From IMG/VR virus record IMGVR_UViG_3300042376_001667: a DNA stretch of 64,000 nt; one strand, written 5' to 3'. How positions within the stretch are numbered: position 1 is the stretch's first letter; the number at the start of each line of letters is the position of its first letter. Below the pieces are notes generated by a model, which saw only the letters and a list, made by a program, of their open reading frames with translations, made no database searches and was not told the origin of the DNA. The translations under genes and the position numbers were made by a program. Shown here piece after piece: positions 1 through 64,000 of this stretch. The stretch is from an uncultured virus (IMG/VR IMGVR_UViG_3300042376_001667) (Duplodnaviria > Heunggongvirae > Uroviricota > Caudoviricetes).

Positions 1-96
1 GGGTTACATTTGAATCAAAGAGTCTATATTCTAAAAGCATTAGAGTATTTAATTAGCGAAATTCCACTACCAACCCGAGTAGGCTTAAAGGATTAA

Positions 97-288
97 ATGG
101 ATAGACTAGCTACAGTATCAGAGGCAGTGACCGAGTATGTCTTTAACGTGGGTAGAGACAGAAAAGACTCTGCTTGGATTTTAAGCCCTCTTGACACATG
201 GCATAAAAATCCTTTTTACAAAGGGCCTCCTCAACCACATCCGGAAGATCCAGATGACGATTACTTTCTTTCTGAAGAAACACAATAG
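97..288 (+). CDS. hypothetical protein
   Basis: 63-aa ORF with AAGGA RBS upstream; no recognised motif. Confidence 0.6.
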   Translation: MDRLATVSEAVTEYVFNVGRDRKDSAWILSPLDTWHKNPFYKGPPQPHPEDPDDDYFLSEETQ

Positions 289-298
289 TTCTGTTGAA

Positions 299-622
299 AT
301 GCCGAGTTCTAGTTTCAACCCTCTTGAACCGGAAGATCCTATATATAATCCTAGAACCTTTAAGGAATCTATTTATCCTGAACTCAACGTATCTAATACA
401 ACAGCTAGCCAGCTTCTAAACACAATCGGTCTTTGGAAATACGATGAACCTTTCCCTCATGAAGGTTTGATTGAAAACAAGAAACTAGACGACTTGTGTA
501 AATATATTCAGAAGCTTATTACAAACTACGACGTTGAACCTCACTTGATAGACAGGTTACAGAGGCTTGATAGAGTTTTACGTTTTGCAATTGCTCTTAA
601 CGACGATGTTGTGTGGTGTTAA
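299..622 (+). CDS. hypothetical protein
   Basis: Part of ORF 191..622; ATG 299 avoids overlap with the upstream gene and the stop abuts the ligase start. Confidence 0.55.
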   Translation: MPSSSFNPLEPEDPIYNPRTFKESIYPELNVSNTTASQLLNTIGLWKYDEPFPHEGLIENKKLDDLCKYIQKLITNYDVEPHLIDRLQRLDRVLRFAIALNDDVVWC

Positions 623-624
623 AC

Positions 625-1521
625 ATGTTTAAACCAATGTTAGCTCCTGGAGAAGATCCATTGTCTTTTCCCGATTACTTTAAAAAGCTGCAATATCCAC
701 TGTTGTGTTCTCCGAAATACGACGGTGTACGAGCGGTAATTAAAGGTCGAAAAGCAATGTCAAGATCTTTCAAGCAATTGCCATCTTATCAAGTCCAATA
801 TGAGTTTTCAGAGTTCGAACATTTCGACGGTGAACTTATCGAAGGAACTGCTACTGATTTCAATGTTTACAATAGAACACAAAGTCATGTAATGTCTGTT
901 GATAAACCAGGTCAGCTTACATACTTTGTATTTGATTATACACATCCAGACTTTTTAAACAAGCCTTTTTACGAACGCCTTGAGTTTCTAGAACGATTCA
1001 TTGGCACTACAGGCCAAGTTCGATTCGTGCCTCATGAGTATGTAGAGACTTACGAAGAACTGATTGTCTATGAAAAGAAGTGTTTAGCTCAAGGCTTTGA
1101 AGGCATTATGATGCGAGACCCTATGGGTTTTTACAAGCCAGGCAGAGGTACGTTCAGAGAAGGTTTAATATATAAGCTAAAGCGTTTTAAAGACGCTGAA
1201 GGACTTATTGTTGATATTCTTCCAATGATGGTCAATAATAATGAACTTCAAACGGATGAGCTAGGTTACGCAAAAAGATCTTCAAGTAAAGCAGGTTTAG
1301 AAGAAGGAGATCTTGCAGGTAAGTACGTAGTGTTCTTTGAAGGGATGCATCTGGATATTGCTCCCGGTGCATTTACTCATGGTGAACGCTATGAGATGCT
1401 GCAAAATAAGGAAAAGTATATTGGAAAGAAACATCTTAAATTCAGATTTTTTAATCACGGTATAAAAGATAAACCACGGTTTCCAAGAGCAATTGGTTTA
1501 CGGGAGACACTTGACTTATGA
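625..1521 (+). CDS. lig: ATP-dependent DNA ligase
   Basis: MFKPMLA N-terminus, motif I KYDGVR, motif III FDGEL, motif IIIa YFVFD, motif IV FEGIMMR, motif V KLKRF, motif VI KPRFP. Confidence 0.95.
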   Translation: MFKPMLAPGEDPLSFPDYFKKLQYPLLCSPKYDGVRAVIKGRKAMSRSFKQLPSYQVQYEFSEFEHFDGELIEGTATDFNVYNRTQSHVMSVDKPGQLTYFVFDYTHPDFLNKPFYERLEFLERFIGTTGQVRFVPHEYVETYEELIVYEKKCLAQGFEGIMMRDPMGFYKPGRGTFREGLIYKLKRFKDAEGLIVDILPMMVNNNELQTDELGYAKRSSSKAGLEEGDLAGKYVVFFEGMHLDIAPGAFTHGERYEMLQNKEKYIGKKHLKFRFFNHGIKDKPRFPRAIGLRETLDL

Positions 1522-1689
1522 ATGAAGACTTTATAAAAGCGTTAGATAAAGCTGGATTCAATCTAACTGAGTTTCTTGATGTATATTCTAGTGAAATTGA
1601 GGAACTTATCGAAACAGGGCACTGCGATCTTACCTTAAGAGATAGCAATAAAGTTTGGAAACTTTACTTAACAATTAAGAAAGATTAAC

Positions 1690-2697
1690 ATGTCTGGAAT
1701 GAAAACTAACGTAATAAAGCTTGCTCTTAATCATAAGATTAAAGACTGGCTTTCGACAATTACTGATGAAAGTGTTAAGAAGCTTGCAGAAGCAAACACA
1801 CTGGTATCAGGTGGAGCTATTGCTTCAATGCTTGCCGGTGACAAAGTCAACGATTATGATATTTACTTTAGAAATCAAGAAACTGCACTCGCAATTGCAT
1901 ACTATTATGTAAATACGTTTAATAAAACAAAAGGAGAGCTAAAAGCAAAAGCAATTGCAAGCTGTAATCCAGAAGTTAAAGTGGAAACTCGTAAAAATAT
2001 TCGAAATGAAGAAGAAGCGCGTATCGTAATATACATAAAGTCTGCAGGTGTTGCTTCTGAATCTCAGACAACATATGAGTACTTTGAAAGCAGTCCTGAG
2101 ATTTCTAACGATGAATTTATGTCAAGTTTGAGCTCAGACGAGGGAGATGAGACTATTAATGAAATTCTAGTTACTGATCCTTACACCACAGCTCAAGAAC
2201 TTTCTGAAGATCTTAAGGATAAAAAGGTTAAATATCGTCCAATTTTCTTTTCAGAGAATGCCATTACACTGTCTCAAAAGGTTCAATTAGTAACGAGATT
2301 TTACGGTGAGCTAGATAAGATTCATGACAATTATGACTATGCGCATTCAATGTGCTGTTATGATTACGCCAAAGCTAATTTAATTATCCACGAAGAAGCC
2401 TTGCGAAGTATTCTTAGCAGATCGTTGATTTACAAAGGCTCGCTGTATCCTGTAGCAAGTTTGTTTAGGATTCGTAAGTTTATTAACAGAGGCTGGCGAA
2501 TTAGTGCTGGCCAAATGCTTAAGATCATCATGCAGCTTTCAAATGTTGATCTTAAGAATCCTGCCGTTCTCAAAGAGCAGCTAATTGGTGTTGATCAAGC
2601 GTACATGCATCAACTTATTGCAGCTTTGCAAAGTCAAGACAGCAATCGAGTTGATACCACATATCTGGCAAAACTAGTGGATGAGATTTTTGAATGA
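1690..2697 (+). CDS. nucleotidyltransferase-like protein (Pol-beta superfamily)
   Basis: VSGGAIAS...VNDYDIYF matches the hG[GS]x(9-13)DxD nucleotidyltransferase signature; C-terminal RIRKFINRGW is typical of phage members. Confidence 0.65.
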   Translation: MSGMKTNVIKLALNHKIKDWLSTITDESVKKLAEANTLVSGGAIASMLAGDKVNDYDIYFRNQETALAIAYYYVNTFNKTKGELKAKAIASCNPEVKVETRKNIRNEEEARIVIYIKSAGVASESQTTYEYFESSPEISNDEFMSSLSSDEGDETINEILVTDPYTTAQELSEDLKDKKVKYRPIFFSENAITLSQKVQLVTRFYGELDKIHDNYDYAHSMCCYDYAKANLIIHEEALRSILSRSLIYKGSLYPVASLFRIRKFINRGWRISAGQMLKIIMQLSNVDLKNPAVLKEQLIGVDQAYMHQLIAALQSQDSNRVDTTYLAKLVDEIFE

Positions 2698-2882
2698 TTA
2701 AAGAAGGCGAACGTTGGATGACTCGTAATGGAGAAATTTTCACAATTTTCTCTATAGGTACGGATAAAGAATTTCCGATTATTGCAATTAACGATAAAAA
2801 GCGATTGGAAAAGTTCACACGAGATGGTTATCTTGTGAACAAAACTTTTCCTAAATCCGGAGACTTGGTAACACCGCTATGA
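2694..2882 (+). CDS. hypothetical protein
   Basis: ATGA translational coupling with both neighbours. Confidence 0.6.
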   Translation: MIKEGERWMTRNGEIFTIFSIGTDKEFPIIAINDKKRLEKFTRDGYLVNKTFPKSGDLVTPL

Positions 2883-3142
2883 CTAACCAAAATAATACTG
2901 AATTTCTCGTAGATGTAATGGAATTTAGTAAAAGCGGACCTTTAATGCAAATCTTTGTTATTGAAGCTTTGCGCTATTACTCTGAACTTGTTTCTAAAAC
3001 GGAGGCTACCGAGACTGAAAAAGATTTTGTTTCATTGATTAATCCAAAAGCTTGGCGGGAAACTGCCAAAGAACTTCATAAACTTTTGACTGAAAAATAT
3101 GAGCCTAAAACCACTGGTGATCTACCACAAAAACTGTCTTGA
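2879..3142 (+). CDS. hypothetical protein
   Basis: ATGA-coupled 87-aa ORF. Confidence 0.6.
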   Translation: MTNQNNTEFLVDVMEFSKSGPLMQIFVIEALRYYSELVSKTEATETEKDFVSLINPKAWRETAKELHKLLTEKYEPKTTGDLPQKLS

Positions 3143-3941
3143 TGGCTTTGCTGCAGCCTGGTGCTTTCATCGGATTGCACAACTAAATATATACCCGCAA
3201 GGTATCGATTTTCATGCAGCTTCATACAATAAAGAACCTCCGAATGTAAGGGATCGTGACGTTTTTATTGTAGATTTCTCTTATCCTCGAGATGTCACAG
3301 AGAAGATGCTTCAAGATGTTCTTAACCTTACAATCCTTGACCATCACGAATCTGCAATAAGGAATCTTGAAGGCTTAGTTCACTATAAGCTTAAAATGAT
3401 TCTTGATAAAAGTCGTAGCGGTGCAAGGATTGCTTGGGATTTTTGTTTCGGCAATTGGGCTGAACCTCCTATGGTTCTTAAGCATATTGAAGACAGAGAT
3501 CTCTGGCTGTTCCATCTCCCTAACACCCGTCATATTGCAGCTGTTGTTGCGCTTGGCGGATTTGACTTTAAGGAGTACGATAAGCTTATGCTTGATCCTG
3601 ACATGGATCGTCTTATTGAAGCAGGAATGATTCTCGATAAACACCAGCAAAAGGCTGTCAAAGACTTGGCCAATCATGCTAGGCCTATGGTTATTGGTGG
3701 TCATATGGTTCCGTGTGTTAATGCACCTTTCATGTTTGCTAGCGATATTGGTAATTTGCTCTCAGAGGATGTGCCATTTGCTGCTAGCTATTTTGACAGT
3801 GAACATTCACGAATGTTCTCGCTTCGATCGAGACCTGGAGGCCTTAACGTATCGTTGATTGCTGAGAGGTATAACGGTGGCGGTCATGAACATGCTGCCG
3901 GTTTTAAGGTCGATCGAGATCACGATCTTGCAAAATCTTAA
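3099..3941 (+). CDS. DHH/DHHA1 family phosphoesterase (nanoRNase NrnB-like)
   Basis: YHxxCLDG, IVDFS, ILDHH, DRDLW and C-terminal SLRS...GGGHxxAAG motifs. Confidence 0.9.
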   Translation: MSLKPLVIYHKNCLDGFAAAWCFHRIAQLNIYPQGIDFHAASYNKEPPNVRDRDVFIVDFSYPRDVTEKMLQDVLNLTILDHHESAIRNLEGLVHYKLKMILDKSRSGARIAWDFCFGNWAEPPMVLKHIEDRDLWLFHLPNTRHIAAVVALGGFDFKEYDKLMLDPDMDRLIEAGMILDKHQQKAVKDLANHARPMVIGGHMVPCVNAPFMFASDIGNLLSEDVPFAASYFDSEHSRMFSLRSRPGGLNVSLIAERYNGGGHEHAAGFKVDRDHDLAKS

Positions 3942-3952
3942 AGGATATTGAT

Positions 3953-4168
3953 ATGAATAAATCTCTGGTAAATTCTTTAGGTCAAGCTCAAAAAGAACTT
4001 GAGCTGGCTTCCAAAGCATTCCAAGAAGCTCAAGATGCTTTTATCAAAGCTCAAAACAAGCTTCAAACGACAGAAGATCGTTATAACACAGCTTTGGCGA
4101 CTCTCGTTTCTCAATCTGCAGCTGTTAGACAGCAAAACAAGGTAGTACCCTTGACTGTTAAGTTCTAA
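3953..4168 (+). CDS. hypothetical coiled-coil protein
   Basis: AAGGA RBS; heptad-like Q/E/A/L-rich sequence. Confidence 0.65.
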   Translation: MNKSLVNSLGQAQKELELASKAFQEAQDAFIKAQNKLQTTEDRYNTALATLVSQSAAVRQQNKVVPLTVKF

Positions 4169-4313
4169 CAAATATGCAAAATTAGCGGCCTCAGGGCGCA
4201 CTCGGGGCCGTTCCGAGTGGGGTGGCCAAGGCACGCCAAAAAAGTTGCAAGTAGGGTACTTTCTGGCCCAACATGGGGTACTTTAGGAGACTGCAGTGTA
4301 CGACACCAGCTAA

Positions 4314-4329
4314 CCCGTTAACTTAACCC
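4314..4329 (+). promoter_or_regulatory. variant copy of repeated motif (CCCGTTAACTTAACCC), candidate phage RNAP promoter
   Basis: 14/16 identical to the exact copies at 24193 and 49001; intergenic, upstream of a strongly codon-biased gene. Confidence 0.55.
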
Positions 4330-4468
4330 TTATTCTGAAAATAAAGGTTCGCAATACCATTCGCGTTAGAAATGGTTCATGAATGTGTCTTAATCTGTTT
4401 CTATAAACCAAAGGAGTTGATCATGTTAATCAATCATTAGTGATGCCGTGCATCAGAAGGATATCAAA

Positions 4469-5044
4469 ATGGAATTGCGTCAAGTATTCACCACCCCCGA
4501 TGGCAAGACTTTCGACACCAAGGCTGAGGCTTTGACCTATCTGCGTCGTCCTAAGATCAAAGAGGCGATGATGAAGGTTACGGGTGGTAATGCTGAGCTT
4601 TCTGACTGGTTGATTGAAAACCAGGAGAAGGTCGAGGTGGCTTTTGAGACTGGCACCATTCGGCGTGTTACTAAGAGCGAACACAACAAGCTTGCTAAGG
4701 CTTTGGATGCTATGAAGGAAATTCAAGGGAATTCCAAGATTGCTTTCCTGCAAGAAAATGCAGGTGCGATTCTGGATTCGTTCCGTTGGCCTTCCGTCAA
4801 GCGCATGGATGAAGCTGAAAAGGCAACGGCTGCGCGCAACACTCTGGTTGCTGCTAGCGAAGGTAACGAGAAGCTGGCTGAGTGGGTTCTTGGTAACAAG
4901 GACGCTATCCTGGCTGCTTATGAGGCTGGTATTGAGAAGAAGCAGATTAATGCTAAGGCTCAAGAAGGTCTTGCTGCTTATCGCGCTAAGATGGCTGCTC
5001 AAAAGGCAGCTGCAGCTGCAGCTGAAGGTAAGGCCGCAGAGTGA
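4469..5044 (+). CDS. hypothetical protein, probably highly expressed
   Basis: AAGGA RBS before ATG 4469; GCT/AAG/CGT codon bias like the capsid gene; Ala/Lys-rich C-terminus. Confidence 0.8.
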   Translation: MELRQVFTTPDGKTFDTKAEALTYLRRPKIKEAMMKVTGGNAELSDWLIENQEKVEVAFETGTIRRVTKSEHNKLAKALDAMKEIQGNSKIAFLQENAGAILDSFRWPSVKRMDEAEKATAARNTLVAASEGNEKLAEWVLGNKDAILAAYEAGIEKKQINAKAQEGLAAYRAKMAAQKAAAAAAEGKAAE

Positions 5045-5049
5045 TATAA

Positions 5050-5153
5050 CAAAACCACTTCCTCAAGTCTTAAATCATCCTCACGGAAGAGCTGTACTTG
5101 GCTCGTTGATTTAGACTTGAGGGTGTCATCTGTTATAGATACATGTGGTTTTG
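5050..5153 (+). ncRNA. candidate multibranch structured RNA
   Basis: CAAAACCAC(5050-58)/GTGGTTTTG(5145-53) closing stem enclosing CCTCAAGTCTTAAATCA/TGATTTAGACTTGAGG and smaller hairpins. Confidence 0.5.
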
Positions 5154-5276
5154 GTTGTAGACCACCAAGTCTTTAAACTGGAATGTAGACCTGAGTAAGT
5201 CTTAAAATCTGCTTGTTGAAAAATCTTTAGGTTAATCAAGTTCAGTCTCCTTTCGGGATTTGCTTAGAGGTTTTAT

Positions 5277-5319
5277 TCCCTCCTGAGTTTACTTAATTGT
5301 AGCTCAGGAGGGATTTTTT
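5277..5319 (+). terminator. Rho-independent terminator
   Basis: TCCCTCCTGAG...CTCAGGAGGGA stem followed by TTTTTT. Confidence 0.85.
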
Positions 5320-5340
5320 ATTCAATACAGGAGTCTTCAA

Positions 5341-5505
5341 ATGATGTTTAATTGTTTTCGTCTTAAAATAAACGGTCGTACTTTCGGATTCTTCAAGTCT
5401 GAACAATCGGCCGAACTTGTTAAAAACAGTCTTGATGAAATGGGTCTAATCTATGGAGAAGAATGGCATATCACCGGTGAGTATGTTCCTGATCTAACTT
5501 GGTAG
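5341..5505 (+). CDS. small hypothetical protein (54 aa, below ORF track cutoff)
   Basis: AGGAG RBS; MMFNCFRLKINGRTFGFF...VPDLTW*. Confidence 0.6.
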   Translation: MMFNCFRLKINGRTFGFFKSEQSAELVKNSLDEMGLIYGEEWHITGEYVPDLTW

Positions 5506-5515
5506 TATAATCAGT

Positions 5516-5592
5516 GGGCTGTTAGCTCAGTTGGTCAGAGCAGACGACTCATAATCGTTTGGTCGTAGGTTCAAGTCCTACACAGCCTACCA
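5516..5592 (+). tRNA. tRNA-CAT, most likely Ile2 (lysidine-modified) rather than Met
   Basis: Full cloverleaf with CCA; anticodon arm GACGA-CTCATAA-TCGTT closely resembles bacterial tRNA-Ile2 (GGCGA-CTCATAA-TCGCT). Confidence 0.9.
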
Positions 5593-5637
5593 TAATGTAT
5601 CAAATGGCACGAGTGGCCGATACAATGAAAGAATTGA

Positions 5638-5895
5638 ATGAATCACAGTCAACTTCAACGAATTGAACGAGTTCTATCTGCAGAACTTGCAAGACATTAC
5701 GAAGATTTGTGTTTTTATAAAAACAGCATCACAAAATTTTGGGAACGCTCAGTCCCTGATACGCTTGAAGGTAATAGTTATTTTAAAACTCTTAACGTTT
5801 ATAAAAACGACTATCGTAGAGTTTTGAATAATATCAAGAAGCTTGAAGAAACTCAGAGAGCAATTCGTAAGATTCTTCGTAAGCGATCGTTTTAA
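5638..5895 (+). CDS. hypothetical protein
   Basis: 85-aa ORF between RNA genes. Confidence 0.6.
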   Translation: MNHSQLQRIERVLSAELARHYEDLCFYKNSITKFWERSVPDTLEGNSYFKTLNVYKNDYRRVLNNIKKLEETQRAIRKILRKRSF

Positions 5896-5899
5896 TTAA

Positions 5900-6046
5900 T
5901 TCCCGACGGGGAAACGCGGCGAAAGTCGCTCATGTTGGGCTAAGAGTTGCTAATACATAACACATGTGGGCAACTTAACAGTGCGCTGACGAGTGCTCCT
6001 TTCACACTCCAGGCTCACGCGGAGAACAATGTGTTACGTGAGACAT
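5900..6046 (+). ncRNA. candidate structured RNA immediately 5' of tRNA-Thr
   Basis: Hairpins TTCCC/GGGAA and GCGGC-GAAA-GTCGC; AGTTGC/GCAACT stem whose loop (ACATAACACAT) is complementary to ATGTGTTACGT at 6029-6039. Confidence 0.45.
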
Positions 6047-6122
6047 GCCACTTTAGCTCAGTTGGTAGAGCAGTACCCTTGTAAGGTAAAGGTCGTCTGT
6101 TCGAGTCAGATAAGTGGCACCA
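6047..6122 (+). tRNA. tRNA-Thr(TGT)
   Basis: GCCACTT/AAGTGGC acceptor stem, CT-TGT-AA anticodon loop, GTTCGAGTC T-loop, CCA. Confidence 0.92.
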
Positions 6123-6143
6123 CAAATCTTTAAAGGATTTTAA

Positions 6144-7250
6144 ATGAAACCGTTGAATTTTTTCGAAAAAGCTGAAACCGGTCTTAGAATGCAATATCTT
6201 GCCAGGCTTCCACTTAAAGATGCTGTAGAAAAAACAAAAGAAGAACTTAATATTGGAAAACATGGCGTAAAATTCATGCTACCTGTTGGAGGTAGATTTT
6301 TTGAGAAGCCTCTAAAAGGTTTACAAGGAACTCCTCTTAAAATGCCATTTCCAGTTTGTGTGCTAGAATATGAAGTTAATGAAGAACTAGGAATTTTATC
6401 TGTAGGTGCTTTTGGACTTTCTGTCGAAAATCCTGCTAAAAAACGGGTTATAATTGTAAAAGACACAAATGAATATCTTGAATTGTTTTGTATATTTTCA
6501 GTAGATAATCCAGCAATGTTCCGATTGATGGGTTCATGGACTACTTTGCCAGGTACGTGTAGAATATATCGAAACGCAGAAAGTAATGTTAAAGAAGTTA
6601 AGTCGTTAGACATTATTTCTACAACAAGAACTAAATTGGCAGATGCTTCTAAAATGAGTAAAGAGCAAATGATTTCTGCCGGAATGCCTAAGGACTTAGT
6701 TGAAGCCTTATTTACTCCAGAGTTTGAACCTGCATTAAAGGCTATAAGACGCATAAGTATAGATCCGAAATTAGCTGATAGACTCGTATCAGCGTCTTCA
6801 GTTAAAAATTATAATGCAGTAGAGATTGATACTATTAGGAAAATTGAAGTTAATCCATTTATGGATCTTGGACGTGAAACTATAAATTTAGAGCAAGACT
6901 ATCAAGAAGAAATTAGCGTAGTTCTTGGCTTTATAGAAGCTCTTAACTGTAATAATGTTAAGATTTCTGATTTAGATAAAAGGCAGAAGCGTAAAGGAAC
7001 TAAACTGTTACCTTCTAAGGATAAATATCAATACAAAATTCTTACAATAGACTCTCAGAAACGCTACAATACAAACTCTAAAAATTCTGGTATAACTGTT
7101 GCTGAACGACACTCACCAAGAGAACATTTGAGAAGGGGTCATATTAGGACTCAACATTATAAAGATAGAATCAAGAAAATATGGATCAACTCTACAGTTG
7201 TAAATGCAGGTAAAGGCAGCAGAATCGATAAAGAGTATTTGGTAAGTTAA
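6144..7250 (+). CDS. hypothetical phage protein
   Basis: 368 aa, AAGGA RBS; C-terminal SPREHLRRGHIR...W motif of a kind common in uncharacterised phage proteins. Confidence 0.8.
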   Translation: MKPLNFFEKAETGLRMQYLARLPLKDAVEKTKEELNIGKHGVKFMLPVGGRFFEKPLKGLQGTPLKMPFPVCVLEYEVNEELGILSVGAFGLSVENPAKKRVIIVKDTNEYLELFCIFSVDNPAMFRLMGSWTTLPGTCRIYRNAESNVKEVKSLDIISTTRTKLADASKMSKEQMISAGMPKDLVEALFTPEFEPALKAIRRISIDPKLADRLVSASSVKNYNAVEIDTIRKIEVNPFMDLGRETINLEQDYQEEISVVLGFIEALNCNNVKISDLDKRQKRKGTKLLPSKDKYQYKILTIDSQKRYNTNSKNSGITVAERHSPREHLRRGHIRTQHYKDRIKKIWINSTVVNAGKGSRIDKEYLVS

Positions 7251-7285
7251 CATAAAAGCACGCGTGGCTAAATAATTTGCTAGAT

Positions 7286-7355
7286 TCCTCGGTAGCTCAG
7301 TTGGTAGAGCATTAGGATTGCCTGAAGGTCCTTGGTTCAAATCCAAATCGAGGGA
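7286..7355 (+). pseudogene. tRNA-like element with a 4-nt anticodon loop
   Basis: Acceptor TCCTCGG/TCGAGGG, D-arm GCTC-AGTTGGTA-GAGC, T-loop TTCAAAT; anticodon arm TTAGG-ATTG-CCTGA; no encoded CCA. Confidence 0.75.
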
Positions 7356-7549
7356 TTATATTTTATAGGAGGCCTTATGGATGATTTAGAAGCATTGTTT
7401 CATATATTCGGCGAAAATGCTGTTTATATTGATGAAAAATTTTTTGAACAACTAGAAAAAAATCTTCCAAAAACAGATCCTGAAACTGATGAAGGGAGTA
7501 TTGACTATGTAACTTAGCGTTAGTGTTTTTAATTAATGAGGGCTTTGAG

Positions 7550-7711
7550 ATGAGTACTGAAGAAAAAGCACAAAAAGAAAGAGAAAATCTCCTAAATCTT
7601 GCAGATGACATGGCAGAAGCTGCTACTGACTTTAAAGGTCAAGGCTATCGTCTATTCATTGCTGCGCGTCAACGTTTTAAGGAATGCCTAGACAGCTTGT
7701 CTATAAAATAA
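7550..7711 (+). CDS. hypothetical protein
   Basis: GAGG upstream of ATG 7550 within ORF 7523..7711. Confidence 0.55.
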   Translation: MSTEEKAQKERENLLNLADDMAEAATDFKGQGYRLFIAARQRFKECLDSLSIK

Positions 7712-7838
7712 TAAAGAATACCTTGCTATTAAACCTTTAACAGGACTAGCATAATGGAGGTTTAATAGCTGTTACAAAAAGCTTTACCCGATGCGGTGGC
7801 TAGAAAAGCTAGCAAGCTAAAGCCTTATGCTTGCAAAT

Positions 7839-7914
7839 AGGACGTTAGCTCAGCCGGTAGAGCAGTAGACTTTTAATCTATTGGTCGTGGGTTCGAATCC
7901 CGCACGTCCTACCA
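7839..7914 (+). tRNA. tRNA-Lys(TTT)
   Basis: AGGACGT/ACGTCCT acceptor, GTAGA-CTTTTAA-TCTAT anticodon arm, GTTCGAATC, CCA. Confidence 0.95.
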
Positions 7915-7936
7915 AACACAACTTCGAAGGTATAAA

Positions 7937-8146
7937 ATGAAACTTGACTTTGAAACTTATGAGCCTCCTAAGCCTGCACGTTTTTGGTGTAAGAGGTGTG
8001 ATGACAAAGTTGTTGATTCTCAGAAGCCTCAAACCGGCAAATTTTTTATTATTGACGGACATACTTATAACAGCAAGACCAACAACTATGATGGCAACTA
8101 TGATGTTTTGATGTTTGCAGTTTGCAACAGTTGTATTAATAGATAA
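7937..8146 (+). CDS. small putative zinc-binding protein
   Basis: CKRC and CNSC pairs; GAAGG RBS. Confidence 0.6.
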   Translation: MKLDFETYEPPKPARFWCKRCDDKVVDSQKPQTGKFFIIDGHTYNSKTNNYDGNYDVLMFAVCNSCINR

Positions 8147-8154
8147 AAATTAAA

Positions 8155-8242
8155 GCCTGGGTGGTGAAATCGGTAGACACAGCGGACTTAAAATCCGCCG
8201 CCTTAAAACGGCATACGGGTTCGAGTCCCGTCCTAGGCACCA
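8155..8242 (+). tRNA. tRNA-Leu(TAA)
   Basis: GCCTGGG/CCTAGGC acceptor, GCGGA-CTTAAAA-TCCGC anticodon arm, long variable arm, CCA. Confidence 0.95.
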
Positions 8243-8244
8243 TT

Positions 8245-8379
8245 AAGACACTATAGTGGAGCATCTTTACGAGCCATTCCCAAAGGTCCAAGGGAGCGTA
8301 GGCCACAGAGAGTAGATAATCGGCCGATACAGCTACTAATGTGGTTAGATAGCGTAAGGGTGCTTCACTATGGTGTTTT
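8245..8379 (+). ncRNA. candidate ~135-nt structured ncRNA directly after tRNA-Leu
   Basis: 27-bp closing stem 8245-8271/8353-8379 using four G-U pairs; internal stems TTCCC/GGGAG, CCACA/TGTGG, AGTAG/CTACT. Confidence 0.65.
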
Positions 8380-8398
8380 ACCATAGTTGAGGTAGTAA

Positions 8399-9941
8399 AT
8401 GACTGTCAAAGTAGATTTTTATGTTACATCCTTAGTGTTTAATTCAGTTAGCGGTTGGAGTGCAGAACTCGAATCTAATAATTTTAAACGCAATCTTTCT
8501 CTTGTAACACATAAGTTTGTATCCTCATATAGTAAAGTCAAGTTAAATATTGACTCAACTTCTGTTGAAGACTTTAAACCAGGTAATAAGTTTTCTGTAA
8601 CCTTTACACGTATTGAAAATGAAAAAGACTAATGCCAAAACAAAAACAGAAGGATATCTTGTAAAGTTCTCTTTCAAAAACAAGGAAACAGGTTTCTTTG
8701 AAAGAGGCGAAGAAACTGTTTACTCGTTTGGTAAGGATGATCACAAGAAAGTTGAAAAGGAAGTAATCAATAAATATCGTGGAAAAGGAATCAAGATTGA
8801 GATAATCTCTGTAATCTATCAATGAAAGGACTTTAAATGACAGATCGTGAAATGCTTGAGGCCGCTGCAAAGGCGGCAGGATTTGTGTCCTATGACCACG
8901 AAAATTCGCTTGCCACTGATATGTGGTCTAGAGGATATAGGTGGAACCCCTTCACCGACGACGGCGATGCGCTGCGGCTGGGAGTTCGGTGTGCTCAATT
9001 ATTCGGGTTCTATCGTTTCTTGCGCGCGTGGTTGATTGAAATGTCAACTGAGCAAGGTGGCGTATCCGACTCTTGCGCAGCTACTCGTCGCGCCATTGTC
9101 AAGGCTGCGGTTAAGCTTAGTGTAAAGGCCGCTAAATGTCACTCCGACAAATGATGTATCAACTGGATGTAACTTTGGGAGAAGATTTCCAAAGAAGCGA
9201 TCTAGACGATCATACCTGGTTTCAGAATATGGTTGACAAAGTAGAAAAGATTCGAAAGAATAAATTCTACGGAAAAGAAAGCTATGAAGTTGTTCTTGAA
9301 TATGTAAAATGGAAAGGAAACAAAAATGTCTAAGTTTGTAACGGTAAATGATCGTGTGTTCATGATTGTAACACCGGTAAAGAAACTTTTCAATTCTTCT
9401 CTTGTACACGATGTTGTTACCAAAGGTCGCCAGTTTGCTGTTGATATGAATACGGGCGAGCTTACGATTCTTCCTACTGTAGTTAAGAAACCTAAGGAAA
9501 ACCCTCCTCAAGCAATTGTAGCTTCGCTGTTTGTGAAGCATATGATTGGTAATAAAGAGGTGTACTCTACAGATTTGTCTAGAGATGTTGAAACGGCCAT
9601 TGTTCAAATTGAAGAATGGATTAAATTTCTATCAAAAGACCATCCGAATAGTATAAAAGCTGTATTATTTAAAAATTTTGATGGCAAGATCGTCGAAGAA
9701 GTTCGAGTAGGTTTTTCCGACTGGAGGCGACGTATTGCGGATAGCTACAAAAAGTTTATTAACTCATCGGAGCGCTGAAATGAAAGAAGAACTTCCTGTT
9801 ACGTTGATAGCTTACAAACGTGTTAACGAAAATAACGAAGTTATGCCAACAGAGTATGTTGTAAAAACAGCTGAATTTGTAATTGCAAGAACAACTGACT
9901 TTGTATTTGCAATGCAATGTTTCGTAAATCGTTGTAGGTAA
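8399..9941 (+). other. run of six small hypothetical genes (8399, 8619, 8837, 9136, 9326, 9780)
   Basis: Tightly packed + strand ORFs, several with RBSs; 8837..9154 (MTDREMLEAAAKAAG...WNPFTDDGDALRL) is GC-richer and of a type seen in proteobacterial prophages. Confidence 0.6.
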
Positions 9942-9951
9942 AGGAAACACT

Positions 9952-10227
9952 ATGACAGTAAATTATCGTGGTGAAAAATTTGAAGGCTATAATAGCCCTA
10001 AAAAGACACCTGATCACCCTACGAAAAGTCATGCAGTACTAGCTAAAGAAGGCGAGGCTGTGAGGCTTATTCGCTTTGGTGCTCAAGGTGTTAAAGGTTC
10101 ACCTCCAAAAGATGGGGAATCTGATGCTTATAAAGCTAGGCGAGAGGCTTTTAAAGCTAGGCATGCCGACAATATTTCCAAAGGCAAAATGAGTCCAGCA
10201 TATTGGGCTGATAAAGTAAAATGGTAA
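9952..10227 (+). CDS. small basic phage protein
   Basis: AAGGA RBS; IRFGAQG...FKARH...SPAYWA..KW pattern recurrent in viral hypothetical proteins. Confidence 0.75.
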   Translation: MTVNYRGEKFEGYNSPKKTPDHPTKSHAVLAKEGEAVRLIRFGAQGVKGSPPKDGESDAYKARREAFKARHADNISKGKMSPAYWADKVKW

Positions 10228-10411
10228 CGTCAATTAGCAATAAAACGCCTAAGCTTGCTGAGGCAGTGACATTTGGAAATGATGAATGGAGAGCTGTTGT
10301 ACAAGGACAGCTACAAAAACCTATATTCAATTCTAAAGGTGCTGCATTAATTTTTGCTCAGCAAGTCTTTACGAAACTTCGTAAAGCAGAGCCTGTGACA
10401 GACTAATATAA

Positions 10412-10489
10412 CTGCCCGTAGCTCAGTTGGACAGTAGCAACAGCCTTCTAAGCTGTAGGTCAGTGGTTCGAGTCCACTCGGGCAGGCCA
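10412..10489 (+). tRNA. tRNA-Arg(TCT)
   Basis: CTGCCCG/CGGGCAG acceptor, ACAGC-CTTCTAA-GCTGT anticodon arm, GTTCGAGTC, CCA. Confidence 0.93.
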
Positions 10490-10503
10490 TTAAAAGGCTA
10501 CTA

Positions 10504-13500
10504 ATGGAAATCCTCGAAAGAAACACATTTAAGCTTGTATTTGAAAACAAAAGGCTTAAGTCCTTGTATGTAAAATTTGAATTTTATCATACATATAGAA
10601 CTTTAAAAAATCTTTGGTCATCAACTTCAAAGGAACTTTCAAATGAATTCAAATCAAAACTCGAACGTGAACGTTTTGCCCTTGCAAGTCAATTCAGGGG
10701 TGAATCCGTTTTTAGGCGAGTTAGTTTCGTTGAAAAAACAAGTCAGAATTGAGATAATGAGAGAAGCTCATAAAATGAGCTTAAAAGACGCAATGTTGGT
10801 TGAGAAGTTTTTAGAGACAGGCCAACGTAAGTTACCCACCTCTATCAAATTTAGTGATACACTTCTAGAGTTGTATGACATGTATGTCGACCTCTGTAAT
10901 GTAATCCTAAATTGTATGGACCGACATGCAGTTTGAAGTTACCGTTGAAGACTCTTTGGGAAAAGAATCTTTTCATAATGTAGAAGCCGCCAATATTGCA
11001 CAAGCTAGGTTTATTGCACGAAACCTTCATATTCGTGAAATGAATTATACTATGCAAAAGTTGCCAGCTGAAATTTGGACCATTATAGGAAACACAACAA
11101 ATGAGTAAGAATCAAAACCACGGTAAGATGAAAGAATGGCGCAGGCCTGAATACCAAAAGAATGAAGACTATGAAGAAGTGCTTGTAAAGCAACGACCTT
11201 TTGTTCGTAGACGTACTAAGAACAGTGCTAATATGAGTGAGCGAAGCATTGCATTTCCTTCTGCATTGCTTGTAAGTTTGTTTCGAAATGTCGGCCTGAT
11301 GCCTAAAGAGGCTTGATTAAGAACCCCTGTTACTCCTGTAACAGGGTTTAAAATTGAAAGGAGAATCTTGTGTCTGAGCCTACTAATACAATGAAGGGTA
11401 ATAATCAAATTATCCTTTGTCTTGCAGAAATGAAAATCGCAATGCAAGAGTACATTGACAAGCGTATGGGTAAGTATGCCTCTAATGTACATGGAATAGC
11501 ATATGACAGTTCTGACTATACTTTTACCATTCAACTGACAGACAAGGAAGTTTAAATGCAAACGTTTATAATTCATAATGTATCAGAAATTGTTGTAGAA
11601 GCTACTGAACTTAAAGGCGGTGTTTTACAAAAGACAATTAGAATTATAGCTGATGGAAATCGTATTGATATTATTTTATTTGCTAAAGAAAGAGCTACAT
11701 CTGAAGGTCATGAAAATCTTACTTTGAAAACCGGAGCTTAATATGCCAGCAGGTACTCGCGAAACTTGGGCTAAACTTTTGCCAATTATTGAAGCTTTTG
11801 TCAAAATAGAACCAATACAAAAGAAGAATTATAAAGGTAACTGGGTCGATGTCGATCTACTTTATGGTCTCTTAGACGGCACTGAATTTAGGCTTAAACC
11901 TGAAGAGATTGTTAAGGGTGTTTGGAAGAGAAGTTTTATAGGTAATTTCCCAGACAATTCTGTAACACCCATAATCACAACAGACTTATCTGTCATGTAT
12001 ATCGGAGGTGCTTCCGATGAAAGCCCTGTTTGGCCCTCATTAGATCACTTTGAATATGTTTCAGAGCCAAGATTTGAGCCAGATGTCTAAAATAATTCGT
12101 TATCCGTTTAATACACAGCTGTTAAGCAAAATAGCCGAAGAGTTAAGAGATGTGATTTTTAAATATAGCGGTCAAATATCTGCTGTAGAAGCTATCGGGC
12201 TGCTTGAAATCGTTAAACTAGAACTATTTGAGGATCAAAGTGAACAATCTTGAAAAACACGCTTGGCGTGAATTTAAAGCTGCAGGCTGGTTGGATAATA
12301 TCGGAAAGTTTACAGACTCAATGCAAGAGGCAATCTGTAAACACGTGTTAAAGCTATTGAGTACTTTTCATAAAGAAAGTCATTCAAACACTTCAGCTTC
12401 ATACGCAATTGAGCTTTTTACTAAGCTTGCAATGTTTAAGCCTATATGCCCCTTGACAGGAGCAGATGACGAATGGTATGAATTTGCAGATGGAAAATAC
12501 CAAAATATAAGATGCAGTACTGTATTTAAAGAAAATAATCTTGCATACGATGTTGATGGTATTGTTTTCTGGGAATGGTTCCGAGACCCTGATACAGGTG
12601 AAGTCTTTAAGACGCATTTCACATCGTATGAAAGCAGAGTCAAGGTAGAATTTCCTTACACAAAGCCCAAAAAACCTGAATATCGATTTAGGCCTACAGA
12701 ACAATTTCCATTTGAAAATCTAGCAAAAGATACGGAGAAGGAGCGTGTATGAAGATTTGGTACATGAGAGACAACCACACGTTCCTGTCGTTGCCTCTCA
12801 ATGTTGACGCAGCGATGGTCGAGCTGCGCAAGGCGTTCTTTGACGCGCGCGACACCTACGGCATGTTGTGCTGCAAGGAGGGGCCGATGCGCAAGAAGGT
12901 GGAGCAAGCCCAGGCCGACTGGTCTGAGTTTGAGCCACGGGCGCGCAAGTGGATCGAAGCCGCGCTGAAACCGACCGATGCAGAAATCGAGTACGCATCT
13001 TGGCTGACGCCTACTGAAACACACTTAAAGGCAGTAGTTAATGAATAAACAACTCAATGAAATTGCTAGCGAAGCGGGTATTATCGGCAGAAAATATTCA
13101 TTTGGTCGATATTGGCAAGGTGAAATAACCGAAGAGCAAAAGAAATTTGCTGAAATGCTAATTAGGAGATGTGCTAAAATTTGTGAAGATAACGCAGCTA
13201 CCTATAAGCATTCGTTTACACCTGCGAAAGCAGCAATAGCTCACAATACAGCTATACACTGCGCATTATTGATTAAGAGAACATTTGGAATCAACTCATG
13301 AAAACATTTGTAACATTCGGTCAATCACACTCACATACTATTAATGGAAAGGTCTTTGACAAAGATTGTGTTGCAATCGTTAAAGGCGATCGTCAAAAAG
13401 TCTTTGAAATATTCGGACCTAAGTTTAGCTTTGAATATTCAGCAGAGGACTGGAAAGAAGAAAGCATGCAGTATTATCCGCGTGGTTATATTGAAGTGGA

Positions 13501-15683
13501 GCCTTAATTCATGTTTAAACTTAAAGAATATAATAAAGACTTACGTTGGAAGCGATATGCATTTAACATATCAAATCCACATGAATACTATGAAGGTGGC
13601 GATGTTGAACAGGGTGCACACTGGTGTATGCTAAATATAGCTTTTGGTAAGCACTCTTGGTGGTGGCAGATTCCTGAATTCTTCAAACCTCGTAAGAAAT
13701 GGGTAGACACTAGTCATTACGAATGGTCGAAGAATCCTAAAGGTGGATACTGGGAGTATATTCGTCGTGAGTATGGGTTCACCATTTCGGACGATAACAT
13801 TCATCTACACTATGGTATTCAACCGGGATACTCATCTCCACGTGACAAAAAGAACTCAGACCACACTAAGTTGTTCGGAATTCCCTGGCTACAGAAGCGA
13901 TACATTCATGAAAGATTTTATACACCCGACTGGGAAGTCTTTGGTGTTTGTACTCCGAAAAAGAATCGTGGATTGGATTTTGATCAACTGTATAAAATCA
14001 AAAATACAGTGCCCAAAGTCAAGTTTCGTTTCAATGACTTTGACGGTGAGGAAATTATTGCTACTTGTTATATTAGCGAAATGCGGCATGAGCACGGTAC
14101 AGGTTGGTTTAAGTGGCTAAAGTATTTCGTGAAACCGCTGATCACGCTTCGACTTTACCTATCTTTTGACAAGGAGATTGGTTACGAAAAAGGTAGCTGG
14201 AAGGGTGGTACAATGAGTCATTCTATTGAAATACATGACGCAGAGGATCCGCTAAAAGCTTTCATTAGGTACGGCCAAGCTGAAGATTATTACAAAAATC
14301 ATGGTAGGAAATTACGTAATTTTACCAATATTGAAAGACTAGAGTCATGAGCAAATTTGCTGAATCCTTGACACTACACTATCAAAATAAAACATCCATA
14401 CTTCATAAGCCTTTACACTTAGATCACTTAGATGTATCTAGCAGAGTAACTGATGAGTTTATTCAGCACGTCTTTATAGGCGAACTTACAGCTGTATTTC
14501 GAAGTAGGTTTCTTGTCAAGCATTACTCAAATAATAAAGATAATCATAGAGAAGCTGTTTATAATTTGAAGCAGCAACTTGTTGAAGAACTCTTCTCAGA
14601 ATTTAGACCGCAATTTTATGAAATAAAGAAGCACATTTACGCAGGTGATGAGAAAGCTGCTATTAAAGCGCTTGATTTGTTTTACGACCAAATGTTTGAG
14701 TCAGGTTTACATGCAACTGAAAAGTACAATGACATGGTTAACAATTACCGGTGAATCTGAAGCTGGCGGAGAAGTTACACATATAGTGCCTGATAATGAT
14801 ATAAAGGAGCATGCTTTATGTGCATCTTGCCCATGTGAGCCAAAACTTGAAAAGGAATATCGAATGATAATTCATAGAAGTTTTGACCAACGTGAATTAT
14901 TTGAAACAGGTGAAAGGCAACCTTCATGACAAAAGAATTAATGACAGAATATGAAACAAAAGTATTGCAAGGAGTTGTGGGAAGCACTGCACTTAAAATA
15001 GTTAAGTGGCTGATTGTTTTGACAGTACCGTGGCTTATTTCCTATAGCGCTGTAAGTTTTGTAATCTGGAACTTTGATGTAAGTTCTTGGCAAATAGATC
15101 AAAGATTTACTATGATATTTGCTGGTATGCTTATTACTATACCTGTTGCTGGAATACTATTTTATCCAGAGAATGCTTAAAATAATTTCGTTTCCTTCTG
15201 TAGAATTCGACCATAAAACGCACGATTATACGCACCGTTATTGGGGACATGACTATAATATACTCCAAATACTTGAGCAAGGGTATCGTTTAGAAATGAT
15301 GGGATGGGGAAACGGAATCAGACCTGGAGATTACCTTATAATTGCAAACAAAGATAATACAACAAGATATAAGGTAGATACTATTAAATATTATAGCGAT
15401 CCTCCAGACATGTGGGCCGCAAAACTGTCTTTTGCGCCTAGACGTTAAACTATTTAAGGATTAAAACGTGAAACTGACAACTACTGTCACCCATGACATT
15501 GACTTTACAGTTTGTTATTTCGAAAGAACTGAAGGTGGCATGGACTACAATACCTTTGGAAAGACTGTTAATGATTTGCCTTCTGCCATTCGTATACTGG
15601 AGCTGGCTAAAGCGCTGTCTCCAGAGCACGGGTGGAAGATTGTTGCCGACGTTACGACCCAGTTAGGGAGTAAGACAACATGA
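10504..15683 (+). other. array of ~20 small hypothetical early genes
   Basis: Contiguous, often ATGA-coupled + strand ORFs (e.g. 10643, 10926, 11101, 11556, 11743, 12749, 13041, 13298, 13511, 14347, 14926, 15468); no function recognised. Confidence 0.6.
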
Positions 15684-15750
15684 GAACACCTTAAACCGTA
15701 AACTTGGTAGATTACTTTACTGTAGCATAAACATCAATATAGGAGTAAGC

Positions 15751-15978
15751 ATGAAATGGCATAAAGGTCCTCCACCAAGTATTGGATGGTGGCCTGCTAG
15801 TATAGAAAGAGACCCGGAAGTATTTCGCTGGTGGAACGGCGAGTGGTGGAGTATAGATGCCTATCAAAGTAACTCTGAAAAATATGCAGAGCAGCTTGCT
15901 AATCGTAAAGCGCTTTGGCAACATTCTATTGAATGGACCACTCGACCTAAATGGTGGCCTGAAAGGAGCAAAACATGA
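15751..15978 (+). CDS. Trp-rich small protein, family A copy 1
   Basis: AGGAG RBS; MKWHKGPPPSIGWWPAS...RWWNG...WPERSKT; paralogous to 22910 and 23137. Confidence 0.75.
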   Translation: MKWHKGPPPSIGWWPASIERDPEVFRWWNGEWWSIDAYQSNSEKYAEQLANRKALWQHSIEWTTRPKWWPERSKT

Positions 15979-16261
15979 AATGGCATAAAGGACATGTGTA
16001 AATGGCTGCTTATCAGTGCTTGAATTGCAGTCGGATTGAACGCAGCGATGAACAATGTTGCGACAACCCTGACTTGTTTTGCATCAATGATATGCCACAA
16101 GAAATTGTGCGTCTTCGGGCAGAGCTAAAAAGTAAAGAGATTGAGCATAACAATCTTGAACAGTGGGCTCAACGTGGGAATCAGATTGTTGATAAACTTG
16201 GTTGGAATATTATGTTTAACTTAGGCCTATGGTGGGCCGATAGACCTTGGAGGATTAAACC

Positions 16262-16387
16262 GTGAGAGAGAAGTATGAAGGACAAGGGCTAGAGCGATTT
16301 GGCTGGACCTTAATAACACTCGCCGTAATTGGAGGATTGTCTTTGGCGGGATGGCTTGGCTGGGGGTTGTGGAAATGGTTGAGTTAA
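16262..16387 (+). CDS. small predicted membrane protein (41 aa)
   Basis: GGAGG RBS, GTG start overlapping previous stop; hydrophobic WTLITLAVIGGLSLAGWLGWGLWKWL. Confidence 0.5.
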   Translation: MREKYEGQGLERFGWTLITLAVIGGLSLAGWLGWGLWKWLS

Positions 16388-17352
16388 TCACGCTGCACCG
16401 AACCACGGTGCAGCAGGCGCTGGAGGCGTTGGAAAATCTATACCTCACGCTGCCGCCAGAAACCGTACTGGCAAAAAGCCTAGACCGCAGAATCATGAAC
16501 CTCAAGGCCGCGCTGGAGCAGCCGGAGCAGCCAAACCCCTGGCGCGATGCCGTAGACCATGAGCTTTTAACCCTGCACATGGTCGCCAGCGATGACCCAC
16601 AAGAGTCCATTCGGCGCTTGATTGATTGGCATTGCGCTGTGCAGATCGACCCCCTGGTTTCATCCGCTGCGCAGGAACTGATTGAGCGCGGGAAGCGGGA
16701 GGCGCTGGAGCAGCCGGAGCCTGATGCCATCGAACAAGCACTGGCGCACGCAGAAGCATTCAGCCGTGGGCACGATGCCGGCTGGCAATCGGCTATTGCG
16801 CACCGCGCCGAGCTGGCAGAGCCGGAGCAGGAGCCGGTGGCTCGGTTTGACGAGCGATACGGTGGACCAGTCTTGCTGGCAAGTGCGCCGATGTTGTGTG
16901 ACGGCCAACTGTTATATACCCACCCACCCCGCCGCGAGGTGGAGCAGCCGGAGCAGGAGCCGGAACTGCGTAAGCTGTTGATCAGTGCAGCCGCTATGGC
17001 GGTGGCTGCGGAGCGCAAGGGAGCGTACCAAGGCGCAAGTTGGGTGGCCGATGCGGTGCTTGAGCAACCGGTGCAGGAGCCTGTAGAAATTAAGCCACCT
17101 AACCAAGAAGGATCCTCTACATGCACCGTTCGTTGGACAATTGAGACGCCAGCCGGTTGGATCGGTGCATGGGATAAAGAAGCGTTAGAACAATTTAGTT
17201 ACGTATTTCGTAAGCCGGTTGCCTGGCGTTACAAGTCTAAGGAAAGTATGCCATGGTCACTGTCAGAGGATAGTTTTTACATATCGTGCAAACGTGATAA
17301 AGGCTACATCGTTGAGCCTCTTTATAATCTTCTACTTGACGGAAGGAGTTAA
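16375..17352 (+). CDS. mosaic hypothetical protein with EQPEQEP repeats
   Basis: GC-rich segment; repeated LEQPEQ/EPEQEPVA units and LYTHPP/PVAW motifs typical of proteobacterial prophage accessory genes. Confidence 0.7.
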   Translation: MVELITLHRTTVQQALEALENLYLTLPPETVLAKSLDRRIMNLKAALEQPEQPNPWRDAVDHELLTLHMVASDDPQESIRRLIDWHCAVQIDPLVSSAAQELIERGKREALEQPEPDAIEQALAHAEAFSRGHDAGWQSAIAHRAELAEPEQEPVARFDERYGGPVLLASAPMLCDGQLLYTHPPRREVEQPEQEPELRKLLISAAAMAVAAERKGAYQGASWVADAVLEQPVQEPVEIKPPNQEGSSTCTVRWTIETPAGWIGAWDKEALEQFSYVFRKPVAWRYKSKESMPWSLSEDSFYISCKRDKGYIVEPLYNLLLDGRS

Positions 17353-17358
17353 ATTTTC

Positions 17359-18614
17359 ATGACTGAACAAGCTGAAGCCAAGTTAGTAAAGTGGTCTGAT
17401 GCTAGACTACGAGGTATTGCCAGCGATTATTTCCCAAACGAAAAAGATTGGGCCGCTGCTATTCTATGCTTGCGCCATCTATTAAAGGAACAAAAGGAAC
17501 AGAAACCTGTAGCTGTAGTTGTACTCAGACTAGAAAGGGTTGGATTTGGACGCGTTATAGAGCGAAAGGATGTTCAGTTTTTTGCAGACTTGCCACTTAG
17601 CACCAAACTCTACACCTACCCACCCCGCCGCGAGTGGCGCTCGTTGAGCAAGAAGGAGATTGCCGAAATCGCTTTGCAATCTCAGGACGGTTTCTCGCCG
17701 CACGACGACACACAACGATTCGCCCAAGCCATCGAGGCCAGATTGAAGGAGAAGAACCATGAGCATTGAAACAACGGACGAAGAACTTGGAAATAAGCTG
17801 TTTTGTGACTTAAAAAATGACGCTGAGAAGGCCAACTTTTTCCTATCTGGGAGGGGGTATGAAACGGGTGTGATTGCAAGGGCTATACAAAATGACGTAG
17901 CAATGACTTACCACAGGTGCGCCGTAGCTACAACCGAACTGCGCCGCCTGCACGCCCTGAACGTGGAACTGCTGGAGGCGTTGCGCCTGACGAGCATTGA
18001 CTGCCAGCACTTGCATCACGCCGCAGGTGATCGACATTCACTTTTGGAAGTCTGTCCTGTTGTGGTGCGCATCAACGCCGCCATCAAAAAAGCGGAGGCA
18101 CAAGAATGAGCAAGCACACACAGGGACCATGGAAGATTGACTGGTATATTTGTCGTGAAGACGGTAAAGAACTGTGGCGTGTGCCTCGGTCAATAGGACC
18201 GGCATCTACAGATCATTGCCATTGGGCAGGGAGGTATATCACTGTAGATGAAGCCGACGCCAATCTTATTGCCGCTGCGCCTGATCTGCTGGAGGCGTTG
18301 AAAAGCACAAGAGCGTTCGTTAACAGCGTTGCACCTCACGGTGGATTGTTTGAGCGCATCAACGCCGCCATCGCACGGGCGGAGGGGAAGGTATGACCCG
18401 CGACGACATCATCCGCATGGCCGAACAGGCGGGGGCACACCATCTTGCGAATGTGCCAGGGTTCACGGAGTTCCTTGCGCGCTTTGCCAACCTCGTAGCA
18501 GCGGACAGAAAAGAAGCCTGTGCTAAGGTAGCTGAAGAGCTTTATTATCTTGGTCCAGCATCTTCCGATATTGCCGACGCAATTAGAACAATGGATAAGC
18601 CAGATGATCTTTAA
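17359..18614 (+). other. four GC-patchy hypothetical genes (17359, 17759, 18106, 18393)
   Basis: Coupled ORFs; 18106 has KHTQGPW...ANLIAAAPDLLEAL and 18393 has MTRDDIIRMA...RKEACAKV, both typical phage accessory patterns. Confidence 0.65.
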
Positions 18615-18833
18615 ACACAATTACCAAAATTTGACAGCAACTGATTCAGAACTTGCTTCTGCAATTGTTGAGTCAAACCAGCAATATTATGCTAATGACT
18701 TACTCAGGATTGATAATGATATAAAAACGCTAACGAATGTGCTTGACGCGCTAATCAAGCTAATGCCACCCGAAACAATTGAAAACCTTGCAGATGAATT
18801 TGGTTTTATTAAGACTCAAGTGGATCATTTGAA

Positions 18834-19295
18834 ATGAATAAGAAACGATCATTATGGCTAAGCCGCAGCTTTTGTTTTCCTGGGCCCTATTTAGCATTTT
18901 GTGCTACGGAGGAAGATTTTAAAAAGTGCCTTAAAGATCTTAAGATAGAAGAAAAAATATCTTGGATTAAAGAGGGTTTTAATGCTGCTACGCATGAATT
19001 TGTTAACACTGATGGTAAAACAGCCTTGATTGTATCTCTTGATACTTCACAGCAAAAGTCTAATATTGAAATTGCAGCATTGCTTGTGCATGAGGCAGTT
19101 CATATTTGGCAAATTTATATGGAGTCTCTTAATGAAAAGAAACCTGGAAGTGAAATAGAAGCATATGGAATCCAAGCAATCTCAACATTCCTCTTTAGTG
19201 CCTACCAAGACTACCTTGTTCTCGGCAGCACTTCTCGTAAAAAGATCCGCAAACCAATTAAACCGGTTTTACAGAAAAAGTCTCAGAAACAATGA
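18834..19295 (+). CDS. hypothetical protein with HExxH motif (possible zinc metallopeptidase-like)
   Basis: LLVHEAVH followed by EIEAY. Confidence 0.55.
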   Translation: MNKKRSLWLSRSFCFPGPYLAFCATEEDFKKCLKDLKIEEKISWIKEGFNAATHEFVNTDGKTALIVSLDTSQQKSNIEIAALLVHEAVHIWQIYMESLNEKKPGSEIEAYGIQAISTFLFSAYQDYLVLGSTSRKKIRKPIKPVLQKKSQKQ

Positions 19296-19783
19296 AGACG
19301 TTCCTAAAGTCTTTACTGAAGGTTTTGAAGCAATACCGACAGAAAAACAACTAGAAGGCAATCGGCAAGCTGAAGCTAAAGCCGTATCTCCCTTTATCGA
19401 AATGCAAGGTTGTTTTGAGCACAGAGATTTAAAGATTTACTTTTCAGCTGATGAAGTAATTGTAAAACCTCGTTGGTATACTTTGATTGAACACAAATGG
19501 CTTGATCCTGAGAAATATGAAAGACAACGATTCGAGAGTTCCAAAAAGGTGGCAGATTGGTTCTTTAAACAAGCGTTGATTCAAACAGCGTTTATACGAG
19601 CACTGACTAAATACTCTCCAAGCTTAGCTACAGCAGGTTACTATAAAGGGCCAAGGCATGAGCTACAAATTCCAACTAGGTTTTCTAGTAGGTTATGCTT
19701 TGGCGATATAATCTACAGTGTTACTTGTGATGAACTAAAAGTAATGCAATTTTATTTAACAAAAGCAAGGGCAGTAAGACAAT

Positions 19784-20326
19784 ATGAAAGAGCTATTCGA
19801 TTCGATGCTAAATACAAACACAACGAGTGGGAGTACTTTAAAGAAAGTATCTCGTACCGAAAGAGAAAGAGTTATTAAGTCCTACAGAGATTACCTCTTT
19901 AACAGGGATACTTCAGATCAAGTAAAGCTTCTAATTTCAGAAGCCGAGATTAAAGAAGAAGGACTTGCAATGGGACATTGTGTAGGCCTTTATGCTCAGT
20001 CCGTAAAAGATAAAAAATACTTGGTCTATTCTTTGAGAAACCCTGACGGTACTCGGCACAGTACACTAGGTTTTTCGGTGTTTCATAGTCGAGATTCTAA
20101 TGACACAAGTTTAATTGAAAGAAAAGTTAACGAAACCATTGATAACATCACTCTCGGACAGCATTATGGAAGATACAACAGCTCAGAGCTAAAACAAGAG
20201 GCAAGAGAGTTAGAAGGATTTCTAGAACTTAATCTATATGAGTTTGTCGAAACATGTAAGCCAAAGTCGGGATTTAAAACTTATGATTTACTCTGGAAAG
20301 ATGAATTGAATGCCGAAAAACTTTGA
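19784..20326 (+). CDS. PcfJ-like domain protein
   Basis: EEGLAMGHCVGLY...VYSLR pattern characteristic of PcfJ-like proteins; true start uncertain. Confidence 0.6.
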   Translation: MKELFDSMLNTNTTSGSTLKKVSRTERERVIKSYRDYLFNRDTSDQVKLLISEAEIKEEGLAMGHCVGLYAQSVKDKKYLVYSLRNPDGTRHSTLGFSVFHSRDSNDTSLIERKVNETIDNITLGQHYGRYNSSELKQEARELEGFLELNLYEFVETCKPKSGFKTYDLLWKDELNAEKL

Positions 20327-21036
20327 TGAAACTCTTAAAAATCTTTTCCAAGCAGATTTTGAGTTGAGCGAAAAGGATCGTAAGTTGTATGAGCTTGCAA
20401 CTAAATACCATAAAATATGCGAAAGTTATGATCGAACTGTTTGTACAGGACCTATACTGCACGACTCAATTCAACATGCAAATTCGCGTGAAATGGCTCT
20501 AAGTCTTCAAAATGCAAGAAAAGTGCACAGTGAAGTACTTAAAGAAGCCCTTGCACATCAAATAACCGAGTCTGAACTTTGGAAAGCTATTGGTAGATAT
20601 GCGTGACGAAATTTGGGACATTCTTAAAGAGCGTTCTAAAACTAAGTTTGACGAAGATCGTGCTAGGTTTCTTACAGAAGCTTCTAGAGCAGATGATGGC
20701 AACTGGACTAAACATTCAGAGTACCATTGGTTTAGATTGCTTAACGGACAGCGCTTAGATTACTGGCCTAGCCGCCGTAAATATCAATATCTTGGAAAAA
20801 TCGCTCGTGGTAATATTTACAAATTTATTGAAAGGACTTTAAATGAGCAACCGAAATGAAGCCTATGTCATTTGTAATAACGACTCTATTGAGTTTGTTG
20901 TTATCGGTTCAGAAGCTGGAGCAATTGCAAAGCTGAAAGAAATGGAAGCAGATTACAAGAAGCGAAATAGCCATAATACAAATATGGCTTATTGGCACAT
21001 CCATACTGTAACCTACGAACATTTCTCAGGTGCATC

Positions 21037-21387
21037 ATGAAGACTAGTGAAATCTTTAGTCTTGCCAAACAAACTTTAAAAACACAGCACGACTTAAATA
21101 TTGAGGAATATAAACGAGATAAATACACTTGTATTGTGTTAACCAGACTTTCTCGTGATTCCTATATTACGCTAGAAGAAGAGATACGTTGTAAGAAAAT
21201 CTTAAGAGATTTACTAGGAAAAAACGTTAATGCTCTGGAGGGTTGGTTGAGGGATAATGATTATTTACCGCCCAGACAAATGAATGATAACAGCAATTAT
21301 GATAACGAAACTCTAGAGAAAATTTATAATACCAGACAAGCTTGGCTAGAATGGCTAATTAAAGAATATCAATCGAAGGGTGACTAA
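21037..21387 (+). CDS. hypothetical protein, family B copy 1
   Basis: MKTSEIFSL...YNTRQAWLEWLIKEYQSKGD; tandem paralog of 21389. Confidence 0.7.
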   Translation: MKTSEIFSLAKQTLKTQHDLNIEEYKRDKYTCIVLTRLSRDSYITLEEEIRCKKILRDLLGKNVNALEGWLRDNDYLPPRQMNDNSNYDNETLEKIYNTRQAWLEWLIKEYQSKGD

Positions 21388-21388
21388 T

Positions 21389-21742
21389 ATGAAGACTAGT
21401 GAAGTGTTTAAGCTTGTAAAGGAAAATCTTCAAAAACCAAGAGAGGTTAGCAGTTTTCGAACATTTGACTCCGAAGGGCGTTCACCTCTTATTTGTATTA
21501 CGCTAAACCATCTTCTGTCTAAAAGACTAATTACGTGGGCAGATAAAGAACGCTGTACAAATATTGTTCGTGTGTCGTTAGATTTAAACCCTACATTAGA
21601 AACATGGTTAATTAATAATAAACATTGTACTCCAGAAGATATTAAATATCCGCGAAGCCTTGAAACAACTCAAAAGCTTTACAATACCCGTCAAGCATGG
21701 CTTGATTGGTTAATTCAAAAATATCAATCCCAAAATGATTAA
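21389..21742 (+). CDS. hypothetical protein, family B copy 2
   Basis: MKTSEVFKL...YNTRQAWLDWLIQKYQSQND. Confidence 0.7.
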   Translation: MKTSEVFKLVKENLQKPREVSSFRTFDSEGRSPLICITLNHLLSKRLITWADKERCTNIVRVSLDLNPTLETWLINNKHCTPEDIKYPRSLETTQKLYNTRQAWLDWLIQKYQSQND

Positions 21743-21752
21743 AGGAATCATC

Positions 21753-22190
21753 ATGAATAAAACTTTTTTCGCAATCTTTGCTTTGGCTCTTTCAATTGTA
21801 GCTCATGCGGGTGATCATCACGAATCTGTAGACAGGTTTGATGGGACTGTTACACGAGTATTTCGAACTAATATTCAAGAATTCCGTGAAGGCGGTGGTC
21901 AAACATCAATGCAATTGTCTGATTTCGATGAAGATACTCAGACATTTCTTCTTTCGCTTGGTTCAGAACGCCCAACACGTTGTGACCAAAATTATGTAGA
22001 ACTTCGTACAGCTGACGGTGTAATTCATCGATTGGATGCACGAGAGATTCGCTTGAGGTTTTGTTTTGTTCGAGTCAAGGCGGATTATGTTAAACGTAAT
22101 TTTACTGTAAGGATTCCAATGTTTTCAGGAGACAGTGTTATCCTTCGAATGGATACAAGTACTCTAGACCCTTTCAGGCTTAAGAAGTGA
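21753..22190 (+). CDS. putative exported protein
   Basis: AAGGA RBS; signal-peptide-like MNKTFFAIFALALSIVAHA. Confidence 0.65.
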   Translation: MNKTFFAIFALALSIVAHAGDHHESVDRFDGTVTRVFRTNIQEFREGGGQTSMQLSDFDEDTQTFLLSLGSERPTRCDQNYVELRTADGVIHRLDAREIRLRFCFVRVKADYVKRNFTVRIPMFSGDSVILRMDTSTLDPFRLKK

Positions 22191-22683
22191 GGTTATAATG
22201 CCCTGTATGGATGTTTTTGCAGATCGCGAGGCTGCTGAAGAAGCTGCTGAGAGAAAAATCAAGCTTGAGGATAAAGTAGATTTTCTAGAAGCAGCTTTAT
22301 GTGCCGCAATGAAAGCTCTTGATGGAGATTATTCAAGATTTAATTTCGAAGAGGCTGGAATTAAAAAAGAAGAGCTTCGAAATTGGTGGCATAATCACAG
22401 ACGTAAAGATGAACGGAGGCTAGCTCGAAATGACAAGAAGAGTAAAGATTCAAATATCTGATGAAGATATTACTGAAATTGCAAAATCTATTAATTCTGG
22501 AAAAGAACTCTATTCTGCAATAGGTTATCTATCAACTTGGAACTTTAACCATGAAGAAGTTGTAATTCATAGAGGTATTAATTCGACAGATCTTGTTGCG
22601 CACTATTATAGAAAGGCAGAGTCACAAATTCCAGCCTATACTATTGGTGCAGTTTGGCATAATGACAAATATACATTTCACTC

Positions 22684-22917
22684 ATGACTAAGAAATTTTG
22701 TGTAAACTGTACGCATTATGTTGACAGCTTTTGTTTCCACCCTAATAATGGTATTAATCCCGTAACAGGACTAGGTTTTGAAAGAGAGCCACTTAGAAAC
22801 AGGACTTCAGATAAGGCTTGCGGGTGGGAAGGTCTTTGGTGGCAAAGCCGACATGAAGCCTGTACAGAATCAAAGAATACTATGGAGATTGTTAATGAAA
22901 TCTTTAAATATGATTAA
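22684..22917 (+). CDS. Cys-rich protein, family C copy 1
   Basis: KKFCVNC...CFHPNNG...CGWEGLWW. Confidence 0.7.
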   Translation: MTKKFCVNCTHYVDSFCFHPNNGINPVTGLGFEREPLRNRTSDKACGWEGLWWQSRHEACTESKNTMEIVNEIFKYD

Positions 22918-23140
22918 ATGGCATAAAGGACCCCCACCTTCTATTGGTTGGTGGCCTGCGAGCCATTGTAAAGATGAAAACACATTGCGCTGGTGGAATG
23001 GAAAATACTGGGGTCTTTCAGTAAACTCGACGTATGATATCAAAGATGTAATTCAATTTGCAAAGGTAAAAGCGCCTTTTCAAGACGGTATTGAATGGAC
23101 AGATAGACCTTCTACTTGGCCAGAAAGGAGTAGGACATGA
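22910..23140 (+). CDS. Trp-rich small protein, family A copy 2
   Basis: MIKWHKGPPPSIGWWPAS...WTDRPSTWPERSRT. Confidence 0.75.
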   Translation: MIKWHKGPPPSIGWWPASHCKDENTLRWWNGKYWGLSVNSTYDIKDVIQFAKVKAPFQDGIEWTDRPSTWPERSRT

Positions 23141-23367
23141 CTAAATGGCATAGAGGTCCGCCACCCTCTATAGGTTGGTGGCCTGCTGATTTCTCCAAAA
23201 ATATTTCTGTATTGCGTTGGTGGAATGGGCAACATTGGAGTATTGGAGTAGCTTCGTCTTTCAGCATGGCAGACGTAAGATATTGTGCACATATCAAGGC
23301 CTTTAACCAAGACTTTATTCTATGGACAGATAGACCTTCTACTTGGCCAGAAAAGAGTAGGACATGA
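23137..23367 (+). CDS. Trp-rich small protein, family A copy 3
   Basis: MTKWHRGPPPSIGWWPAD...WTDRPSTWPEKSRT. Confidence 0.75.
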   Translation: MTKWHRGPPPSIGWWPADFSKNISVLRWWNGQHWSIGVASSFSMADVRYCAHIKAFNQDFILWTDRPSTWPEKSRT

Positions 23368-23717
23368 CAAAATTTTGTAAAGACTGTAAATTTATTAAGC
23401 GTACTACAAGGGTTGCAAGCGTTTGTAGTCATCCTAATAATGGTCTAAGTCTTGTAAGCGGCCAACCCCTTCATAAATCCCCAGCTGAAAATCGTTCTAA
23501 TTCTCAAAGTTGCGGTGAAGAAGGTAAATGGTGGGAACAGCTGCATCATGAGTATATTGTATATGAGTTTGTTTGGACAACATTGGGAGGAATTAAGACA
23601 TATGAGACTTCGGAAGAAGATTTCGAAAAGGCTTTGACAAAAGCTAAAAATATGGGTTATAAACCTCGCAAATGGTATAATCCGCTTACTTGGCAAAACC
23701 ATCACACGCTAGATTGA
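23364..23717 (+). CDS. Cys-rich protein, family C copy 2
   Basis: KFCKDC...CSHPNNG...CGEEGKWW...ALTKAK.MGYKP.KWYNP. Confidence 0.7.
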   Translation: MTKFCKDCKFIKRTTRVASVCSHPNNGLSLVSGQPLHKSPAENRSNSQSCGEEGKWWEQLHHEYIVYEFVWTTLGGIKTYETSEEDFEKALTKAKNMGYKPRKWYNPLTWQNHHTLD

Positions 23718-23732
23718 CTCAAAGCTAATTGT

Positions 23733-24086
23733 ATGACAAAACTTTGCATTCATTGTAAATTCTTTGAAGAAACTGGGCCTTTTAAAGATTGTCGTCATTA
23801 TAATAACGGCGTCAACTTAGTTGATGGAATAACAATTCGAAATTCAGCGTTTGTAAATAGAAGTAACTCATCACAGTGCGGCGAAGAAGGCAAATGGTAT
23901 GAAGAGAAAGAGTATCTAATTACATTTGAGTTCCGAAGGCTTACTTTAACAGGTTTTGATTATCAAGTGCTTTCAAGAAAACACTTCCATGAAGCTTTAA
24001 CTAAAGCTAAACAGTTTGGCTATAAACCTTGCAAATGGTACAATCCATTTACTTGGTTTAATTCTCACCGTATAGCTAGTTCTTAA
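23733..24086 (+). CDS. Cys-rich protein, family C copy 3
   Basis: KLCIHC...CRHYNNG...CGEEGKWY...ALTKAK.FGYKP.KWYNP. Confidence 0.7.
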   Translation: MTKLCIHCKFFEETGPFKDCRHYNNGVNLVDGITIRNSAFVNRSNSSQCGEEGKWYEEKEYLITFEFRRLTLTGFDYQVLSRKHFHEALTKAKQFGYKPCKWYNPFTWFNSHRIASS

Positions 24087-24088
24087 TA

Positions 24089-24162
24089 CTCTTCCACTGA
24101 CTACCCTTTATGGGTGGTTGGTGGAGGAGACCCCTCTTTTTTTTTTTTTTTTTTTTTTTTTT
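24089..24162 (+). terminator. long terminator-like hairpin plus 26-nt poly-T tract
   Basis: 18-bp stem CTCTTCCACTGACTACCC/GGGTGGTTGGTGGAGGAG (four G-U) then T26 at 24137-24162, ending the early gene array. Confidence 0.75.
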
Positions 24163-24192
24163 GATAAAATACACAAAATGGCCTTAGCCAAA

Positions 24193-24208
24193 CCCGTTAG
24201 ATTAACCC
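24193..24208 (+). promoter_or_regulatory. repeated motif CCCGTTAGATTAACCC, candidate phage RNAP promoter
   Basis: Exact 16-mer shared with 49001-49016 (flanks AGCCAAA and A also shared); precedes the morphogenesis module. Confidence 0.65.
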
Positions 24209-24520
24209 AAGGACGTTCCTCCCTGAAGATATCACCTAAGGACACCTTAGTTAGTAGTATTGTATTATAGTAATATTATATATAAATATAGTATATAGTA
24301 TTATAAATATAATAAACTAATATAACAAAATATACTTAAAGATAACATTGAAGAAGGTACCTTCTCGATGCCGTCGGTTCGGGCTTTGCGCTAAGTCGAT
24401 GATTTTTAAGGACTTTTTGAAAAGGTTGGAATAAAGTGGTGTTTGTTTTTCTGTGTTAGAAACCTTGCGCCACAGCCGGGAGGAACTCCCTAACAAATAC
24501 CGAATAGGAGCAAGTTTACT

Positions 24521-24706
24521 ATGTTAAGCGTATTAAAATCCAGAACAGTCTGGTATGCAATCATTATTGCAGTGTTATCTGTATTACAAGGCTTTGTGTT
24601 TGCATTACCTGTGACACCGTTTGAACAAGCTATGATTGGTTGTGCAATTGCAGTAGGCATTGTTATTTTACGTGCTATCACAACACAGCCGATTAATCAA
24701 AAATAA
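24521..24706 (+). CDS. putative holin
   Basis: AGGAG RBS; 61 aa with two hydrophobic segments, KSRTVW N-terminus and LRAITTQPI C-terminus. Confidence 0.65.
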   Translation: MLSVLKSRTVWYAIIIAVLSVLQGFVFALPVTPFEQAMIGCAIAVGIVILRAITTQPINQK

Positions 24707-24751
24707 ATAGTGGAGTTAGATCTCCTGGTTGTTAATCTAAATTAATACACA

Positions 24752-25204
24752 ATGAATGATGTAATAACTCAACCTGAGCTTCCAAGAGGCCGAACTCCAG
24801 GCAAACCAGTTTATGCACTCGGAGCTAAGCGCTCGGTTGCGAGATTAAAGGCCTTAGGATATGATCCTATCGGTTCCTTAGTGGATAAATACAATGAGCT
24901 TGAAGATGAGCTCAAAAGACAAAAGAAAATTCGTAGCAATGAACTTGTGGAATTAACTGCGTCTGGAAGGCCTCGTGCTTATAATCCAGAAACGCTAATG
25001 GCCATCTATGAAAAGCAAATTAATATTGCACAAAACCTACTTAGATACGGTTACGGGCGTGTTCCTGAAAATACGCTGGAGACACCTAAGACTGTTAAGC
25101 CTATGATAGTCAATTTGACTAAAAAGGGTGAAACATACATAGTTAACGATACACCAGATGAGGATTTTGGTTATGAAGACGATGAAACCGATTTATCTGA
25201 ATAG
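24752..25204 (+). CDS. putative terminase small subunit
   Basis: Upstream of TerL; GRTPGK N-terminal motif, LGYDPI, helical core, acidic tail. Confidence 0.55.
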   Translation: MNDVITQPELPRGRTPGKPVYALGAKRSVARLKALGYDPIGSLVDKYNELEDELKRQKKIRSNELVELTASGRPRAYNPETLMAIYEKQINIAQNLLRYGYGRVPENTLETPKTVKPMIVNLTKKGETYIVNDTPDEDFGYEDDETDLSE

Positions 25205-25501
25205 TCAAGCAGGAATTGACCTTTATAGCTATCTAAAAAATGTTCTTGCATTTCCAGATAACTGTTTAGAGGTAACTATAAAGCTTAAACACAATGACAT
25301 GATTCAAGTTGATTGTCTTTATTATCCTAGGGGTCCTAATTGTGAACCAGTTTCAGAAACCTTTAGTGTGTTCCCCAGCCAACAATCCTGATCTTTTTAA
25401 TTATTTGTGTCAAAGAGTGCTTGGGCAGAATGTTCAGCAATTCACCACAAATACTATTAGAGGCTTTAGGATCGAACCTGTTTTTACTAAAGAGGTCGAA
25501 G

Positions 25502-25720
25502 ATGCCAGACCAAAGAACTCTTGACACTTTAGACTTAGAAACAGTGAATAAAGTGTTAGACCAAACACTTGAACAATCTATTCAATCAGAGAGAAGCTTT
25601 GATGCTATACAAAGCTTTCTAACAAATTACAAGATTAATTTAGAGCATGTCGCTAAATCAAATCAAAAAGAAACTTCGATGCAATATGAAAGTTTCTATC
25701 GGATTACTAATTTAATTTAG
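25502..25720 (+). CDS. hypothetical protein
   Basis: GAGG RBS before ATG 25502; ends just before TerL. Confidence 0.55.
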   Translation: MPDQRTLDTLDLETVNKVLDQTLEQSIQSERSFDAIQSFLTNYKINLEHVAKSNQKETSMQYESFYRITNLI

Positions 25721-25722
25721 AG

Positions 25723-27069
25723 ATGTCAATAAATCTGCATGAAGGTCAATCGGAAGTATATGAAGACTTATTTGTAAACAAGGATTGTAGGTTTGCAGCT
25801 GTGTGTTGTTCACGTGGTTGGGGCAAGTCCTATCTAGCTGCCACTGCTGCAGTTACTGCTGTGTTCGAGCTCATGGCTCTTGAGGCATACATCCCCAATA
25901 AGACCGTTTACATTATTGCGCCTACGTATGATCAAGTGACAGATATTTACTATCCACTGATCAATTACGATTTAGGTATTGAAGACCACGCAATTAAGTC
26001 TTCTAGAGATCTGGGAAGATTTATATTTCCACGAAATGTTGAATTAAGGCTTTTGTCTTATGAAGCAGTCGAAAGAATGCGGGGTAAAGGTGCCTATTTT
26101 GTTGTGTGGGACGAAGTCTCCTCCTGCAAAAAAGGAATTACCCCAAAAGAAGCTTGGGAAGGTGTCATCCAACCTACCATCATTACTCGGTGGTCCAACA
26201 AACGGGCGGCTGCATACGGTGCAAAATCGCCTGGAAGAGCCTTAATCATTAGTACTCCAAAGGGTTTTAATTACTTTCATGAGATGCATACTTATGAAAG
26301 TATTAATAACAATTGGAAATCATATCATTACGACTACAAGAGCTCTCCATTTCTAGATATTGATGAAATTGAGAGACTTAAGCATACGCTTGATCCTATC
26401 GAGTTTGCATCAGAATATCTTGCGTCTTTCCAAGAATCTGGTAAGACTGTATTTTATTGCTTTGACAGAAAGAAACATGTCAAGAGTGATCTACCCTATT
26501 TCGATCCTCCAAAAGATGATGAAATGGGTGAAGATGTTCATGTAAACATAGACTTTAACGTAGGACTTCAATGTTCTTCAGCATTTGCACTTCGAGGAAA
26601 ACAAATCCATATCCTTGATGAATTCAAAGGTCATCCAGATACTGAGACTTTAGCTAATGTCTTGAAAGAGAAGTATAAAGGACATCGTATTTTTGCTTAT
26701 CCAGATCCTTCTGGCAGAGCACGTAAAACTTCTGCCCCTGTGGGTAGAACAGACTTTAGTATACTAGAAGCTGCAGGCATTCGTTGTCTTGCACACCCAA
26801 AAGCTCCTCCAATTATTGATTCAGTTGCTGCAGTCAACAAAAAACTTTTAACTGCTGCTGGCGACATAGGAATGTATATTTCTTCCAAGTGTACAGGTGT
26901 TATTATGTCTTTAGAACGTACTAAGTGGGTTGACAATAACTCTGATACTGCTGTAATTGATAAGTCTGAGAGTCTCGAACACTTCTCAGACGGTATTCGT
27001 TATGGTACTGAATACTTATTCCCTGTACAACAAGGTACTAAGAGAGTTTCTAGAGGCTTTAATTTCTAG
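25723..27069 (+). CDS. terL: terminase large subunit
   Basis: LHEGQ Q-motif, Walker A CSRGWGKS, Walker B VVWDE, ISTPKG motif III, nuclease IDFNV and HFSDGIRY. Confidence 0.95.
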   Translation: MSINLHEGQSEVYEDLFVNKDCRFAAVCCSRGWGKSYLAATAAVTAVFELMALEAYIPNKTVYIIAPTYDQVTDIYYPLINYDLGIEDHAIKSSRDLGRFIFPRNVELRLLSYEAVERMRGKGAYFVVWDEVSSCKKGITPKEAWEGVIQPTIITRWSNKRAAAYGAKSPGRALIISTPKGFNYFHEMHTYESINNNWKSYHYDYKSSPFLDIDEIERLKHTLDPIEFASEYLASFQESGKTVFYCFDRKKHVKSDLPYFDPPKDDEMGEDVHVNIDFNVGLQCSSAFALRGKQIHILDEFKGHPDTETLANVLKEKYKGHRIFAYPDPSGRARKTSAPVGRTDFSILEAAGIRCLAHPKAPPIIDSVAAVNKKLLTAAGDIGMYISSKCTGVIMSLERTKWVDNNSDTAVIDKSESLEHFSDGIRYGTEYLFPVQQGTKRVSRGFNF

Positions 27070-27111
27070 ACAAACGGACGGAGATCCGTGATTTATAATA
27101 AAGGAATTTTT

Positions 27112-28110
27112 ATGGACATGAATATCCCGGAAACAATACCGGGAATTAAAGACGCCTTACTTAAGCATTCGATGGAAAATGCTGAGAGGTTTGGTGCAGT
27201 AGATGCGTCAACAGATGCACTATGGAAAGCTGTCGATAAGTTAGAAAAACACGAAGCACAAGAAGAAAAAGAAAAGGAAAATAAAATGGCTAACGAGACG
27301 ATCAATGTGGGCGGTTCTGACAACAATGCAGCTATGATGATGGCTGCTTTGGCAGGTCGTGGAGGTGGTGGTGATGGTCTGTTCGGCGGTGGTGCTGGTG
27401 GCGGTGGCGTTATTGGAGGCTTGATCCTTGGCAGTTTGCTGCGTAATAATGGCAATCTGTTTGGTGGAGATGGTAATGGTGCCGGCGTCGTTGGTGGCGC
27501 TGTTCTTCGTAGCCCTCCTGAGCAAGTCCAAGCCAATATGGACTTGATGGCCTCTATTGGACAAGTAGACAAAGCTGTCGCCGTAGGTACTGCTGCTATG
27601 GAAGCCTCACAAGCTGCCCAAAGTGCTAGTATCGTAAGCCAGTTTAATTCTGTCACAGGTTCTCTTGCCAATCGTATCGAAGGCGTTAAAGATAGTGTTA
27701 ATGCTGGCACTATGGTGCTTGCACAACAAATTAACGGTCTGTCGACTCAAGTCTTGCAGAATCGTTATGAGTTGTCTAAAGACATTTCTAATGATGGTGA
27801 AAAGACTCGTGCTCTTATCACAGCTCAAAACGAAGCTACTTTGAATCGTCAACTGAGTGATGCAAACGCAGCAGTTATTGCATTACAAGGTCGTTTCGAT
27901 ACAGCTGAACGTACTCGTGGTGTCGAAGTGACTACTACAAACAACATTAACCAGATGCAGCAACAACAACAGCAACAGCAGCAATGGGGACAAATGTACA
28001 ATGTTCTTTGGGGTTTGGCTCAAAACATTCGCTCCAGCAATGAAGCGATCAATGTCGGAAGTGGTACTCTGACAGCGAACCCTGCAAATACCAATACTAA
28101 TATTCGTTAA
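27112..28110 (+). CDS. Gly-rich/coiled-coil hypothetical protein (alternative internal start at 27286)
   Basis: Two in-frame ATGs each with AAGGA RBS; Gly-rich hydrophobic segment, coiled coil, poly-Q tract. Confidence 0.75.
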   Translation: MDMNIPETIPGIKDALLKHSMENAERFGAVDASTDALWKAVDKLEKHEAQEEKEKENKMANETINVGGSDNNAAMMMAALAGRGGGGDGLFGGGAGGGGVIGGLILGSLLRNNGNLFGGDGNGAGVVGGAVLRSPPEQVQANMDLMASIGQVDKAVAVGTAAMEASQAAQSASIVSQFNSVTGSLANRIEGVKDSVNAGTMVLAQQINGLSTQVLQNRYELSKDISNDGEKTRALITAQNEATLNRQLSDANAAVIALQGRFDTAERTRGVEVTTTNNINQMQQQQQQQQQWGQMYNVLWGLAQNIRSSNEAINVGSGTLTANPANTNTNIR

Positions 28111-28119
28111 TATTAGTCT

Positions 28120-28155
28120 GCCCCGCAGCTTTTAAACAAGTTGTGGGGCTTTTTT
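28120..28155 (+). terminator. Rho-independent terminator
   Basis: GCCCCGCAGCTT/AAGTTGTGGGGC stem followed by TTTTTT. Confidence 0.85.
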
Positions 28156-28167
28156 GGGAGTATAATA

Positions 28168-28749
28168 ATGATAAAAAATCCATTCCCATTTAGTTTTCCG
28201 TTTAATTATCCGCCTGTGATGCTAACGCCACAGCCGATGTTACCAATTCCTCCTCAAATTATTGATGATTCAGACATTAATATACACCATACAGGAGGTA
28301 CTGGTCAAATAGGTCCTCCTGGACCACAAGGTGAGCAAGGACCTCCAGGGTTGCCGGGTGAGCAAGGCCTAACAGGACCTCAAGGTGTTCCTGGAATGCA
28401 AGGGCCTAAGGGCGATACTGGTCCACAAGGGCCTCCAGGACAAAGAGGTCCTGATATAGATTGTTGTAATACAAATACTAGATTAATTTCCGAAGATTAC
28501 GCAGCTACAACTAAGGATTGGTACATAGGTGTCAATTCAAAGAAGGCTGTTAAGATAACCTTACCGATGCTTCCCTCAGATGGAATGCAGATTATTGTTA
28601 AGTTAGAAATGGGTGCTCCTATTGGAAATAGGAAAGTCACTATTGTAGGTATTCCATCTAAAATAGATGGTAGTAATGACAAGGTGCTACAAGAGCCTTA
28701 CGAAAGTATTGTATTAATCTATCGGGAAGGTTGGAATGTAATAAAATAG
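28168..28749 (+). CDS. collagen-like triple-helix repeat protein (fibre/decoration)
   Basis: About 17 consecutive G-X-Y triplets ([16 protein letters not shown]...). Confidence 0.85.
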
Positions 28750-28759
28750 AAAGGTTTAT

Positions 28760-29353
28760 ATGGCAAGATCTCCACTTACAGATACTTCGGATGATCTTAT
28801 ACAAGACTCAGGTTCAGTACTTTGGTCTTTTGTAAAAGGTGAGCAACTAGAATTCCCAATTACTTTGAATTTTGTTGAGGATGTGACAGCAGGATACACT
28901 TATGAAGCTGTTATTGTCGAAGCTTTAAATGTTTCAGAACAAACATCCAAACCTCTAACAATAAAACCAAGTGGGGTACAAACAATACTAAATGTAAGAG
29001 TTCCTACTAAACGTGGTACTTGGGATGCTGCTCAAGCATATAATAGAGAGGATGTTGTATTATATGCTGGTATATATTATAAGTTGTTAAAAGGCGCTGC
29101 AAGGACTAATTCAACACCTCCTTCATCAGATTCGCTGTGGCAGGTAACAACGTTAAGTAAAATTTATTTACAATTTCCATCTACATTAGGTTCTACTTGG
29201 CAGATAGCACCGATTGTTGGTTCAGCTGTATATGGCTTTTTTGAGCTTAGAGTTACCGAACCTACTGATAATATCTTCAGACGTACATGGAAACCCGTAA
29301 GAGGTATGGTAGAACTGTTGTTCAGCCCTACTGATATTGTTCCAGATGTTTAA
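28760..29353 (+). CDS. putative structural protein with small carbohydrate-binding-like motif
   Basis: WDAAQAYNREDVVLYAGIYY...PPSSDSLW resembles CBM5/12-type repeats. Confidence 0.55.
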   Translation: MARSPLTDTSDDLIQDSGSVLWSFVKGEQLEFPITLNFVEDVTAGYTYEAVIVEALNVSEQTSKPLTIKPSGVQTILNVRVPTKRGTWDAAQAYNREDVVLYAGIYYKLLKGAARTNSTPPSSDSLWQVTTLSKIYLQFPSTLGSTWQIAPIVGSAVYGFFELRVTEPTDNIFRRTWKPVRGMVELLFSPTDIVPDV

Positions 29354-29361
29354 AGAATTCT

Positions 29362-30171
29362 ATGGCTACTAAAGACCTATATTTTGTTGCTCAAGAGCCT
29401 ATTCCGTATTTCACAAATGTTGAAAAAACAGTTACTGTTAATACTCCACAAATAATTGAAAATGTCTCTTACCAAACTGAAATTACTTCTACCAACATTA
29501 CCGATATAGCTTTGAATATTAATTTGTCTGGATTTGGTGAAGAAAATATACCAGATCCTAGCTTGTTTGCATTTAAAGAAGAATTTCTCGGTATTTTTGA
29601 TGCATATTCCTTGAATTATTCAAAAAGCCTTGTCGAATCAGTCGCTGCTGTAGATAGTCTTAATGTATCTTTAGCGTATTTTAGGAATATCTCAGATATA
29701 ATTAAAGCTACAGATGACATTTTAGGTGAAGCAAATATTGATGATGATCAATATTTGTTTTTTACAAAGTTACTCGATGATTCTGCAACAATTACAGATT
29801 CAATCTCTTTTCAAAACAGCTTTAACAGATTTTTTACAGATTCTCCGGTTTTAGCTGATTCTTTCTCTAACGTTTTTTCTAAAAATATTAACGAATCTCT
29901 TACAGTATCTGATGCATTAATAGTTTTCTTTGATAGAGCCTCTATTATAAATGATACAGCAGGCTCTACGGACAGTTTTATAAAGTCAATCTCACAAAAT
30001 AACTCTGAATCGGTAGCAATTTCTGACACAATAGCACTTCAAATGGCCTTTAATAGAGCCTTGTCAGATACATTAACTATTAGTGAATTTAAGATACTAG
30101 TAATTCAGAATTATTTTAGCGACCCCTCTTATTCAACTGAGGGTTATTCGGGTACTATCTATACAATTTGA
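29362..30171 (+). CDS. putative structural/fibre-associated protein
   Basis: S/T/D-rich quasi-repeats (xxSDxxxxxD); inside fibre gene block. Confidence 0.55.
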   Translation: MATKDLYFVAQEPIPYFTNVEKTVTVNTPQIIENVSYQTEITSTNITDIALNINLSGFGEENIPDPSLFAFKEEFLGIFDAYSLNYSKSLVESVAAVDSLNVSLAYFRNISDIIKATDDILGEANIDDDQYLFFTKLLDDSATITDSISFQNSFNRFFTDSPVLADSFSNVFSKNINESLTVSDALIVFFDRASIINDTAGSTDSFIKSISQNNSESVAISDTIALQMAFNRALSDTLTISEFKILVIQNYFSDPSYSTEGYSGTIYTI

Positions 30172-30179
30172 GGAAAAAG

Positions 30180-30644
30180 ATGGTTAGTGAAAAAGTTGGC
30201 TTAGTTGGAAGAGTCAGTATTGTTATCAGAGATTCTGAGAATAATATAAAAGACTCTAGAGAAATTCATAATTTAGTTGTTAATAACGGTAAAGCATTCA
30301 TTGCCCAATCTATTTTAAAAACGACTACTAATACACCTGCAGCAATGACACATATCGGCGTCGGAACAGGCACAACAGCCGCTGCAATTGCTGACGCAGC
30401 GCTTATTACAGAAATTGGTACACGTGCTGCAGTTACTCCTACTAATGTAACTACAACTGTTACCAATGATTCTGCACAATATGTAGCAACATTTGCAGCA
30501 GGAAATGCTACGGGTGCAATTACCGAAGCAGGTATTTTCAATGCTTCTACAGCAGGCACAATGGCTTGTCGTACTGTCTTTAGCGTTGTAAATAAAGGTG
30601 CTAATGATAGCATGACAATAACATGGAAAATTACTGTAACGTAA
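30180..30644 (+). CDS. putative fibre/structural protein
   Basis: NLVVNNG...HIGVGTG...AITEAGIF...VNKG...ITWKIT pattern common in phage tail-associated proteins. Confidence 0.7.
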   Translation: MVSEKVGLVGRVSIVIRDSENNIKDSREIHNLVVNNGKAFIAQSILKTTTNTPAAMTHIGVGTGTTAAAIADAALITEIGTRAAVTPTNVTTTVTNDSAQYVATFAAGNATGAITEAGIFNASTAGTMACRTVFSVVNKGANDSMTITWKITVT

Positions 30645-30655
30645 TTTAGTTAATT

Positions 30656-33600
30656 ATGCCTAACTTAACTTATAGAGCATCATTAACACCTGCAATACCT
30701 GCATCAACTACTGTAAAAGGCACGGGCTTAACCAATTTAGAAATTGACGCTAATTTCAAAGCTCTTGATGATGAGGTCAGTAGCTCATTTCCAAGAGTTG
30801 GCGATGTGATGATTGGTAGCCTAATAGATTTTGCTACAATTCGTTTTGGTTCTAAATATCTTAGTAAAGCAGATGGAAAAGTTCCATGGTTTTCTGGTGG
30901 GGGGACTATAACTAGGCAACAGTATATAGGTACGTCAGTTGGGAGATACTGGAAAAGACTCTTCTTAGAGGCTAGTACTTCATCCCCTTTATTATACGCT
31001 TTTTCTTCAACTGGCAATATGTACATGACAAGTCCTAATGGTACAACTTGGACAACACGTACAGCACTTGATGGATATAATAATGTAGCTTTTAGTAAAC
31101 TATCAGGTGGAACTCAAAATTCTATTTTCATACTCCAATCTCCGAATTACGCAGGCTATTATACTTCTTTAAATGGAATAACGTGGTCATTTGGTGGAAA
31201 TTTCCCAAACACTAAATTTGTTGATAGTAGCTCTAATAATTTTAGTATTACTACTAATGGTAATCCTACTCAAGTTGCCTTAAATCCCTTTATACCTACA
31301 GGGTACTGGAGTGGGTATTTTGATGGGACGGGGGATTATCTTGCGGTTGCGGACAACGCCGCGTTTGATCTTGCCGCTAGTAATTTTAATGTTGAGACTT
31401 GGGTCAACTTTTCGGCCTTGCCAGCAGCAAGTGGCGCGGCGACTTTTGTAAGTCAATGGCCGCAATCTCCAGCAACTAATAGAGGCTGGTGGTTTTATCT
31501 GTTTAATAGCGCAGGAACATATCAACTTTATTTGACATATTCAACAAACGGAACGGCTCAAACAAACCTTGGCGTCAGTTTGCCGTCTGCACCGGCTATT
31601 GGAACTTGGAACCATGTTGCGTTTGTTAGGTCAGGAAACAATTTCCTGGTGTTTTGGAATGGAACGCAAGTTGGAACGACTCAAACATTAAGCGCCACCA
31701 TATTCAACAGCGCGGGCGAAGTGTGGATAGGGGCTCAAAATGAGTCCGCCGTCAGTTCTCCGCTAACGGGCTACCAGTCCAACACTCGCATCGTCAAAGG
31801 CACAGCCGTCTACACCGCGAACTTCACGCCTCCCACTTCCCCGCTGACGGCCATTGCGAACACCTCTCTGCTGTGCTTACAAGATAATCGCTTCAAAGAT
31901 AATAGTACGAATGCATTTACTATTACAAGGAATGGTGATGCTCGAGTAAGTGAAATTGCACCGTTTGCGCTAACATCACCTCTTAATGCATATGGGGGTA
32001 GTACATTTCTGAATGGCTCCTCCGACGAATTGTTAACACCAGACAGTGCTATTTTAGACTTAGGTTCTTCTGATTTTACATTAGAAGTTTTCAAATATCA
32101 ACTAAGTGGTGAATTTGGATTTATAAGTCAAGCAGGCTCTTTAATAATTTCATCTTTGGCTGGCAATATACTAATTAGAAACAATGCTACTAATATTTTA
32201 GCTGTTTCATATACGCCGTTAATGGGTCAATGGGAATATATTTCAATAATCCGTAGTGGTACGACTTTATCAATTTTTCAAAACAATACCAGAATAGGTA
32301 CCGTTACCACAAGTACTGTATTTGCTGCAGCAGGTTCTAAACAAATGCGGCTTGGTTTTAATAGCTTAGGTGGTACTTATTTTAACGGAAATTTTTCAAA
32401 CATTCGTCTTGTTAAAGGTTCTGCATTATCTGACCCAAATTTAACAACAATTACTGTGCCAACAGCACCTTTTACTGCTATAACAAATACTCAACTTTTA
32501 TTAAATACTAATAATACAACTAACTGGTCATTTGTTGATAAATATCTAAATGGCTTTATAACAATTGCTAATAACTCTAATACACTATATACTTCTGCAG
32601 ATGGAACAACTTGGACATCAAGCACTGTCTCGGCGACTAAGACATTCTTAGGTTCAGCTTATTCTACTCAAATTGACAATGCTAATGATCCGAGCATTCT
32701 TATGATGACATCTTCTACAGATACAAACGTAAGCGTGCGATCAGGGTCAACATGGACAGAACGTAGTTTACCCGCATCCGCTGGAGAATCTTTGACTAAA
32801 CCAATTTATTTTAAACGATTATTTTTTATATTTAGCAGCACCAGTAACTCTAATGCTTATTGGACTTCTTCTGACGGAACAACATGGACTAAAAGATTTT
32901 TACCTTTATCAACAGCCTTTAAATTTCCTGTTGTAAGCGGTGGAACCTTGTTTATAATGAGCCGAGTCCCTGGCTCTTACACTACATTCCTTTTAGGAAC
33001 AACGCCAGCTACAACAAATGCAATTTTTGCCTCTCAGGATGGCTTTAATTGGACAGGTACAATTAATGGTTTGACAAACACATTTTCTGGATATCTTAAT
33101 TGGATTTTAGAAACTGCAGATTCAGCAGTTATTCGTGGAAATATTGTTAATGTAAATAACTACCAAGGTGGCGTTTCTGAACCAGGCATATCTAATTATT
33201 ACCCAGTAGACTCTACAGTGTACTTTGACACAACAGTAGCAGCACCTTCGGGAGCCGATTATTGGGTGTCAAATGGTAGTATTGCAGTCGGTTTTATCGA
33301 TAGTGTAAACTATTATACAACAACTGATTTCAAAACATTTACTGCAAGAACAATATCAGGTTTTAGTAATATCCGAGCTTTAAGGTACTTTAGTAATGAA
33401 TTTATTGTTTTTGGGACCGGATCTTATGGAAAATCTTCCGATGGAATCAATTGGACAGTAATTACTGGAAATGCTGGATACACTACAATTTTTCAAAATA
33501 TTAATAACCCCAATGCAACTGGTTATCAAAATTTTATCAACAATATTTTTTATGCAAATGGTTTGTATATTTTTTGTACTACTCAATTATACTCAAGTCC

Positions 33601-34294
33601 AAGCAGACAAGGCTTATATACTTCTACAGATTTAATAACCTGGAACTCTTACACATTTCCTGTAAGCACTACAAACTGGCCATCAAGTGTCATTGAAATA
33701 AAGTACTTAAACGGGAATTATATAGTAAGTGTAGGCTATAATGGTGGAGGTGGTTATGGTTATATGTTGTATACGACTGACTTTATAACTTATAATTCTA
33801 CAGGTATTAGTTATAATTTTTATACTGCCGGTTCTTTAACTCCCAGAGCGTCTATATTCTTTTATGATAATAGTTACTACGCAATACTTAGTACTGATAA
33901 TTCCGAGACAGCAACCCAATACATTGCGAAATCTTCAACCATGGCTGACGGGACTTGGACTACTATTTCCACAGGATCCAACAGAAGAGCTCATATAATT
34001 AATTTTGATAATTCTAGCGGCACTGGCTATATTGTAAGTCATAGCGGTATTACTATATTACACACAATAAGCTCAGCTATTAGCGAAACTAATTCAGATA
34101 ATTCATATACACAGTTTGCTGATGGTATTTCAAGAGCTCCAATAAATGTTGGTATTTTTAATGGTAATATGGTTATATATGATTTAAATACAAGAACATT
34201 TGGCACAGTTCGCATATCAACATCGCTTCGTAGAAAACCATTACTATCTAACTTGTCTTCTGAAGTTGGCAGTTATTACGTTAGAGAGGTATAA
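30656..34294 (+). CDS. fibre/receptor-binding protein with ConA-like (LamG) domains and Asp-box repeats
   Basis: N-terminal KGxxLTNLEIDANF anchor; two LamG-like units (FDGTGDYL...FNVETW...WNHVAFVRSG); repeated SxDGxxW Asp-boxes. Confidence 0.85.
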   Translation: MPNLTYRASLTPAIPASTTVKGTGLTNLEIDANFKALDDEVSSSFPRVGDVMIGSLIDFATIRFGSKYLSKADGKVPWFSGGGTITRQQYIGTSVGRYWKRLFLEASTSSPLLYAFSSTGNMYMTSPNGTTWTTRTALDGYNNVAFSKLSGGTQNSIFILQSPNYAGYYTSLNGITWSFGGNFPNTKFVDSSSNNFSITTNGNPTQVALNPFIPTGYWSGYFDGTGDYLAVADNAAFDLAASNFNVETWVNFSALPAASGAATFVSQWPQSPATNRGWWFYLFNSAGTYQLYLTYSTNGTAQTNLGVSLPSAPAIGTWNHVAFVRSGNNFLVFWNGTQVGTTQTLSATIFNSAGEVWIGAQNESAVSSPLTGYQSNTRIVKGTAVYTANFTPPTSPLTAIANTSLLCLQDNRFKDNSTNAFTITRNGDARVSEIAPFALTSPLNAYGGSTFLNGSSDELLTPDSAILDLGSSDFTLEVFKYQLSGEFGFISQAGSLIISSLAGNILIRNNATNILAVSYTPLMGQWEYISIIRSGTTLSIFQNNTRIGTVTTSTVFAAAGSKQMRLGFNSLGGTYFNGNFSNIRLVKGSALSDPNLTTITVPTAPFTAITNTQLLLNTNNTTNWSFVDKYLNGFITIANNSNTLYTSADGTTWTSSTVSATKTFLGSAYSTQIDNANDPSILMMTSSTDTNVSVRSGSTWTERSLPASAGESLTKPIYFKRLFFIFSSTSNSNAYWTSSDGTTWTKRFLPLSTAFKFPVVSGGTLFIMSRVPGSYTTFLLGTTPATTNAIFASQDGFNWTGTINGLTNTFSGYLNWILETADSAVIRGNIVNVNNYQGGVSEPGISNYYPVDSTVYFDTTVAAPSGADYWVSNGSIAVGFIDSVNYYTTTDFKTFTARTISGFSNIRALRYFSNEFIVFGTGSYGKSSDGINWTVITGNAGYTTIFQNINNPNATGYQNFINNIFYANGLYIFCTTQLYSSPSRQGLYTSTDLITWNSYTFPVSTTNWPSSVIEIKYLNGNYIVSVGYNGGGGYGYMLYTTDFITYNSTGISYNFYTAGSLTPRASIFFYDNSYYAILSTDNSETATQYIAKSSTMADGTWTTISTGSNRRAHIINFDNSSGTGYIVSHSGITILHTISSAISETNSDNSYTQFADGISRAPINVGIFNGNMVIYDLNTRTFGTVRISTSLRRKPLLSNLSSEVGSYYVREV

Positions 34295-34642
34295 ATGTAC
34301 TATTTTGATAATTTTGGCTGGCATACTGAAACAGAAATTCCAGGAAGAGCCACGGAAGTTTCACCTCCTTCTGAAATTCCCTTAGGTCTCGCAGCCAATT
34401 GGACTGGTTATAACTGGATGCTACTGCAATATGAGCCTCCTCCAGTTGTAAATCCTTTAGAAGAGCAATGGAAATCTGTAAGAGCTCAAAGAAATCAGTT
34501 GCTAAAAGATACAGATTGGACTCAGCTAGCAGATATATCTGATCCAATGAAAACTATTAATGCGATTTATCGAGCTCAATTAAGAAGTATTCCTCAAGTT
34601 CAAACAGATCCTTATAACATTGTTTGGCCTGCCAAACCATGA
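34295..34642 (+). CDS. tail fibre assembly chaperone
   Basis: WKSVRAQRNQLLKDTDWTQLAD...YRAQLRSIP...WPAKP directly after the fibre gene. Confidence 0.85.
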   Translation: MYYFDNFGWHTETEIPGRATEVSPPSEIPLGLAANWTGYNWMLLQYEPPPVVNPLEEQWKSVRAQRNQLLKDTDWTQLADISDPMKTINAIYRAQLRSIPQVQTDPYNIVWPAKP

Positions 34643-34908
34643 ATACTAAACCTGCAGAGCATGTTTTTAAACTATTCTTAAAAACTTTTAAATACAAAGC
34701 TATAACAATGCCTTGGAAAACAGTTTATGTACTAAAAGATGAGCTCAATAATAAAGGCCTTTTAGCACATGAGCAAATCCATATAAATCAAATTGAAAGA
34801 CTTGGCAGTTTAAAGTTCATATCTTTATATCTGTGGTATAATCTGAAATACGGTTACTATAATAATCCACTAGAAATAGAAGCTAGAACTTTGTCGGGAT
34901 ACAGTTAA
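34639..34908 (+). CDS. small HExxH protein
   Basis: LLAHEQIH...GYYNNPLEIEA. Confidence 0.6.
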   Translation: MNTKPAEHVFKLFLKTFKYKAITMPWKTVYVLKDELNNKGLLAHEQIHINQIERLGSLKFISLYLWYNLKYGYYNNPLEIEARTLSGYS

Positions 34909-34919
34909 ACGAGGTTTGA

Positions 34920-35231
34920 ATGAGCGATGACATTTCATTGTTAAATCATAAATTCGACGTAATGAGCGAAACTGTGACAGATATGAAAACATCTCTTAAA
35001 GAGCTTACTTCAGCAATTACGAAATTGACATTAATTGAAGAACGTCAATTAAACGCTGCAGCGTCTCTTGAAAGAGCATTTAAGACAATAGAAAGTATAG
35101 ATAAGCGTGTCGGGCAACTAGAACAACATGTTCCTGCCAACAAACGCGTATCAGTATGGCTAGATAGAGCGACATGGGCAGGGATGGGCTTACTGTGCAT
35201 GCTAGTTATAAAAAAGTCAGGTTTACTTTAA
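34920..35231 (+). CDS. coiled-coil protein with C-terminal TM segment (possible lysis accessory)
   Basis: GAGG RBS; coiled coil followed by hydrophobic WAGMGLLCMLVI. Confidence 0.55.
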   Translation: MSDDISLLNHKFDVMSETVTDMKTSLKELTSAITKLTLIEERQLNAAASLERAFKTIESIDKRVGQLEQHVPANKRVSVWLDRATWAGMGLLCMLVIKKSGLL

Positions 35232-35240
35232 GGAATTAAA

Positions 35241-35624
35241 ATGGCAAAATGGGTAACTTCCGGTGTTCTCGATAATGGCTTAAACCATATCAGAAACAAC
35301 TCAACTAGAATGCTGCTAATCAAAGCTTATGCAGCAGGTGATAGCTACGCTACTGTCGTTGGCAATCAACTTGCAGAGGCTACAATGGTCTCTGGTGACT
35401 TTACATTGTCATCTAGCGGTTTAAATAGAGTTGTCACTACAGCATCTGGAAAAACAGCTACTGTAACAGCAAACTCTGGTGCCTCTCCTAATTTGCATAT
35501 TGCATTTACGGATGGCTCTGCAAACGTTATTTGGGTTACTGACGAGACAACCGACCAAGTCATTACTAGCGGTAACGTTGTTAATTTCCCGTCTTTGACT
35601 TACACCAGCAACCAGCCGACTTAA
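35241..35624 (+). CDS. putative structural protein
   Basis: AAGGA RBS; beta-rich T/S/G composition. Confidence 0.65.
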   Translation: MAKWVTSGVLDNGLNHIRNNSTRMLLIKAYAAGDSYATVVGNQLAEATMVSGDFTLSSSGLNRVVTTASGKTATVTANSGASPNLHIAFTDGSANVIWVTDETTDQVITSGNVVNFPSLTYTSNQPT

Positions 35625-35639
35625 TAGCTGGAGGTACTT

Positions 35640-36110
35640 ATGCCTGATAATTTAGGTTATACCCCAGGTAGTGGTGCGATAGTTGCCACTAAAGAAGTCG
35701 ATGGTGTTCATCACCAAAAGGCGTTGATGGAGCATGGAGGTGATGATGGCCTTACTCCTACGCCTGTATCTGATGTTTCGCCGATGCCTGTTATGGCAAG
35801 TCGCAGCGATGACTTGCTAGTAATATTAAGTCGAATTGTAAAGTTATTAGAAAGCAATGCAACTGTTGATTCAGCAAATCGTCAGCGTATTGCTGTTGAC
35901 GCCCTCGTGGCACCGCTAAACGTTGTAGGTAATGGTACAGCTGCAACTGTGCTGAGAGTTACTTTAGCTAACGATAGCAATGGTACTCTAGCATCAGTTT
36001 CATCTGTGACCAACTTGGTGGCCAACGCTGGTATGGACCGCGAACAATATATCAATATTGCAAGACAGACGTACAATCAAGGCGTCCGCTCTGCTTTAAC
36101 TTTCCAATGA
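35640..36110 (+). CDS. putative structural protein
   Basis: GGAGG RBS; within fibre block. Confidence 0.6.
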   Translation: MPDNLGYTPGSGAIVATKEVDGVHHQKALMEHGGDDGLTPTPVSDVSPMPVMASRSDDLLVILSRIVKLLESNATVDSANRQRIAVDALVAPLNVVGNGTAATVLRVTLANDSNGTLASVSSVTNLVANAGMDREQYINIARQTYNQGVRSALTFQ

Positions 36111-36118
36111 GGTAATGG

Positions 36119-38761
36119 ATGCCCGCTTTAACAAAAAATACACTCTCAACGCAGGTTGATTTACCTTCATGGGAGTGGACTCGTTTTGCACCGGCTGTAT
36201 CTTCTGCATTGTCTTCCACTTGTGCACCTGATAACATGGGTTTCGTACAAACTGAACATGGTCGATATATTTATTATTTGATTTCTGCAACTCAATTTGT
36301 TAGGTATGATACCTGGACAGACATGTTCCAGGGTTTAAGTGCTCCACCTGTGACTACTTTTAACGTAAGCACAATGAAGTTTGCTGGTGCTTCTGGTCCT
36401 GAAGGTAAGACCATTTCTGCTACTTCAACTACGATTACAGTACCGGCAATTTCGATGTCTTCTATGTTAGGCTACGATATTGTTATTGTCAGTGGTACAG
36501 GTGCAGGACAACGTAGAAAGATTGTGGCTGTTGCAGAACCTACAATCCATGACAGTGGTGTGGTTACAGCAGTTGCCAACGCAGCTGGTGGTATCACGAT
36601 GACTGATACTCTGAAAACTTGGGGCGGTAATCAGTGGGCTGGTTATACTGTGCGTATTTCTGGCAACAGTGGTGTTGGACAATATCGTCGCATCTTGAGC
36701 AATACTGCAACTGTGTTGACTATCGCCGATACTGCCCAAATGAACATGCGGTTGAATAACCCTGCAATCTTTGCTCCAGCAATTGCAAGTACGGCTGGTA
36801 GTCAGTCTGCATATGTTATTGAATCACAAGCTTTAACAGTAAACTCGCCTTGGACTGTAACTCCTGATACTACTTCAGTGTTCCGTATTCAATCTGGCCA
36901 GATTGTGTTGGTGTCACCTAACGCAGCAACTGCAACTGCCCCTTTCGTGTTGACCCAGTTGTATGATATTTTGACTGATACTTGGTATATATTACCTACA
37001 ATGACCAACACCCTGTTGGCTGCTGCCACCGACTTGGCACTAGAGCGTATGTCAGAAAACGCTTCTCTTTGGAAGCGTGGTGCAGCAACAGGCGGTACAA
37101 CTACTACGCTCATTGATGCTACACAAGGTGTAAACCATGCAGCTTGGAGTGTTAACGAGTGGGCTGGTTACTGGGTATACATTGAATCTGGAACAGGTGT
37201 TGGTCAGATCCGTCAAATTTTGAGCAACACTGCTACCACCCTGACTTGGGCAACTGCCGGCACAGCTCCTGACTCCACATCTCAATACTTGATTTTGGGC
37301 TTTGATGCAGGCACTGCAACAGGTGCTACTTCTACAACCTTAACGGATAGCACCGAAACTTGGCCTGTAAACCGTTGGGCAAATTACGCTGTGCGTATTT
37401 TAGCTGGTACTGGTGCGGGTCAAGTGGTTCCTATTGCAAGCAACACTGCTACAGCTTTGACAATTGTTGGTAACTGGGAAGTAACTCCTGACACTACGTC
37501 TGTGTATGCCATTCAAGGTGACCCAGACAAGTTTTACCTGTTTGCCGGTGGTATTGCTGGTACACCAATCTTAAATTTTGGCTCTCAAGTTCAAACTTTT
37601 GGTCGTCAACAAGATTGGGGTATTGCCCGTAATGCTGCAGCAACAGTGGCTGGTTATCAACCAGTCGCAATTGCTTCACTTGCTAATGCAACAACCACGG
37701 CAACGGTTACAACTGCACATCCTCATCAATTCAAAGTTGGTGAGTTAGTTAGTGTTCGTGGTGCAACAGATGCAAACTTTAACGTAACCAACGTTGCAAT
37801 TGCTACTGTACCTTCAGCGACTACATTTACTTATACAATGGCAGGAACTCCTGCTGCGACTACGATTCCTGGTGCTCAGTCTACTACAACACTCACAGAC
37901 GGTTCTAAGAGCTGGACAGTTAACCAGTGGGCAGGTTTTACTTGTCACATGTACGCAGCAACTCCAACCGCTGCGTCTGGTTCAACCACAGGTCAAGTAT
38001 TGCGAATTGTAAGTAACACTGCCACAACCTTAACATTTGCTGTAGCTGGTACTGCGCCTACGAACGGTATTAGTCGATACTCTATCTGCACTAGTTCAGC
38101 AATTGGAGCAACTGACTCTGGTGTTGCAACTGGTACGCACAGCACAACAACACTTCAGGATACCAGCAAAACTTGGCCTGTAAACATTCATGCCGGTAAG
38201 AGAGCTCGTATCTTGGCAGGTCCTGGTGGTCCAGCTGAGGCTATTATTAGTAGCAATACAGCTAATACGTTGACATTCTCAGCTGCGTTAGGTGCTGCAC
38301 CTGTTAGTGCTCAAACAGGCTATGCAATCATTGAACCTACTGCAAGAGGTCTTGGTACTACAGTGTGTTGGGCGTTTGGTACTAGTGTTCCAGCCCTTCG
38401 TGGACGTTACATGTACATTACTCGTGGTGGTGGTACTACTGGTTTTGACCGTTGGGATATTACCACAGATCGTGTCAGCTTGATGACTACTTCGCCACTT
38501 ACAGAAACTCTGACTACTGGTACTATGGCAGCGTATGATGGCAGAGATCGTATCTACTTCCACAAAGATGCCACACAACGTGTTTATAGCCTAAACGTAG
38601 TAACTGCAAACGTTAACGGTGCTTCAATGTATCCATATGTTGCTCCTACAGCAATTATCGGTAACCGTATGGAAATTATTACAACAAAAGACGGCTTGAA
38701 ATACATTTGGCTCAACAGAGCATCTTTTGCAGAGTGCTTCCGTTGCTTGGCTTTCTGGTAA
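36119..38761 (+). CDS. repetitive beta-rich fibre/spike protein
   Basis: About six repeats of T(L/M)xD..W..N.(W/H)AG...GTG.GQ...I.SNT.T.LT; Thr/Ala/Gly-rich. Confidence 0.75.
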   Translation: MPALTKNTLSTQVDLPSWEWTRFAPAVSSALSSTCAPDNMGFVQTEHGRYIYYLISATQFVRYDTWTDMFQGLSAPPVTTFNVSTMKFAGASGPEGKTISATSTTITVPAISMSSMLGYDIVIVSGTGAGQRRKIVAVAEPTIHDSGVVTAVANAAGGITMTDTLKTWGGNQWAGYTVRISGNSGVGQYRRILSNTATVLTIADTAQMNMRLNNPAIFAPAIASTAGSQSAYVIESQALTVNSPWTVTPDTTSVFRIQSGQIVLVSPNAATATAPFVLTQLYDILTDTWYILPTMTNTLLAAATDLALERMSENASLWKRGAATGGTTTTLIDATQGVNHAAWSVNEWAGYWVYIESGTGVGQIRQILSNTATTLTWATAGTAPDSTSQYLILGFDAGTATGATSTTLTDSTETWPVNRWANYAVRILAGTGAGQVVPIASNTATALTIVGNWEVTPDTTSVYAIQGDPDKFYLFAGGIAGTPILNFGSQVQTFGRQQDWGIARNAAATVAGYQPVAIASLANATTTATVTTAHPHQFKVGELVSVRGATDANFNVTNVAIATVPSATTFTYTMAGTPAATTIPGAQSTTTLTDGSKSWTVNQWAGFTCHMYAATPTAASGSTTGQVLRIVSNTATTLTFAVAGTAPTNGISRYSICTSSAIGATDSGVATGTHSTTTLQDTSKTWPVNIHAGKRARILAGPGGPAEAIISSNTANTLTFSAALGAAPVSAQTGYAIIEPTARGLGTTVCWAFGTSVPALRGRYMYITRGGGTTGFDRWDITTDRVSLMTTSPLTETLTTGTMAAYDGRDRIYFHKDATQRVYSLNVVTANVNGASMYPYVAPTAIIGNRMEIITTKDGLKYIWLNRASFAECFRCLAFW

Positions 38762-38771
38762 AGGAGGTCTT

Positions 38772-38939
38772 ATGTTATTACAAGATATTGTACAAATTCT
38801 TAATAACAAAATAGAATCGCTAAAAGCTAAAAAGACCATTGCTGTTAATTCCGGAGAATTGGAACAAGTTTACCAGTTAGATCTTCAAATTTCCGAAACG
38901 TTAGCAACATTGAATCAGCTAAAGACGCTATTGGTATAA
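38772..38939 (+). CDS. small hypothetical protein
   Basis: AAGGAGG RBS before ATG 38772. Confidence 0.65.
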   Translation: MLLQDIVQILNNKIESLKAKKTIAVNSGELEQVYQLDLQISETLATLNQLKTLLV

Positions 38940-38942
38940 TCT

Positions 38943-40535
38943 ATGTTATTAACCCTGCTCCAATCTAGTGGCACTGCAAGCTATAATCTTGTTGGAGCAA
39001 ATTCTAACCAAGATAATAGTGCCCCGTCTTTAGCAGTAGTTCAAATACACAATTTAGTAGGCGATTCTTCGATACAGTCTAACAATTTATCGTCAGGAAG
39101 CTTGTCAGGTGCCGTTGAGCTAACAGGTTCTTCAAGTCTTCAGATAAATATTAGCCAGTCTGGTGCTGTAACTCAAACACATGCGTTAGTTGCCGATTCT
39201 TTAGTACAGACTAACAGCTCAGCATTAGGTAACATTTCTGGCACTGTAAATTTAATTGGGTCTACAAGTTCTCAAGCAAACAGTGCTAGTTCTGATGTTA
39301 TAACTCAAACGTATACATTAATAGCTGACTCTTTAATACAGACTAACAATTTATCGTCAGGAAGTCTTTCTGGTGCTATAAGTTTAATAGGTGCCTCAAG
39401 CTCTCAAGCAAATAGTTCTGCCTCTGCTGCTGTAAGCCAAACACATAATTTGCAAGGAATAATTTCTACACAAGGGCAATTATCAGTTTCAACAGCTGTT
39501 GTACAGCAACACAATATACAAACAGCTACTTCACTGCAATCTAATTTATCTTCTACAGGTTCTGTAACAGGTACCGTAAACTTGACTGCAAGCCCGGACA
39601 TTCAATCTAATCAATCAGCTGCTGGTGAATTGGGTGGAAATATACAACTGGTAGGTTCGCCACTTAATCAATCAGCAGTTTCTTCAGCTAATGCGATAGT
39701 TCAAAGATTCGACTTACTAGGCAGCAATGCTACTCAAGATGCAGTCTCAAGCCTTGACGCAATTGTCCAGAGATACAACCTTGCAGAGAGTTTTGTTACT
39801 CAAACTAGCAGCTCTAGCACGGGTAACATAAGTCTCATCAGACAATTAGAAGGCACTGATACTGTACAATCAAACAGCAGTTCTTCAAACTCTGTTCAAG
39901 TTATCTATCAAGTTGTTGGTTCTAATGCTGTCCAAAACAATGCAAGCAGTATCAATTCAATTCAGTATATTGTCAATTTACAAGCTTCATCTGTGAGTTC
40001 GATAAATGTATCTGCTGAAGGTAATGTTGTACAAGCCTTGAATTTGCAAAGTGCCGCTACAAACACATGTCTCAACGAAAGTCTTTCTAGTGGCATTTCT
40101 CAAATACATAATATTTTGGCTGCTACTTCTTCACAAACAGCTCAAAGTATTATAAGCTTTATTCTTGTTGATTTGTCAACAACACAAGTAAATAATTTAT
40201 TGAGCTTTGTAGATAACAACCTGAGATTTAACCCGACTGTTGAAAATCTTGCGTCAGGGCTCTCTAACATCCTTAACAGCGAACAGTTGTCTAGGCTCTT
40301 AAATATTCTTGGCATGCCCGGTTCAAATCTTGCTGAGGATATCGTAGATGAACTCTTAAGTAGACTTACACAACAACCACTTGTAGTGGACTTGTTAAGT
40401 GCTACTAAGACAGACGTTGCACAAGCTGTTAGAAATAATCTAATGTCAACAACAATACCTGTCAATGTTAAGCAAGTAAATGATGCTTACATTAAAGGTA
40501 CAGGCCAACCTGGCAATGAATGGGGGCCACTATGA
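38943..40535 (+). CDS. Ser/Gln-rich repetitive structural protein
   Basis: About 24-aa repeats (LxGxxSxQxNxSxSxxVxQxH); acidic, almost no Lys. Confidence 0.65.
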   Translation: MLLTLLQSSGTASYNLVGANSNQDNSAPSLAVVQIHNLVGDSSIQSNNLSSGSLSGAVELTGSSSLQINISQSGAVTQTHALVADSLVQTNSSALGNISGTVNLIGSTSSQANSASSDVITQTYTLIADSLIQTNNLSSGSLSGAISLIGASSSQANSSASAAVSQTHNLQGIISTQGQLSVSTAVVQQHNIQTATSLQSNLSSTGSVTGTVNLTASPDIQSNQSAAGELGGNIQLVGSPLNQSAVSSANAIVQRFDLLGSNATQDAVSSLDAIVQRYNLAESFVTQTSSSSTGNISLIRQLEGTDTVQSNSSSSNSVQVIYQVVGSNAVQNNASSINSIQYIVNLQASSVSSINVSAEGNVVQALNLQSAATNTCLNESLSSGISQIHNILAATSSQTAQSIISFILVDLSTTQVNNLLSFVDNNLRFNPTVENLASGLSNILNSEQLSRLLNILGMPGSNLAEDIVDELLSRLTQQPLVVDLLSATKTDVAQAVRNNLMSTTIPVNVKQVNDAYIKGTGQPGNEWGPL

Positions 40536-40672
40536 TGAATGGTTGGGGTAAATCCTGGAGCTATTCATGGGGAACATCTTGGGGACACTTTGTAGTAGCT
40601 GCTGTGCGGACTATTACAAAGATGCCCTCAAGGTATCTCACTTTTCCACGTTTTAAATTAGGTAGAAGATAA
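40532..40672 (+). CDS. small hypothetical protein with SWG repeats (46 aa)
   Basis: Coupled to both neighbours (ATGA and TAATG); MMNGWGKSWSYSWGTSWG. Confidence 0.55.
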   Translation: MMNGWGKSWSYSWGTSWGHFVVAAVRTITKMPSRYLTFPRFKLGRR

Positions 40673-40899
40673 TGTCAGTCGAAATGAATACTCCCTCTCC
40701 CACGCTGGGTCTCACTATCGAGGACACAGCTAACGTTATGCAGGCAGCACCAGAAACTGTTCGAAAGACTAAGGTGGTTCCAAGCGACTGGAATATTACT
40801 CCAGTAGAAGGTTCTGATGATATCTTAGCTGTCAATACAAACACGCGTGAGACTTTTACAGGTTCTGTCGAAGAGTTTAATAAATTCTTGAGAGGTTAA
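40672..40899 (+). CDS. hypothetical protein
   Basis: 75-aa ORF directly upstream of portal. Confidence 0.65.
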   Translation: MSVEMNTPSPTLGLTIEDTANVMQAAPETVRKTKVVPSDWNITPVEGSDDILAVNTNTRETFTGSVEEFNKFLRG

Positions 40900-40903
40900 T
40901 CTT

Positions 40904-42478
40904 ATGGCAGTTGTAAATGCTGCTCTTGCAAATAAAACTGTCTCAGATCCAAATGCTGAATACGAATCCTTAAGACCTTTGTGGCAGAAAAGCCGTGCTA
41001 TCTGCAGTGGAGAGCGTTTTACAAAAGATTTTGATAGTTACCTAGATGTTGGTAATTTTACAAATCTTTTAATTCCGTTCTCCCCTAGTATGACAGCTCA
41101 ACAGTACCAGTTTTACAAGGCAGAAGCTGAGCTGCCTGGTATTGTTGCGCAATTTGCTAAAATGCTTGTTGGAGGCTTGCTTAGAAAGCAACCTGTGCTT
41201 TCATTACCTCCGGGAATACCTGAAGAAGTTCAAGACTGGATTATGAACCAGTTTGGTCAAGATGATTCAAGTCTTATTGGCTTTCTTGATGCGGCATTGT
41301 GGGAAGAATTACAAACAAGCCGTGCTTGGATTTATGTAGATCACCCTGTAGTAGACCCAGACACTCTTAGTGTAGAAGATAAGCAGCTGTTAAAGCCGTA
41401 CCCCGTACTCTGGCAAGCCGATTCAGTTATTAATTGGAGAACGCGTAAGGATCCTTTTGGTAAGATGATTTTAGATCGTGTAATTGTGCGATCTTATGAA
41501 GAGTCTTTCGAAAAGAACGAGTTCCATCCATCTTTTAAAGACACAGTTCGTGTGCATGAACTCGATGAATCAGGCTTTTATCAGATCAGAGTATTTCAGC
41601 AAAGGTCTGATACAACTTCTGTACAAGTTGTAAATGGTCAACAACAAAAAGAATTTTCTAACCGAAAACCTTCGTTTGAATTAGTAGAGACTATTCAAAA
41701 TATTTTAAATAATGGCGAAAGGCTTAGGATAATTCCTGCCTGGCCTTTGAATGGCTCAGTTAATTTATTAGAGCCAATTTTAATGCCTATTATTGATAAA
41801 GAGGTCAGTCTTTACAATAAGATAAGCAGACGAAATCATTTGCTATATGGAGCTTCTACTTATACTCCAGTCATCATGTCTGACATGAATGATGATGAAT
41901 TTGAAGAAGTGGTTAACAAAGGCTTAGGTTCTTGGCTGAGGCTTAGGCAAGGTGATGAAGCAAAGGTTTTAGAAACACCTACAGCCGCATTGCAAGATAT
42001 GGACAGGGCTATTGCTGCAGCTATTGAGGAAATGGCAAAGCTTGGCATTCGAATGCTGAGCCCAGAATCTGCTCAATCTGGTATTGCTCTTGAAATTCGA
42101 AATGCAGCTCAAAACGCTCAATTAGGTTCTTTGAATACTAAAATAAGCTCTACTTTGAGGGCAGTGATTTGCTTTATGATCAATTGGAGATACAATCTTC
42201 AGTTGAGACCTCAAGATATTAACTTTAGTTTGTCTTCAGACTTTAATCCAATACCCTTAGGCGCCGATTGGTTGAGACTTGCTACAGAGTGGTACCAACA
42301 AGGTCTGATTCCTCGTTCTATTTGGTTAATGATTCTCAAGCAAAACGATATGATACCTCCTGACTATGATGATGAAGAAGGTAAAATGGAAATTACAGCT
42401 GATATGGAGGCTGTAATGAAAGCTCAACAGGGGTCGTCTGATTATGCAAGTAAAATAGCTAACACAGAGGGTTTATAA
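40904..42478 (+). CDS. portal protein (DUF4055-like)
   Basis: 524 aa, GAGG RBS, head-module position; N-terminal P..EYE..RP.W...R, YQFYK.AE, helical SG.A.EIR region. Confidence 0.8.
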   Translation: MAVVNAALANKTVSDPNAEYESLRPLWQKSRAICSGERFTKDFDSYLDVGNFTNLLIPFSPSMTAQQYQFYKAEAELPGIVAQFAKMLVGGLLRKQPVLSLPPGIPEEVQDWIMNQFGQDDSSLIGFLDAALWEELQTSRAWIYVDHPVVDPDTLSVEDKQLLKPYPVLWQADSVINWRTRKDPFGKMILDRVIVRSYEESFEKNEFHPSFKDTVRVHELDESGFYQIRVFQQRSDTTSVQVVNGQQQKEFSNRKPSFELVETIQNILNNGERLRIIPAWPLNGSVNLLEPILMPIIDKEVSLYNKISRRNHLLYGASTYTPVIMSDMNDDEFEEVVNKGLGSWLRLRQGDEAKVLETPTAALQDMDRAIAAAIEEMAKLGIRMLSPESAQSGIALEIRNAAQNAQLGSLNTKISSTLRAVICFMINWRYNLQLRPQDINFSLSSDFNPIPLGADWLRLATEWYQQGLIPRSIWLMILKQNDMIPPDYDDEEGKMEITADMEAVMKAQQGSSDYASKIANTEGL

Positions 42479-42479
42479 A

Positions 42480-42917
42480 ATGCCGGACAATAAAGTAAAC
42501 AATCCTGAAGGTAAAAATCAATATACTGGAAAGGGTAAATCTTCTGAGCCTTACAGGTATTCTATTGGTGGTTATTTTGCCACTAAAAACACACAAAAGA
42601 CATTAAATACCCTTACAACCGATTCCTATAAAAGAGCTGAAGCTGCGAATAAAGAAGCTGGTCAAGCTTATCAAAAATACGAGAAAATTCCTCCGAGCTT
42701 TCGAAATGATCTTTCTGAGAACGAGTATAAAAAAGTTTTATCTGCATCACAAAAAGCTAATGAAGAAATGAATAGATCTATCCTTATTTCAGAAGCTTCT
42801 GCAAATTATAGAAAAATAAGTAATCCTATTGATTATAGCAAAGCTTTTGCCAAACAAACTGTAGTTGACACAAAACAAATTGCTCAAAATATTCGTAAAC
42901 GCATGTGGGGTGGATAA
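42480..42917 (+). CDS. putative internal head protein 1
   Basis: N-terminal NKVNNPEGKNQYTGK shared with 43383; basic. Confidence 0.55.
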   Translation: MPDNKVNNPEGKNQYTGKGKSSEPYRYSIGGYFATKNTQKTLNTLTTDSYKRAEAANKEAGQAYQKYEKIPPSFRNDLSENEYKKVLSASQKANEEMNRSILISEASANYRKISNPIDYSKAFAKQTVVDTKQIAQNIRKRMWGG

Positions 42918-43372
42918 TGGCCGTAAATGAAAAAATCAGTGAAGCTCTCAAAGGCAACACCAATGCTGCAAAAAATCATGCTAAGAAAGGTATTGCTGCA
43001 ATTCAAAATGCCAGTAACCGTGCAAAAGTTGTAGCAGGCGGAGCTTTTGCAAATACTGCTAAAAAATTAGATAAATTCAATGACAAAGCTATTGATGTTA
43101 GACAAAGTGCAGCATACGCTGCAGGAGCAGCTGTTGGAGCTCCTATAGGAGCTATAGGAGGAGCTGCTTTAGGTCTTTCTGCAACTCGGGGCATGGATAA
43201 AACAGATAAACAGTTAGCTTACCGAACTCTTGCAGTTGGTGCTACTTCTTTCATGGGTGCTGTAACTGCTGCAGACTATCTTGGTAAAAAGACGCAAAGA
43301 GGTGTGAATAGTCTTAATGAGTATCCAGAAAAAGCTAGACAATCACTAAAAAACAAACTAAATAGCAGGTAA
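42917..43372 (+). CDS. putative internal head protein 2 (Gly/Ala zipper)
   Basis: AAGAAVGAPIGAIGGAALG hydrophobic glycine-zipper segment. Confidence 0.55.
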   Translation: MAVNEKISEALKGNTNAAKNHAKKGIAAIQNASNRAKVVAGGAFANTAKKLDKFNDKAIDVRQSAAYAAGAAVGAPIGAIGGAALGLSATRGMDKTDKQLAYRTLAVGATSFMGAVTAADYLGKKTQRGVNSLNEYPEKARQSLKNKLNSR

Positions 43373-43382
43373 TCAAGTCGTT

Positions 43383-43994
43383 ATGAATAAAATAAATAAT
43401 CCTGAAGGTATAAATCAATACACAGGAAAAGCTAAAGCAATAGTTGAAAAAACTAAAGTAAAGGCTGGAGGTGTATTTGCCAGTACTAAAGAAAAGTCTA
43501 AACAAGGCTGGGAAGCTGTTGATAAAACAGTTAAGTATGGTGCCGCCGGTGCTGCTATTGGAGGTGCAGCAGCTTTAGGTGGTGTTGGCGGAGCTAGGCT
43601 TGCTACAAATGCAATTGGTTCGGGCACTAAAGCTGCAGTGATAGGTGGTGCTGTAGGTGCCGGTGCAGGCTTTCTATCTGCAAAGTCTACCGAGAAGTAT
43701 TTAAGTCCCGAAACTAATAAGAATCGAAATATTCTGAGAGCTGCTGCAACAGTAAATACAGGCGCGCTTGGTGCACTTGGTGGTGCGGTAGGTTATATGG
43801 GTCTTAAGGCATTAGGAGCCCCTACTCCTGCAAAAGTTGCTGCGGGTGCTGTTATTGGCGGCGCAATTGGAGCTTATCAAGGCTACAAAGCTGATAGGGC
43901 CGAAGCTGGAAAAAGAACTGCAGATGCTGCAAATAAATCATTAGAAGAAAAAGCAAAAATAACAGGCTATCAAAGACAATTCAAACAGGTGTAA
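43383..43994 (+). CDS. putative internal head protein 3 (Gly/Ala zipper)
   Basis: [16 protein letters not shown]-terminus; four GxxxG-rich hydrophobic segments. Confidence 0.55.
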
Positions 43995-43996
43995 AA

Positions 43997-44155
43997 ATGC
44001 CACTTAAAAAAGGCTATTCTCAAAAGACAATTTCCAAAAATGTTAGTATGCTTGTGGATGAAGGGCGTCCTCAAAAACAAGCCGTTGCAATTGCTTTAGA
44101 AACTGCTAAAGAAGCAAAGAAAAAGAATGTTAAAAAGAACAACTCTAAAAATTAG
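43997..44155 (+). CDS. small basic phage protein (52 aa, below ORF track cutoff)
   Basis: [16 protein letters not shown]...[12 protein letters not shown], a recurrent small protein of phage head modules. Confidence 0.75.
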
Positions 44156-44170
44156 ATTTTAAAGAGTTAA

Positions 44171-44310
44171 AAATATGCAATTTAAAGCGGTCCTAGGTGT
44201 CTGCGGGTGCATATGACATGGCTGAGGTATGGCCATTTGTAAAAAATTGCACCTGCAGGCAGCCTGGGTACCAGTCGGGGCCATCCTGCGACTACCGCAG
44301 CTGAGAGGTT
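44171..44310 (+). ncRNA. candidate structured 5' leader RNA of the MuF-RNAP gene
   Basis: GC-rich intergenic; 20-bp stem 44192-44211/44248-44268 with three G-U pairs and one bulge; overlapping small hairpins next to the GAGAGGT RBS. Confidence 0.55.
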
Positions 44311-44313
44311 GAT

Positions 44314-47300
44314 ATGGCGAATAACGCTAATACTGATATATACGACAGAACGATAAACAGAGCTGCAATGATCAGGCTCTATGAAAGACGTATTAACGAG
44401 AAAGTAGAATCAATAATAAACGAACATACTGGTAGGCTTGACGGAATTGTCCGTGACGGAGACTTATCAGTTAAAGGTCGAAATAAATTGTTTGAGGCAA
44501 TTGATAAAGAATTGCTTAAAACTCATAAAGAAACATTTAATGTTACAAAACGTTCATTGCTTGATTTAGTTTCTGATCAACTGTCATACACTTATCAGAC
44601 AGTTGAAGTTGCAATGAGTAAAATTTGGCGTACAGAAAGACCTGCTAAAAGAGTTGCTGAAGATATTGTTCTTCAAAGACCTTTATATCAAGATCAAACT
44701 CTAGCTGCTGGTTGGGCTAGCGTTAGTACAGCTGAAAAGAAGCGGCTCGAAGCTTTAATTCGAAAAGGTATAGCAGAAAATCATACAATCGACGAGATAG
44801 CTTTAGACCTCCGAAAAGGAAATATTCACAATATAACAAGATCACAATCAAAAGGTCTTGTTGTAACTGCCGTAACCTCAGTTACTTCGCAAACTGACCA
44901 CGAAGTTTATAAGGCTAATAGTCAAGCTATTAGAGGTTGGCAGTATGTTTCTGTGCTAGATTCTCGTACAACACCAATTTGTATACACAGAGATGGTAAG
45001 ATATATGATATGTCTGAGACCTCTTATCTGCCTCCTGCACATTTTCATTGCAGATCGACAACCGTGCCTGTTTTTAAATCTTGGGATGATATTTCCAAGC
45101 TAGAAGGTGTAGCTCAAATACGCCGACGTAATATTGAGAATTTGAGCAAAGATCAAATATCATATTATGACGGACAAACGCCTTTGCGAGAATCTTACAA
45201 TTCTTGGCTGCTTCGTCAGCCTAAAGACGTTCAACTAAAACATCTAGGTGATTATCAAAAAGTTGAATTGCTTAATAGTGGTCAGTTAACTTTAGACAGA
45301 TTTACTAATCCAGAAGGCAACTCCGTCGGTATAAAAGAGCTCCGCGCCATTACAGATAGTGGCTATACATTGCCAAATGACACTAAGAGATTTGCAATTG
45401 CAAAAGAAAAATTAGATGCAATGCAATTAGGAGCAAGTACACCTGACGACTTTATCGATAATGAGAAGCTTCGTAAAACATTGGTGGATTATTACTTGTT
45501 ACAAAGCGCAGAGTTGAACGGGACACTATCGCTAACTAACTATCGAGGTGTTCTTACAAATGTCAAACGTGGCGTTAAAAATCGGGTATTAACGTCTCCT
45601 CCTCGAGAAGACCAACTAAAGTTCAATCCGATAACAGGACGATATGAAGACGTTAGATTATATCAACCAAATTCAGCTGTCTTGGCTAACAACACAAGAC
45701 TTATCCAAGAAAGTGATAAGTTATTGGACAGAGACAGGGAATTTATATCTAAAGTCTTGGATGGTCTTTCTGAGAAAATGAGTGTAAACGAAAGAGCTGT
45801 TGTCGCGGACAATCTTCGAATTATCTTTAGCAGATACAGAGATAACAAAGAGCCCTGGACAAATTTTAAAGCGGTAGTTCAAGGTCAAATAAAGTTTGAT
45901 GTAATGAACGTTTCGGATGCTATTGAAACTCAAATTCGAAAGGATTCTGATGTTTTAAAGAAGCTTCTTCAGGATAACTACTTAGATCCTGTTTTAGGTC
46001 CTACACAGTTACAGGAACTTCATGATAATTTCATTTCTAATATTCTTGCAAGAAATAAGTGGGAAGATAAAACAGCTCCTAAAATCGCGCAGGAATTAAG
46101 AACAGTATTTGATTACAAAATACCCGCTAAAATACGTTTAAGGGTATCTGACCGCGATTTGCAGCAATTCTATTTAAAGTTTGCTCATCGTTTGAGCTTA
46201 GCAGATTCGCCAGATAGAGACAGCTTTGCAGTTTCGTTAGGAAGAGATCTTTACAATCTTGCAAATTTTAATGGCAATCGGCGTGAATGGTACGATCTTG
46301 GCATGAAACTCTTAGAAGCCAAGAACGTTAAGAAATTCTTCGAAGTTGAAACTTTCGGTGTTCAAAAGCGAAGAATGAAAAGCAGACTAAGCGGTCAATA
46401 TTTTGGTCCGTACTATGATGCGTTATCTTATAATATTAGAATTGTAGATCCTAGAATTCAAGAGTACGCTAAGCTAAATAGAAAAGTTGAACTTGGTCTT
46501 CGAGTTTCTGTAACAGAAGACAAAAATAGGCTTCTATTTAGAGAAGGCTACAAAACATATTTCATTGATAGAGGAATTTTAGGGTTAGAAGATACAAGAA
46601 TTCCAATTACATCAACTAGCAGCTTTAGTGATTTCCCTGAAGAATTTGTAGACAAAAATCTAGTTGATGCTTTGAATTGGGCTTCCAAAGCTAAGTATAA
46701 AATTGACGAAGACTATTTTGATTTTACACAAAAGTTATTATATTTTGAGGACGACAAGGGTCAAGCTAAAAAGTATAATGATTTGAATGAATATCGAAAA
46801 TATATTTCAAGCCGTGGCGACGCTTACGAGCGTTTTAAGGCAATGGAATGGCTTCGTAAAGATGACAAGGCGTTTAGTAATCATCCTTTTATTGATCATC
46901 GAGCACGTATTTATGATCGTGGTTTAATCGGTCCTCAGTCTGGTGAAACATTTAGACCCTTTCTAAATACAGATGTAGCTAAGAACTTTAGTCCCGAAGA
47001 TTTTGAGAACTTTCAAGATCAGATCGGATCTTTCTTAGGAGGACTTAGCGATTACTTTGAGGGAAAGTTTAATTCTCTATCAATCACAGGAAGACAGAAG
47101 ATAGCAGAAAAGTGGCGTCCTGAGCTTGTTCGCATTGGCAATCACATGCTTAGAAAGAAACCAGCAGATATTCGTGCTATTTTAGAATCTGAAATATTTC
47201 AAAAAATTGATGGCGAAGAACTTAATAAGTTTTTGCGTTTTGCGTTAGAGACTGCTAAAATTGATAATTACTTAGCAACTGACAGTCTCGGTTCAAAGTA

Positions 47301-48993
47301 TTCAGTTAAAAACCTTCAAAGGCTTCGTGATTACAAAACAGCGCTAGCCTTAGAACAAGATGCTTCGTCTTCTGGCGCTCAGATTATTGCATTAACGACT
47401 CGTAATAAACAGCTGGCAGAACTTAGCAATGTAGTCCCTACAAACCAAAAGAAACGTTTGTATGACGAAATTGCGGCATTAACTTATAATGATCCTAGGT
47501 TTAGAGAACTCAACCAAAAGTTAGGCTTAAATGAAAAAGATTTGAGAAAAGCTTCTAAGGCGCAAAACATGGTAACATTCTACGGCGCTGGCGAAAAAAC
47601 CAGTGGCCTAAATGTAGAAGGTAAACTGTCTAAGGTTTTAGATAAGCAAGAGAATGTCTTAGTCGTCAAGGCTTCTGAAAGAGATGTAGTTCTTAATGAG
47701 ATTTCTGCAAGAATTGCAAGATACGAAAAATTTGATCCAGAAACTGCCGAGGAACTTCGACAATTACGACAAAATGTCAGAGACATTTTTAATAAAGGTT
47801 TAGATCCTGGCGATGAAATTTTAGATCAGCTTTATTTTCTAGAACCTAAAACAAAAGAACTTGTTGAGAAGTTGTCTCAGTCGTACGAAAAAGTAGTTAC
47901 ACCTGATGATTTTAAAGCAATTGCTAGAATCATGAGTGAATACTTATCAGAGCAAGTCCCTATACTTAAAGATTTTACTAGGTATTTTGGTAGATTAGCT
48001 GAAGATTATTTGGCAAATGCAAAACCGTCAAATAGTGACTTTGATTGGGAATCTATTGCAAAAACACAATTAGTCGGTACAAGACAAAAGGGCTATACGC
48101 TACCTGATAATGTAAGCAGATTACTAGGTGTAAAAGCAGGTGAACCTGTATCAGAAAAACTGCTCAAAAGATTTGGCTTTTGGAATCCCAATGGCACATT
48201 AGCTCAAATTATTTTTGGTGTAGATTCTCCTGAGTATCGTCGAACTGGCGCTAAATATCTTAAAACTGAAATCATTGTCCCGACAATCGATCTTAAAAAG
48301 GGTGCATTAGCTAAAGAAGTCTCCCTTAGTGGATTTGAAGTATTTAAGGCAAATAAACTACCTAAAAGCTGGACGAATGTGCCTTGGGTTAATTTTGATG
48401 GTAAAATTATTGAACAAAATTTTACACAATCTTTTGAAGAACGACTTGTTTATAAAGATAAATATGGTAACTGGACTACTAACATATTGCAGCTACCGCA
48501 GAAAACTGAGATATCGTGGGTAGATACGCTGATTAACAAGTCGGGAAAGATTAACGATATTGCTGACCTAACTCGTGCAAGAACAGCATTCGCAGTTAAT
48601 GGCAATCACTCTAATGATGCTGTAATTGTTAAAAAATTTCATCTTTGGGGTAAGAAAACAGGTGTTCCAACTTCTACTATTCATGATGCCTTCTTTACTA
48701 ATGCAGCAGATATGCTTACTGCAAGGTCAGCCTTGAAAGAGATCTATGCAGACGTGTTAGATAAGAATGTTATCAAGATGACGCTAGATGAAATGAAAGC
48801 CAGAGGTTTGCCTAAGGAGTTATATGATAAGTATCTTGAAGAAGCTATTGAAAAAGGTTTAATACCTATTCCAGGAAAATCTAGAGTTGGTGATAAAATT
48901 TTAAATGAAAAAGACATACTGAATAGAAAAGATATTTTAAAGGAAATTCCTAAAGGTTTTTCCAATGACTATGGATGGTACGGTGTTGGCTAA
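44314..48993 (+). CDS. MuF/SPP1-gp7-like minor head protein fused to T7-type single-subunit DNA-dependent RNA polymerase
   Basis: MuF core WQYVSVLDSRTTPIC...DG...PPAHFHCRST (aa ~209-249); RNAP motifs DHRARIY (aa 861), A EQDASSSGAQ (D1016), B RKASKAQNMVTFYG (aa 1078-1091), AVNGNHSNDA, C TIHDAF (D1458). Confidence 0.9.
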   Translation: MANNANTDIYDRTINRAAMIRLYERRINEKVESIINEHTGRLDGIVRDGDLSVKGRNKLFEAIDKELLKTHKETFNVTKRSLLDLVSDQLSYTYQTVEVAMSKIWRTERPAKRVAEDIVLQRPLYQDQTLAAGWASVSTAEKKRLEALIRKGIAENHTIDEIALDLRKGNIHNITRSQSKGLVVTAVTSVTSQTDHEVYKANSQAIRGWQYVSVLDSRTTPICIHRDGKIYDMSETSYLPPAHFHCRSTTVPVFKSWDDISKLEGVAQIRRRNIENLSKDQISYYDGQTPLRESYNSWLLRQPKDVQLKHLGDYQKVELLNSGQLTLDRFTNPEGNSVGIKELRAITDSGYTLPNDTKRFAIAKEKLDAMQLGASTPDDFIDNEKLRKTLVDYYLLQSAELNGTLSLTNYRGVLTNVKRGVKNRVLTSPPREDQLKFNPITGRYEDVRLYQPNSAVLANNTRLIQESDKLLDRDREFISKVLDGLSEKMSVNERAVVADNLRIIFSRYRDNKEPWTNFKAVVQGQIKFDVMNVSDAIETQIRKDSDVLKKLLQDNYLDPVLGPTQLQELHDNFISNILARNKWEDKTAPKIAQELRTVFDYKIPAKIRLRVSDRDLQQFYLKFAHRLSLADSPDRDSFAVSLGRDLYNLANFNGNRREWYDLGMKLLEAKNVKKFFEVETFGVQKRRMKSRLSGQYFGPYYDALSYNIRIVDPRIQEYAKLNRKVELGLRVSVTEDKNRLLFREGYKTYFIDRGILGLEDTRIPITSTSSFSDFPEEFVDKNLVDALNWASKAKYKIDEDYFDFTQKLLYFEDDKGQAKKYNDLNEYRKYISSRGDAYERFKAMEWLRKDDKAFSNHPFIDHRARIYDRGLIGPQSGETFRPFLNTDVAKNFSPEDFENFQDQIGSFLGGLSDYFEGKFNSLSITGRQKIAEKWRPELVRIGNHMLRKKPADIRAILESEIFQKIDGEELNKFLRFALETAKIDNYLATDSLGSKYSVKNLQRLRDYKTALALEQDASSSGAQIIALTTRNKQLAELSNVVPTNQKKRLYDEIAALTYNDPRFRELNQKLGLNEKDLRKASKAQNMVTFYGAGEKTSGLNVEGKLSKVLDKQENVLVVKASERDVVLNEISARIARYEKFDPETAEELRQLRQNVRDIFNKGLDPGDEILDQLYFLEPKTKELVEKLSQSYEKVVTPDDFKAIARIMSEYLSEQVPILKDFTRYFGRLAEDYLANAKPSNSDFDWESIAKTQLVGTRQKGYTLPDNVSRLLGVKAGEPVSEKLLKRFGFWNPNGTLAQIIFGVDSPEYRRTGAKYLKTEIIVPTIDLKKGALAKEVSLSGFEVFKANKLPKSWTNVPWVNFDGKIIEQNFTQSFEERLVYKDKYGNWTTNILQLPQKTEISWVDTLINKSGKINDIADLTRARTAFAVNGNHSNDAVIVKKFHLWGKKTGVPTSTIHDAFFTNAADMLTARSALKEIYADVLDKNVIKMTLDEMKARGLPKELYDKYLEEAIEKGLIPIPGKSRVGDKILNEKDILNRKDILKEIPKGFSNDYGWYGVG

Positions 48994-49000
48994 GCCAAAT

Positions 49001-49016
49001 CCCGTTAGATTAACCC
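49001..49016 (+). promoter_or_regulatory. repeated motif CCCGTTAGATTAACCC, candidate phage RNAP promoter
   Basis: Exact copy of 24193-24208; just after the RNAP stop and upstream of the scaffold-capsid operon. Confidence 0.65.
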
Positions 49017-49098
49017 AGGTGAGAATCTCCACAGATAACATCTGATTTTAAAATAAAGATTGTATCTTTATTAAATGAGTCGTACTCAAGGAAACAAA

Positions 49099-49782
49099 AT
49101 GTCAACTGATACAAATCAAGAAGATCAAAACAACGTCGATGACTCTTCATCTGACAAGAGCACAACTGAAACTAACAAGGACACTACAGCAGGCTCAGCA
49201 GATCCTGTTGAGAAGCTTGTAGAATCTCGTGTTCAGGAGGCTCTTAAAGATATTAAGCTGAAGCTCGATAAAGCATATAGCGTCAGAGATGAAGCTTTGC
49301 GTAAAGCTGCTGATATTGAGCAAGCTAGAAAACAAGAAGAGATCAAGCGACTTCAAGAGGATGGTAAGCATAAAGAAGCACTTGAACTGCAACTTGCGGA
49401 AGAGAGGGCACAGAGAGCTGCATATGAAAAACGTGTCGTAGAACTAACACGCGACATGGACCTCAAAAATGCGCTAAGCACTTACTCTTTCAAAAATGAA
49501 AATGCCTTCAGTATGGCATATCGTGAAATTGTGGATCAACTCGCCCAAGATGACAAAGGAATTTGGAGACACAAATCGGGTGTATCTCTTAAAGACTTTG
49601 TAAAGCAATTTGCAGATGATGAAAACAATGCTTTCTTGCTGAAACCTAAAGTATCTTCTGGTTCTGGCAGTTCGACAACGAAGGTTAAAGATTCTTCGAG
49701 TGGTATGTCCGGAAAGTCTATTTTCGAATTACCGCAAGACGAAGTTTTGAAACTCGCTAGAGAAGGCAAATTGAGAAAATAA
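49099..49782 (+). CDS. capsid scaffolding protein
   Basis: AAGGA RBS; acidic N-terminus, coiled coil, SSGSGS linker near the C-terminus; immediately before the capsid gene. Confidence 0.8.
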   Translation: MSTDTNQEDQNNVDDSSSDKSTTETNKDTTAGSADPVEKLVESRVQEALKDIKLKLDKAYSVRDEALRKAADIEQARKQEEIKRLQEDGKHKEALELQLAEERAQRAAYEKRVVELTRDMDLKNALSTYSFKNENAFSMAYREIVDQLAQDDKGIWRHKSGVSLKDFVKQFADDENNAFLLKPKVSSGSGSSTTKVKDSSSGMSGKSIFELPQDEVLKLAREGKLRK

Positions 49783-49808
49783 CCTTCCTAGCTATCTAGG
49801 ATAATAAA

Positions 49809-50996
49809 ATGACTGTTCGTGTTAACGTTGCTGGTGCCGACAATTTTGTTCTTCAGGAAGCTATTAGCGCTTACTCTGACGAAGCATATACCACAGCTAG
49901 AAAGCTTTCTGGTACCGGTATTGTCGGTTCTAATCCCCTTATTGATACTTCCACCGAAACTTTCGTCGGTCAAGTCCGTTGGTACAAGCCGCTGAATCCT
50001 ACCATTAACGTTGCATCCTTGACGGACTCGACTGATGGTACGGGTACTTCTTACAGCTCTGAGTATGTTAACTATGTTAAGACTGTGCGTACGCATGGTG
50101 CTAACAAGGTCAACATGCAACAAGTTGTGACGCAAGTAGACGGCCTTGCCAAGATCGGTCGTGACTTTGGTGAAACAAAAGCTCAAGACGAGCATAATGC
50201 AGTGCTGGCTGTGTTGCGTGGTGTTGCTATTTCTGAAGCTCTTAACGGTTGCGCTGCAGGGTCTGGCAATACAGGTCTTGGCGGTCAAACTTTTGACAAT
50301 GACCCTTCGAACAGACGCTTCGGCTTTTATGTCGATTTAGGCGCTAACAAGCCTATTGTTGATGCAACCGCTGCTGTTCAAGGTGCTGCAAGAGCTGAAG
50401 GTTTCTTGAGAGCCTTTGGGATGGCCTATAAGGACTATGAGCCTGATTATGCTTATCTTGTCTGCTCTCCTGAAATCGTGGCTTCTTTGCGTTCTGCGAA
50501 TCTGGTTGATAGCACTACCGTTGTTGATGGTAATATCACTTTCAACACAATCTTCCAAGGTAAGTTCCGTCTGATTCAGACTCGTGCTTCCCAAGGTTTT
50601 AGCTCTGCTGAGCTGACAAAGCTCAATACTGGCGCTGGTGTTGACATTGTTGGTTCTAAAACTTCTTTCATTGTTCTTCCTGGTGCACTGGCTATGGAAC
50701 CTCTTGCTGTTCCTGACAGTGTTGAAATTGAGCGTAAAGCTGCTGCTTATAAAGGTGGTGGTACTACCGCTGTGTGGTATCGTTGGGGCTATGTTGTGCA
50801 TCCTGCCGGCTACAATTGGGCTGGTTCGCAAGACGCTTTCCCCTCTGATACAGACTATGTTAGCGTCTTAGAAGGCGCTACCCAGAAGGCTCTGGCAAGT
50901 GTCGCTTCTGGTACGTTGGCATCAACTGGCGGTGTATGGGCACGTAAAGCTAGCTCTGCGCTTAGCTTGGGTATTCTGCCTGTGTTCCATGCCTAA
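49809..50996 (+). CDS. major capsid protein
   Basis: 395 aa, strong codon bias, position after scaffold; RWGYVVHPAGYNW C-terminal pattern. Confidence 0.85.
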   Translation: MTVRVNVAGADNFVLQEAISAYSDEAYTTARKLSGTGIVGSNPLIDTSTETFVGQVRWYKPLNPTINVASLTDSTDGTGTSYSSEYVNYVKTVRTHGANKVNMQQVVTQVDGLAKIGRDFGETKAQDEHNAVLAVLRGVAISEALNGCAAGSGNTGLGGQTFDNDPSNRRFGFYVDLGANKPIVDATAAVQGAARAEGFLRAFGMAYKDYEPDYAYLVCSPEIVASLRSANLVDSTTVVDGNITFNTIFQGKFRLIQTRASQGFSSAELTKLNTGAGVDIVGSKTSFIVLPGALAMEPLAVPDSVEIERKAAAYKGGGTTAVWYRWGYVVHPAGYNWAGSQDAFPSDTDYVSVLEGATQKALASVASGTLASTGGVWARKASSALSLGILPVFHA

Positions 50997-51014
50997 TAAC
51001 TAAGGAGAACACTT

Positions 51015-51494
51015 ATGGCTCTCGTTAAAAATGTAAACTCATATGCAACTGTAGAAGAAGCTAACACCTATTTTGCAGACCGCATAGACGTTGCTGCTTG
51101 GACGAATGCCGTTCCTGATCAAAGAGCACAAGCGTTAGTAACTGCTACAGGTTTGCTTGATGCTTTAGATTGGGTCGGTTATGCCGTAAGTGATTCTCAA
51201 TCTCTTGCTTTTCCAAGATTCGGTGTTTATTTTGACCCACGTTTAGGTAAAGAAGTAATTCTTTCAGAAACTACAGTTCCAGATAGAGTTTTAAAAGCTG
51301 TTTATGAGTTGTCTTATCACTTGCTAAATAATGATGGCTTATTAGATGATACAGGATCTGTTAAAGATCTTTCTGTTGGGAGTATTAAATTAACACTTGT
51401 TAAGAGTGCAAACAAACTGCCAGTAGTAGTTAGAAATTTGGTTAAACCGTTAAGAGTTAATGGCGGCTTAAATCTTTGGTGGAGAGCTAACTAA
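51015..51494 (+). CDS. head-tail adaptor protein
   Basis: NSYATVEEANTYF...ALVTAT..LD...QSLAFPR pattern; follows capsid gene. Confidence 0.8.
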   Translation: MALVKNVNSYATVEEANTYFADRIDVAAWTNAVPDQRAQALVTATGLLDALDWVGYAVSDSQSLAFPRFGVYFDPRLGKEVILSETTVPDRVLKAVYELSYHLLNNDGLLDDTGSVKDLSVGSIKLTLVKSANKLPVVVRNLVKPLRVNGGLNLWWRAN

Positions 51495-51847
51495 TGAGCT
51501 ACAAAAACCTTGTGGACAATAGTTTAAAGTTAGCATTTAATTCTGTAAAAGACCTAGCCAAAGAAGCAACTCTTACAAAGAAAACGAATCCAACGTTTAA
51601 CTTTGGAACCGGAGAGTCTGAGTTTCAATCTACACAAAATGTATCAACTAAAGTAGTAGTTTCCCAGTATTTGAAAAATTCTAAAGATCGGAATTCTATC
51701 AAATGCGAAATACTACTTAAAGCTAGTGAAGTTGGCGATTTAAACAACTACTCAACAATTTCTTTTGACTCTAATACCTGGAATTTTGCAGATATTCAAA
51801 AGAACGATGGTTTTATCTTGATTGCTAATGTTTATAGAGAGGCCTAA
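51494..51847 (+). CDS. putative head closure protein
   Basis: Synteny, 117 aa. Confidence 0.6.
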   Translation: MSYKNLVDNSLKLAFNSVKDLAKEATLTKKTNPTFNFGTGESEFQSTQNVSTKVVVSQYLKNSKDRNSIKCEILLKASEVGDLNNYSTISFDSNTWNFADIQKNDGFILIANVYREA

Positions 51848-52255
51848 ATGGGTAAATACTCAAATGTACAAGATGACATTTTCTCTATATTCAATAGCAC
51901 TTCTTGGAAAGCAGAAAATATAAAGACATTTCCAAATAACTTTGTAGCAGTTACTCCTGGAAATGAATTTATAAGAGTATCAGTTATTAGCAGGAATGTC
52001 GGCATAAATATTGAATCCGTATCTGGGATATTAATGATAGACATATTTACGTCTGCTGGAAATGGCCCTAAGCGCGCTAATCTAATTGCAGATAAGTTAG
52101 ATCAGTATCTTGTTGGTAAAAGTGTCTCTACAACTTCAGGCAATGCTACTCAATTCATGAATAGCACTTTAGACTTTAGAGGTTTAGATTCATCAGATCC
52201 ATCTTTATCACGATCTAACTACTCAGTTTCGTTCAATTACTTTAGGAAACAATAA
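51848..52255 (+). CDS. putative tail terminator protein
   Basis: Synteny; GILMIDIFTSAGNG...IADKL pattern. Confidence 0.7.
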   Translation: MGKYSNVQDDIFSIFNSTSWKAENIKTFPNNFVAVTPGNEFIRVSVISRNVGINIESVSGILMIDIFTSAGNGPKRANLIADKLDQYLVGKSVSTTSGNATQFMNSTLDFRGLDSSDPSLSRSNYSVSFNYFRKQ

Positions 52256-52857
52256 TGGCTCACATTTCCTCGCTCGGCGCCGGTATGTACTCGGACCTTG
52301 CTATTGCAATGGCTTCTAGTGCGCCTACTTTTGCAAGCTTAGATACTGCTACAGAGTTCCAAAATCTATTTGCTACTGAAATCGAATCAGCTGGCGGTAC
52401 AAAAGGCACTAATACGTTTGTTCGTGTTAAGAACGTTCGTGAATTCCCTGCTATGGGTGTTCCTGCCAACGTTGTTAATGTTCCCGTGTACGGCTCAAAG
52501 ACCTCTCGTCAAATTCAAGGTCAAGCTGATGCTCCTTCCTTAGAAATCACTTTAAATTATATTTCTTCGGATTGGGCTGATGAAACCACCAATTTGCTAG
52601 GTTCTGCTGTTGGCGATGGCAATCAGTATGTGTTCCGTTTTACTCTGCTAAATACAGAGCCAACCGGAGCAACACTGACAACCCGTTATGCCTCTACAGC
52701 AGCAGGGCTTGGCACTGTCCAAAACAGTCAGTACTACTGGGTTGGCAAGCTTGAAGCTCTGCTTGTTACTCCTCAGTTGACAGATGCTAATACAGCCACT
52801 CTGACTCTGACGATGCAGTCTGACTTCTACGGTGCTTTCACCTCTAACGCAAGTTAA
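52255..52857 (+). CDS. major tail (tube) protein
   Basis: VREFPAMG...VNVPVYG...QIQGQADAPSLEITLNY; codon bias; upstream of chaperones. Confidence 0.8.
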   Translation: MAHISSLGAGMYSDLAIAMASSAPTFASLDTATEFQNLFATEIESAGGTKGTNTFVRVKNVREFPAMGVPANVVNVPVYGSKTSRQIQGQADAPSLEITLNYISSDWADETTNLLGSAVGDGNQYVFRFTLLNTEPTGATLTTRYASTAAGLGTVQNSQYYWVGKLEALLVTPQLTDANTATLTLTMQSDFYGAFTSNAS

Positions 52858-52959
52858 TTAATATTTAGGGATATTCCTTGGCGAAGAATATTTAAATAAT
52901 CTCCCGCCAACACGTAAATAGTCGTGTGGAGGTGCCCTTCTTTTATAAAGCTGTAATAT

Positions 52960-53187
52960 ATGGATCAACGACCATTTAACATGGGATATGTGTTGCGCAC
53001 TACAGCTAAACACATGAGAAAGAGTATTGATATTAGCATTCGTAAGACATTTGAAAGAGTGCCTGAATTTGTTAGTAATCAAGAAAAATCGCAAGAAGTT
53101 TTTAAAACGCTTGCATTTTTACATACAATGAGGAAGCAATTAGATGACTTCCAACATCAAAATTCCAATGATTTCAAAGGGGAATAA
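52960..53187 (+). CDS. hypothetical protein
   Basis: 75-aa ORF between tail tube and chaperone genes. Confidence 0.55.
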   Translation: MDQRPFNMGYVLRTTAKHMRKSIDISIRKTFERVPEFVSNQEKSQEVFKTLAFLHTMRKQLDDFQHQNSNDFKGE

Positions 53188-53188
53188 A

Positions 53189-53494
53189 ATGGCAGAAGGT
53201 ATTAAGAGTCTTGTCGGTAAGAAAATGACAAAGACTGTAAAATTTATCGGGGAAGATGTTAAAATCTCCAAGCTAAATGTTGCAGAGGTAATGCAGATTC
53301 AAGAGAAAGCAAAACTCCTTGAATCTGATCAAACAACTGGACTTGACCTTTTAAAGAAAGTTATTAAGCTTTCAGTAGAAGGTGCATCAGACTTAACTGA
53401 TCAAGACTTCGATTCGTTCCCAATGGATGAACTTTCAAAGTTGTCTAATGAGATTATGAAATTTTCAGGAATTGCTGGTGATCAGGGAAAGTAA
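53189..53494 (+). CDS. tail assembly chaperone (gpG-like)
   Basis: Ends in G GGA AAG TAA slippery site; upstream of tape measure. Confidence 0.8.
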   Translation: MAEGIKSLVGKKMTKTVKFIGEDVKISKLNVAEVMQIQEKAKLLESDQTTGLDLLKKVIKLSVEGASDLTDQDFDSFPMDELSKLSNEIMKFSGIAGDQGK

Positions 53495-53829
53495 TACTTT
53501 CAGATGAGGAGTTAGTTCTTTTCGAATTAGCTTTTCATTTGAAAATACCTGTATATAAGTTGATCCATGAGATGCCATATGATGAATTCTTAAGATGGAC
53601 AACTTATTTCGAACAAAGACCTATAGAGTGGCGCGATGATTTTAGAACATCGCAAGTCATGCGTGTATTTGGAGATAAACGAGCTCCCGATCAAATATTT
53701 CCGTCGCTGTCGATCATATTTAATAAGAAAGATACGAGTCCTGTTAAATCTTTAAAAAATTCTAGAATCTTTCAAAAAATGTTATCTGCAAAAAATGGGG
53801 ATAAGTTACAAATATTGGAGACGCTGTGA
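53491..53829 (+). CDS. tail assembly chaperone extension (gpT-like, read through -1 frameshift)
   Basis: Open -1 frame from the slippery site to 53829; MPYDEFLRW..YF pattern. Confidence 0.75.
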   Translation, partial: VILSDEELVLFELAFHLKIPVYKLIHEMPYDEFLRWTTYFEQRPIEWRDDFRTSQVMRVFGDKRAPDQIFPSLSIIFNKKDTSPVKSLKNSRIFQKMLSAKNGDKLQILETL

Positions 53830-54152
53830 TCAAAATGAGCATTAAAAATATTGATGAAACGTTTAAATCTATTTTAAATCAAACACAAACCTTGACTCAA
53901 AAAGAAGCAAGAAAGATTGTTGGTACTCTTGTTACAGAGCTGAGAGAGGCTACACCATTAGATACTGGTTTAGCTAAGAGTTCTTGGGCTGTTCAAGAAG
54001 CTCCTGGAAAATTTAATATTACTAATGATACTAAGTATATTCAGTATTTGAATAGCGGTTCATCCAAACAAGCTCCTCCTTATTTTATTGAAGCTACGGC
54101 ATTGAAATACGGAAAGCCATTAGGTACAATTGTTCAAGTTACAAGCGATTAG
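53826..54152 (+). CDS. HK97 gp10-like tail completion protein
   Basis: TPLDTGLAKSSW...YIQYLNSGSSKQAP..F. Confidence 0.75.
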   Translation: MIKMSIKNIDETFKSILNQTQTLTQKEARKIVGTLVTELREATPLDTGLAKSSWAVQEAPGKFNITNDTKYIQYLNSGSSKQAPPYFIEATALKYGKPLGTIVQVTSD

Positions 54153-54158
54153 GCCAAT

Positions 54159-54189
54159 ACCCAGAGTTCACATAGGACTCTGGGTTTTT
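54159..54189 (+). terminator. Rho-independent terminator/attenuator before tape measure
   Basis: ACCCAGAGTTC/GGACTCTGGGT stem followed by a T run. Confidence 0.7.
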
Positions 54190-54203
54190 AATTGAGGAAA
54201 GTG

Positions 54204-57200
54204 ATGGCCATATTATTAGAAACTAGATCAGACTCATCAAAAGCACAAGCTGATCTTGCCAAGCTTAAAAGTTCAGTTGAGTCTATACAAGGTAGCGTAC
54301 AAAAAACTACCGAAAAATTTGATCTTCTTGCAAAAACCATTGCTGCAGGCTTTGCAGGATTCGCATCTGTTTTAGCAATTACTAGAATTTCAGATGAGCT
54401 GACAAACTTAGAAAGTAAGCTATTACAAGTAACAGATACTCAATTAGAGTTTAACAGAGCTCTTAAAGATGTCAGAAATATTGCAGTATCAACCAGATCT
54501 GACTTAAATAGCGTTGCAACGCTTTACGCCAAAATTTCAAGATCTAGCAAAGCACTTGGCGCTAACCAAACACAAGTTGCTAGATTTACAGACCTTATTA
54601 CAAAAGCTATAGGCTCTGCTGGCGCAACAACACAAGAAACAAATAGCGCTATTTTGCAATTAGGCCAGGGCTTAGCATCAGGTGTTCTTGCTGGAGAAGA
54701 GTTAAGAGCTATTTTAGAAAATGCTCCTCCTTTAGCGGAAGCTATTGCAAAAGGCCTAGGGAAGTCTGTAGGCCAGCTTAAAAAACTTGGCGAAACTGGA
54801 CAGTTAACTTCGTTTGCTGTTTTTAATGCAATTTTGAAACAGCAAAATGAAATTGACAAAAATTTTAATAAAATAAAGATAACTTATGGCGCTGCATTTT
54901 TAAATTTGAAACAATCTCTTGTAATTTTATTTGATGAAGTCAAGAAAACATCCTTTGGAGCTACAGATTCTTTCGCAGTTTCTATAAATAATTTTGCAAA
55001 GGCTATTTTCAATTTTGCAATTAATTTTAGATTAAATCTGTTAAGGGCAAGAGTTGCCTTCACTTCTTTTGTCCTTGACGCTATATTTTTATTTTATGAT
55101 TTGCTAGAAGTTATCAAAGAAACCTCTGCAAAAAGTATGCAATATGCTAAAGACTTTTATGATAGCTGGGAGCCCACTTTAAACAAAATACTAGTTGATA
55201 TAAAAGCTTGGTCTGTAGTTGCGTTAGCAGTTATTAGAAATGTAAGCGTTGTTGTATACGAAGCTTTTGCAAAAACAGATTTTGGCGGTAATTTAATAGA
55301 TTCTACCAGGCGTGCATTTAATACAATTGCAACGTATGTCAAAGAAACTTTTGAAAGGCTTGTGTCTAACATTCCTAAAATTGATATAAAAAATATTATA
55401 CCTGGATTGGATAGCGCGTTACAATACGTGAAAACCTGGGCTATACAGGCAGAGCGCTGGTTCTTTTGGTTATATGACAAAGTTATAGGTAATTCGTGGA
55501 TCCCTGATTTAGTTAAGGAAACTATCTCTTGGCTAGGCAAGTTAACTAAAAAACCAGTAAGCTTGATTCAGCAATTTGTTTCACAAGCTAACTTAAAATT
55601 TTCTAATTTAACTATTTCAACGACATTTATTGCAGGTTTAGCCGCTATTTCTAAATACAAGTCAGCCTTACTCGGAGTTTTAGGCATTCTAAGTGCAATT
55701 GCGGCTGCTATTGGAGGTGTTGCCTTTTTAACAAAAACTGGAAAAATTGATATTCAAAATCCTAAAAACAAGGTTGATGAGTATACTAAAAAATCTGTAA
55801 ATTGGCTTGAAAAGTTGTACAAAGAAACTAAAGATTCCTTCGATAAATCTACAGTTGGAAGAACATTGAAACAAGTTCTTGGGATGCCTGATCGAACACC
55901 TGGACAAATTTTTGGTGTCAATATTGATACGAGAGAGGGCGCTCAAGTAGGCCGTGGTCCTTTTAGAATGAATGAAATTAGATTTCCGGGCCATGATATA
56001 CTTAACGCATTTCCTCCGAATTGGCAAGTTCCTGTTATTACTGCAATTACTGGCATTTTTGCTCTTGCAATTATAAAAGCATTTGAAGCAGGCACAACAC
56101 GATCCGTGCTATTAAGTATACTGACAACTGCTGCAGGTATTTTTGCAGCTAATGTCGTAGATCCAACCATACTTAAAAAGAGCTTTGGCGATGCTGCATT
56201 TAAGTTTGTAGAAATTCTTGAAAAAGGTGTAACAGCTCTTTTTAGTGGAAATGTCTTAAAAGATCCTTTAGGTGTTTTATCTATTATTGCAAAGACATCT
56301 TTATTATTTGAGCAGGGCAGAGCAGCAATAGGTCAAGCATTAGTAGGGATTGGAACGGCACCCACACGTGGCGCTCAAACACTATCTGACTTAGTTCAGA
56401 GAAGAATGCTCCAAACGAGTAACCAAAGAGCTACTCGTGAACTTGCAAATTTACCAACTAGATTAAATCAAGCTTTTCTAGATAATCGAAGAGAGTCTCA
56501 AGCGGCATTTGCAAGACTTACTGGTCTCAGAGATATATCTGGAAATGTGATTGGTGCAGCGAGAGCGCAAGCTGCTATACAGTCTGGTGATACTAGAGCA
56601 TTCGGCACAGAACAGGCCCGACGTGCTACTCAAGAAGCTATTTTAGCTCAAAGAAATCTAGACACTGCAAGACAAAATTTAACCACAATTAGTGCAAGAC
56701 AGGCTGAGCTTAGAGAGGCTTCTGCAGAATCTCAAAGAAGATTTACTCAAATTAATGAGAGGCTTACACAACAAGCTGATGCTTTTAGGCAAGGTTTTCA
56801 AAATGTAAGCGCTGGTGCTGGTGGTATTTTAGGTGGTCTTGCTGGATTCCAGATTGGTACTGAAATTGCAAAGGGAATGACTGACTCACCAGGCTGGGTT
56901 AAAGTAGGTGTAGCGCTTTCAACTTCATTTGTAGGGCAAGCCGTCGGAGCTGGTATTGGAGTAGTAATTTCACAAGCAATTATAGCAGCTTTAACTACAG
57001 GTACAACGCTGCTGTCGACTGGAGTTTCTAGAGCTTTTTCTCTAGCAGCTGTATTGCTTACTAATCCATTTGTAGCTGCTGGCCTATTAATAGCTGCTGC
57101 AATTGCAACAGTACTTAATTGGGATACTTTAAAGGAATTATTTAAAGCTTTCGGAGAACTTTGGACAAGATACGTAACGCCTTTGTTAGATAAATTTATA

Positions 57201-60200
57201 GTTAAGCTAGAAGAACTTATAAATAGAATTCAAAGCAGTGCTGGCAAGGCTTTAGATAAACCTGTTGGAGAAATTGCTGGTGTTGAAGTAACTGGTAGAG
57301 ATGTTGCTAAAACTGGTACATTCGCAACTATTTCCGCAGTTACTGCACTTATTCTTGCAAAATTTACTAGAGTTTTTGATGGTACAATTCAAAGCATTCG
57401 AACATCATTTGGCACATTTACTACAGCATTATCTACTACATTAAGTAGTTTAAGAGTTTCTTTATTATTTGTATATTATACTTTTACAAGCAATTTTCAA
57501 ACTTTTATTCAAAGATTTATTCCATCATTTGCACAGTTTCAAACAGCAGTTATAAGTGCATTTTCAAGCATACGCGCGAGTTTACCCGCTTGGGCAGCTG
57601 GATTAGGTCTTGCTGTTGCAGCTGCTTTTGGTGCAATATCTGTTGTTGGAGCTTTTAAGGTAGCATTAGCTGCTGCTCTTGTGTACGGCATCGGGAAATT
57701 AGCTAGTTCTATAGTTGATACGGTCGCCCCTTCAGCTCCTCCTGCAGGACCCGTTCCAACACCTATACAAAAAGCTACAGGTGGTTTTATAAAAGGTCCA
57801 GGTAGCGGTACCTCTGATTCTATACCTGCAATGCTGTCTAATGGCGAATTTGTTGTTAACGCTAAAGATGCTAAGAAAAATTGGCCTTTGCTGACAGCTA
57901 TAAATAGCGGACAACAGTTTCAAGGTTTTGCTGCAGGAACTATGCAGCAAGAGTATAATATTCTAAAAAACAGATATCCTGCTCCTTTTACAGATAAGGA
58001 TAGATTTCCTTCCAGTATTCCTGAAGGTTATTCTAGAGTAGATTTAGATCCGTTAGAAAACCTAATGAAAAAGTTTACAGATAACTTCGGAAATATAACT
58101 AAAAAATTTGGAGAAGTTGCTGAAAAACTTAAATTAGATCAGCTATTTAGTAAAAAAGATGGTAAAATAAAAATACCTGGTATTGATGAGACACCTACAT
58201 TAGTGACTCGATTAGAGCAAGCTCCTGATATATCTTCAGCTGTTAAGCTCTTAAATGAAACAATTACATCTCCTGCATTTGGTTTTAAAAACCTTGATAT
58301 AAAGGGCTTAGAACAGCAGTCTCCAGAAGTTTTACAATCAATCGCATCTATTGCAGACTCGATTCAAAAAGACGTAACCCGAGCCGCTAAACTGCCGCCT
58401 GACAGTATTGGCAGAAAACTTGCTCAGGAATTAATAGATCAGAACAGATCCAAGCTTGCAGAAGTCTTGGATACTTACAAAATTCAAGCTGAAAAGCCTG
58501 GTGGTTTAAAAGCTCCGGCAGTTGAGGGCAAAACGAAATTTACACTGGGTGAACAGTTTAAAATAATTAACGAAGCCTTTCCAAAACTAAATCTTAGCAC
58601 AGAAGAATTCAGTGATTTGTCTAATGAAGCGCTTTCTACTTTATTTAAAAACGCTGTCAATCTTAAAAAATCTTTTAGTGACTTAGAGTCCAAAGAAATT
58701 GGGAGTTTAGAGACTGGGCTTAATTTAGGAGCAATTCCTAAAAATCTTCAAGAACAGAGAGCTAAGTTGAAAGATCAAGCAGAAGCATTACAAAATATTG
58801 CAGTAGATCTTCTTAAGCCTTTAAGAAGTGGTTTTAAACAAATCGAACCGCAATTTAAAGAAATTGGTGTAGCATTAAGTCAAGAAGCTCTTAATAACTT
58901 AACAAAACTTCAAGTTGAAGAATTAAACAGATTAAGAGAAGCTGCATCAGCTGCCTTGATTGATATAAATTTACCTGAAGATAAAATATCACCAGAAAAT
59001 AGGCGAACAGCTCAAGAAATATTTGCAAAAACAATAAGAACTTTAAACGAAACTATTGCAAAAGCTGCAAATCTTAGCTTGACCGAATTTGAAAAGACTA
59101 AGACTGCCTTTGGAGAATTTAATATTAATTTGGATGAAGTTGTGTATAATTTAATGTCTTCACTTGAAAGAGAAACTTTAAAAGAATATTTGACTGCGCT
59201 TAAAAAATATAAAATAGTTGAAGGACTTTCAGAAGAACAGAGAATAGCAAATCAGCAAGCAATATTGAAGATTACGGAAGATTTGATCGGATTTCTTAAA
59301 TCTAAGGCTCCAGACTTTAAAACGGATGCTCAAAAAGTTGGCGAATCTTTTGCTGAAAGCACTAAGCAAGGCTTAAACTCAGCTATTTCAGGTTTATTAA
59401 AAGGTGAGTCTGATGGCGATAAATCCGTTTTGAAAACATTTACTGAAAGATTTTTAAATAATTTTACAAGCAGTGTTATTGACACTTTCACAAAAGGCTT
59501 AATGGAGCCTTTAACAGGTGAAAAAGGGGCTATCACAAGCTTTGCTAAATCACTAGGTGAGGGTGTCTTTAAACAAGGTTCGAATATCCTTAGCGAAACT
59601 AAAAAAGATGACGGAAGTCTGAAATTGCCACCAGGCGCTGAGCCTGAAGAAGGCTTTGAAGTTTCAATTTTAAGCCTTACAGATAAAATAAAAGGCTTCT
59701 TTAAAGACTTTAAGTTGCCAGATTTTTCAAACATTTTTAAAGATTTTAAGCTGCCAGATTTTTCAAAAATGTTTGAAGGTTTTACAAGCATGGTTAAAAA
59801 CATTGACTTTAGCTCTATATTAAAGTTTTTTGGTTTTGCAGAAGGTGGTAAAGTGTCTGGCCCTGGAACAGGGACTTCTGACTCTATCCCGGCTATGTTA
59901 TCTAACGGTGAATTTGTTATCAATGCTAAAGCTGCTAGCCGTAATTTAGGCTTGTTGAATGCAATAAATACGGGCAGTTTACGAAAGTTTGCTGAAGGTG
60001 GTCTTGTTTCTACGGCAATGTTAGCTGCACCAGCAATAGCTGATGTAAAGCCTGCCCAAGTCAATAATCAGTCTTCCCAACAAATTATTAATTTGACTAT
60101 TACTGGTGATATCAGCCGCCAAACAAAGGCTGAAATTTATCAAATGTTACCTTCTATTGCTGAAGGTGTAAATTCACACAATCGAGAAAGAGGTTATCGT

Positions 60201-60203
60201 TAA
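54204..60203 (+). CDS. tail tape measure protein
   Basis: About 2000 aa, helical; N-terminal tape-measure motif QLGQGLASGVLAGEELRAILENAP; C-terminal FAEGG.V.GPGTGTSDSIPAMLSNGEFV. Confidence 0.92.
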   Translation: MAILLETRSDSSKAQADLAKLKSSVESIQGSVQKTTEKFDLLAKTIAAGFAGFASVLAITRISDELTNLESKLLQVTDTQLEFNRALKDVRNIAVSTRSDLNSVATLYAKISRSSKALGANQTQVARFTDLITKAIGSAGATTQETNSAILQLGQGLASGVLAGEELRAILENAPPLAEAIAKGLGKSVGQLKKLGETGQLTSFAVFNAILKQQNEIDKNFNKIKITYGAAFLNLKQSLVILFDEVKKTSFGATDSFAVSINNFAKAIFNFAINFRLNLLRARVAFTSFVLDAIFLFYDLLEVIKETSAKSMQYAKDFYDSWEPTLNKILVDIKAWSVVALAVIRNVSVVVYEAFAKTDFGGNLIDSTRRAFNTIATYVKETFERLVSNIPKIDIKNIIPGLDSALQYVKTWAIQAERWFFWLYDKVIGNSWIPDLVKETISWLGKLTKKPVSLIQQFVSQANLKFSNLTISTTFIAGLAAISKYKSALLGVLGILSAIAAAIGGVAFLTKTGKIDIQNPKNKVDEYTKKSVNWLEKLYKETKDSFDKSTVGRTLKQVLGMPDRTPGQIFGVNIDTREGAQVGRGPFRMNEIRFPGHDILNAFPPNWQVPVITAITGIFALAIIKAFEAGTTRSVLLSILTTAAGIFAANVVDPTILKKSFGDAAFKFVEILEKGVTALFSGNVLKDPLGVLSIIAKTSLLFEQGRAAIGQALVGIGTAPTRGAQTLSDLVQRRMLQTSNQRATRELANLPTRLNQAFLDNRRESQAAFARLTGLRDISGNVIGAARAQAAIQSGDTRAFGTEQARRATQEAILAQRNLDTARQNLTTISARQAELREASAESQRRFTQINERLTQQADAFRQGFQNVSAGAGGILGGLAGFQIGTEIAKGMTDSPGWVKVGVALSTSFVGQAVGAGIGVVISQAIIAALTTGTTLLSTGVSRAFSLAAVLLTNPFVAAGLLIAAAIATVLNWDTLKELFKAFGELWTRYVTPLLDKFIVKLEELINRIQSSAGKALDKPVGEIAGVEVTGRDVAKTGTFATISAVTALILAKFTRVFDGTIQSIRTSFGTFTTALSTTLSSLRVSLLFVYYTFTSNFQTFIQRFIPSFAQFQTAVISAFSSIRASLPAWAAGLGLAVAAAFGAISVVGAFKVALAAALVYGIGKLASSIVDTVAPSAPPAGPVPTPIQKATGGFIKGPGSGTSDSIPAMLSNGEFVVNAKDAKKNWPLLTAINSGQQFQGFAAGTMQQEYNILKNRYPAPFTDKDRFPSSIPEGYSRVDLDPLENLMKKFTDNFGNITKKFGEVAEKLKLDQLFSKKDGKIKIPGIDETPTLVTRLEQAPDISSAVKLLNETITSPAFGFKNLDIKGLEQQSPEVLQSIASIADSIQKDVTRAAKLPPDSIGRKLAQELIDQNRSKLAEVLDTYKIQAEKPGGLKAPAVEGKTKFTLGEQFKIINEAFPKLNLSTEEFSDLSNEALSTLFKNAVNLKKSFSDLESKEIGSLETGLNLGAIPKNLQEQRAKLKDQAEALQNIAVDLLKPLRSGFKQIEPQFKEIGVALSQEALNNLTKLQVEELNRLREAASAALIDINLPEDKISPENRRTAQEIFAKTIRTLNETIAKAANLSLTEFEKTKTAFGEFNINLDEVVYNLMSSLERETLKEYLTALKKYKIVEGLSEEQRIANQQAILKITEDLIGFLKSKAPDFKTDAQKVGESFAESTKQGLNSAISGLLKGESDGDKSVLKTFTERFLNNFTSSVIDTFTKGLMEPLTGEKGAITSFAKSLGEGVFKQGSNILSETKKDDGSLKLPPGAEPEEGFEVSILSLTDKIKGFFKDFKLPDFSNIFKDFKLPDFSKMFEGFTSMVKNIDFSSILKFFGFAEGGKVSGPGTGTSDSIPAMLSNGEFVINAKAASRNLGLLNAINTGSLRKFAEGGLVSTAMLAAPAIADVKPAQVNNQSSQQIINLTITGDISRQTKAEIYQMLPSIAEGVNSHNRERGYR

Positions 60204-60817
60204 TGACATACGGTATCTATGAAAATGGAAAGGTTATTGCAAGATTTACAGCGCCATTGACTGTAAGAAGCAATCAGCCAATTTCTGTTTCAGATACCCT
60301 TTCTCTAAAGAGACAAATAGCAAAAAGAGGGGCTCAGCGTTGGGAAATTACATCCAACCTTGAGCCCCTCGGCCTAGATGCCGCAGACTTATTTGTTAAT
60401 TTAGTTACGAAAGGGTTTTCTAACACAGAAGTTGTAACTATAATAATGCCTCAAAATTATGCAGCAAGCAAGGGACGAACTGCCAATGCAGGCTTAGCTG
60501 CGTATGGTTCTCAATACGCTACTCAAGTAACTGTATCTGGATTTAGTAGTGGAATTGTTCCAAAAGGCACTTTTATAAGATTTGCAAATCATCCAAAAAT
60601 ATATATGATGACTACAAACTTACAAGCAAATGGTTCTTTAAATATATTTCCTGGCTTAGTGGCAAACGTAGGTTCTATCGGCAGTCCTGTTGCATTTACT
60701 TATAGAGACGATGTCTTTATGGATTGTTATTATGATACTGATGTTGTGAAAGGTATGGTGTATTCTGACGGTATTCTTATGGATACTGGAACAGTTACAC
60801 TTATAGAAAAGCTATGA
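60203..60817 (+). CDS. putative distal tail protein
   Basis: Directly after tape measure; AQRWEI motif. Confidence 0.65.
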   Translation: MTYGIYENGKVIARFTAPLTVRSNQPISVSDTLSLKRQIAKRGAQRWEITSNLEPLGLDAADLFVNLVTKGFSNTEVVTIIMPQNYAASKGRTANAGLAAYGSQYATQVTVSGFSSGIVPKGTFIRFANHPKIYMMTTNLQANGSLNIFPGLVANVGSIGSPVAFTYRDDVFMDCYYDTDVVKGMVYSDGILMDTGTVTLIEKL

Positions 60818-61395
60818 TATCATTTAATTCAACACTTATAGCTTTGTTGCAAAACCCAGTAATAAATGCTTTTTATTTAGTAAAAATAGGTTTGCCTTCT
60901 GGATTTTATCTGACAACATCTCATTTTGCAAATATAACGTTATCCAACGGCGATACATATCTTTCAGATGGAAAATTGCTTAGCGCTGATGTTCCTAAAT
61001 TATCTTCTGTTGTTGATAGAGAAATTTATAAAGTTGTGCTTGCCGATGTTGACTATACTTTAGGTGCAGCAATGCAGACAGGGATTGTAGGAAAATTGTT
61101 TGAAGTTAGAATTGGATTTATAAACCCTGCTAATGAAGTTCCTTATACACAGCTTGAAAATACAATTCTTGCATATAAAGGTATTATAGATAGCATAGGC
61201 TATAGTATCGAGACAGGTAATGTAGGTCAATCTGCTTTGTCTATTTCAGGTGCAAGTCCGATGGCTGACTTAGATCTTACAAGAACTCCCTATTCTAGCA
61301 AAGAATATATCAGAGGACTGTTTCCTAATGACAGCTGTTTCGATCAAATATATGAAGGCTCAGGACCTGTAAATATTAAATGGGGTAAAGGATAA
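60814..61395 (+). CDS. putative tail tip/hub protein
   Basis: Synteny; C-terminal FPNDSCF...IKWGK. Confidence 0.65.
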   Translation: MISFNSTLIALLQNPVINAFYLVKIGLPSGFYLTTSHFANITLSNGDTYLSDGKLLSADVPKLSSVVDREIYKVVLADVDYTLGAAMQTGIVGKLFEVRIGFINPANEVPYTQLENTILAYKGIIDSIGYSIETGNVGQSALSISGASPMADLDLTRTPYSSKEYIRGLFPNDSCFDQIYEGSGPVNIKWGKG

Positions 61396-64000
61396 TGGGA
61401 TTATTTACAGCAATTGCAACAGCTCTAAAGGTAAGTGTCTTTGCGGTAGTTCAAACCGCAATTGTGCTAGCTTCAATGGCGTACCAAATAGTACAAGCTA
61501 AGAAAATGCGTAATGCAGCAAAAGCAGCTGCTGAAGCAAGAAAAGGCTTTGAACTAGTTGTAGAAGGTGCTATTCAACCAATACCCTTAGTTTACGGAAG
61601 AGCTATTATAGGTGGAACGCGTGTTTATCATAACACTAGTAGCTCATTTGTGATGCCTACTACTCCTACTACTGCAAATAAAACTTTCAGTACTGGCGCT
61701 GCAGCGCAAGCCGGTGACAGTTACACTTACACGGATGAGAACGGAAGTTTAGCTACAGTCACGTATGGAGGTACTCCTGAAAAGAAATTAAATTCTAATA
61801 TTAACGGCTCGAAAAATGAATTTTTGTTTTTCCAGCAAGCACTTTGCGTGGGTCCTATCAACGCAGTATATGATGTAATTATTGATGAAACACAGTTTTT
61901 AAATGACCCTGCTCTAGGCGATTCGTATACTGAGTTCGTATATAAAAGCGGTTCCTTTGTAAGAGATACCGATAATAAAGCAGCAATGCGTCTTGATTAT
62001 TTTTACAATGGTGGTGTAGATCCTATAATGTCCAGTAATTTTGGAGAGAGGTCTACAGCAACTTTTAATAACATTGCATACCTGTCAGCTACAATTCGTT
62101 TAGATAGAGATGAGCCACAATTTAATAAAGTACCTACTATTCAAACTCTTATTGAAGGTAGAGTAGTAAGAGAAATTTCAAGAAGTGGAACAAGTCCAAA
62201 TTTTTCATATGCATTAGGTAATAATGTTTACTCTAACAATCCTGCATATTGCTTGTTAGACTACTTGCTAGACGCTACCGTAGGTAAAGGATTAACAATT
62301 TCCGATATTGACTTAGGTAGTTTCTATGATGCTGCTCAAATTTGTAACACAGTTGTACAAAGCAATGTAAATGTCGGTGGAAATATTTGGCAAACTACAG
62401 ATAAGTCTCGAAATGTTACCACTAAGAATTTGCCTTTATACGAATGTAATATCATAATTGATGTTTCTAAACCTATCAGAGAAAACGTTCAATCTATACT
62501 CTCAACAATGGGTGATGCAAGACTTGTATGGTCACAAGGTCGATATAAGTTGTTGCTTCAATATCCTGCTACGAATGCTAATATTAACCTCGCAGCAACA
62601 ATAACCGATGATGATTTAGTACATGACAGGCCTGTAGAAATTCTTTGGCCCTCAGCGAGCGATAGACTTAACTCTTGTACTATACGATATCATAATGAAG
62701 CAACTAACTTTAAAGAAGACTCTGTGTCTTGGCCTCCGAAAATCAATAGCACATTTGCTAGAGGTCTCGGCGCTACCAAGTATGTTGCAGTATCTGGTTG
62801 GGAAGGCACTAGCGAAGGTGAAAGACTCTTAAATAATTATGCTGTTTGGAACGGCGGTTCTAATACAACTTCAATGTCTTGGAAAATAGTTGCACCTGCC
62901 TCTGGCGACTATACTTTGAAATTTACTGCAGACGATGTTATAGACATTACTTTGAATACCACAAGTTCTAGAAGTGGGCATACTGGTGTATCTACTGTAA
63001 CAAGAACACTTACTGCAAATGCGGAGTATACAATATCAATATCTGCAACAAACACTGGCGGTTTGTTTGGAGCTGCAGCAACTTTAACGGCACCTAATGG
63101 TACCACAGTTTGGACAACCAGGAGTGATGTTTATACGTCTTTTGTAAACATATCTCAAACAAACACCGTTTACAACGCATATCTTGCAGAAGATAATAAT
63201 GTCAAACTAGAGACAGATATTTTTGCAGAAGGTATTACAGACTACTATCATGCTATTGCAAAAGCCGAAGAAACTGTAAGAATCAGTCGAACAGCTAGAA
63301 CAATAAGATTTCAATATGTTTTGAAGAATAATTACTTAGAACCCGGTGATATCATTAAGCTAAACAGCGCTACTCTAAGCTTAGGCAATACCTCTGATGT
63401 ATATCTCAGAGTGAATGAAGTAAAGCTTGAAGATAATGCAATTTGTGAAGTTGTAGGATCTCAGTTTGATGCAGCACAGCTTGTATGGAGTACTAAAGAC
63501 TCACAAGCAATAAATGCTATTAAATTGTACAACTTCTTTTTGTATGCACCATCGAGTCTTACATTTACAGCGGGTAACAATGTTGTAGCTAACTCTCCTG
63601 GAACGTTGACTTGGCCGGCATCTTCAAGCCCTTCTATTAGTGGATACATACTTTATTTTCATAAAGTATTAGATCTAGACAGCAGCGGCCGACCGATATA
63701 TAATGAAATTGGTCGTGCAACTCAAACACTGTTTTATGTTCCTGATTTAGGTGATGTTAATGGCGTTTTTGGTGTAAGAGCTTTTACAGACTCAATTGTA
63801 TCTGATTTAAGGACTAGTGGAAATGCCGTTAGGCTTAATACTGCATTAGTGCCACCAACACCAACTGGGTTTGCTGTAGCATTAGGAGGCGATTATAATC
63901 AAGTTTCAAAGCTCACTTGGACAATTCCTGCCTTAAGGTCTAATGGAATTCCTTATGCTGATCATTTCTTTACGAAGATTTTTAGAGCAAAAGACATCCC
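61395..64000 (+). CDS. central tail tip/host-specificity protein (J-like), truncated by window end
   Basis: Frame from ATG 61395 (MGLFTAIA...IPLVYGR...SNNPAYCLLDYL) appears open to the end of the window; absent from the ORF track, consistent with no stop inside the window. Confidence 0.8.
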   Translation, partial: MGLFTAIATALKVSVFAVVQTAIVLASMAYQIVQAKKMRNAAKAAAEARKGFELVVEGAIQPIPLVYGRAIIGGTRVYHNTSSSFVMPTTPTTANKTFSTGAAAQAGDSYTYTDENGSLATVTYGGTPEKKLNSNINGSKNEFLFFQQALCVGPINAVYDVIIDETQFLNDPALGDSYTEFVYKSGSFVRDTDNKAAMRLDYFYNGGVDPIMSSNFGERSTATFNNIAYLSATIRLDRDEPQFNKVPTIQTLIEGRVVREISRSGTSPNFSYALGNNVYSNNPAYCLLDYLLDATVGKGLTISDIDLGSFYDAAQICNTVVQSNVNVGGNIWQTTDKSRNVTTKNLPLYECNIIIDVSKPIRENVQSILSTMGDARLVWSQGRYKLLLQYPATNANINLAATITDDDLVHDRPVEILWPSASDRLNSCTIRYHNEATNFKEDSVSWPPKINSTFARGLGATKYVAVSGWEGTSEGERLLNNYAVWNGGSNTTSMSWKIVAPASGDYTLKFTADDVIDITLNTTSSRSGHTGVSTVTRTLTANAEYTISISATNTGGLFGAAATLTAPNGTTVWTTRSDVYTSFVNISQTNTVYNAYLAEDNNVKLETDIFAEGITDYYHAIAKAEETVRISRTARTIRFQYVLKNNYLEPGDIIKLNSATLSLGNTSDVYLRVNEVKLEDNAICEVVGSQFDAAQLVWSTKDSQAINAIKLYNFFLYAPSSLTFTAGNNVVANSPGTLTWPASSSPSISGYILYFHKVLDLDSSGRPIYNEIGRATQTLFYVPDLGDVNGVFGVRAFTDSIVSDLRTSGNAVRLNTALVPPTPTGFAVALGGDYNQVSKLTWTIPALRSNGIPYADHFFTKIFRAKDI

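Follow-up and report, generated by a model that had tools for sequence, protein, structure and literature searches.

A conserved intergenic motif at the heads of gene blocks in long-tailed phages with a MuF–RNA polymerase fusion is a candidate promoter of a phage-encoded RNA polymerase

The genome of an uncultured, lake-type virus of the Caudoviricetes (IMG/VR record IMGVR_UViG_3300042376_001667) encodes an RNA polymerase fused to a MuF protein (MuF-RNAP), and directly after this gene it carries a 16-nt motif (motif A) that recurs at the start of other gene modules. Two questions follow, i.e. whether the motif is a promoter and, if so, which polymerase reads it. An earlier note on the window, by which we mean the whole stretch of 64,000 nt that was analysed, had proposed that the motif is the cognate promoter of the fusion enzyme or of another phage RNAP encoded outside the window.

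A motif scan of the window reproduced the copies named in that note, two exact ones of CCCGTTAGATTAACCC at 24193–24208 and 49001–49016 and one with two mismatches (14/16) at 4314–4329, all on the plus strand. When up to three mismatches were allowed, four matches were found compared with 0.22 expected, a number that none of 100 dinucleotide-preserving shuffles reached; the copies are thus beyond chance. The fourth match (28711–28726, minus strand, three mismatches) falls within an ORF of the opposite strand; it is most simply a chance occurrence. No further credible intergenic copy was found on the plus strand of the window at five or fewer mismatches. Essentially all genes of the window are on the plus strand, and the ORF map bears out that the three plus-strand copies are intergenic and on the coding strand. 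They have the flank AGCCAAA(T) before the motif and an A after it in common, as the note had described. The only ORF that runs over the copy at 24193 (24118–24270) is spurious; it reads across a run of T. The features of the window that matter here are the following, with L1, L2 and M2 denoting classes of motif sites that are defined by synteny further below.

4312–4329, plus strand: motif A copy M2 (AA-CCCGTTAACTTAACCC), a match with two mismatches, 140 nt before the gene at 4469–5044
4469–5044, plus strand: conserved gene for a 191-aa protein downstream of M2, with 74–78% nucleotide identity to the relatives G003 and G004
Between 5516 and 10489: six tRNA genes
24089–24162, plus strand: intrinsic-terminator-like element (terminator scan and fold), consisting of an 18-bp hairpin (24089–24129), ACCCCTC and 26 T (24137–24162)
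24191–24208, plus strand: motif A copy L1 (AA-CCCGTTAGATTAACCC), an exact match that heads the packaging and tail-fibre/portal/MuF-RNAP block
24209–24249, plus strand: downstream extension of L1 (AAGGACGTTCCTCCCTGA...), which a side-by-side comparison found to be common to the L1 and E sites of relatives
24250–24345, plus strand: 96-nt tract with 89% A+T in the long leader from the L1 motif to the first gene (24521)
24521–27069, plus strand: first genes after L1, i.e. a 61-aa hydrophobic protein (24521–24706), a 150-aa protein, two small ORFs and the large terminase
25723–27069, plus strand: large terminase (phrog_2, E 1e-31; weak Pfam Terminase_6N match)
40904–42478: portal
44314–48993, plus strand: MuF-RNAP fusion gene, 1559 aa (Pfam PF04233 at residues 145–250, PF00940 at residues 1405–1498)
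48999–49016, plus strand: motif A copy L2 (AT-CCCGTTAGATTAACCC), an exact match between the MuF-RNAP and scaffold genes
49075–49782, plus strand: scaffold gene downstream of L2 (phrog_206, E 8e-8)
49809–50996, plus strand: major head protein gene downstream of L2 (phrog_247, E 2.5e-17)
54192–60203: tape measure

Each copy stands in front of a set of genes. The copy at 49001 starts 8 nt past the MuF-RNAP stop (48993) and ends 59 nt ahead of the ATG at 49075, and the scaffold and capsid genes that had been assigned to this position do follow. The copy at 24193 is situated between the genes at 23733–24086 and 24521, about 310 nt ahead of the small hydrophobic protein. It had been placed before a holin/terminase module; the large terminase does follow, but the hydrophobic protein has no family match, and the holin label is therefore unsupported. 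The copy at 4314 lies, as stated in the note, in the intergenic region upstream of the gene at 4469, on the other side of which is a DHH-phosphoesterase gene (3099–3941). The gene at 4469–5044 itself gave no lead in Pfam, PHROG or Atlas. Upstream of L1, the terminator-like element folds with −36.4 kcal/mol (z −6.1; 0/200 shuffles equally stable), and its T run stops 30 nt upstream of the motif. Comparable structure was seen neither in the 150 nt before 4314, which are GC-rich (z −0.12), nor in the leader past 49016, which has no significant fold, and the Rfam matches in the window were tRNAs only. A nucleotide search with 23000–26000 against named phages returned no match.

Whether the motif is under constraint can be judged from the relatives. 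More than 400 stretches in a viral contig collection are related to the MuF-RNAP fusion. We took 57 MuF-RNAP loci, 50 of which include the 3′ end of the gene and form the denominator of the count. In all 50, the motif is present 7–50 nt downstream of the last aligned MuF-RNAP codon, as an exact match to the consensus in 36 loci and with one, two and three mismatches in eight, four and two loci, respectively. In 47/50 loci this copy, the best conserved of all, is 7–12 nt past the stop. Pairwise comparison of 32 non-redundant sites gave a mean identity of 0.93 within the motif, compared with 0.32–0.39 for the 15-nt flanking blocks. The family consensus is A-N-CCCGTTAAATTAACCC, a conserved block of 18 nt, in which positions 8 and 9 of the 16-mer are variable; the window versions have a G at position 8 or a C at position 9. 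A logo of 134 non-redundant sites has fixed core columns because the sites were collected by the core pattern. What it adds independently is a single conserved base, the A two positions upstream (130/134), and in the flanks of the logo nothing else is conserved except, weakly, a T/A immediately past the motif. The motif is retained in contigs that range from 32% to 65% G+C.

Copy number and orientation follow a uniform pattern. At two or fewer mismatches, four of the five near-complete relatives have 4–5 copies each, and G006, which has its own variant, has one. All 19 copies in these five genomes point in the gene direction, and a control with the reversed pattern gave 0. In a second set of four RNAP-family contigs (2–6 copies each), 14/14 copies share one strand within their contig. 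G001, the nearest record, covers with its 20 kb only the stretch between two motif copies and, as expected, has none. EBPR siphovirus 1, the fusion protein of which is 59% identical, carries NCCGTT-N3-TTAACCC at three places, one of them about 550 nt upstream of the terminase gene and another 78 nt past the polymerase gene. An unrelated 44-kb contig (G009) with a single exact 16-mer and no RNAP was set aside; given the great size of the collection, we attribute this match to chance.

Alignment of the window to G002 (88–96% identical) and to G003 and G004 (about 65–78%) revealed that the motif copies fall into five syntenic site classes:

E site: after the last tail gene, heading a run of small early genes
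M1 site: 0.5–1 kb downstream of a second RNAP gene (RNAP2), heading the replication genes
M2 site: about 120 nt upstream of the homologue of the 4469 gene in G002, G003 and G004
L1 site: ahead of the large terminase gene by 1–2.3 kb; in G003 at 62717, in G004 at 379
L2 site: directly after the MuF-RNAP gene, ahead of the scaffold and capsid genes

The window contains M2, L1 and L2. By comparison with G002, the E and M1 sites of this phage should be located beyond the right end of the window, with the two additional copies predicted at distances of about 23.7 kb and 34.9 kb downstream of 49001. The E sites of the relatives have a hairpin and a T run upstream of the motif, and the AT-rich tracts after the L1 and E sites recur in G002–G004. 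At the M1 sites a start codon with its own ribosome-binding site follows 29–41 nt past the motif, and the distances from motif to start codon span 29–140 nt. From the M1 spacing it follows that a transcript for this gene must start within about 15 nt of the motif. Many contigs have tandem motif pairs 46–114 nt apart. Short G-rich stretches, which differ between the classes, come 2–8 nt past the motif (AGGTG at L2, AAGGACG at L1 and E, TC-N3-6-GAGGG at M1) and may mark the transcription starts. Furthermore, sequence variants of the motif are shared within genomes. G006 has a GCT variant at its L2 and E sites and likewise in a more diverged copy, with three mismatches, just downstream of RNAP2; L266 has GCT at both sites, and EBPR siphovirus 1 has ACC, ACC and TCC. 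Such sharing is what a reader encoded by the same genome would impose.

As every copy is at a block boundary, it also marks the end of the preceding block, and the copy only 7–12 nt past the MuF-RNAP stop would suit a sequence-specific signal for termination, pausing or RNA processing. We regard this explanation as highly improbable. The motif has neither RNA nor DNA structure of its own, and at 24193 and the early-block sites a separate strong hairpin with a T run is already present upstream. Tandem duplication and a constrained distance to the start codon are, moreover, features that fit promoters. Taken together, the conservation, the strand bias, the synteny, the order of terminator and then motif, the tandem copies and the within-genome variants lead us to infer that the motif is very probably a promoter of one or the other phage RNA polymerase. 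On this point the comparative evidence gives good support to the earlier proposal that a single-subunit RNAP of the phage uses the motif as its promoter.

Promoters of the T7/T3/SP6 type (Autographiviridae) also occur in tandem. Like the motif, they are contiguous blocks (17–23 bp) with several near-identical co-directional copies before gene blocks, in phages that encode a T7-like RNAP; among the relatives studied here, 5/5 have such an enzyme, in G002 with an aligned specificity-loop region. Two further likenesses are found in T3 (NC_003298), where only 12 nt separate the RNAP gene from the first phage promoter and where the AT-rich primary origin comes after a promoter. The sequences differ. 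The motif has no TCACTAAAGGGAGA-like 3′ half, no AT-rich positions −4 to −1 and no fixed G start with a GGGAGA-like continuation; its 3′ end is ACCC. With the 23-bp consensus of the T3/T7 group it does not agree, and the 8-mer ATTAACCC is the only part that it has in common with the seven annotated T3 promoters. The earlier statement that the motif resembles neither sigma70 nor T7 promoters was thus nearly right, except for this 8-mer and for a −35-like TTAACC in one site class. Other differences from the T7 group are the low number of copies (only about 5 per genome), the second, head-fused polymerase, and the phage itself, which is long-tailed and has a tape measure, i.e. is not a podovirus. 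The motif would therefore appear to work like a T7-group promoter while standing outside the T3/T7 consensus group.

A different mode of recognition is known from phage N4, in which the virion RNAP acts at hairpin early promoters, followed by RNAPII and then by the host RNAP. The N4 virion RNAP, a 3500-aa protein, uses promoters with an extrudable, stable stem of 5–7 bp and a 3-nt loop, and to our knowledge it is the one virion single-subunit RNAP that has been characterised. The best fold of motif A is a 4-bp A/T stem of −0.1 to −0.4 kcal/mol, and 73–131 of 200 shuffles fold as well. A hairpin or cruciform formed by the inner palindrome GTTAA-A-TTAAC was ruled out because it has no stability. 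This absence of hairpin potential argues against N4-type recognition. Nor are the copies restricted to early genes, as they precede the terminase and the scaffold/capsid genes.

One site class has an additional element. In 31 non-redundant E-site sequences the motif is extended by a C run and then T-N-TATTAT about 16–17 nt after TTAACC, an extension of which nothing similar was found elsewhere in the genomes. It could be a host-type promoter, or one of the fusion enzyme, that overlaps the motif. In T4 middle promoters, a MotA box takes the place of the −35 element. By analogy, motif A might be bound by a phage activator or sigma-like factor that steers the host RNAP, with TTAACC in place of the −35 box. 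The sigma-70-like geometry of the E sites is in favour of such an arrangement, as is the finding that TAnnnT hexamers are about twice as frequent at a spacer of 14–21 as at most other offsets. Yet the −10-like box is limited to the early-block class, the M1 start codon 29–41 nt away leaves no room for spacer, −10 box and leader, and an identical block of 16–18 nt across the whole range of G+C contents exceeds what a −35 element needs. It is quite improbable, then, that the motif serves the host enzyme in this manner.

If the motif is a promoter of a phage polymerase, two enzymes come into question. A second, canonical T7-like RNAP (RNAP2, about 750–930 aa; PF00940 E 1e-32 to 1e-65) was found in 5/5 relatives searched. 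That of G002 matches T7 RNAP structures (E 1.7e-38) along most of the catalytic part, with the specificity-loop region among the aligned portions, and its gene (43583–45838) lies within the approximately 26 kb that the window does not cover. Because G002 is 88–96% identical over the shared parts, we expect an RNAP2 gene in the genome of the window phage as well. When MuF-RNAP was compared by sequence with solved structures, no match to T7 RNAP was obtained, and the sole polymerase match was a non-significant one to N4 RNAPII (E 0.46). MuF-RNAP and RNAP2 are about 30% identical over 67 residues only, which makes a common promoter specificity unlikely.

The motif is found 498–1037 nt downstream of the RNAP2 gene in 16/18 loci; no recognisable motif follows the gene in the two most distant RNAP2 loci (47% identity). 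Since each of the complete relatives has both polymerases, their distribution does not tell which of them is the reader. In Pelagibacter phage Kolga, which combines an RNAP2-type enzyme with a MuF protein that lacks a polymerase domain, we saw no recognisable motif, and its very AT-rich genome swamped the repeat search. We consider that the reader is probably RNAP2, encoded outside the window. Of the two options in the earlier note, the preferred one, the fusion RNAP, is not supported; 5/5 relatives also encode the canonical T7-like RNAP. The other option, a phage RNAP encoded beyond the window, has more in its favour, the RNAP2 gene of G002 being located in the uncovered part.

It is rather unlikely, by comparison, that the motif is the promoter of MuF-RNAP itself, in which case the injected enzyme, and later new unpackaged copies of it, would transcribe all blocks and RNAP2 would read only an early-region motif (see below). 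The fusion does have a polymerase domain, the location of the best-conserved copy right after its stop could hint at a link with it, and the constant co-occurrence of the polymerases is compatible with this assignment. Furthermore, one copy (E) heads the early block that contains the RNAP2 gene; another enzyme must therefore act there before RNAP2, and an injected one could start the programme. On the other hand, a virion enzyme is needed first at the early genes, yet the motif also heads the late and replication blocks and, unlike the promoters of the N4 virion RNAP, has no hairpin. RNAP2 would be left with 2–4 sites, all upstream of or beside its own gene, which would be an odd use of such an enzyme, and the low identity of the polymerases speaks against their reading the same sequence.

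Which signal could serve before RNAP2 has been made? As de novo counts of repeated 13-mers in the relatives were too noisy, we compared the intergenic gaps across genomes. Besides tRNA genes, this revealed one other conserved intergenic element, TGCGGAAAA-N3-GGTATCTTATATGATA, with 2–4 copies per genome. It occurs only in the interval from the E site to RNAP2, plus once between the M2 motif and the 4469 homologue, and in 7/8 RNAP2 loci that have an upstream flank of 2 kb or more, it is situated 3.2–4.9 kb before the end of the RNAP2 gene. No intergenic copy was detected in the window at three or fewer mismatches. The element has the geometry TTGCGG-N16-TATGAT. Hairpin cassettes in the early region of G002 (GTGTTAAT...TAACAC) were considered as N4-style promoters and rejected; they are long duplicated segments and exclusive to G002. 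Given that the sole other conserved element is mostly confined to the early region, motif A is the only promoter candidate for a T7-like enzyme before the middle and late genes.

With two polymerases and two classes of signals, a relay is the simplest fit, and judging from the genome comparisons it seems likely that early signals lead to RNAP2 and that RNAP2 in turn acts at the motif before every block, late genes included. The early genes, among them RNAP2, would be driven by TGCGGAAAA-N3-GGTATCTTATATGATA together with the extension at the early-block motif copy, signals that either the injected MuF-RNAP or the host RNAP would read. Motif A would then function as a duplex-DNA promoter at which RNAP2 initiates a few bases downstream of each copy. 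From there RNAP2 would transcribe long same-strand blocks, namely the early block (as feedback), the replication block, the block led by the 4469 gene, the packaging/portal/MuF-RNAP block and the scaffold/capsid/tail block.

Several phages offer parallels for parts of this scheme. N4 likewise combines a packaged single-subunit RNAP (packaging is a prediction in our case) with a second phage RNAP, which implies a relay, and has separate conserved early and later signals. It differs in that motif A has no hairpin and precedes late genes, that the second polymerase is here a one-piece canonical T7-like enzyme, and that the virion enzyme is fused to MuF. The passages of PMC5512222 on these enzymes state that the N4 virion RNAP transcribes the early genes, and discuss MuF fusions apart from N4-like virion RNAPs. 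Phage P23-45, according to the abstract of PMC10770324, follows the same logic, in that a virion protein carries the fused polymerase that acts first in a cascade, from which a free polymerase for later genes results. The P23-45 RNAPs belong with the multisubunit cellular enzymes, the fused virion protein is the tape measure, and no feature of motif A recurs there.

A parallel with regard to the polymerases is roseophage DSS3_VP1 (Naomviridae), a distant, cultured relative, which encodes both a MuF-RNAP (31% identity) and an RNAP2 (34% identity). It has a strand-specific, T7-style motif, ATAGGGTRCGTTAAAGARGGGG, in 16 copies upstream of middle and late genes, with the core CGTTAAA in common with motif A. 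The DSS3_VP1 motif differs in its sequence, its higher copy number and a G-rich 3′ end that is typical of T7-type initiation. In the main text of the DSS3_VP1 paper, the term "RNA polymerase" does not occur, and "promoter" appears once, in reference to an intron. Among the main texts of the literature, we found no paper that reports the motif sequence, the promoters or the two polymerases of these phages.

If confirmed, the motif would be the promoter of an uncharacterised clade of T7-like RNAPs in abundant uncultured long-tailed phages. These genomes could then be divided into transcription units from sequence alone, and it would be shown that a phage polymerase, rather than that of the host, drives their late genes. 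Motif A and the early-region motif jointly open the way to a direct test of how a capsid-carried and a free polymerase share the work. In addition, a promoter this short that does not change between widely diverged genomes is a candidate part for orthogonal expression. As a more speculative possibility, we tentatively envisage a lineage of long-tailed phages, widespread in freshwater, wastewater and the sea, with a self-contained two-polymerase programme, in which the injected MuF-RNAP would read a private early signal and switch on RNAP2, and RNAP2 would read a near-invariant 18-nt promoter before every block, unchanged although the polymerases differ by about 30%. Where it precedes the early and the packaging block, in conjunction with the AT-rich tract, this promoter may also prime replication in the manner of the T3/T7 primary origin. 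Such a programme, if true, would provide a new orthogonal polymerase–promoter pair and a model of a long-tailed phage that is independent of the host RNAP.

In four near-complete relatives, the copy of the candidate promoter motif that heads the early block (the E copy) is followed by an extension, located at the following positions.

G002, 35495-35530: E-copy extension
G003, 33587-33620: E-copy extension
G004, 42081-42110: E-copy extension
G006, 32569-32600: E-copy extension

The same extension is present at 31 non-redundant contig sites. In it, some 9 nt lead to a C run, after which come T-N-TATTAT(AAT) and then a sequence resembling TTAGTTAAT.AGTCC. The C-run/TATATT box of the E copies was not found elsewhere in the genomes of these four relatives.

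A second conserved motif, TGCGGAAAA-N3-GGTATCTTATATGATA, occupies intergenic positions of the same genomes, all of them outside the window.

G002, 36855, 40911 and 41528: second motif, intergenic
G003, 34553, 35553 and 54332: second motif, intergenic
G004, 43234, 43899 and 63410: second motif, intergenic
G006, 34442 and 38214: second motif, intergenic

Its copies lie only in the part of the early region that precedes the gene for RNAP2, the T7-like RNA polymerase of the relatives, and in the leader of the homologue of the conserved gene that starts at 4469 in the window. Its geometry is sigma-70-like and its dyad symmetry partial. The second motif may serve the MuF-RNAP fusion enzyme or the host RNAP as an early promoter. 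The window counterpart of the second-motif stretch, at about 4360-4395, has diverged in sequence. Two otherwise distant genomes, G002 (41716-41756) and G006 (34901-34941), share a 41-nt block with 100% identity, in both cases within a non-coding gap; the block could belong to a small RNA or to a mobile element. The G002 copy sits in a 475-nt non-coding gap of the early region.

The surroundings of M2, the motif copy upstream of the 4469 gene, hold two further features.

4423-4440: five-codon mini-ORF (ATG TTA ATC AAT CAT TAG) in the leader that separates M2 from the 4469 gene
5516-10489: tRNA cluster shortly downstream of M2

The mini-ORF, which has its own AAGGAG, is shared by the window and G002 but absent from G003 and G004. 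ARAGORN assigned the tRNAs to Met, Thr, Lys, Leu and Arg, and a sixth, which it missed, was obtained from Rfam at 7286-7355.

L1, the motif copy at the terminase block, is flanked by two elements.

24089-24162: unusually strong terminator-like element, a perfect 18-bp hairpin followed by 26 T
24250-24345: AT-rich tract of 96 nt (89% A+T) downstream of L1, within a leader of about 310 nt

The 26-T run is the sole homopolymer of at least 12 nt in the window. Long T runs also follow hairpins in the G002 early region, near 38664 and near 43306, the latter directly upstream of the RNAP2 gene. In the relatives, both L1 and E copies are likewise trailed by AT-rich tracts. Since the record of phage T3 annotates the primary replication origin immediately downstream of a phage promoter, it is conceivable that the tract at 24250-24345 is a promoter-primed origin; a packaging site beside the terminase genes is another conceivable role.

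Other repeats were noted in the window. The segment 16351-17352 is locally GC-rich (52% versus about 38% elsewhere), and a GAGCAGCCGGAGCAG-like repeat occurs in it six times, within a 333-aa ORF for which a Pfam search gave no match. Three small genes are paralogous.

15748-15852: small paralogous gene
22910-23146: small paralogous gene
23137-23373: small paralogous gene

They have a conserved N-terminal stretch in common, seen as the nucleotide repeat families D1, D4 and D11, and two of the three adjoin.

The MuF-RNAP gene of G002 contains an insertion of about 860 bp (9527-10388) that is absent from the window, where the equivalent point lies at about 47562. In EBPR siphovirus 1 the MuF-RNAP homologue is found in two halves, with an HNH endonuclease gene between them.

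DSS3_VP1 (NC_055826; L250/L251), a distant cultured roseophage encoding both polymerases, has a motif of its own, ATAGGGTRCGTTAAAGARGGGG, in 16 plus-strand copies.

DSS3_VP1, + strand, first eight copies: 2242, 2333, 6580, 7408, 19202, 19237, 19326, 29396
DSS3_VP1, + strand, last eight copies: 38533, 45926, 46393, 46551, 55098, 59196, 67001, 73993

The term 'RNA polymerase' is absent from the main text of the paper on this phage. Most copies lie 55-85 nt upstream of start codons, and the motif is probably the promoter of the phage's T7-like RNAP (gp080).

Follow-up and report, generated by a model that had tools for sequence, protein, structure and literature searches.

In the available accounts of phage N4 (Schitoviridae), gp50 is a T7-like single-subunit RNA polymerase that is made late and carried in the capsid, and a second, more canonical phage RNA polymerase follows it. 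For Thermus phage P23-45, the sources at hand describe gp96 as a virion RNA polymerase fused to the tape measure, which transcribes pre-early genes including that of a second, non-virion polymerase, and gp64 as the non-virion RNA polymerase. MuF-fused effectors (polyvalent proteins and MuF polymorphic toxins) include the MuF-ADP-ribosyltransferase of Xanthomonas phage Xp12 and a MuF-RelA_SpoT toxin (Iyer 2017; meeting report), and virion RNA polymerase modules are given in the available portion of Iyer 2017 for N4-like phages only. In the 64,000-nucleotide stretch of DNA analysed here (the window), which comes from an uncultured, long-tailed lake phage, a single gene joins a MuF domain to a T7-type RNA polymerase. 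We consider it fairly likely that this MuF-tagged polymerase is packaged in the capsid and ejected, starting a relay of two polymerases like that of N4 but with a new anchor for packaging. A literature search for a MuF-RNA polymerase fusion found no description of one.

The fusion gene (44,314-48,993, plus strand) is a single open frame of 1559 codons and a stop, with no internal stop codons, and its 1559-residue product matches both Pfam families above their cut-offs. The start at 44,314 is backed by near-invariant N6 and D11, located 5' of the next methionine, in 33 aligned full-length homologues (identity 20-82%). As the initial annotation had it, the gene lies between those for the portal protein (40,904-42,478, plus strand; phrog_145, E 4e-56; DUF4055), to which the MuF domain presumably docks, and the scaffold (49,075-49,782, plus strand; phrog_206); three small ORFs separate portal from fusion gene, the major head protein (49,809-50,996, plus strand; phrog_247) follows the scaffold, and a tape measure of 2003 residues is encoded at 54,192-60,203. 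Among the 50 window ORFs scanned, MuF was found only in the fusion protein. Neither a frameshift nor an assembly chimera, the two artefacts raised initially, was seen at the junction: the frame is intact, and contigs from two further lake metagenome runs, belonging to other studies, cover 44,674-47,979 and 44,169-48,382 with no indels and one synonymous difference from the window. Because these two independent assemblies bridge the junction, the fusion is not a chimera. That the gene is an assembly chimera, a frameshift artefact or the remnant of a decayed polymerase was rejected as exceedingly improbable, given the bridging contigs, hundreds of independent contigs with the same architecture, invariant catalytic residues and a confident structural model.

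On this sequence evidence the fusion is real and old, and its design is common to hundreds of uncultured phages and two cultured marine phages. Of the 120 closest relatives in the database, 114 have both Pfam families; among divergent representatives, MuF was detected in 23 of 23 and RNA_pol in 18 of 23 at E<=0.001. A survey of homologues and synteny placed the same fusion in hundreds of viral contigs, where 427 of 428 matched stretches encode a relative of the protein, and also in two cultured roseophages of the Naomviridae, DSS3_VP1 and DSS3_PM1, where it has the same location and matches 87% of the query at 31% identity. In EBPR siphovirus 1 the gene has this location too, with 59% identity, and is split by an HNH gene. 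In GenBank the product in these three phages is annotated 'minor head protein-like protein' or 'head protein', with the polymerase not named, and the main text of the DSS3_VP1 paper, in the form available, mentions neither virion mass spectrometry nor RNA polymerase. The DSS3 phages have dU-DNA; the fusion is not tied to it, because a gene of the dCMP deaminase family is present in only one of five relatives of the window phage. The closest relative, G007, is 88-96% identical to the window in nucleotide sequence. A group I intron in relatives is inserted at about codon 1083, inside motif B, its position in G007 being equivalent to 47,562 of the window.

The MuF/SPP1-gp7 signature noted initially in the N-terminal part was found again. 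Residues 1-348 (44,314-45,357, plus strand) form a head-morphogenesis domain of this type: PF04233 (Phage_Mu_F) matches residues 145-250 at 45.4 bits (cut-off 29.6), phrog_241 (head morphogenesis) matches residues 1-346 (E 5e-59), and a regular-expression search located D216-SRTTPICIHRDG followed by PPAHFHCRS at 240-248, within which D216, C223, P240, P241, H243, C246, R247 and S248 are invariant in the 33 homologues. The AF2 model of residues 1-600 (pLDDT 88.1) gave 119 matches at E<=0.001 in a BFVD fold search, named minor capsid or head morphogenesis proteins, and the Xp12 MuF-ADP-ribosyltransferase is a structural neighbour (E 3e-15); with the same query, Foldseek against the PDB gave no matches at E<=0.001. 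Residues 349-358 (45,358-45,387, plus strand), the sole stretch of this model with pLDDT below 50, are probably a flexible linker. A mostly helical, confidently modelled middle domain follows at residues 359-565 (45,388-46,008, plus strand). The initial annotation had left a middle region of about 550 residues unrecognized; only about 359-565 is without assignment, the rest being the polymerase's own N-terminal domain. The further suggestion that the region might be a distinct promoter-recognition domain does not stand, because its C-terminal half aligns with the N-terminal promoter-binding domain of T7 RNA polymerase, within an alignment that runs from about residue 566 onward against T7 residues 39-883.

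Residues 566 (approximately) to 1559 (46,009-48,990, plus strand) constitute a complete T7-like single-subunit RNA polymerase module, delimited by VIA-align, Foldseek and a profile search. PF00940 (RNA_pol) matches in two stretches (45.1 bits; cut-off 22), and phrog_414 (RNA polymerase) also matches. Each catalytic motif listed initially for the C-terminal part is at its given position on the plus strand and is kept in the 33 homologues. The DxRxRxY motif, DHRARIY (residues 861-867; 46,894-46,914), was found by regular expression and aligns with T7 421-427, the DWRGRVY region. The motif A aspartate D1016 (47,359-47,361; T7 D537), invariant in 33 of 33, begins DASSSG, aligned to DGSCSG of T7. 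Regular expression, alignment and profile identified motif B, RKASKAQNMVTFYG (1078-1091; 47,545-47,586), in which R1078, K1082, Y1090 and G1091 correspond to T7 R627, K631, Y639 and G640, as well as NGNHSND (1429-1435; 48,598-48,618; T7 H784/D787 region). Motif C, H1457-D1458 (48,682-48,687; T7 H811-D812), begins HDAF (1457-1460), aligned to IHDSF of T7. Invariant polymerase columns are R865, D1016, K1079, K1082, Y1090, G1091, D1435 and D1458, and include the tyrosine that selects ribonucleotides in T7.

A single-sequence search with the fused enzyme, which is too diverged, retrieved no solved structure; a profile search against the PDB found T7 RNA polymerase (E 1.8e-26) and mitochondrial RNA polymerase (E 4.7e-19), and did not recover the N4 virion enzyme at E<=1. 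The AF2 model of residues 400-1559 (pLDDT 86.4, pTM 0.84) matches T7 RNA polymerase (8dh5_E) with a VIA-align Z of 29.0 and an rmsd of 3.4 Å over 529 residues, model positions 167-1160 aligning with T7 39-883; Foldseek E values are about 1e-18 for mitochondrial and T7 polymerases. Pfam, the profile search and the model all give a T7-type RNA polymerase, and the polymerase half is apparently an active enzyme. Because a portal-associated MuF domain is joined to this complete, apparently active polymerase, the enzyme is probably carried in the capsid and injected with the DNA.

In each of the eight related records that reach 61 kb or more there is also a gene for a second T7-like RNA polymerase, free and of canonical type. 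Its PF00940 score is 106-214 bits: the five records with most of the domain in one frame reach about 210, and those with a split match score lower. DSS3_VP1 resembles these long relatives in having a free polymerase, the sole gene annotated as RNA polymerase there. Fused and free enzymes are similar at the motif level only. The second polymerase therefore suggests a two-enzyme relay system, which we infer from the relatives, of which G007 is the closest, because the window lacks both the region in which they hold the free polymerase gene and one of the two promoter-like boxes described below (class 2).

After the MuF domain the fusion protein has no cysteine in 1210 residues, where about 7 would be expected at the window's own frequency (P about 8e-4 under a simple model), and the same absence extends to 30 of the 33 homologues, across 1100-1700 residues. 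Free polymerases whose whole frame could be read (three of five relatives) have 8-10 cysteines, and two partial frames of about 530 residues have 3 and 5; DSS3_VP1 shows the same pattern, with none after MuF versus 7 in its free polymerase. In N4, gp50 (3500 residues), gp51 and gp52 have none, and the non-virion enzymes have 6-13. However, cysteine scarcity is common in structural proteins too: the window's tape measure and a 340-residue tail protein also have none. It is conceivable, though we think quite improbable, that no active enzyme is ejected: the MuF half would serve head assembly, and the polymerase half would either act late in infection in the cytoplasm or be removed from the head, for example by linker cleavage. 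The fusion gene does belong to a late structural block, and the low-confidence linker could be a processing site, but a late cytoplasmic polymerase would duplicate the existing free one, the loss of cysteine relative to the fully read free enzymes would be unexplained, and the fusion has been maintained across lineages to about 20% identity.

Two classes of promoter-like box were found. Class 1, CCCGTTAGATTAACCC, has three exact copies in the window (0.01 expected), all on the plus strand: at 49,001-49,016, 8 nt past the fusion stop codon, before the genes for scaffold and major head protein; at 24,193-24,208, upstream of the terminase block; and at 4,314-4,329, in a small-ORF/tRNA region. A class-1-like box lies 3' of the fusion gene in six of six relatives, and the class 1 box (CCCGTTANNTTAACCC) stands ahead of the blocks for replication, lysis and structure. 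Class 2, TTGCGGAAAA-N4-5-GTATCTTATATGA, occurs at 18 sites with at most one mismatch in six relatives, against an average of 1.4 after shuffling, and in all six it precedes small ORFs and the gene for the free polymerase; the window has no class 2 site at up to two mismatches. Class 2 contains TTGCGG (-35-like) and TATGAT (-10-like) with 16-nt spacing, and thus may be a host sigma-70-type promoter, in which case the scheme would be that of T7, with host polymerase reading class 2, the free phage polymerase the rest, and no explained role for the fused enzyme. Packaged all the same, that enzyme might mainly draw the genome into the cell through transcription from a tethered position near the portal, or prime DNA replication; in T7, transcription drives DNA entry, and T7 and mitochondrial RNA polymerases can prime DNA replication. 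The free polymerase gene is placed 3' of the early boxes and 5' of its presumed own promoters, like gene 1 in T7, and in one relative (G006) is followed by a T7-lysozyme-like amidase gene (phrog_2252). We nevertheless judge a T7-type scheme unlikely: 14 sites share an identical 13-nt core, GTATCTTATATGA, in five of six relatives, whose fusion proteins are about 70% identical to that of the window; most of this core falls in the would-be sigma-70 spacer; the would-be -10 element ends in a variable base (T, A or G); and an injected polymerase without cognate promoters would be unusual.

The co-injection idea of the initial annotation, with MuF as a packaging tag, fits the cysteine-free polymerase, the MuF domain (the phage's only one found, in the canonical position), the free polymerase of relatives and the separate early promoter-like class. 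In the relay that we infer, MuF would position a low number of copies of the fusion protein at the portal of the procapsid, with a complete, catalytically competent T7-like polymerase as cargo. At infection the cysteine-free part would cross the tail with or before the DNA, refold, and begin transcription of the first genes at an early promoter specific to the phage (the class 2 box in relatives). Early genes would supply the free polymerase, which would then read the class 1 box in front of the genes for replication, lysis and structure, the block with the fusion gene's neighbours among them.

Compared with T7 RNA polymerase, the fused enzyme has the same fold and all catalytic motifs, and the promoter-like boxes resemble those of T7 in being short, conserved and strand-specific; in contrast, the T7 enzyme is free, made early from host promoters and not packaged. 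With N4 gp50 the fused polymerase would share late synthesis and carriage in the capsid, as far as N4 is described in the available sources, and it does share the absence of cysteine and the fold (Z 19.0 against mini-vRNAP 3c46). It is nearer to T7 in sequence, and because the profile search did not recover the N4 enzyme, the analogy is functional rather than one of family. The fusion protein is smaller (1559 versus about 3500 residues) and belongs to a long-tailed phage with a tape measure rather than a podovirus; the free partner in relatives is a one-chain enzyme, whereas N4 RNAPII has two chains; and the anchor is an N-terminal MuF domain, whereas that of N4, in the available part of Iyer 2017, is a C-terminal encapsidation region with a zincin-like domain. 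P23-45 gp96 is likewise an RNA polymerase built into a structural protein of a long-tailed phage and carried in the virion, as presumed for the fusion protein, but in the accounts available the P23-45 enzymes are two-barrel polymerases, unrelated in fold to the T7 type, and the carrier is a tape measure. The MuF-fused effectors, as described in the sources at hand, have the same plan, with an N-terminal MuF domain in the head module and, at the C-terminus, an enzyme presumed to travel with the DNA; their cargo is a toxin or host-modifying enzyme, whereas that of the fusion protein is a template-dependent polymerase of roughly 1000 residues.

The fusion gene lies on the + strand at 44314-48993 as a single uninterrupted frame of 1559 codons. 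Its first ATG, with GAGAGG a few bases to the 5' side, is the likely start, because over 90% of 33 homologues retain N6 and D11, which precede the next Met. Each half of the protein is matched by families of its own: Phage_Mu_F (PF04233) matches residues 145-250 at 45.4 bits (curated cut-off 29.6) and RNA_pol (PF00940) matches in two stretches at 45.1 bits (curated cut-off 22), and among the PHROGs the 'head morphogenesis' family phrog_241 spans residues 1-346 (E 5e-59) and the RNA polymerase families phrog_414 and phrog_2051 match around residues 1005-1106. Every catalytic and MuF motif claimed by the initial annotation was located, at the place given, by motif search of the fusion protein: the MuF signature D216-SRTTPICIHRDG with its second part PPAHFHCRS (residues 240-248), DHRARIY (861-867), motif A (DASSSG from D1016), motif B (RKASKAQNMVTFYG, 1078-1091), NGNHSND (1429-1435) and motif C (HDAF from H1457).

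The proposed position of the gene between portal and scaffold is borne out by Pfam and PHROGs matches of its neighbours, the order on the + strand being portal (40904-42478), three small ORFs, fusion gene, scaffold, major head protein, head-tail adaptor and tape measure. This head and tail block, with its tape measure of 2003 amino acids, marks the phage as long-tailed. No second MuF match was found among the 50 ORFs scanned in the window. The three ORFs between portal and fusion gene (42480-43994) have no family assignment; those starting at 42480 and 43383 open with a near-identical 51-nt stretch (86%), the cassette differs from that of relatives in length and content, and its products could be further capsid-targeted proteins. 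Just 5' of the fusion gene, at 44190-44271, is a long, imperfect, GC-rich (55%) hairpin of -55.6 kcal/mol (z -3.6; 0 of 200 shuffles fold as well). Among the long relatives compared with the window, it is kept in G007, the closest, and absent 5' of the gene in G002, G004, G005 and G006; possible roles include RNA processing, attenuation and termination. A scan of 38000-54000 for sigma-70 promoters and terminators gave counts at chance level.

Neither a frameshift nor an assembly chimera, the two artefacts raised by the initial annotation, was found at the junction, which is bridged by independent lake contigs: the Logan contigs, which come from other studies (two lake-water runs), span 44674-47979 and 44169-48382 with zero indels and one difference, a synonymous one (GTC to GTT, V481). 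The architecture also recurs widely. In an alignment of 33 full-length homologues with 20-82% identity, the columns that are invariant in all 33 include D216, T219, C223, P240, P241, H243, C246, R247 and S248 of MuF and R865, D1016, K1079, K1082, Y1090, G1091, D1435 and D1458 of the polymerase. The fusion family comprises 412 protein clusters at 90% identity; both Pfam families are present in 114 of the best 120, and the remaining six are shorter and probably cut. A HMMER pass over 1.84 billion representatives yielded 159 proteins at E ≤ 0.001, among them about 20 divergent full-length forms (1264-2073 amino acids, 23-38% identity); here too, the match to the polymerase begins at around residue 700. 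At E ≤ 0.001, Phage_Mu_F was found in 23 of 23 divergent forms and RNA_pol in 18 of 23; above the Pfam cut-offs the figures are 21 and 16 of 23. Of the IMG/VR pattern matches, 427 of 428 encode a relative. A nucleotide search of phage records gave no match.

Two relatives carry inserted elements in or between the halves. In EBPR siphovirus 1 an HNH gene sits between them. In G007, whose nucleotide identity to the shared parts of the window is 88-96%, about 860 extra bases occur at the equivalent of window position 47562 (codon 1083, inside motif B); the insert (9467-10353 of its stretch L099) was recognized by Rfam as a group I intron (RF00028, 89.3 bits, E 3.5e-23) and is followed by a 198-aa ORF. 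The window holds the intron-less allele. The motif B intron accounts for the many database entries of half length whose start or end falls near residues 1082-1092.

The fused polymerase is strongly diverged, since a PDB search with the whole single protein sequence gave no match at E ≤ 0.01. A profile of the 33 homologues matched T7 RNAP (E 1.8e-26), mitochondrial RNAPs (E 4.7e-19 and weaker) and N4 RNAPII (E 2.7e-7); N4 vRNAP was absent from its PDB matches at E ≤ 1. The profile alignment pairs D1016 with T7 D537, R1078/K1082/Y1090/G1091 with T7 R627/K631/Y639/G640, the HSND block with T7 H784/D787, and H1457-D1458 with H811-D812. Modelled by AlphaFold2 from a 64-row alignment, residues 400-1559 reached a mean pLDDT of 86.4 and a pTM of 0.84, and Foldseek placed mitochondrial and T7 RNAPs at the top of its matches (E ~1e-18). 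With VIA-align, T7 RNAP (8dh5_E) gave Z 29.0 and an rmsd of 3.4 Å over 529 residues, model residues 167-1160 spanning T7 39-883; N4 mini-vRNAP (3c46) gave Z 19.0. The right-hand fold (N-terminal domain, thumb, palm and fingers) was thus aligned with T7 RNAP across the whole enzyme, and Pfam, the PDB profile search and structure prediction all agree on a T7-type RNAP, as had been proposed. Judged by this structural alignment, the polymerase module occupies approximately residues 566-1559 and includes a counterpart of the T7 N-terminal domain. What had been described as an unrecognised middle region of 550 residues is accordingly reduced to about 359-565.

A model of residues 1-600 had a pLDDT of 88.1, and its sole stretch below 50, residues 349-358, parts the MuF region from the remainder of the protein. 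Searched against the BFVD predicted viral structures, it matched 119 entries at E ≤ 0.001, and those that have a name are nearly all minor capsid or head morphogenesis proteins. First among them ranks a 1463-aa protein, a length matching the homologue of DSS3_VP1 (a cultured roseophage of the Naomviridae), and third a MuF-ADP-ribosyltransferase fusion of Xanthomonas phage Xp12; further matches include a 361-aa protein (target TM 0.81) and the head morphogenesis protein of phage Halfdan (TM 0.68). These fold matches join Pfam, PHROGs and the position in the head module in identifying the MuF domain claimed from the motifs. Against the PDB, Foldseek found no match at E ≤ 0.001 for the 1-600 model, within which residues 359-565 were searched. 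A complex prediction for the portal with MuF residues 1-348, run without controls, scored 0.01 and 0.00, the mark being 0.32.

A second, separate T7-like polymerase gene is present in the relatives. All eight related records of at least 61 kb that were searched contain the fused gene and a separate PF00940 frame, about 750-1013 amino acids long where unbroken, whose match of 106-214 bits is much stronger than that of the fused enzyme. Both genes are also present in the complete genome of DSS3_VP1, where the free one is annotated as 'RNA polymerase' and the fused one as 'minor head protein-like protein'. The free RNAP of G007 matches T7 RNAP directly (E 1.7e-38) and has only motif-level similarity to the fused enzyme (BLASTP E 3e-5 over 67 residues). 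By synteny with G002 and G007, the window stops short of the region of the free RNAP and replication genes, the relatives' free RNAP lying beyond the equivalent of the window's end; about 26 kb of the 89,879-bp contig lies outside the window, and the evidence on the free RNAP and on the class 2 boxes described below comes from the relatives. Downstream of the free RNAP gene and of a class 1 box in G006 is a 207-aa ORF (9391-10014 of its stretch L089) matching phrog_2252 ('endolysin; inhibits RNA polymerase', T7 lysozyme-like, E 2.8e-39), whose product may regulate the free polymerase.

A search of intergenic DNA for recurrent words yielded two classes of promoter-like box. The class 1 box, CCCGTTANNTTAACCC, occurs in the window at 4314, 24193 and 49001, always on the + strand (three copies versus 0.01 expected). 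At no more than one mismatch there are four or five copies in each of G003 to G007 and none in G002, which has one variant with two mismatches. The stop codon of the fused gene is always trailed by a class 1 copy, which thereby stands before the genes for scaffold and major head protein; the window copy at 49001 is 8 nt after the stop. In G006, further copies stand in front of the terminase block, the lysis genes and also the replication block, which begins right after the free polymerase gene. Just after the copy at 24193 come about 70 nt of extreme AT content (within 24271-24370), which could be an origin or regulatory region.

The class 2 box, TTGCGGAAAA-N4-5-GTATCTTATATGA, has no copy in the window. 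In the six long relatives it occurs at 18 sites with no more than one mismatch, versus a mean of 1.4 and a maximum of 4 in 20 shuffles, and in all six there are copies 1-3 kb upstream of the free RNAP gene, ahead of small ORFs that have no assignment. On the simplest reading of these positions, the free polymerase would read class 1, as in T7, and class 2 would drive early genes including that of the free RNAP. The enzyme that reads class 2 might be the host's, for the box resembles a sigma-70-type promoter when written TTGCGG-N16-TATGAT; but a 13-nt core that is identical in 14 sites of five of the six relatives falls mostly in the place of a sigma-70 spacer. This speaks for a dedicated enzyme, and a host promoter is regarded as rather improbable. 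By eye, many class 2 boxes have a short hairpin directly after them (e.g. G006 43899, G003 16228 and G007 40911), with stems that vary by site, starting GATA... and ending ...TATC, and sites without a hairpin have AAGGAG directly after the box. A hairpin-type promoter like that of N4 was considered for class 2 and rejected, since in four sites (by eye) a Shine-Dalgarno sequence comes directly after the box; transcription would therefore start within the box, which would make the hairpins part of the RNA leader.

The cysteine content of the two polymerases is relevant to delivery. The fusion protein has two Cys, both of them invariant MuF residues (C223 and C246), and none in the 1210 residues after MuF (350-1559), where about seven would be expected from the 0.59% Cys of the other 50 + strand window ORFs of at least 100 aa (P ~8e-4 under a simple independent model). 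The same region lacks Cys in 30 of 33 homologues and has two in each of the other three. N4 gp50 has no Cys in 3500 residues, nor do the co-ejected gp51 and gp52, and the N4 DNA polymerase, primase and rIIA/B have 6-13. The free RNAPs of three relatives, taken over the whole frame, have 8-10 in about 750-775 residues, and two partial frames of about 530 amino acids have three and five; in DSS3_VP1, the only Cys of the fusion protein are the two of MuF and the free RNAP has seven. The tape measure of the window (54192-60203, 2003 amino acids) is as free of Cys as the polymerase part of the fusion, and the signal is to be read with the caveat that structural proteins are Cys-poor in general. The tape measure, however, probably leaves through the tail itself. 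Putative virion delivery of the fused polymerase, the role proposed for it by the initial annotation, is well motivated, through indirect support, by the Cys pattern, the second RNAP and the two promoter classes.

Several other features of the window were recorded. Two ORFs (12228-12752 and 13511-14350) match anti-defence families, the type I Thoeris inhibitor Tad3 (E 3.5e-29) and the CBASS inhibitor Acb3 (E 9e-45), respectively. ARAGORN identified five clustered tRNA genes at 5516-10489 (Met, Thr, Lys, Leu and Arg), and Rfam, which matched only tRNAs in the window, adds a sixth of its own at 7286-7355. Directly 5' of the terminase gene (25584-25722) are two tandem 62-nt copies, 76% alike, each with a 10-bp inverted repeat. 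A 333-aa ORF (16351-17352) lies in an island of 52% GC in a phage of 38-39% GC and had no match in family scans; a degenerate 35-nt repeat occurs in it six times.

Virion-carried RNAPs are known from few phage groups: the N4-like, the crAss-like, P23-45 and the jumbo phages. MuF-anchored T7-type RNAPs may constitute a third, widespread class of injected virion RNAP beside the N4 type and the two-barrel type of crAss-like phages, P23-45 and jumbo phages, a proposal to which we give slightly less than an even chance. Together with the free RNAP, they would let their long-tailed phages, which occur in lakes, wastewater and the sea and include the Naomviridae, do without the host RNAP from the first minute; class 2 would be the promoter of the fused enzyme, MuF may hold that enzyme near the portal, and transcription could help to draw the genome in. 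The novelty, given a delivery that the sequences motivate well, would be a virion RNA polymerase with a new anchor in a new type of phage. If this is correct, there is a new loading route for a virion RNAP via a common head anchor, a T7-type virion polymerase in long-tailed phages, two new polymerase-promoter pairs, and, in the complete absence of Cys, a means of recognizing from sequence those proteins that pass through the tail. The family is large (412 clusters and 427 viral-contig stretches) and includes two cultured phages of Ruegeria pomeroyi DSS-3, a tractable marine bacterium. A link of the fusion to dU-DNA, suggested by its Naomviridae relatives, was discarded because a dCMP-deaminase-family gene is present in only one of five relatives.

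In full texts, mainly of open-access journals, no description of a MuF-RNAP fusion was found, and neither 'RNA polymerase' nor 'RNAP' occurs in the main text of the DSS3_VP1 paper (PMC8323127) or the dU-DNA enzyme paper (PMC12697855). The accessible part of one survey reports virion polymerase modules from N4-like phages only (Iyer 2017). MuF with C-terminal cargo is a known theme. Like the MuF-cargo proteins, the fusion protein combines an N-terminal MuF domain and a C-terminal enzyme in one polypeptide encoded in the head module; unlike the MuF polymorphic toxins, its cargo is a polymerase. The functionally nearest system is N4, with an injected, Cys-free, T7-related polymerase followed by a second phage polymerase. 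N4 gp50, as far as the accessible part of its description goes, is a protein of about 3500 amino acids whose central polymerase is flanked by an injection region on the N-terminal side and an encapsidation region on the C-terminal side (Iyer 2017), whereas the fusion protein has 1559 amino acids, begins with MuF and is polymerase up to its C-terminus, belongs to a long-tailed phage, and is closer in sequence to T7 than to N4. Because size, carrier domain and tail type differ and the sequence is closer to T7, the fusion protein is probably not a member of the N4 vRNAP family. The nearest precedent for fusion of a virion polymerase to a structural protein in a long-tailed phage is P23-45, in which, according to the accessible part of the sources, the carrier is the tape measure and the enzyme is of the two-barrel type, an unrelated fold.
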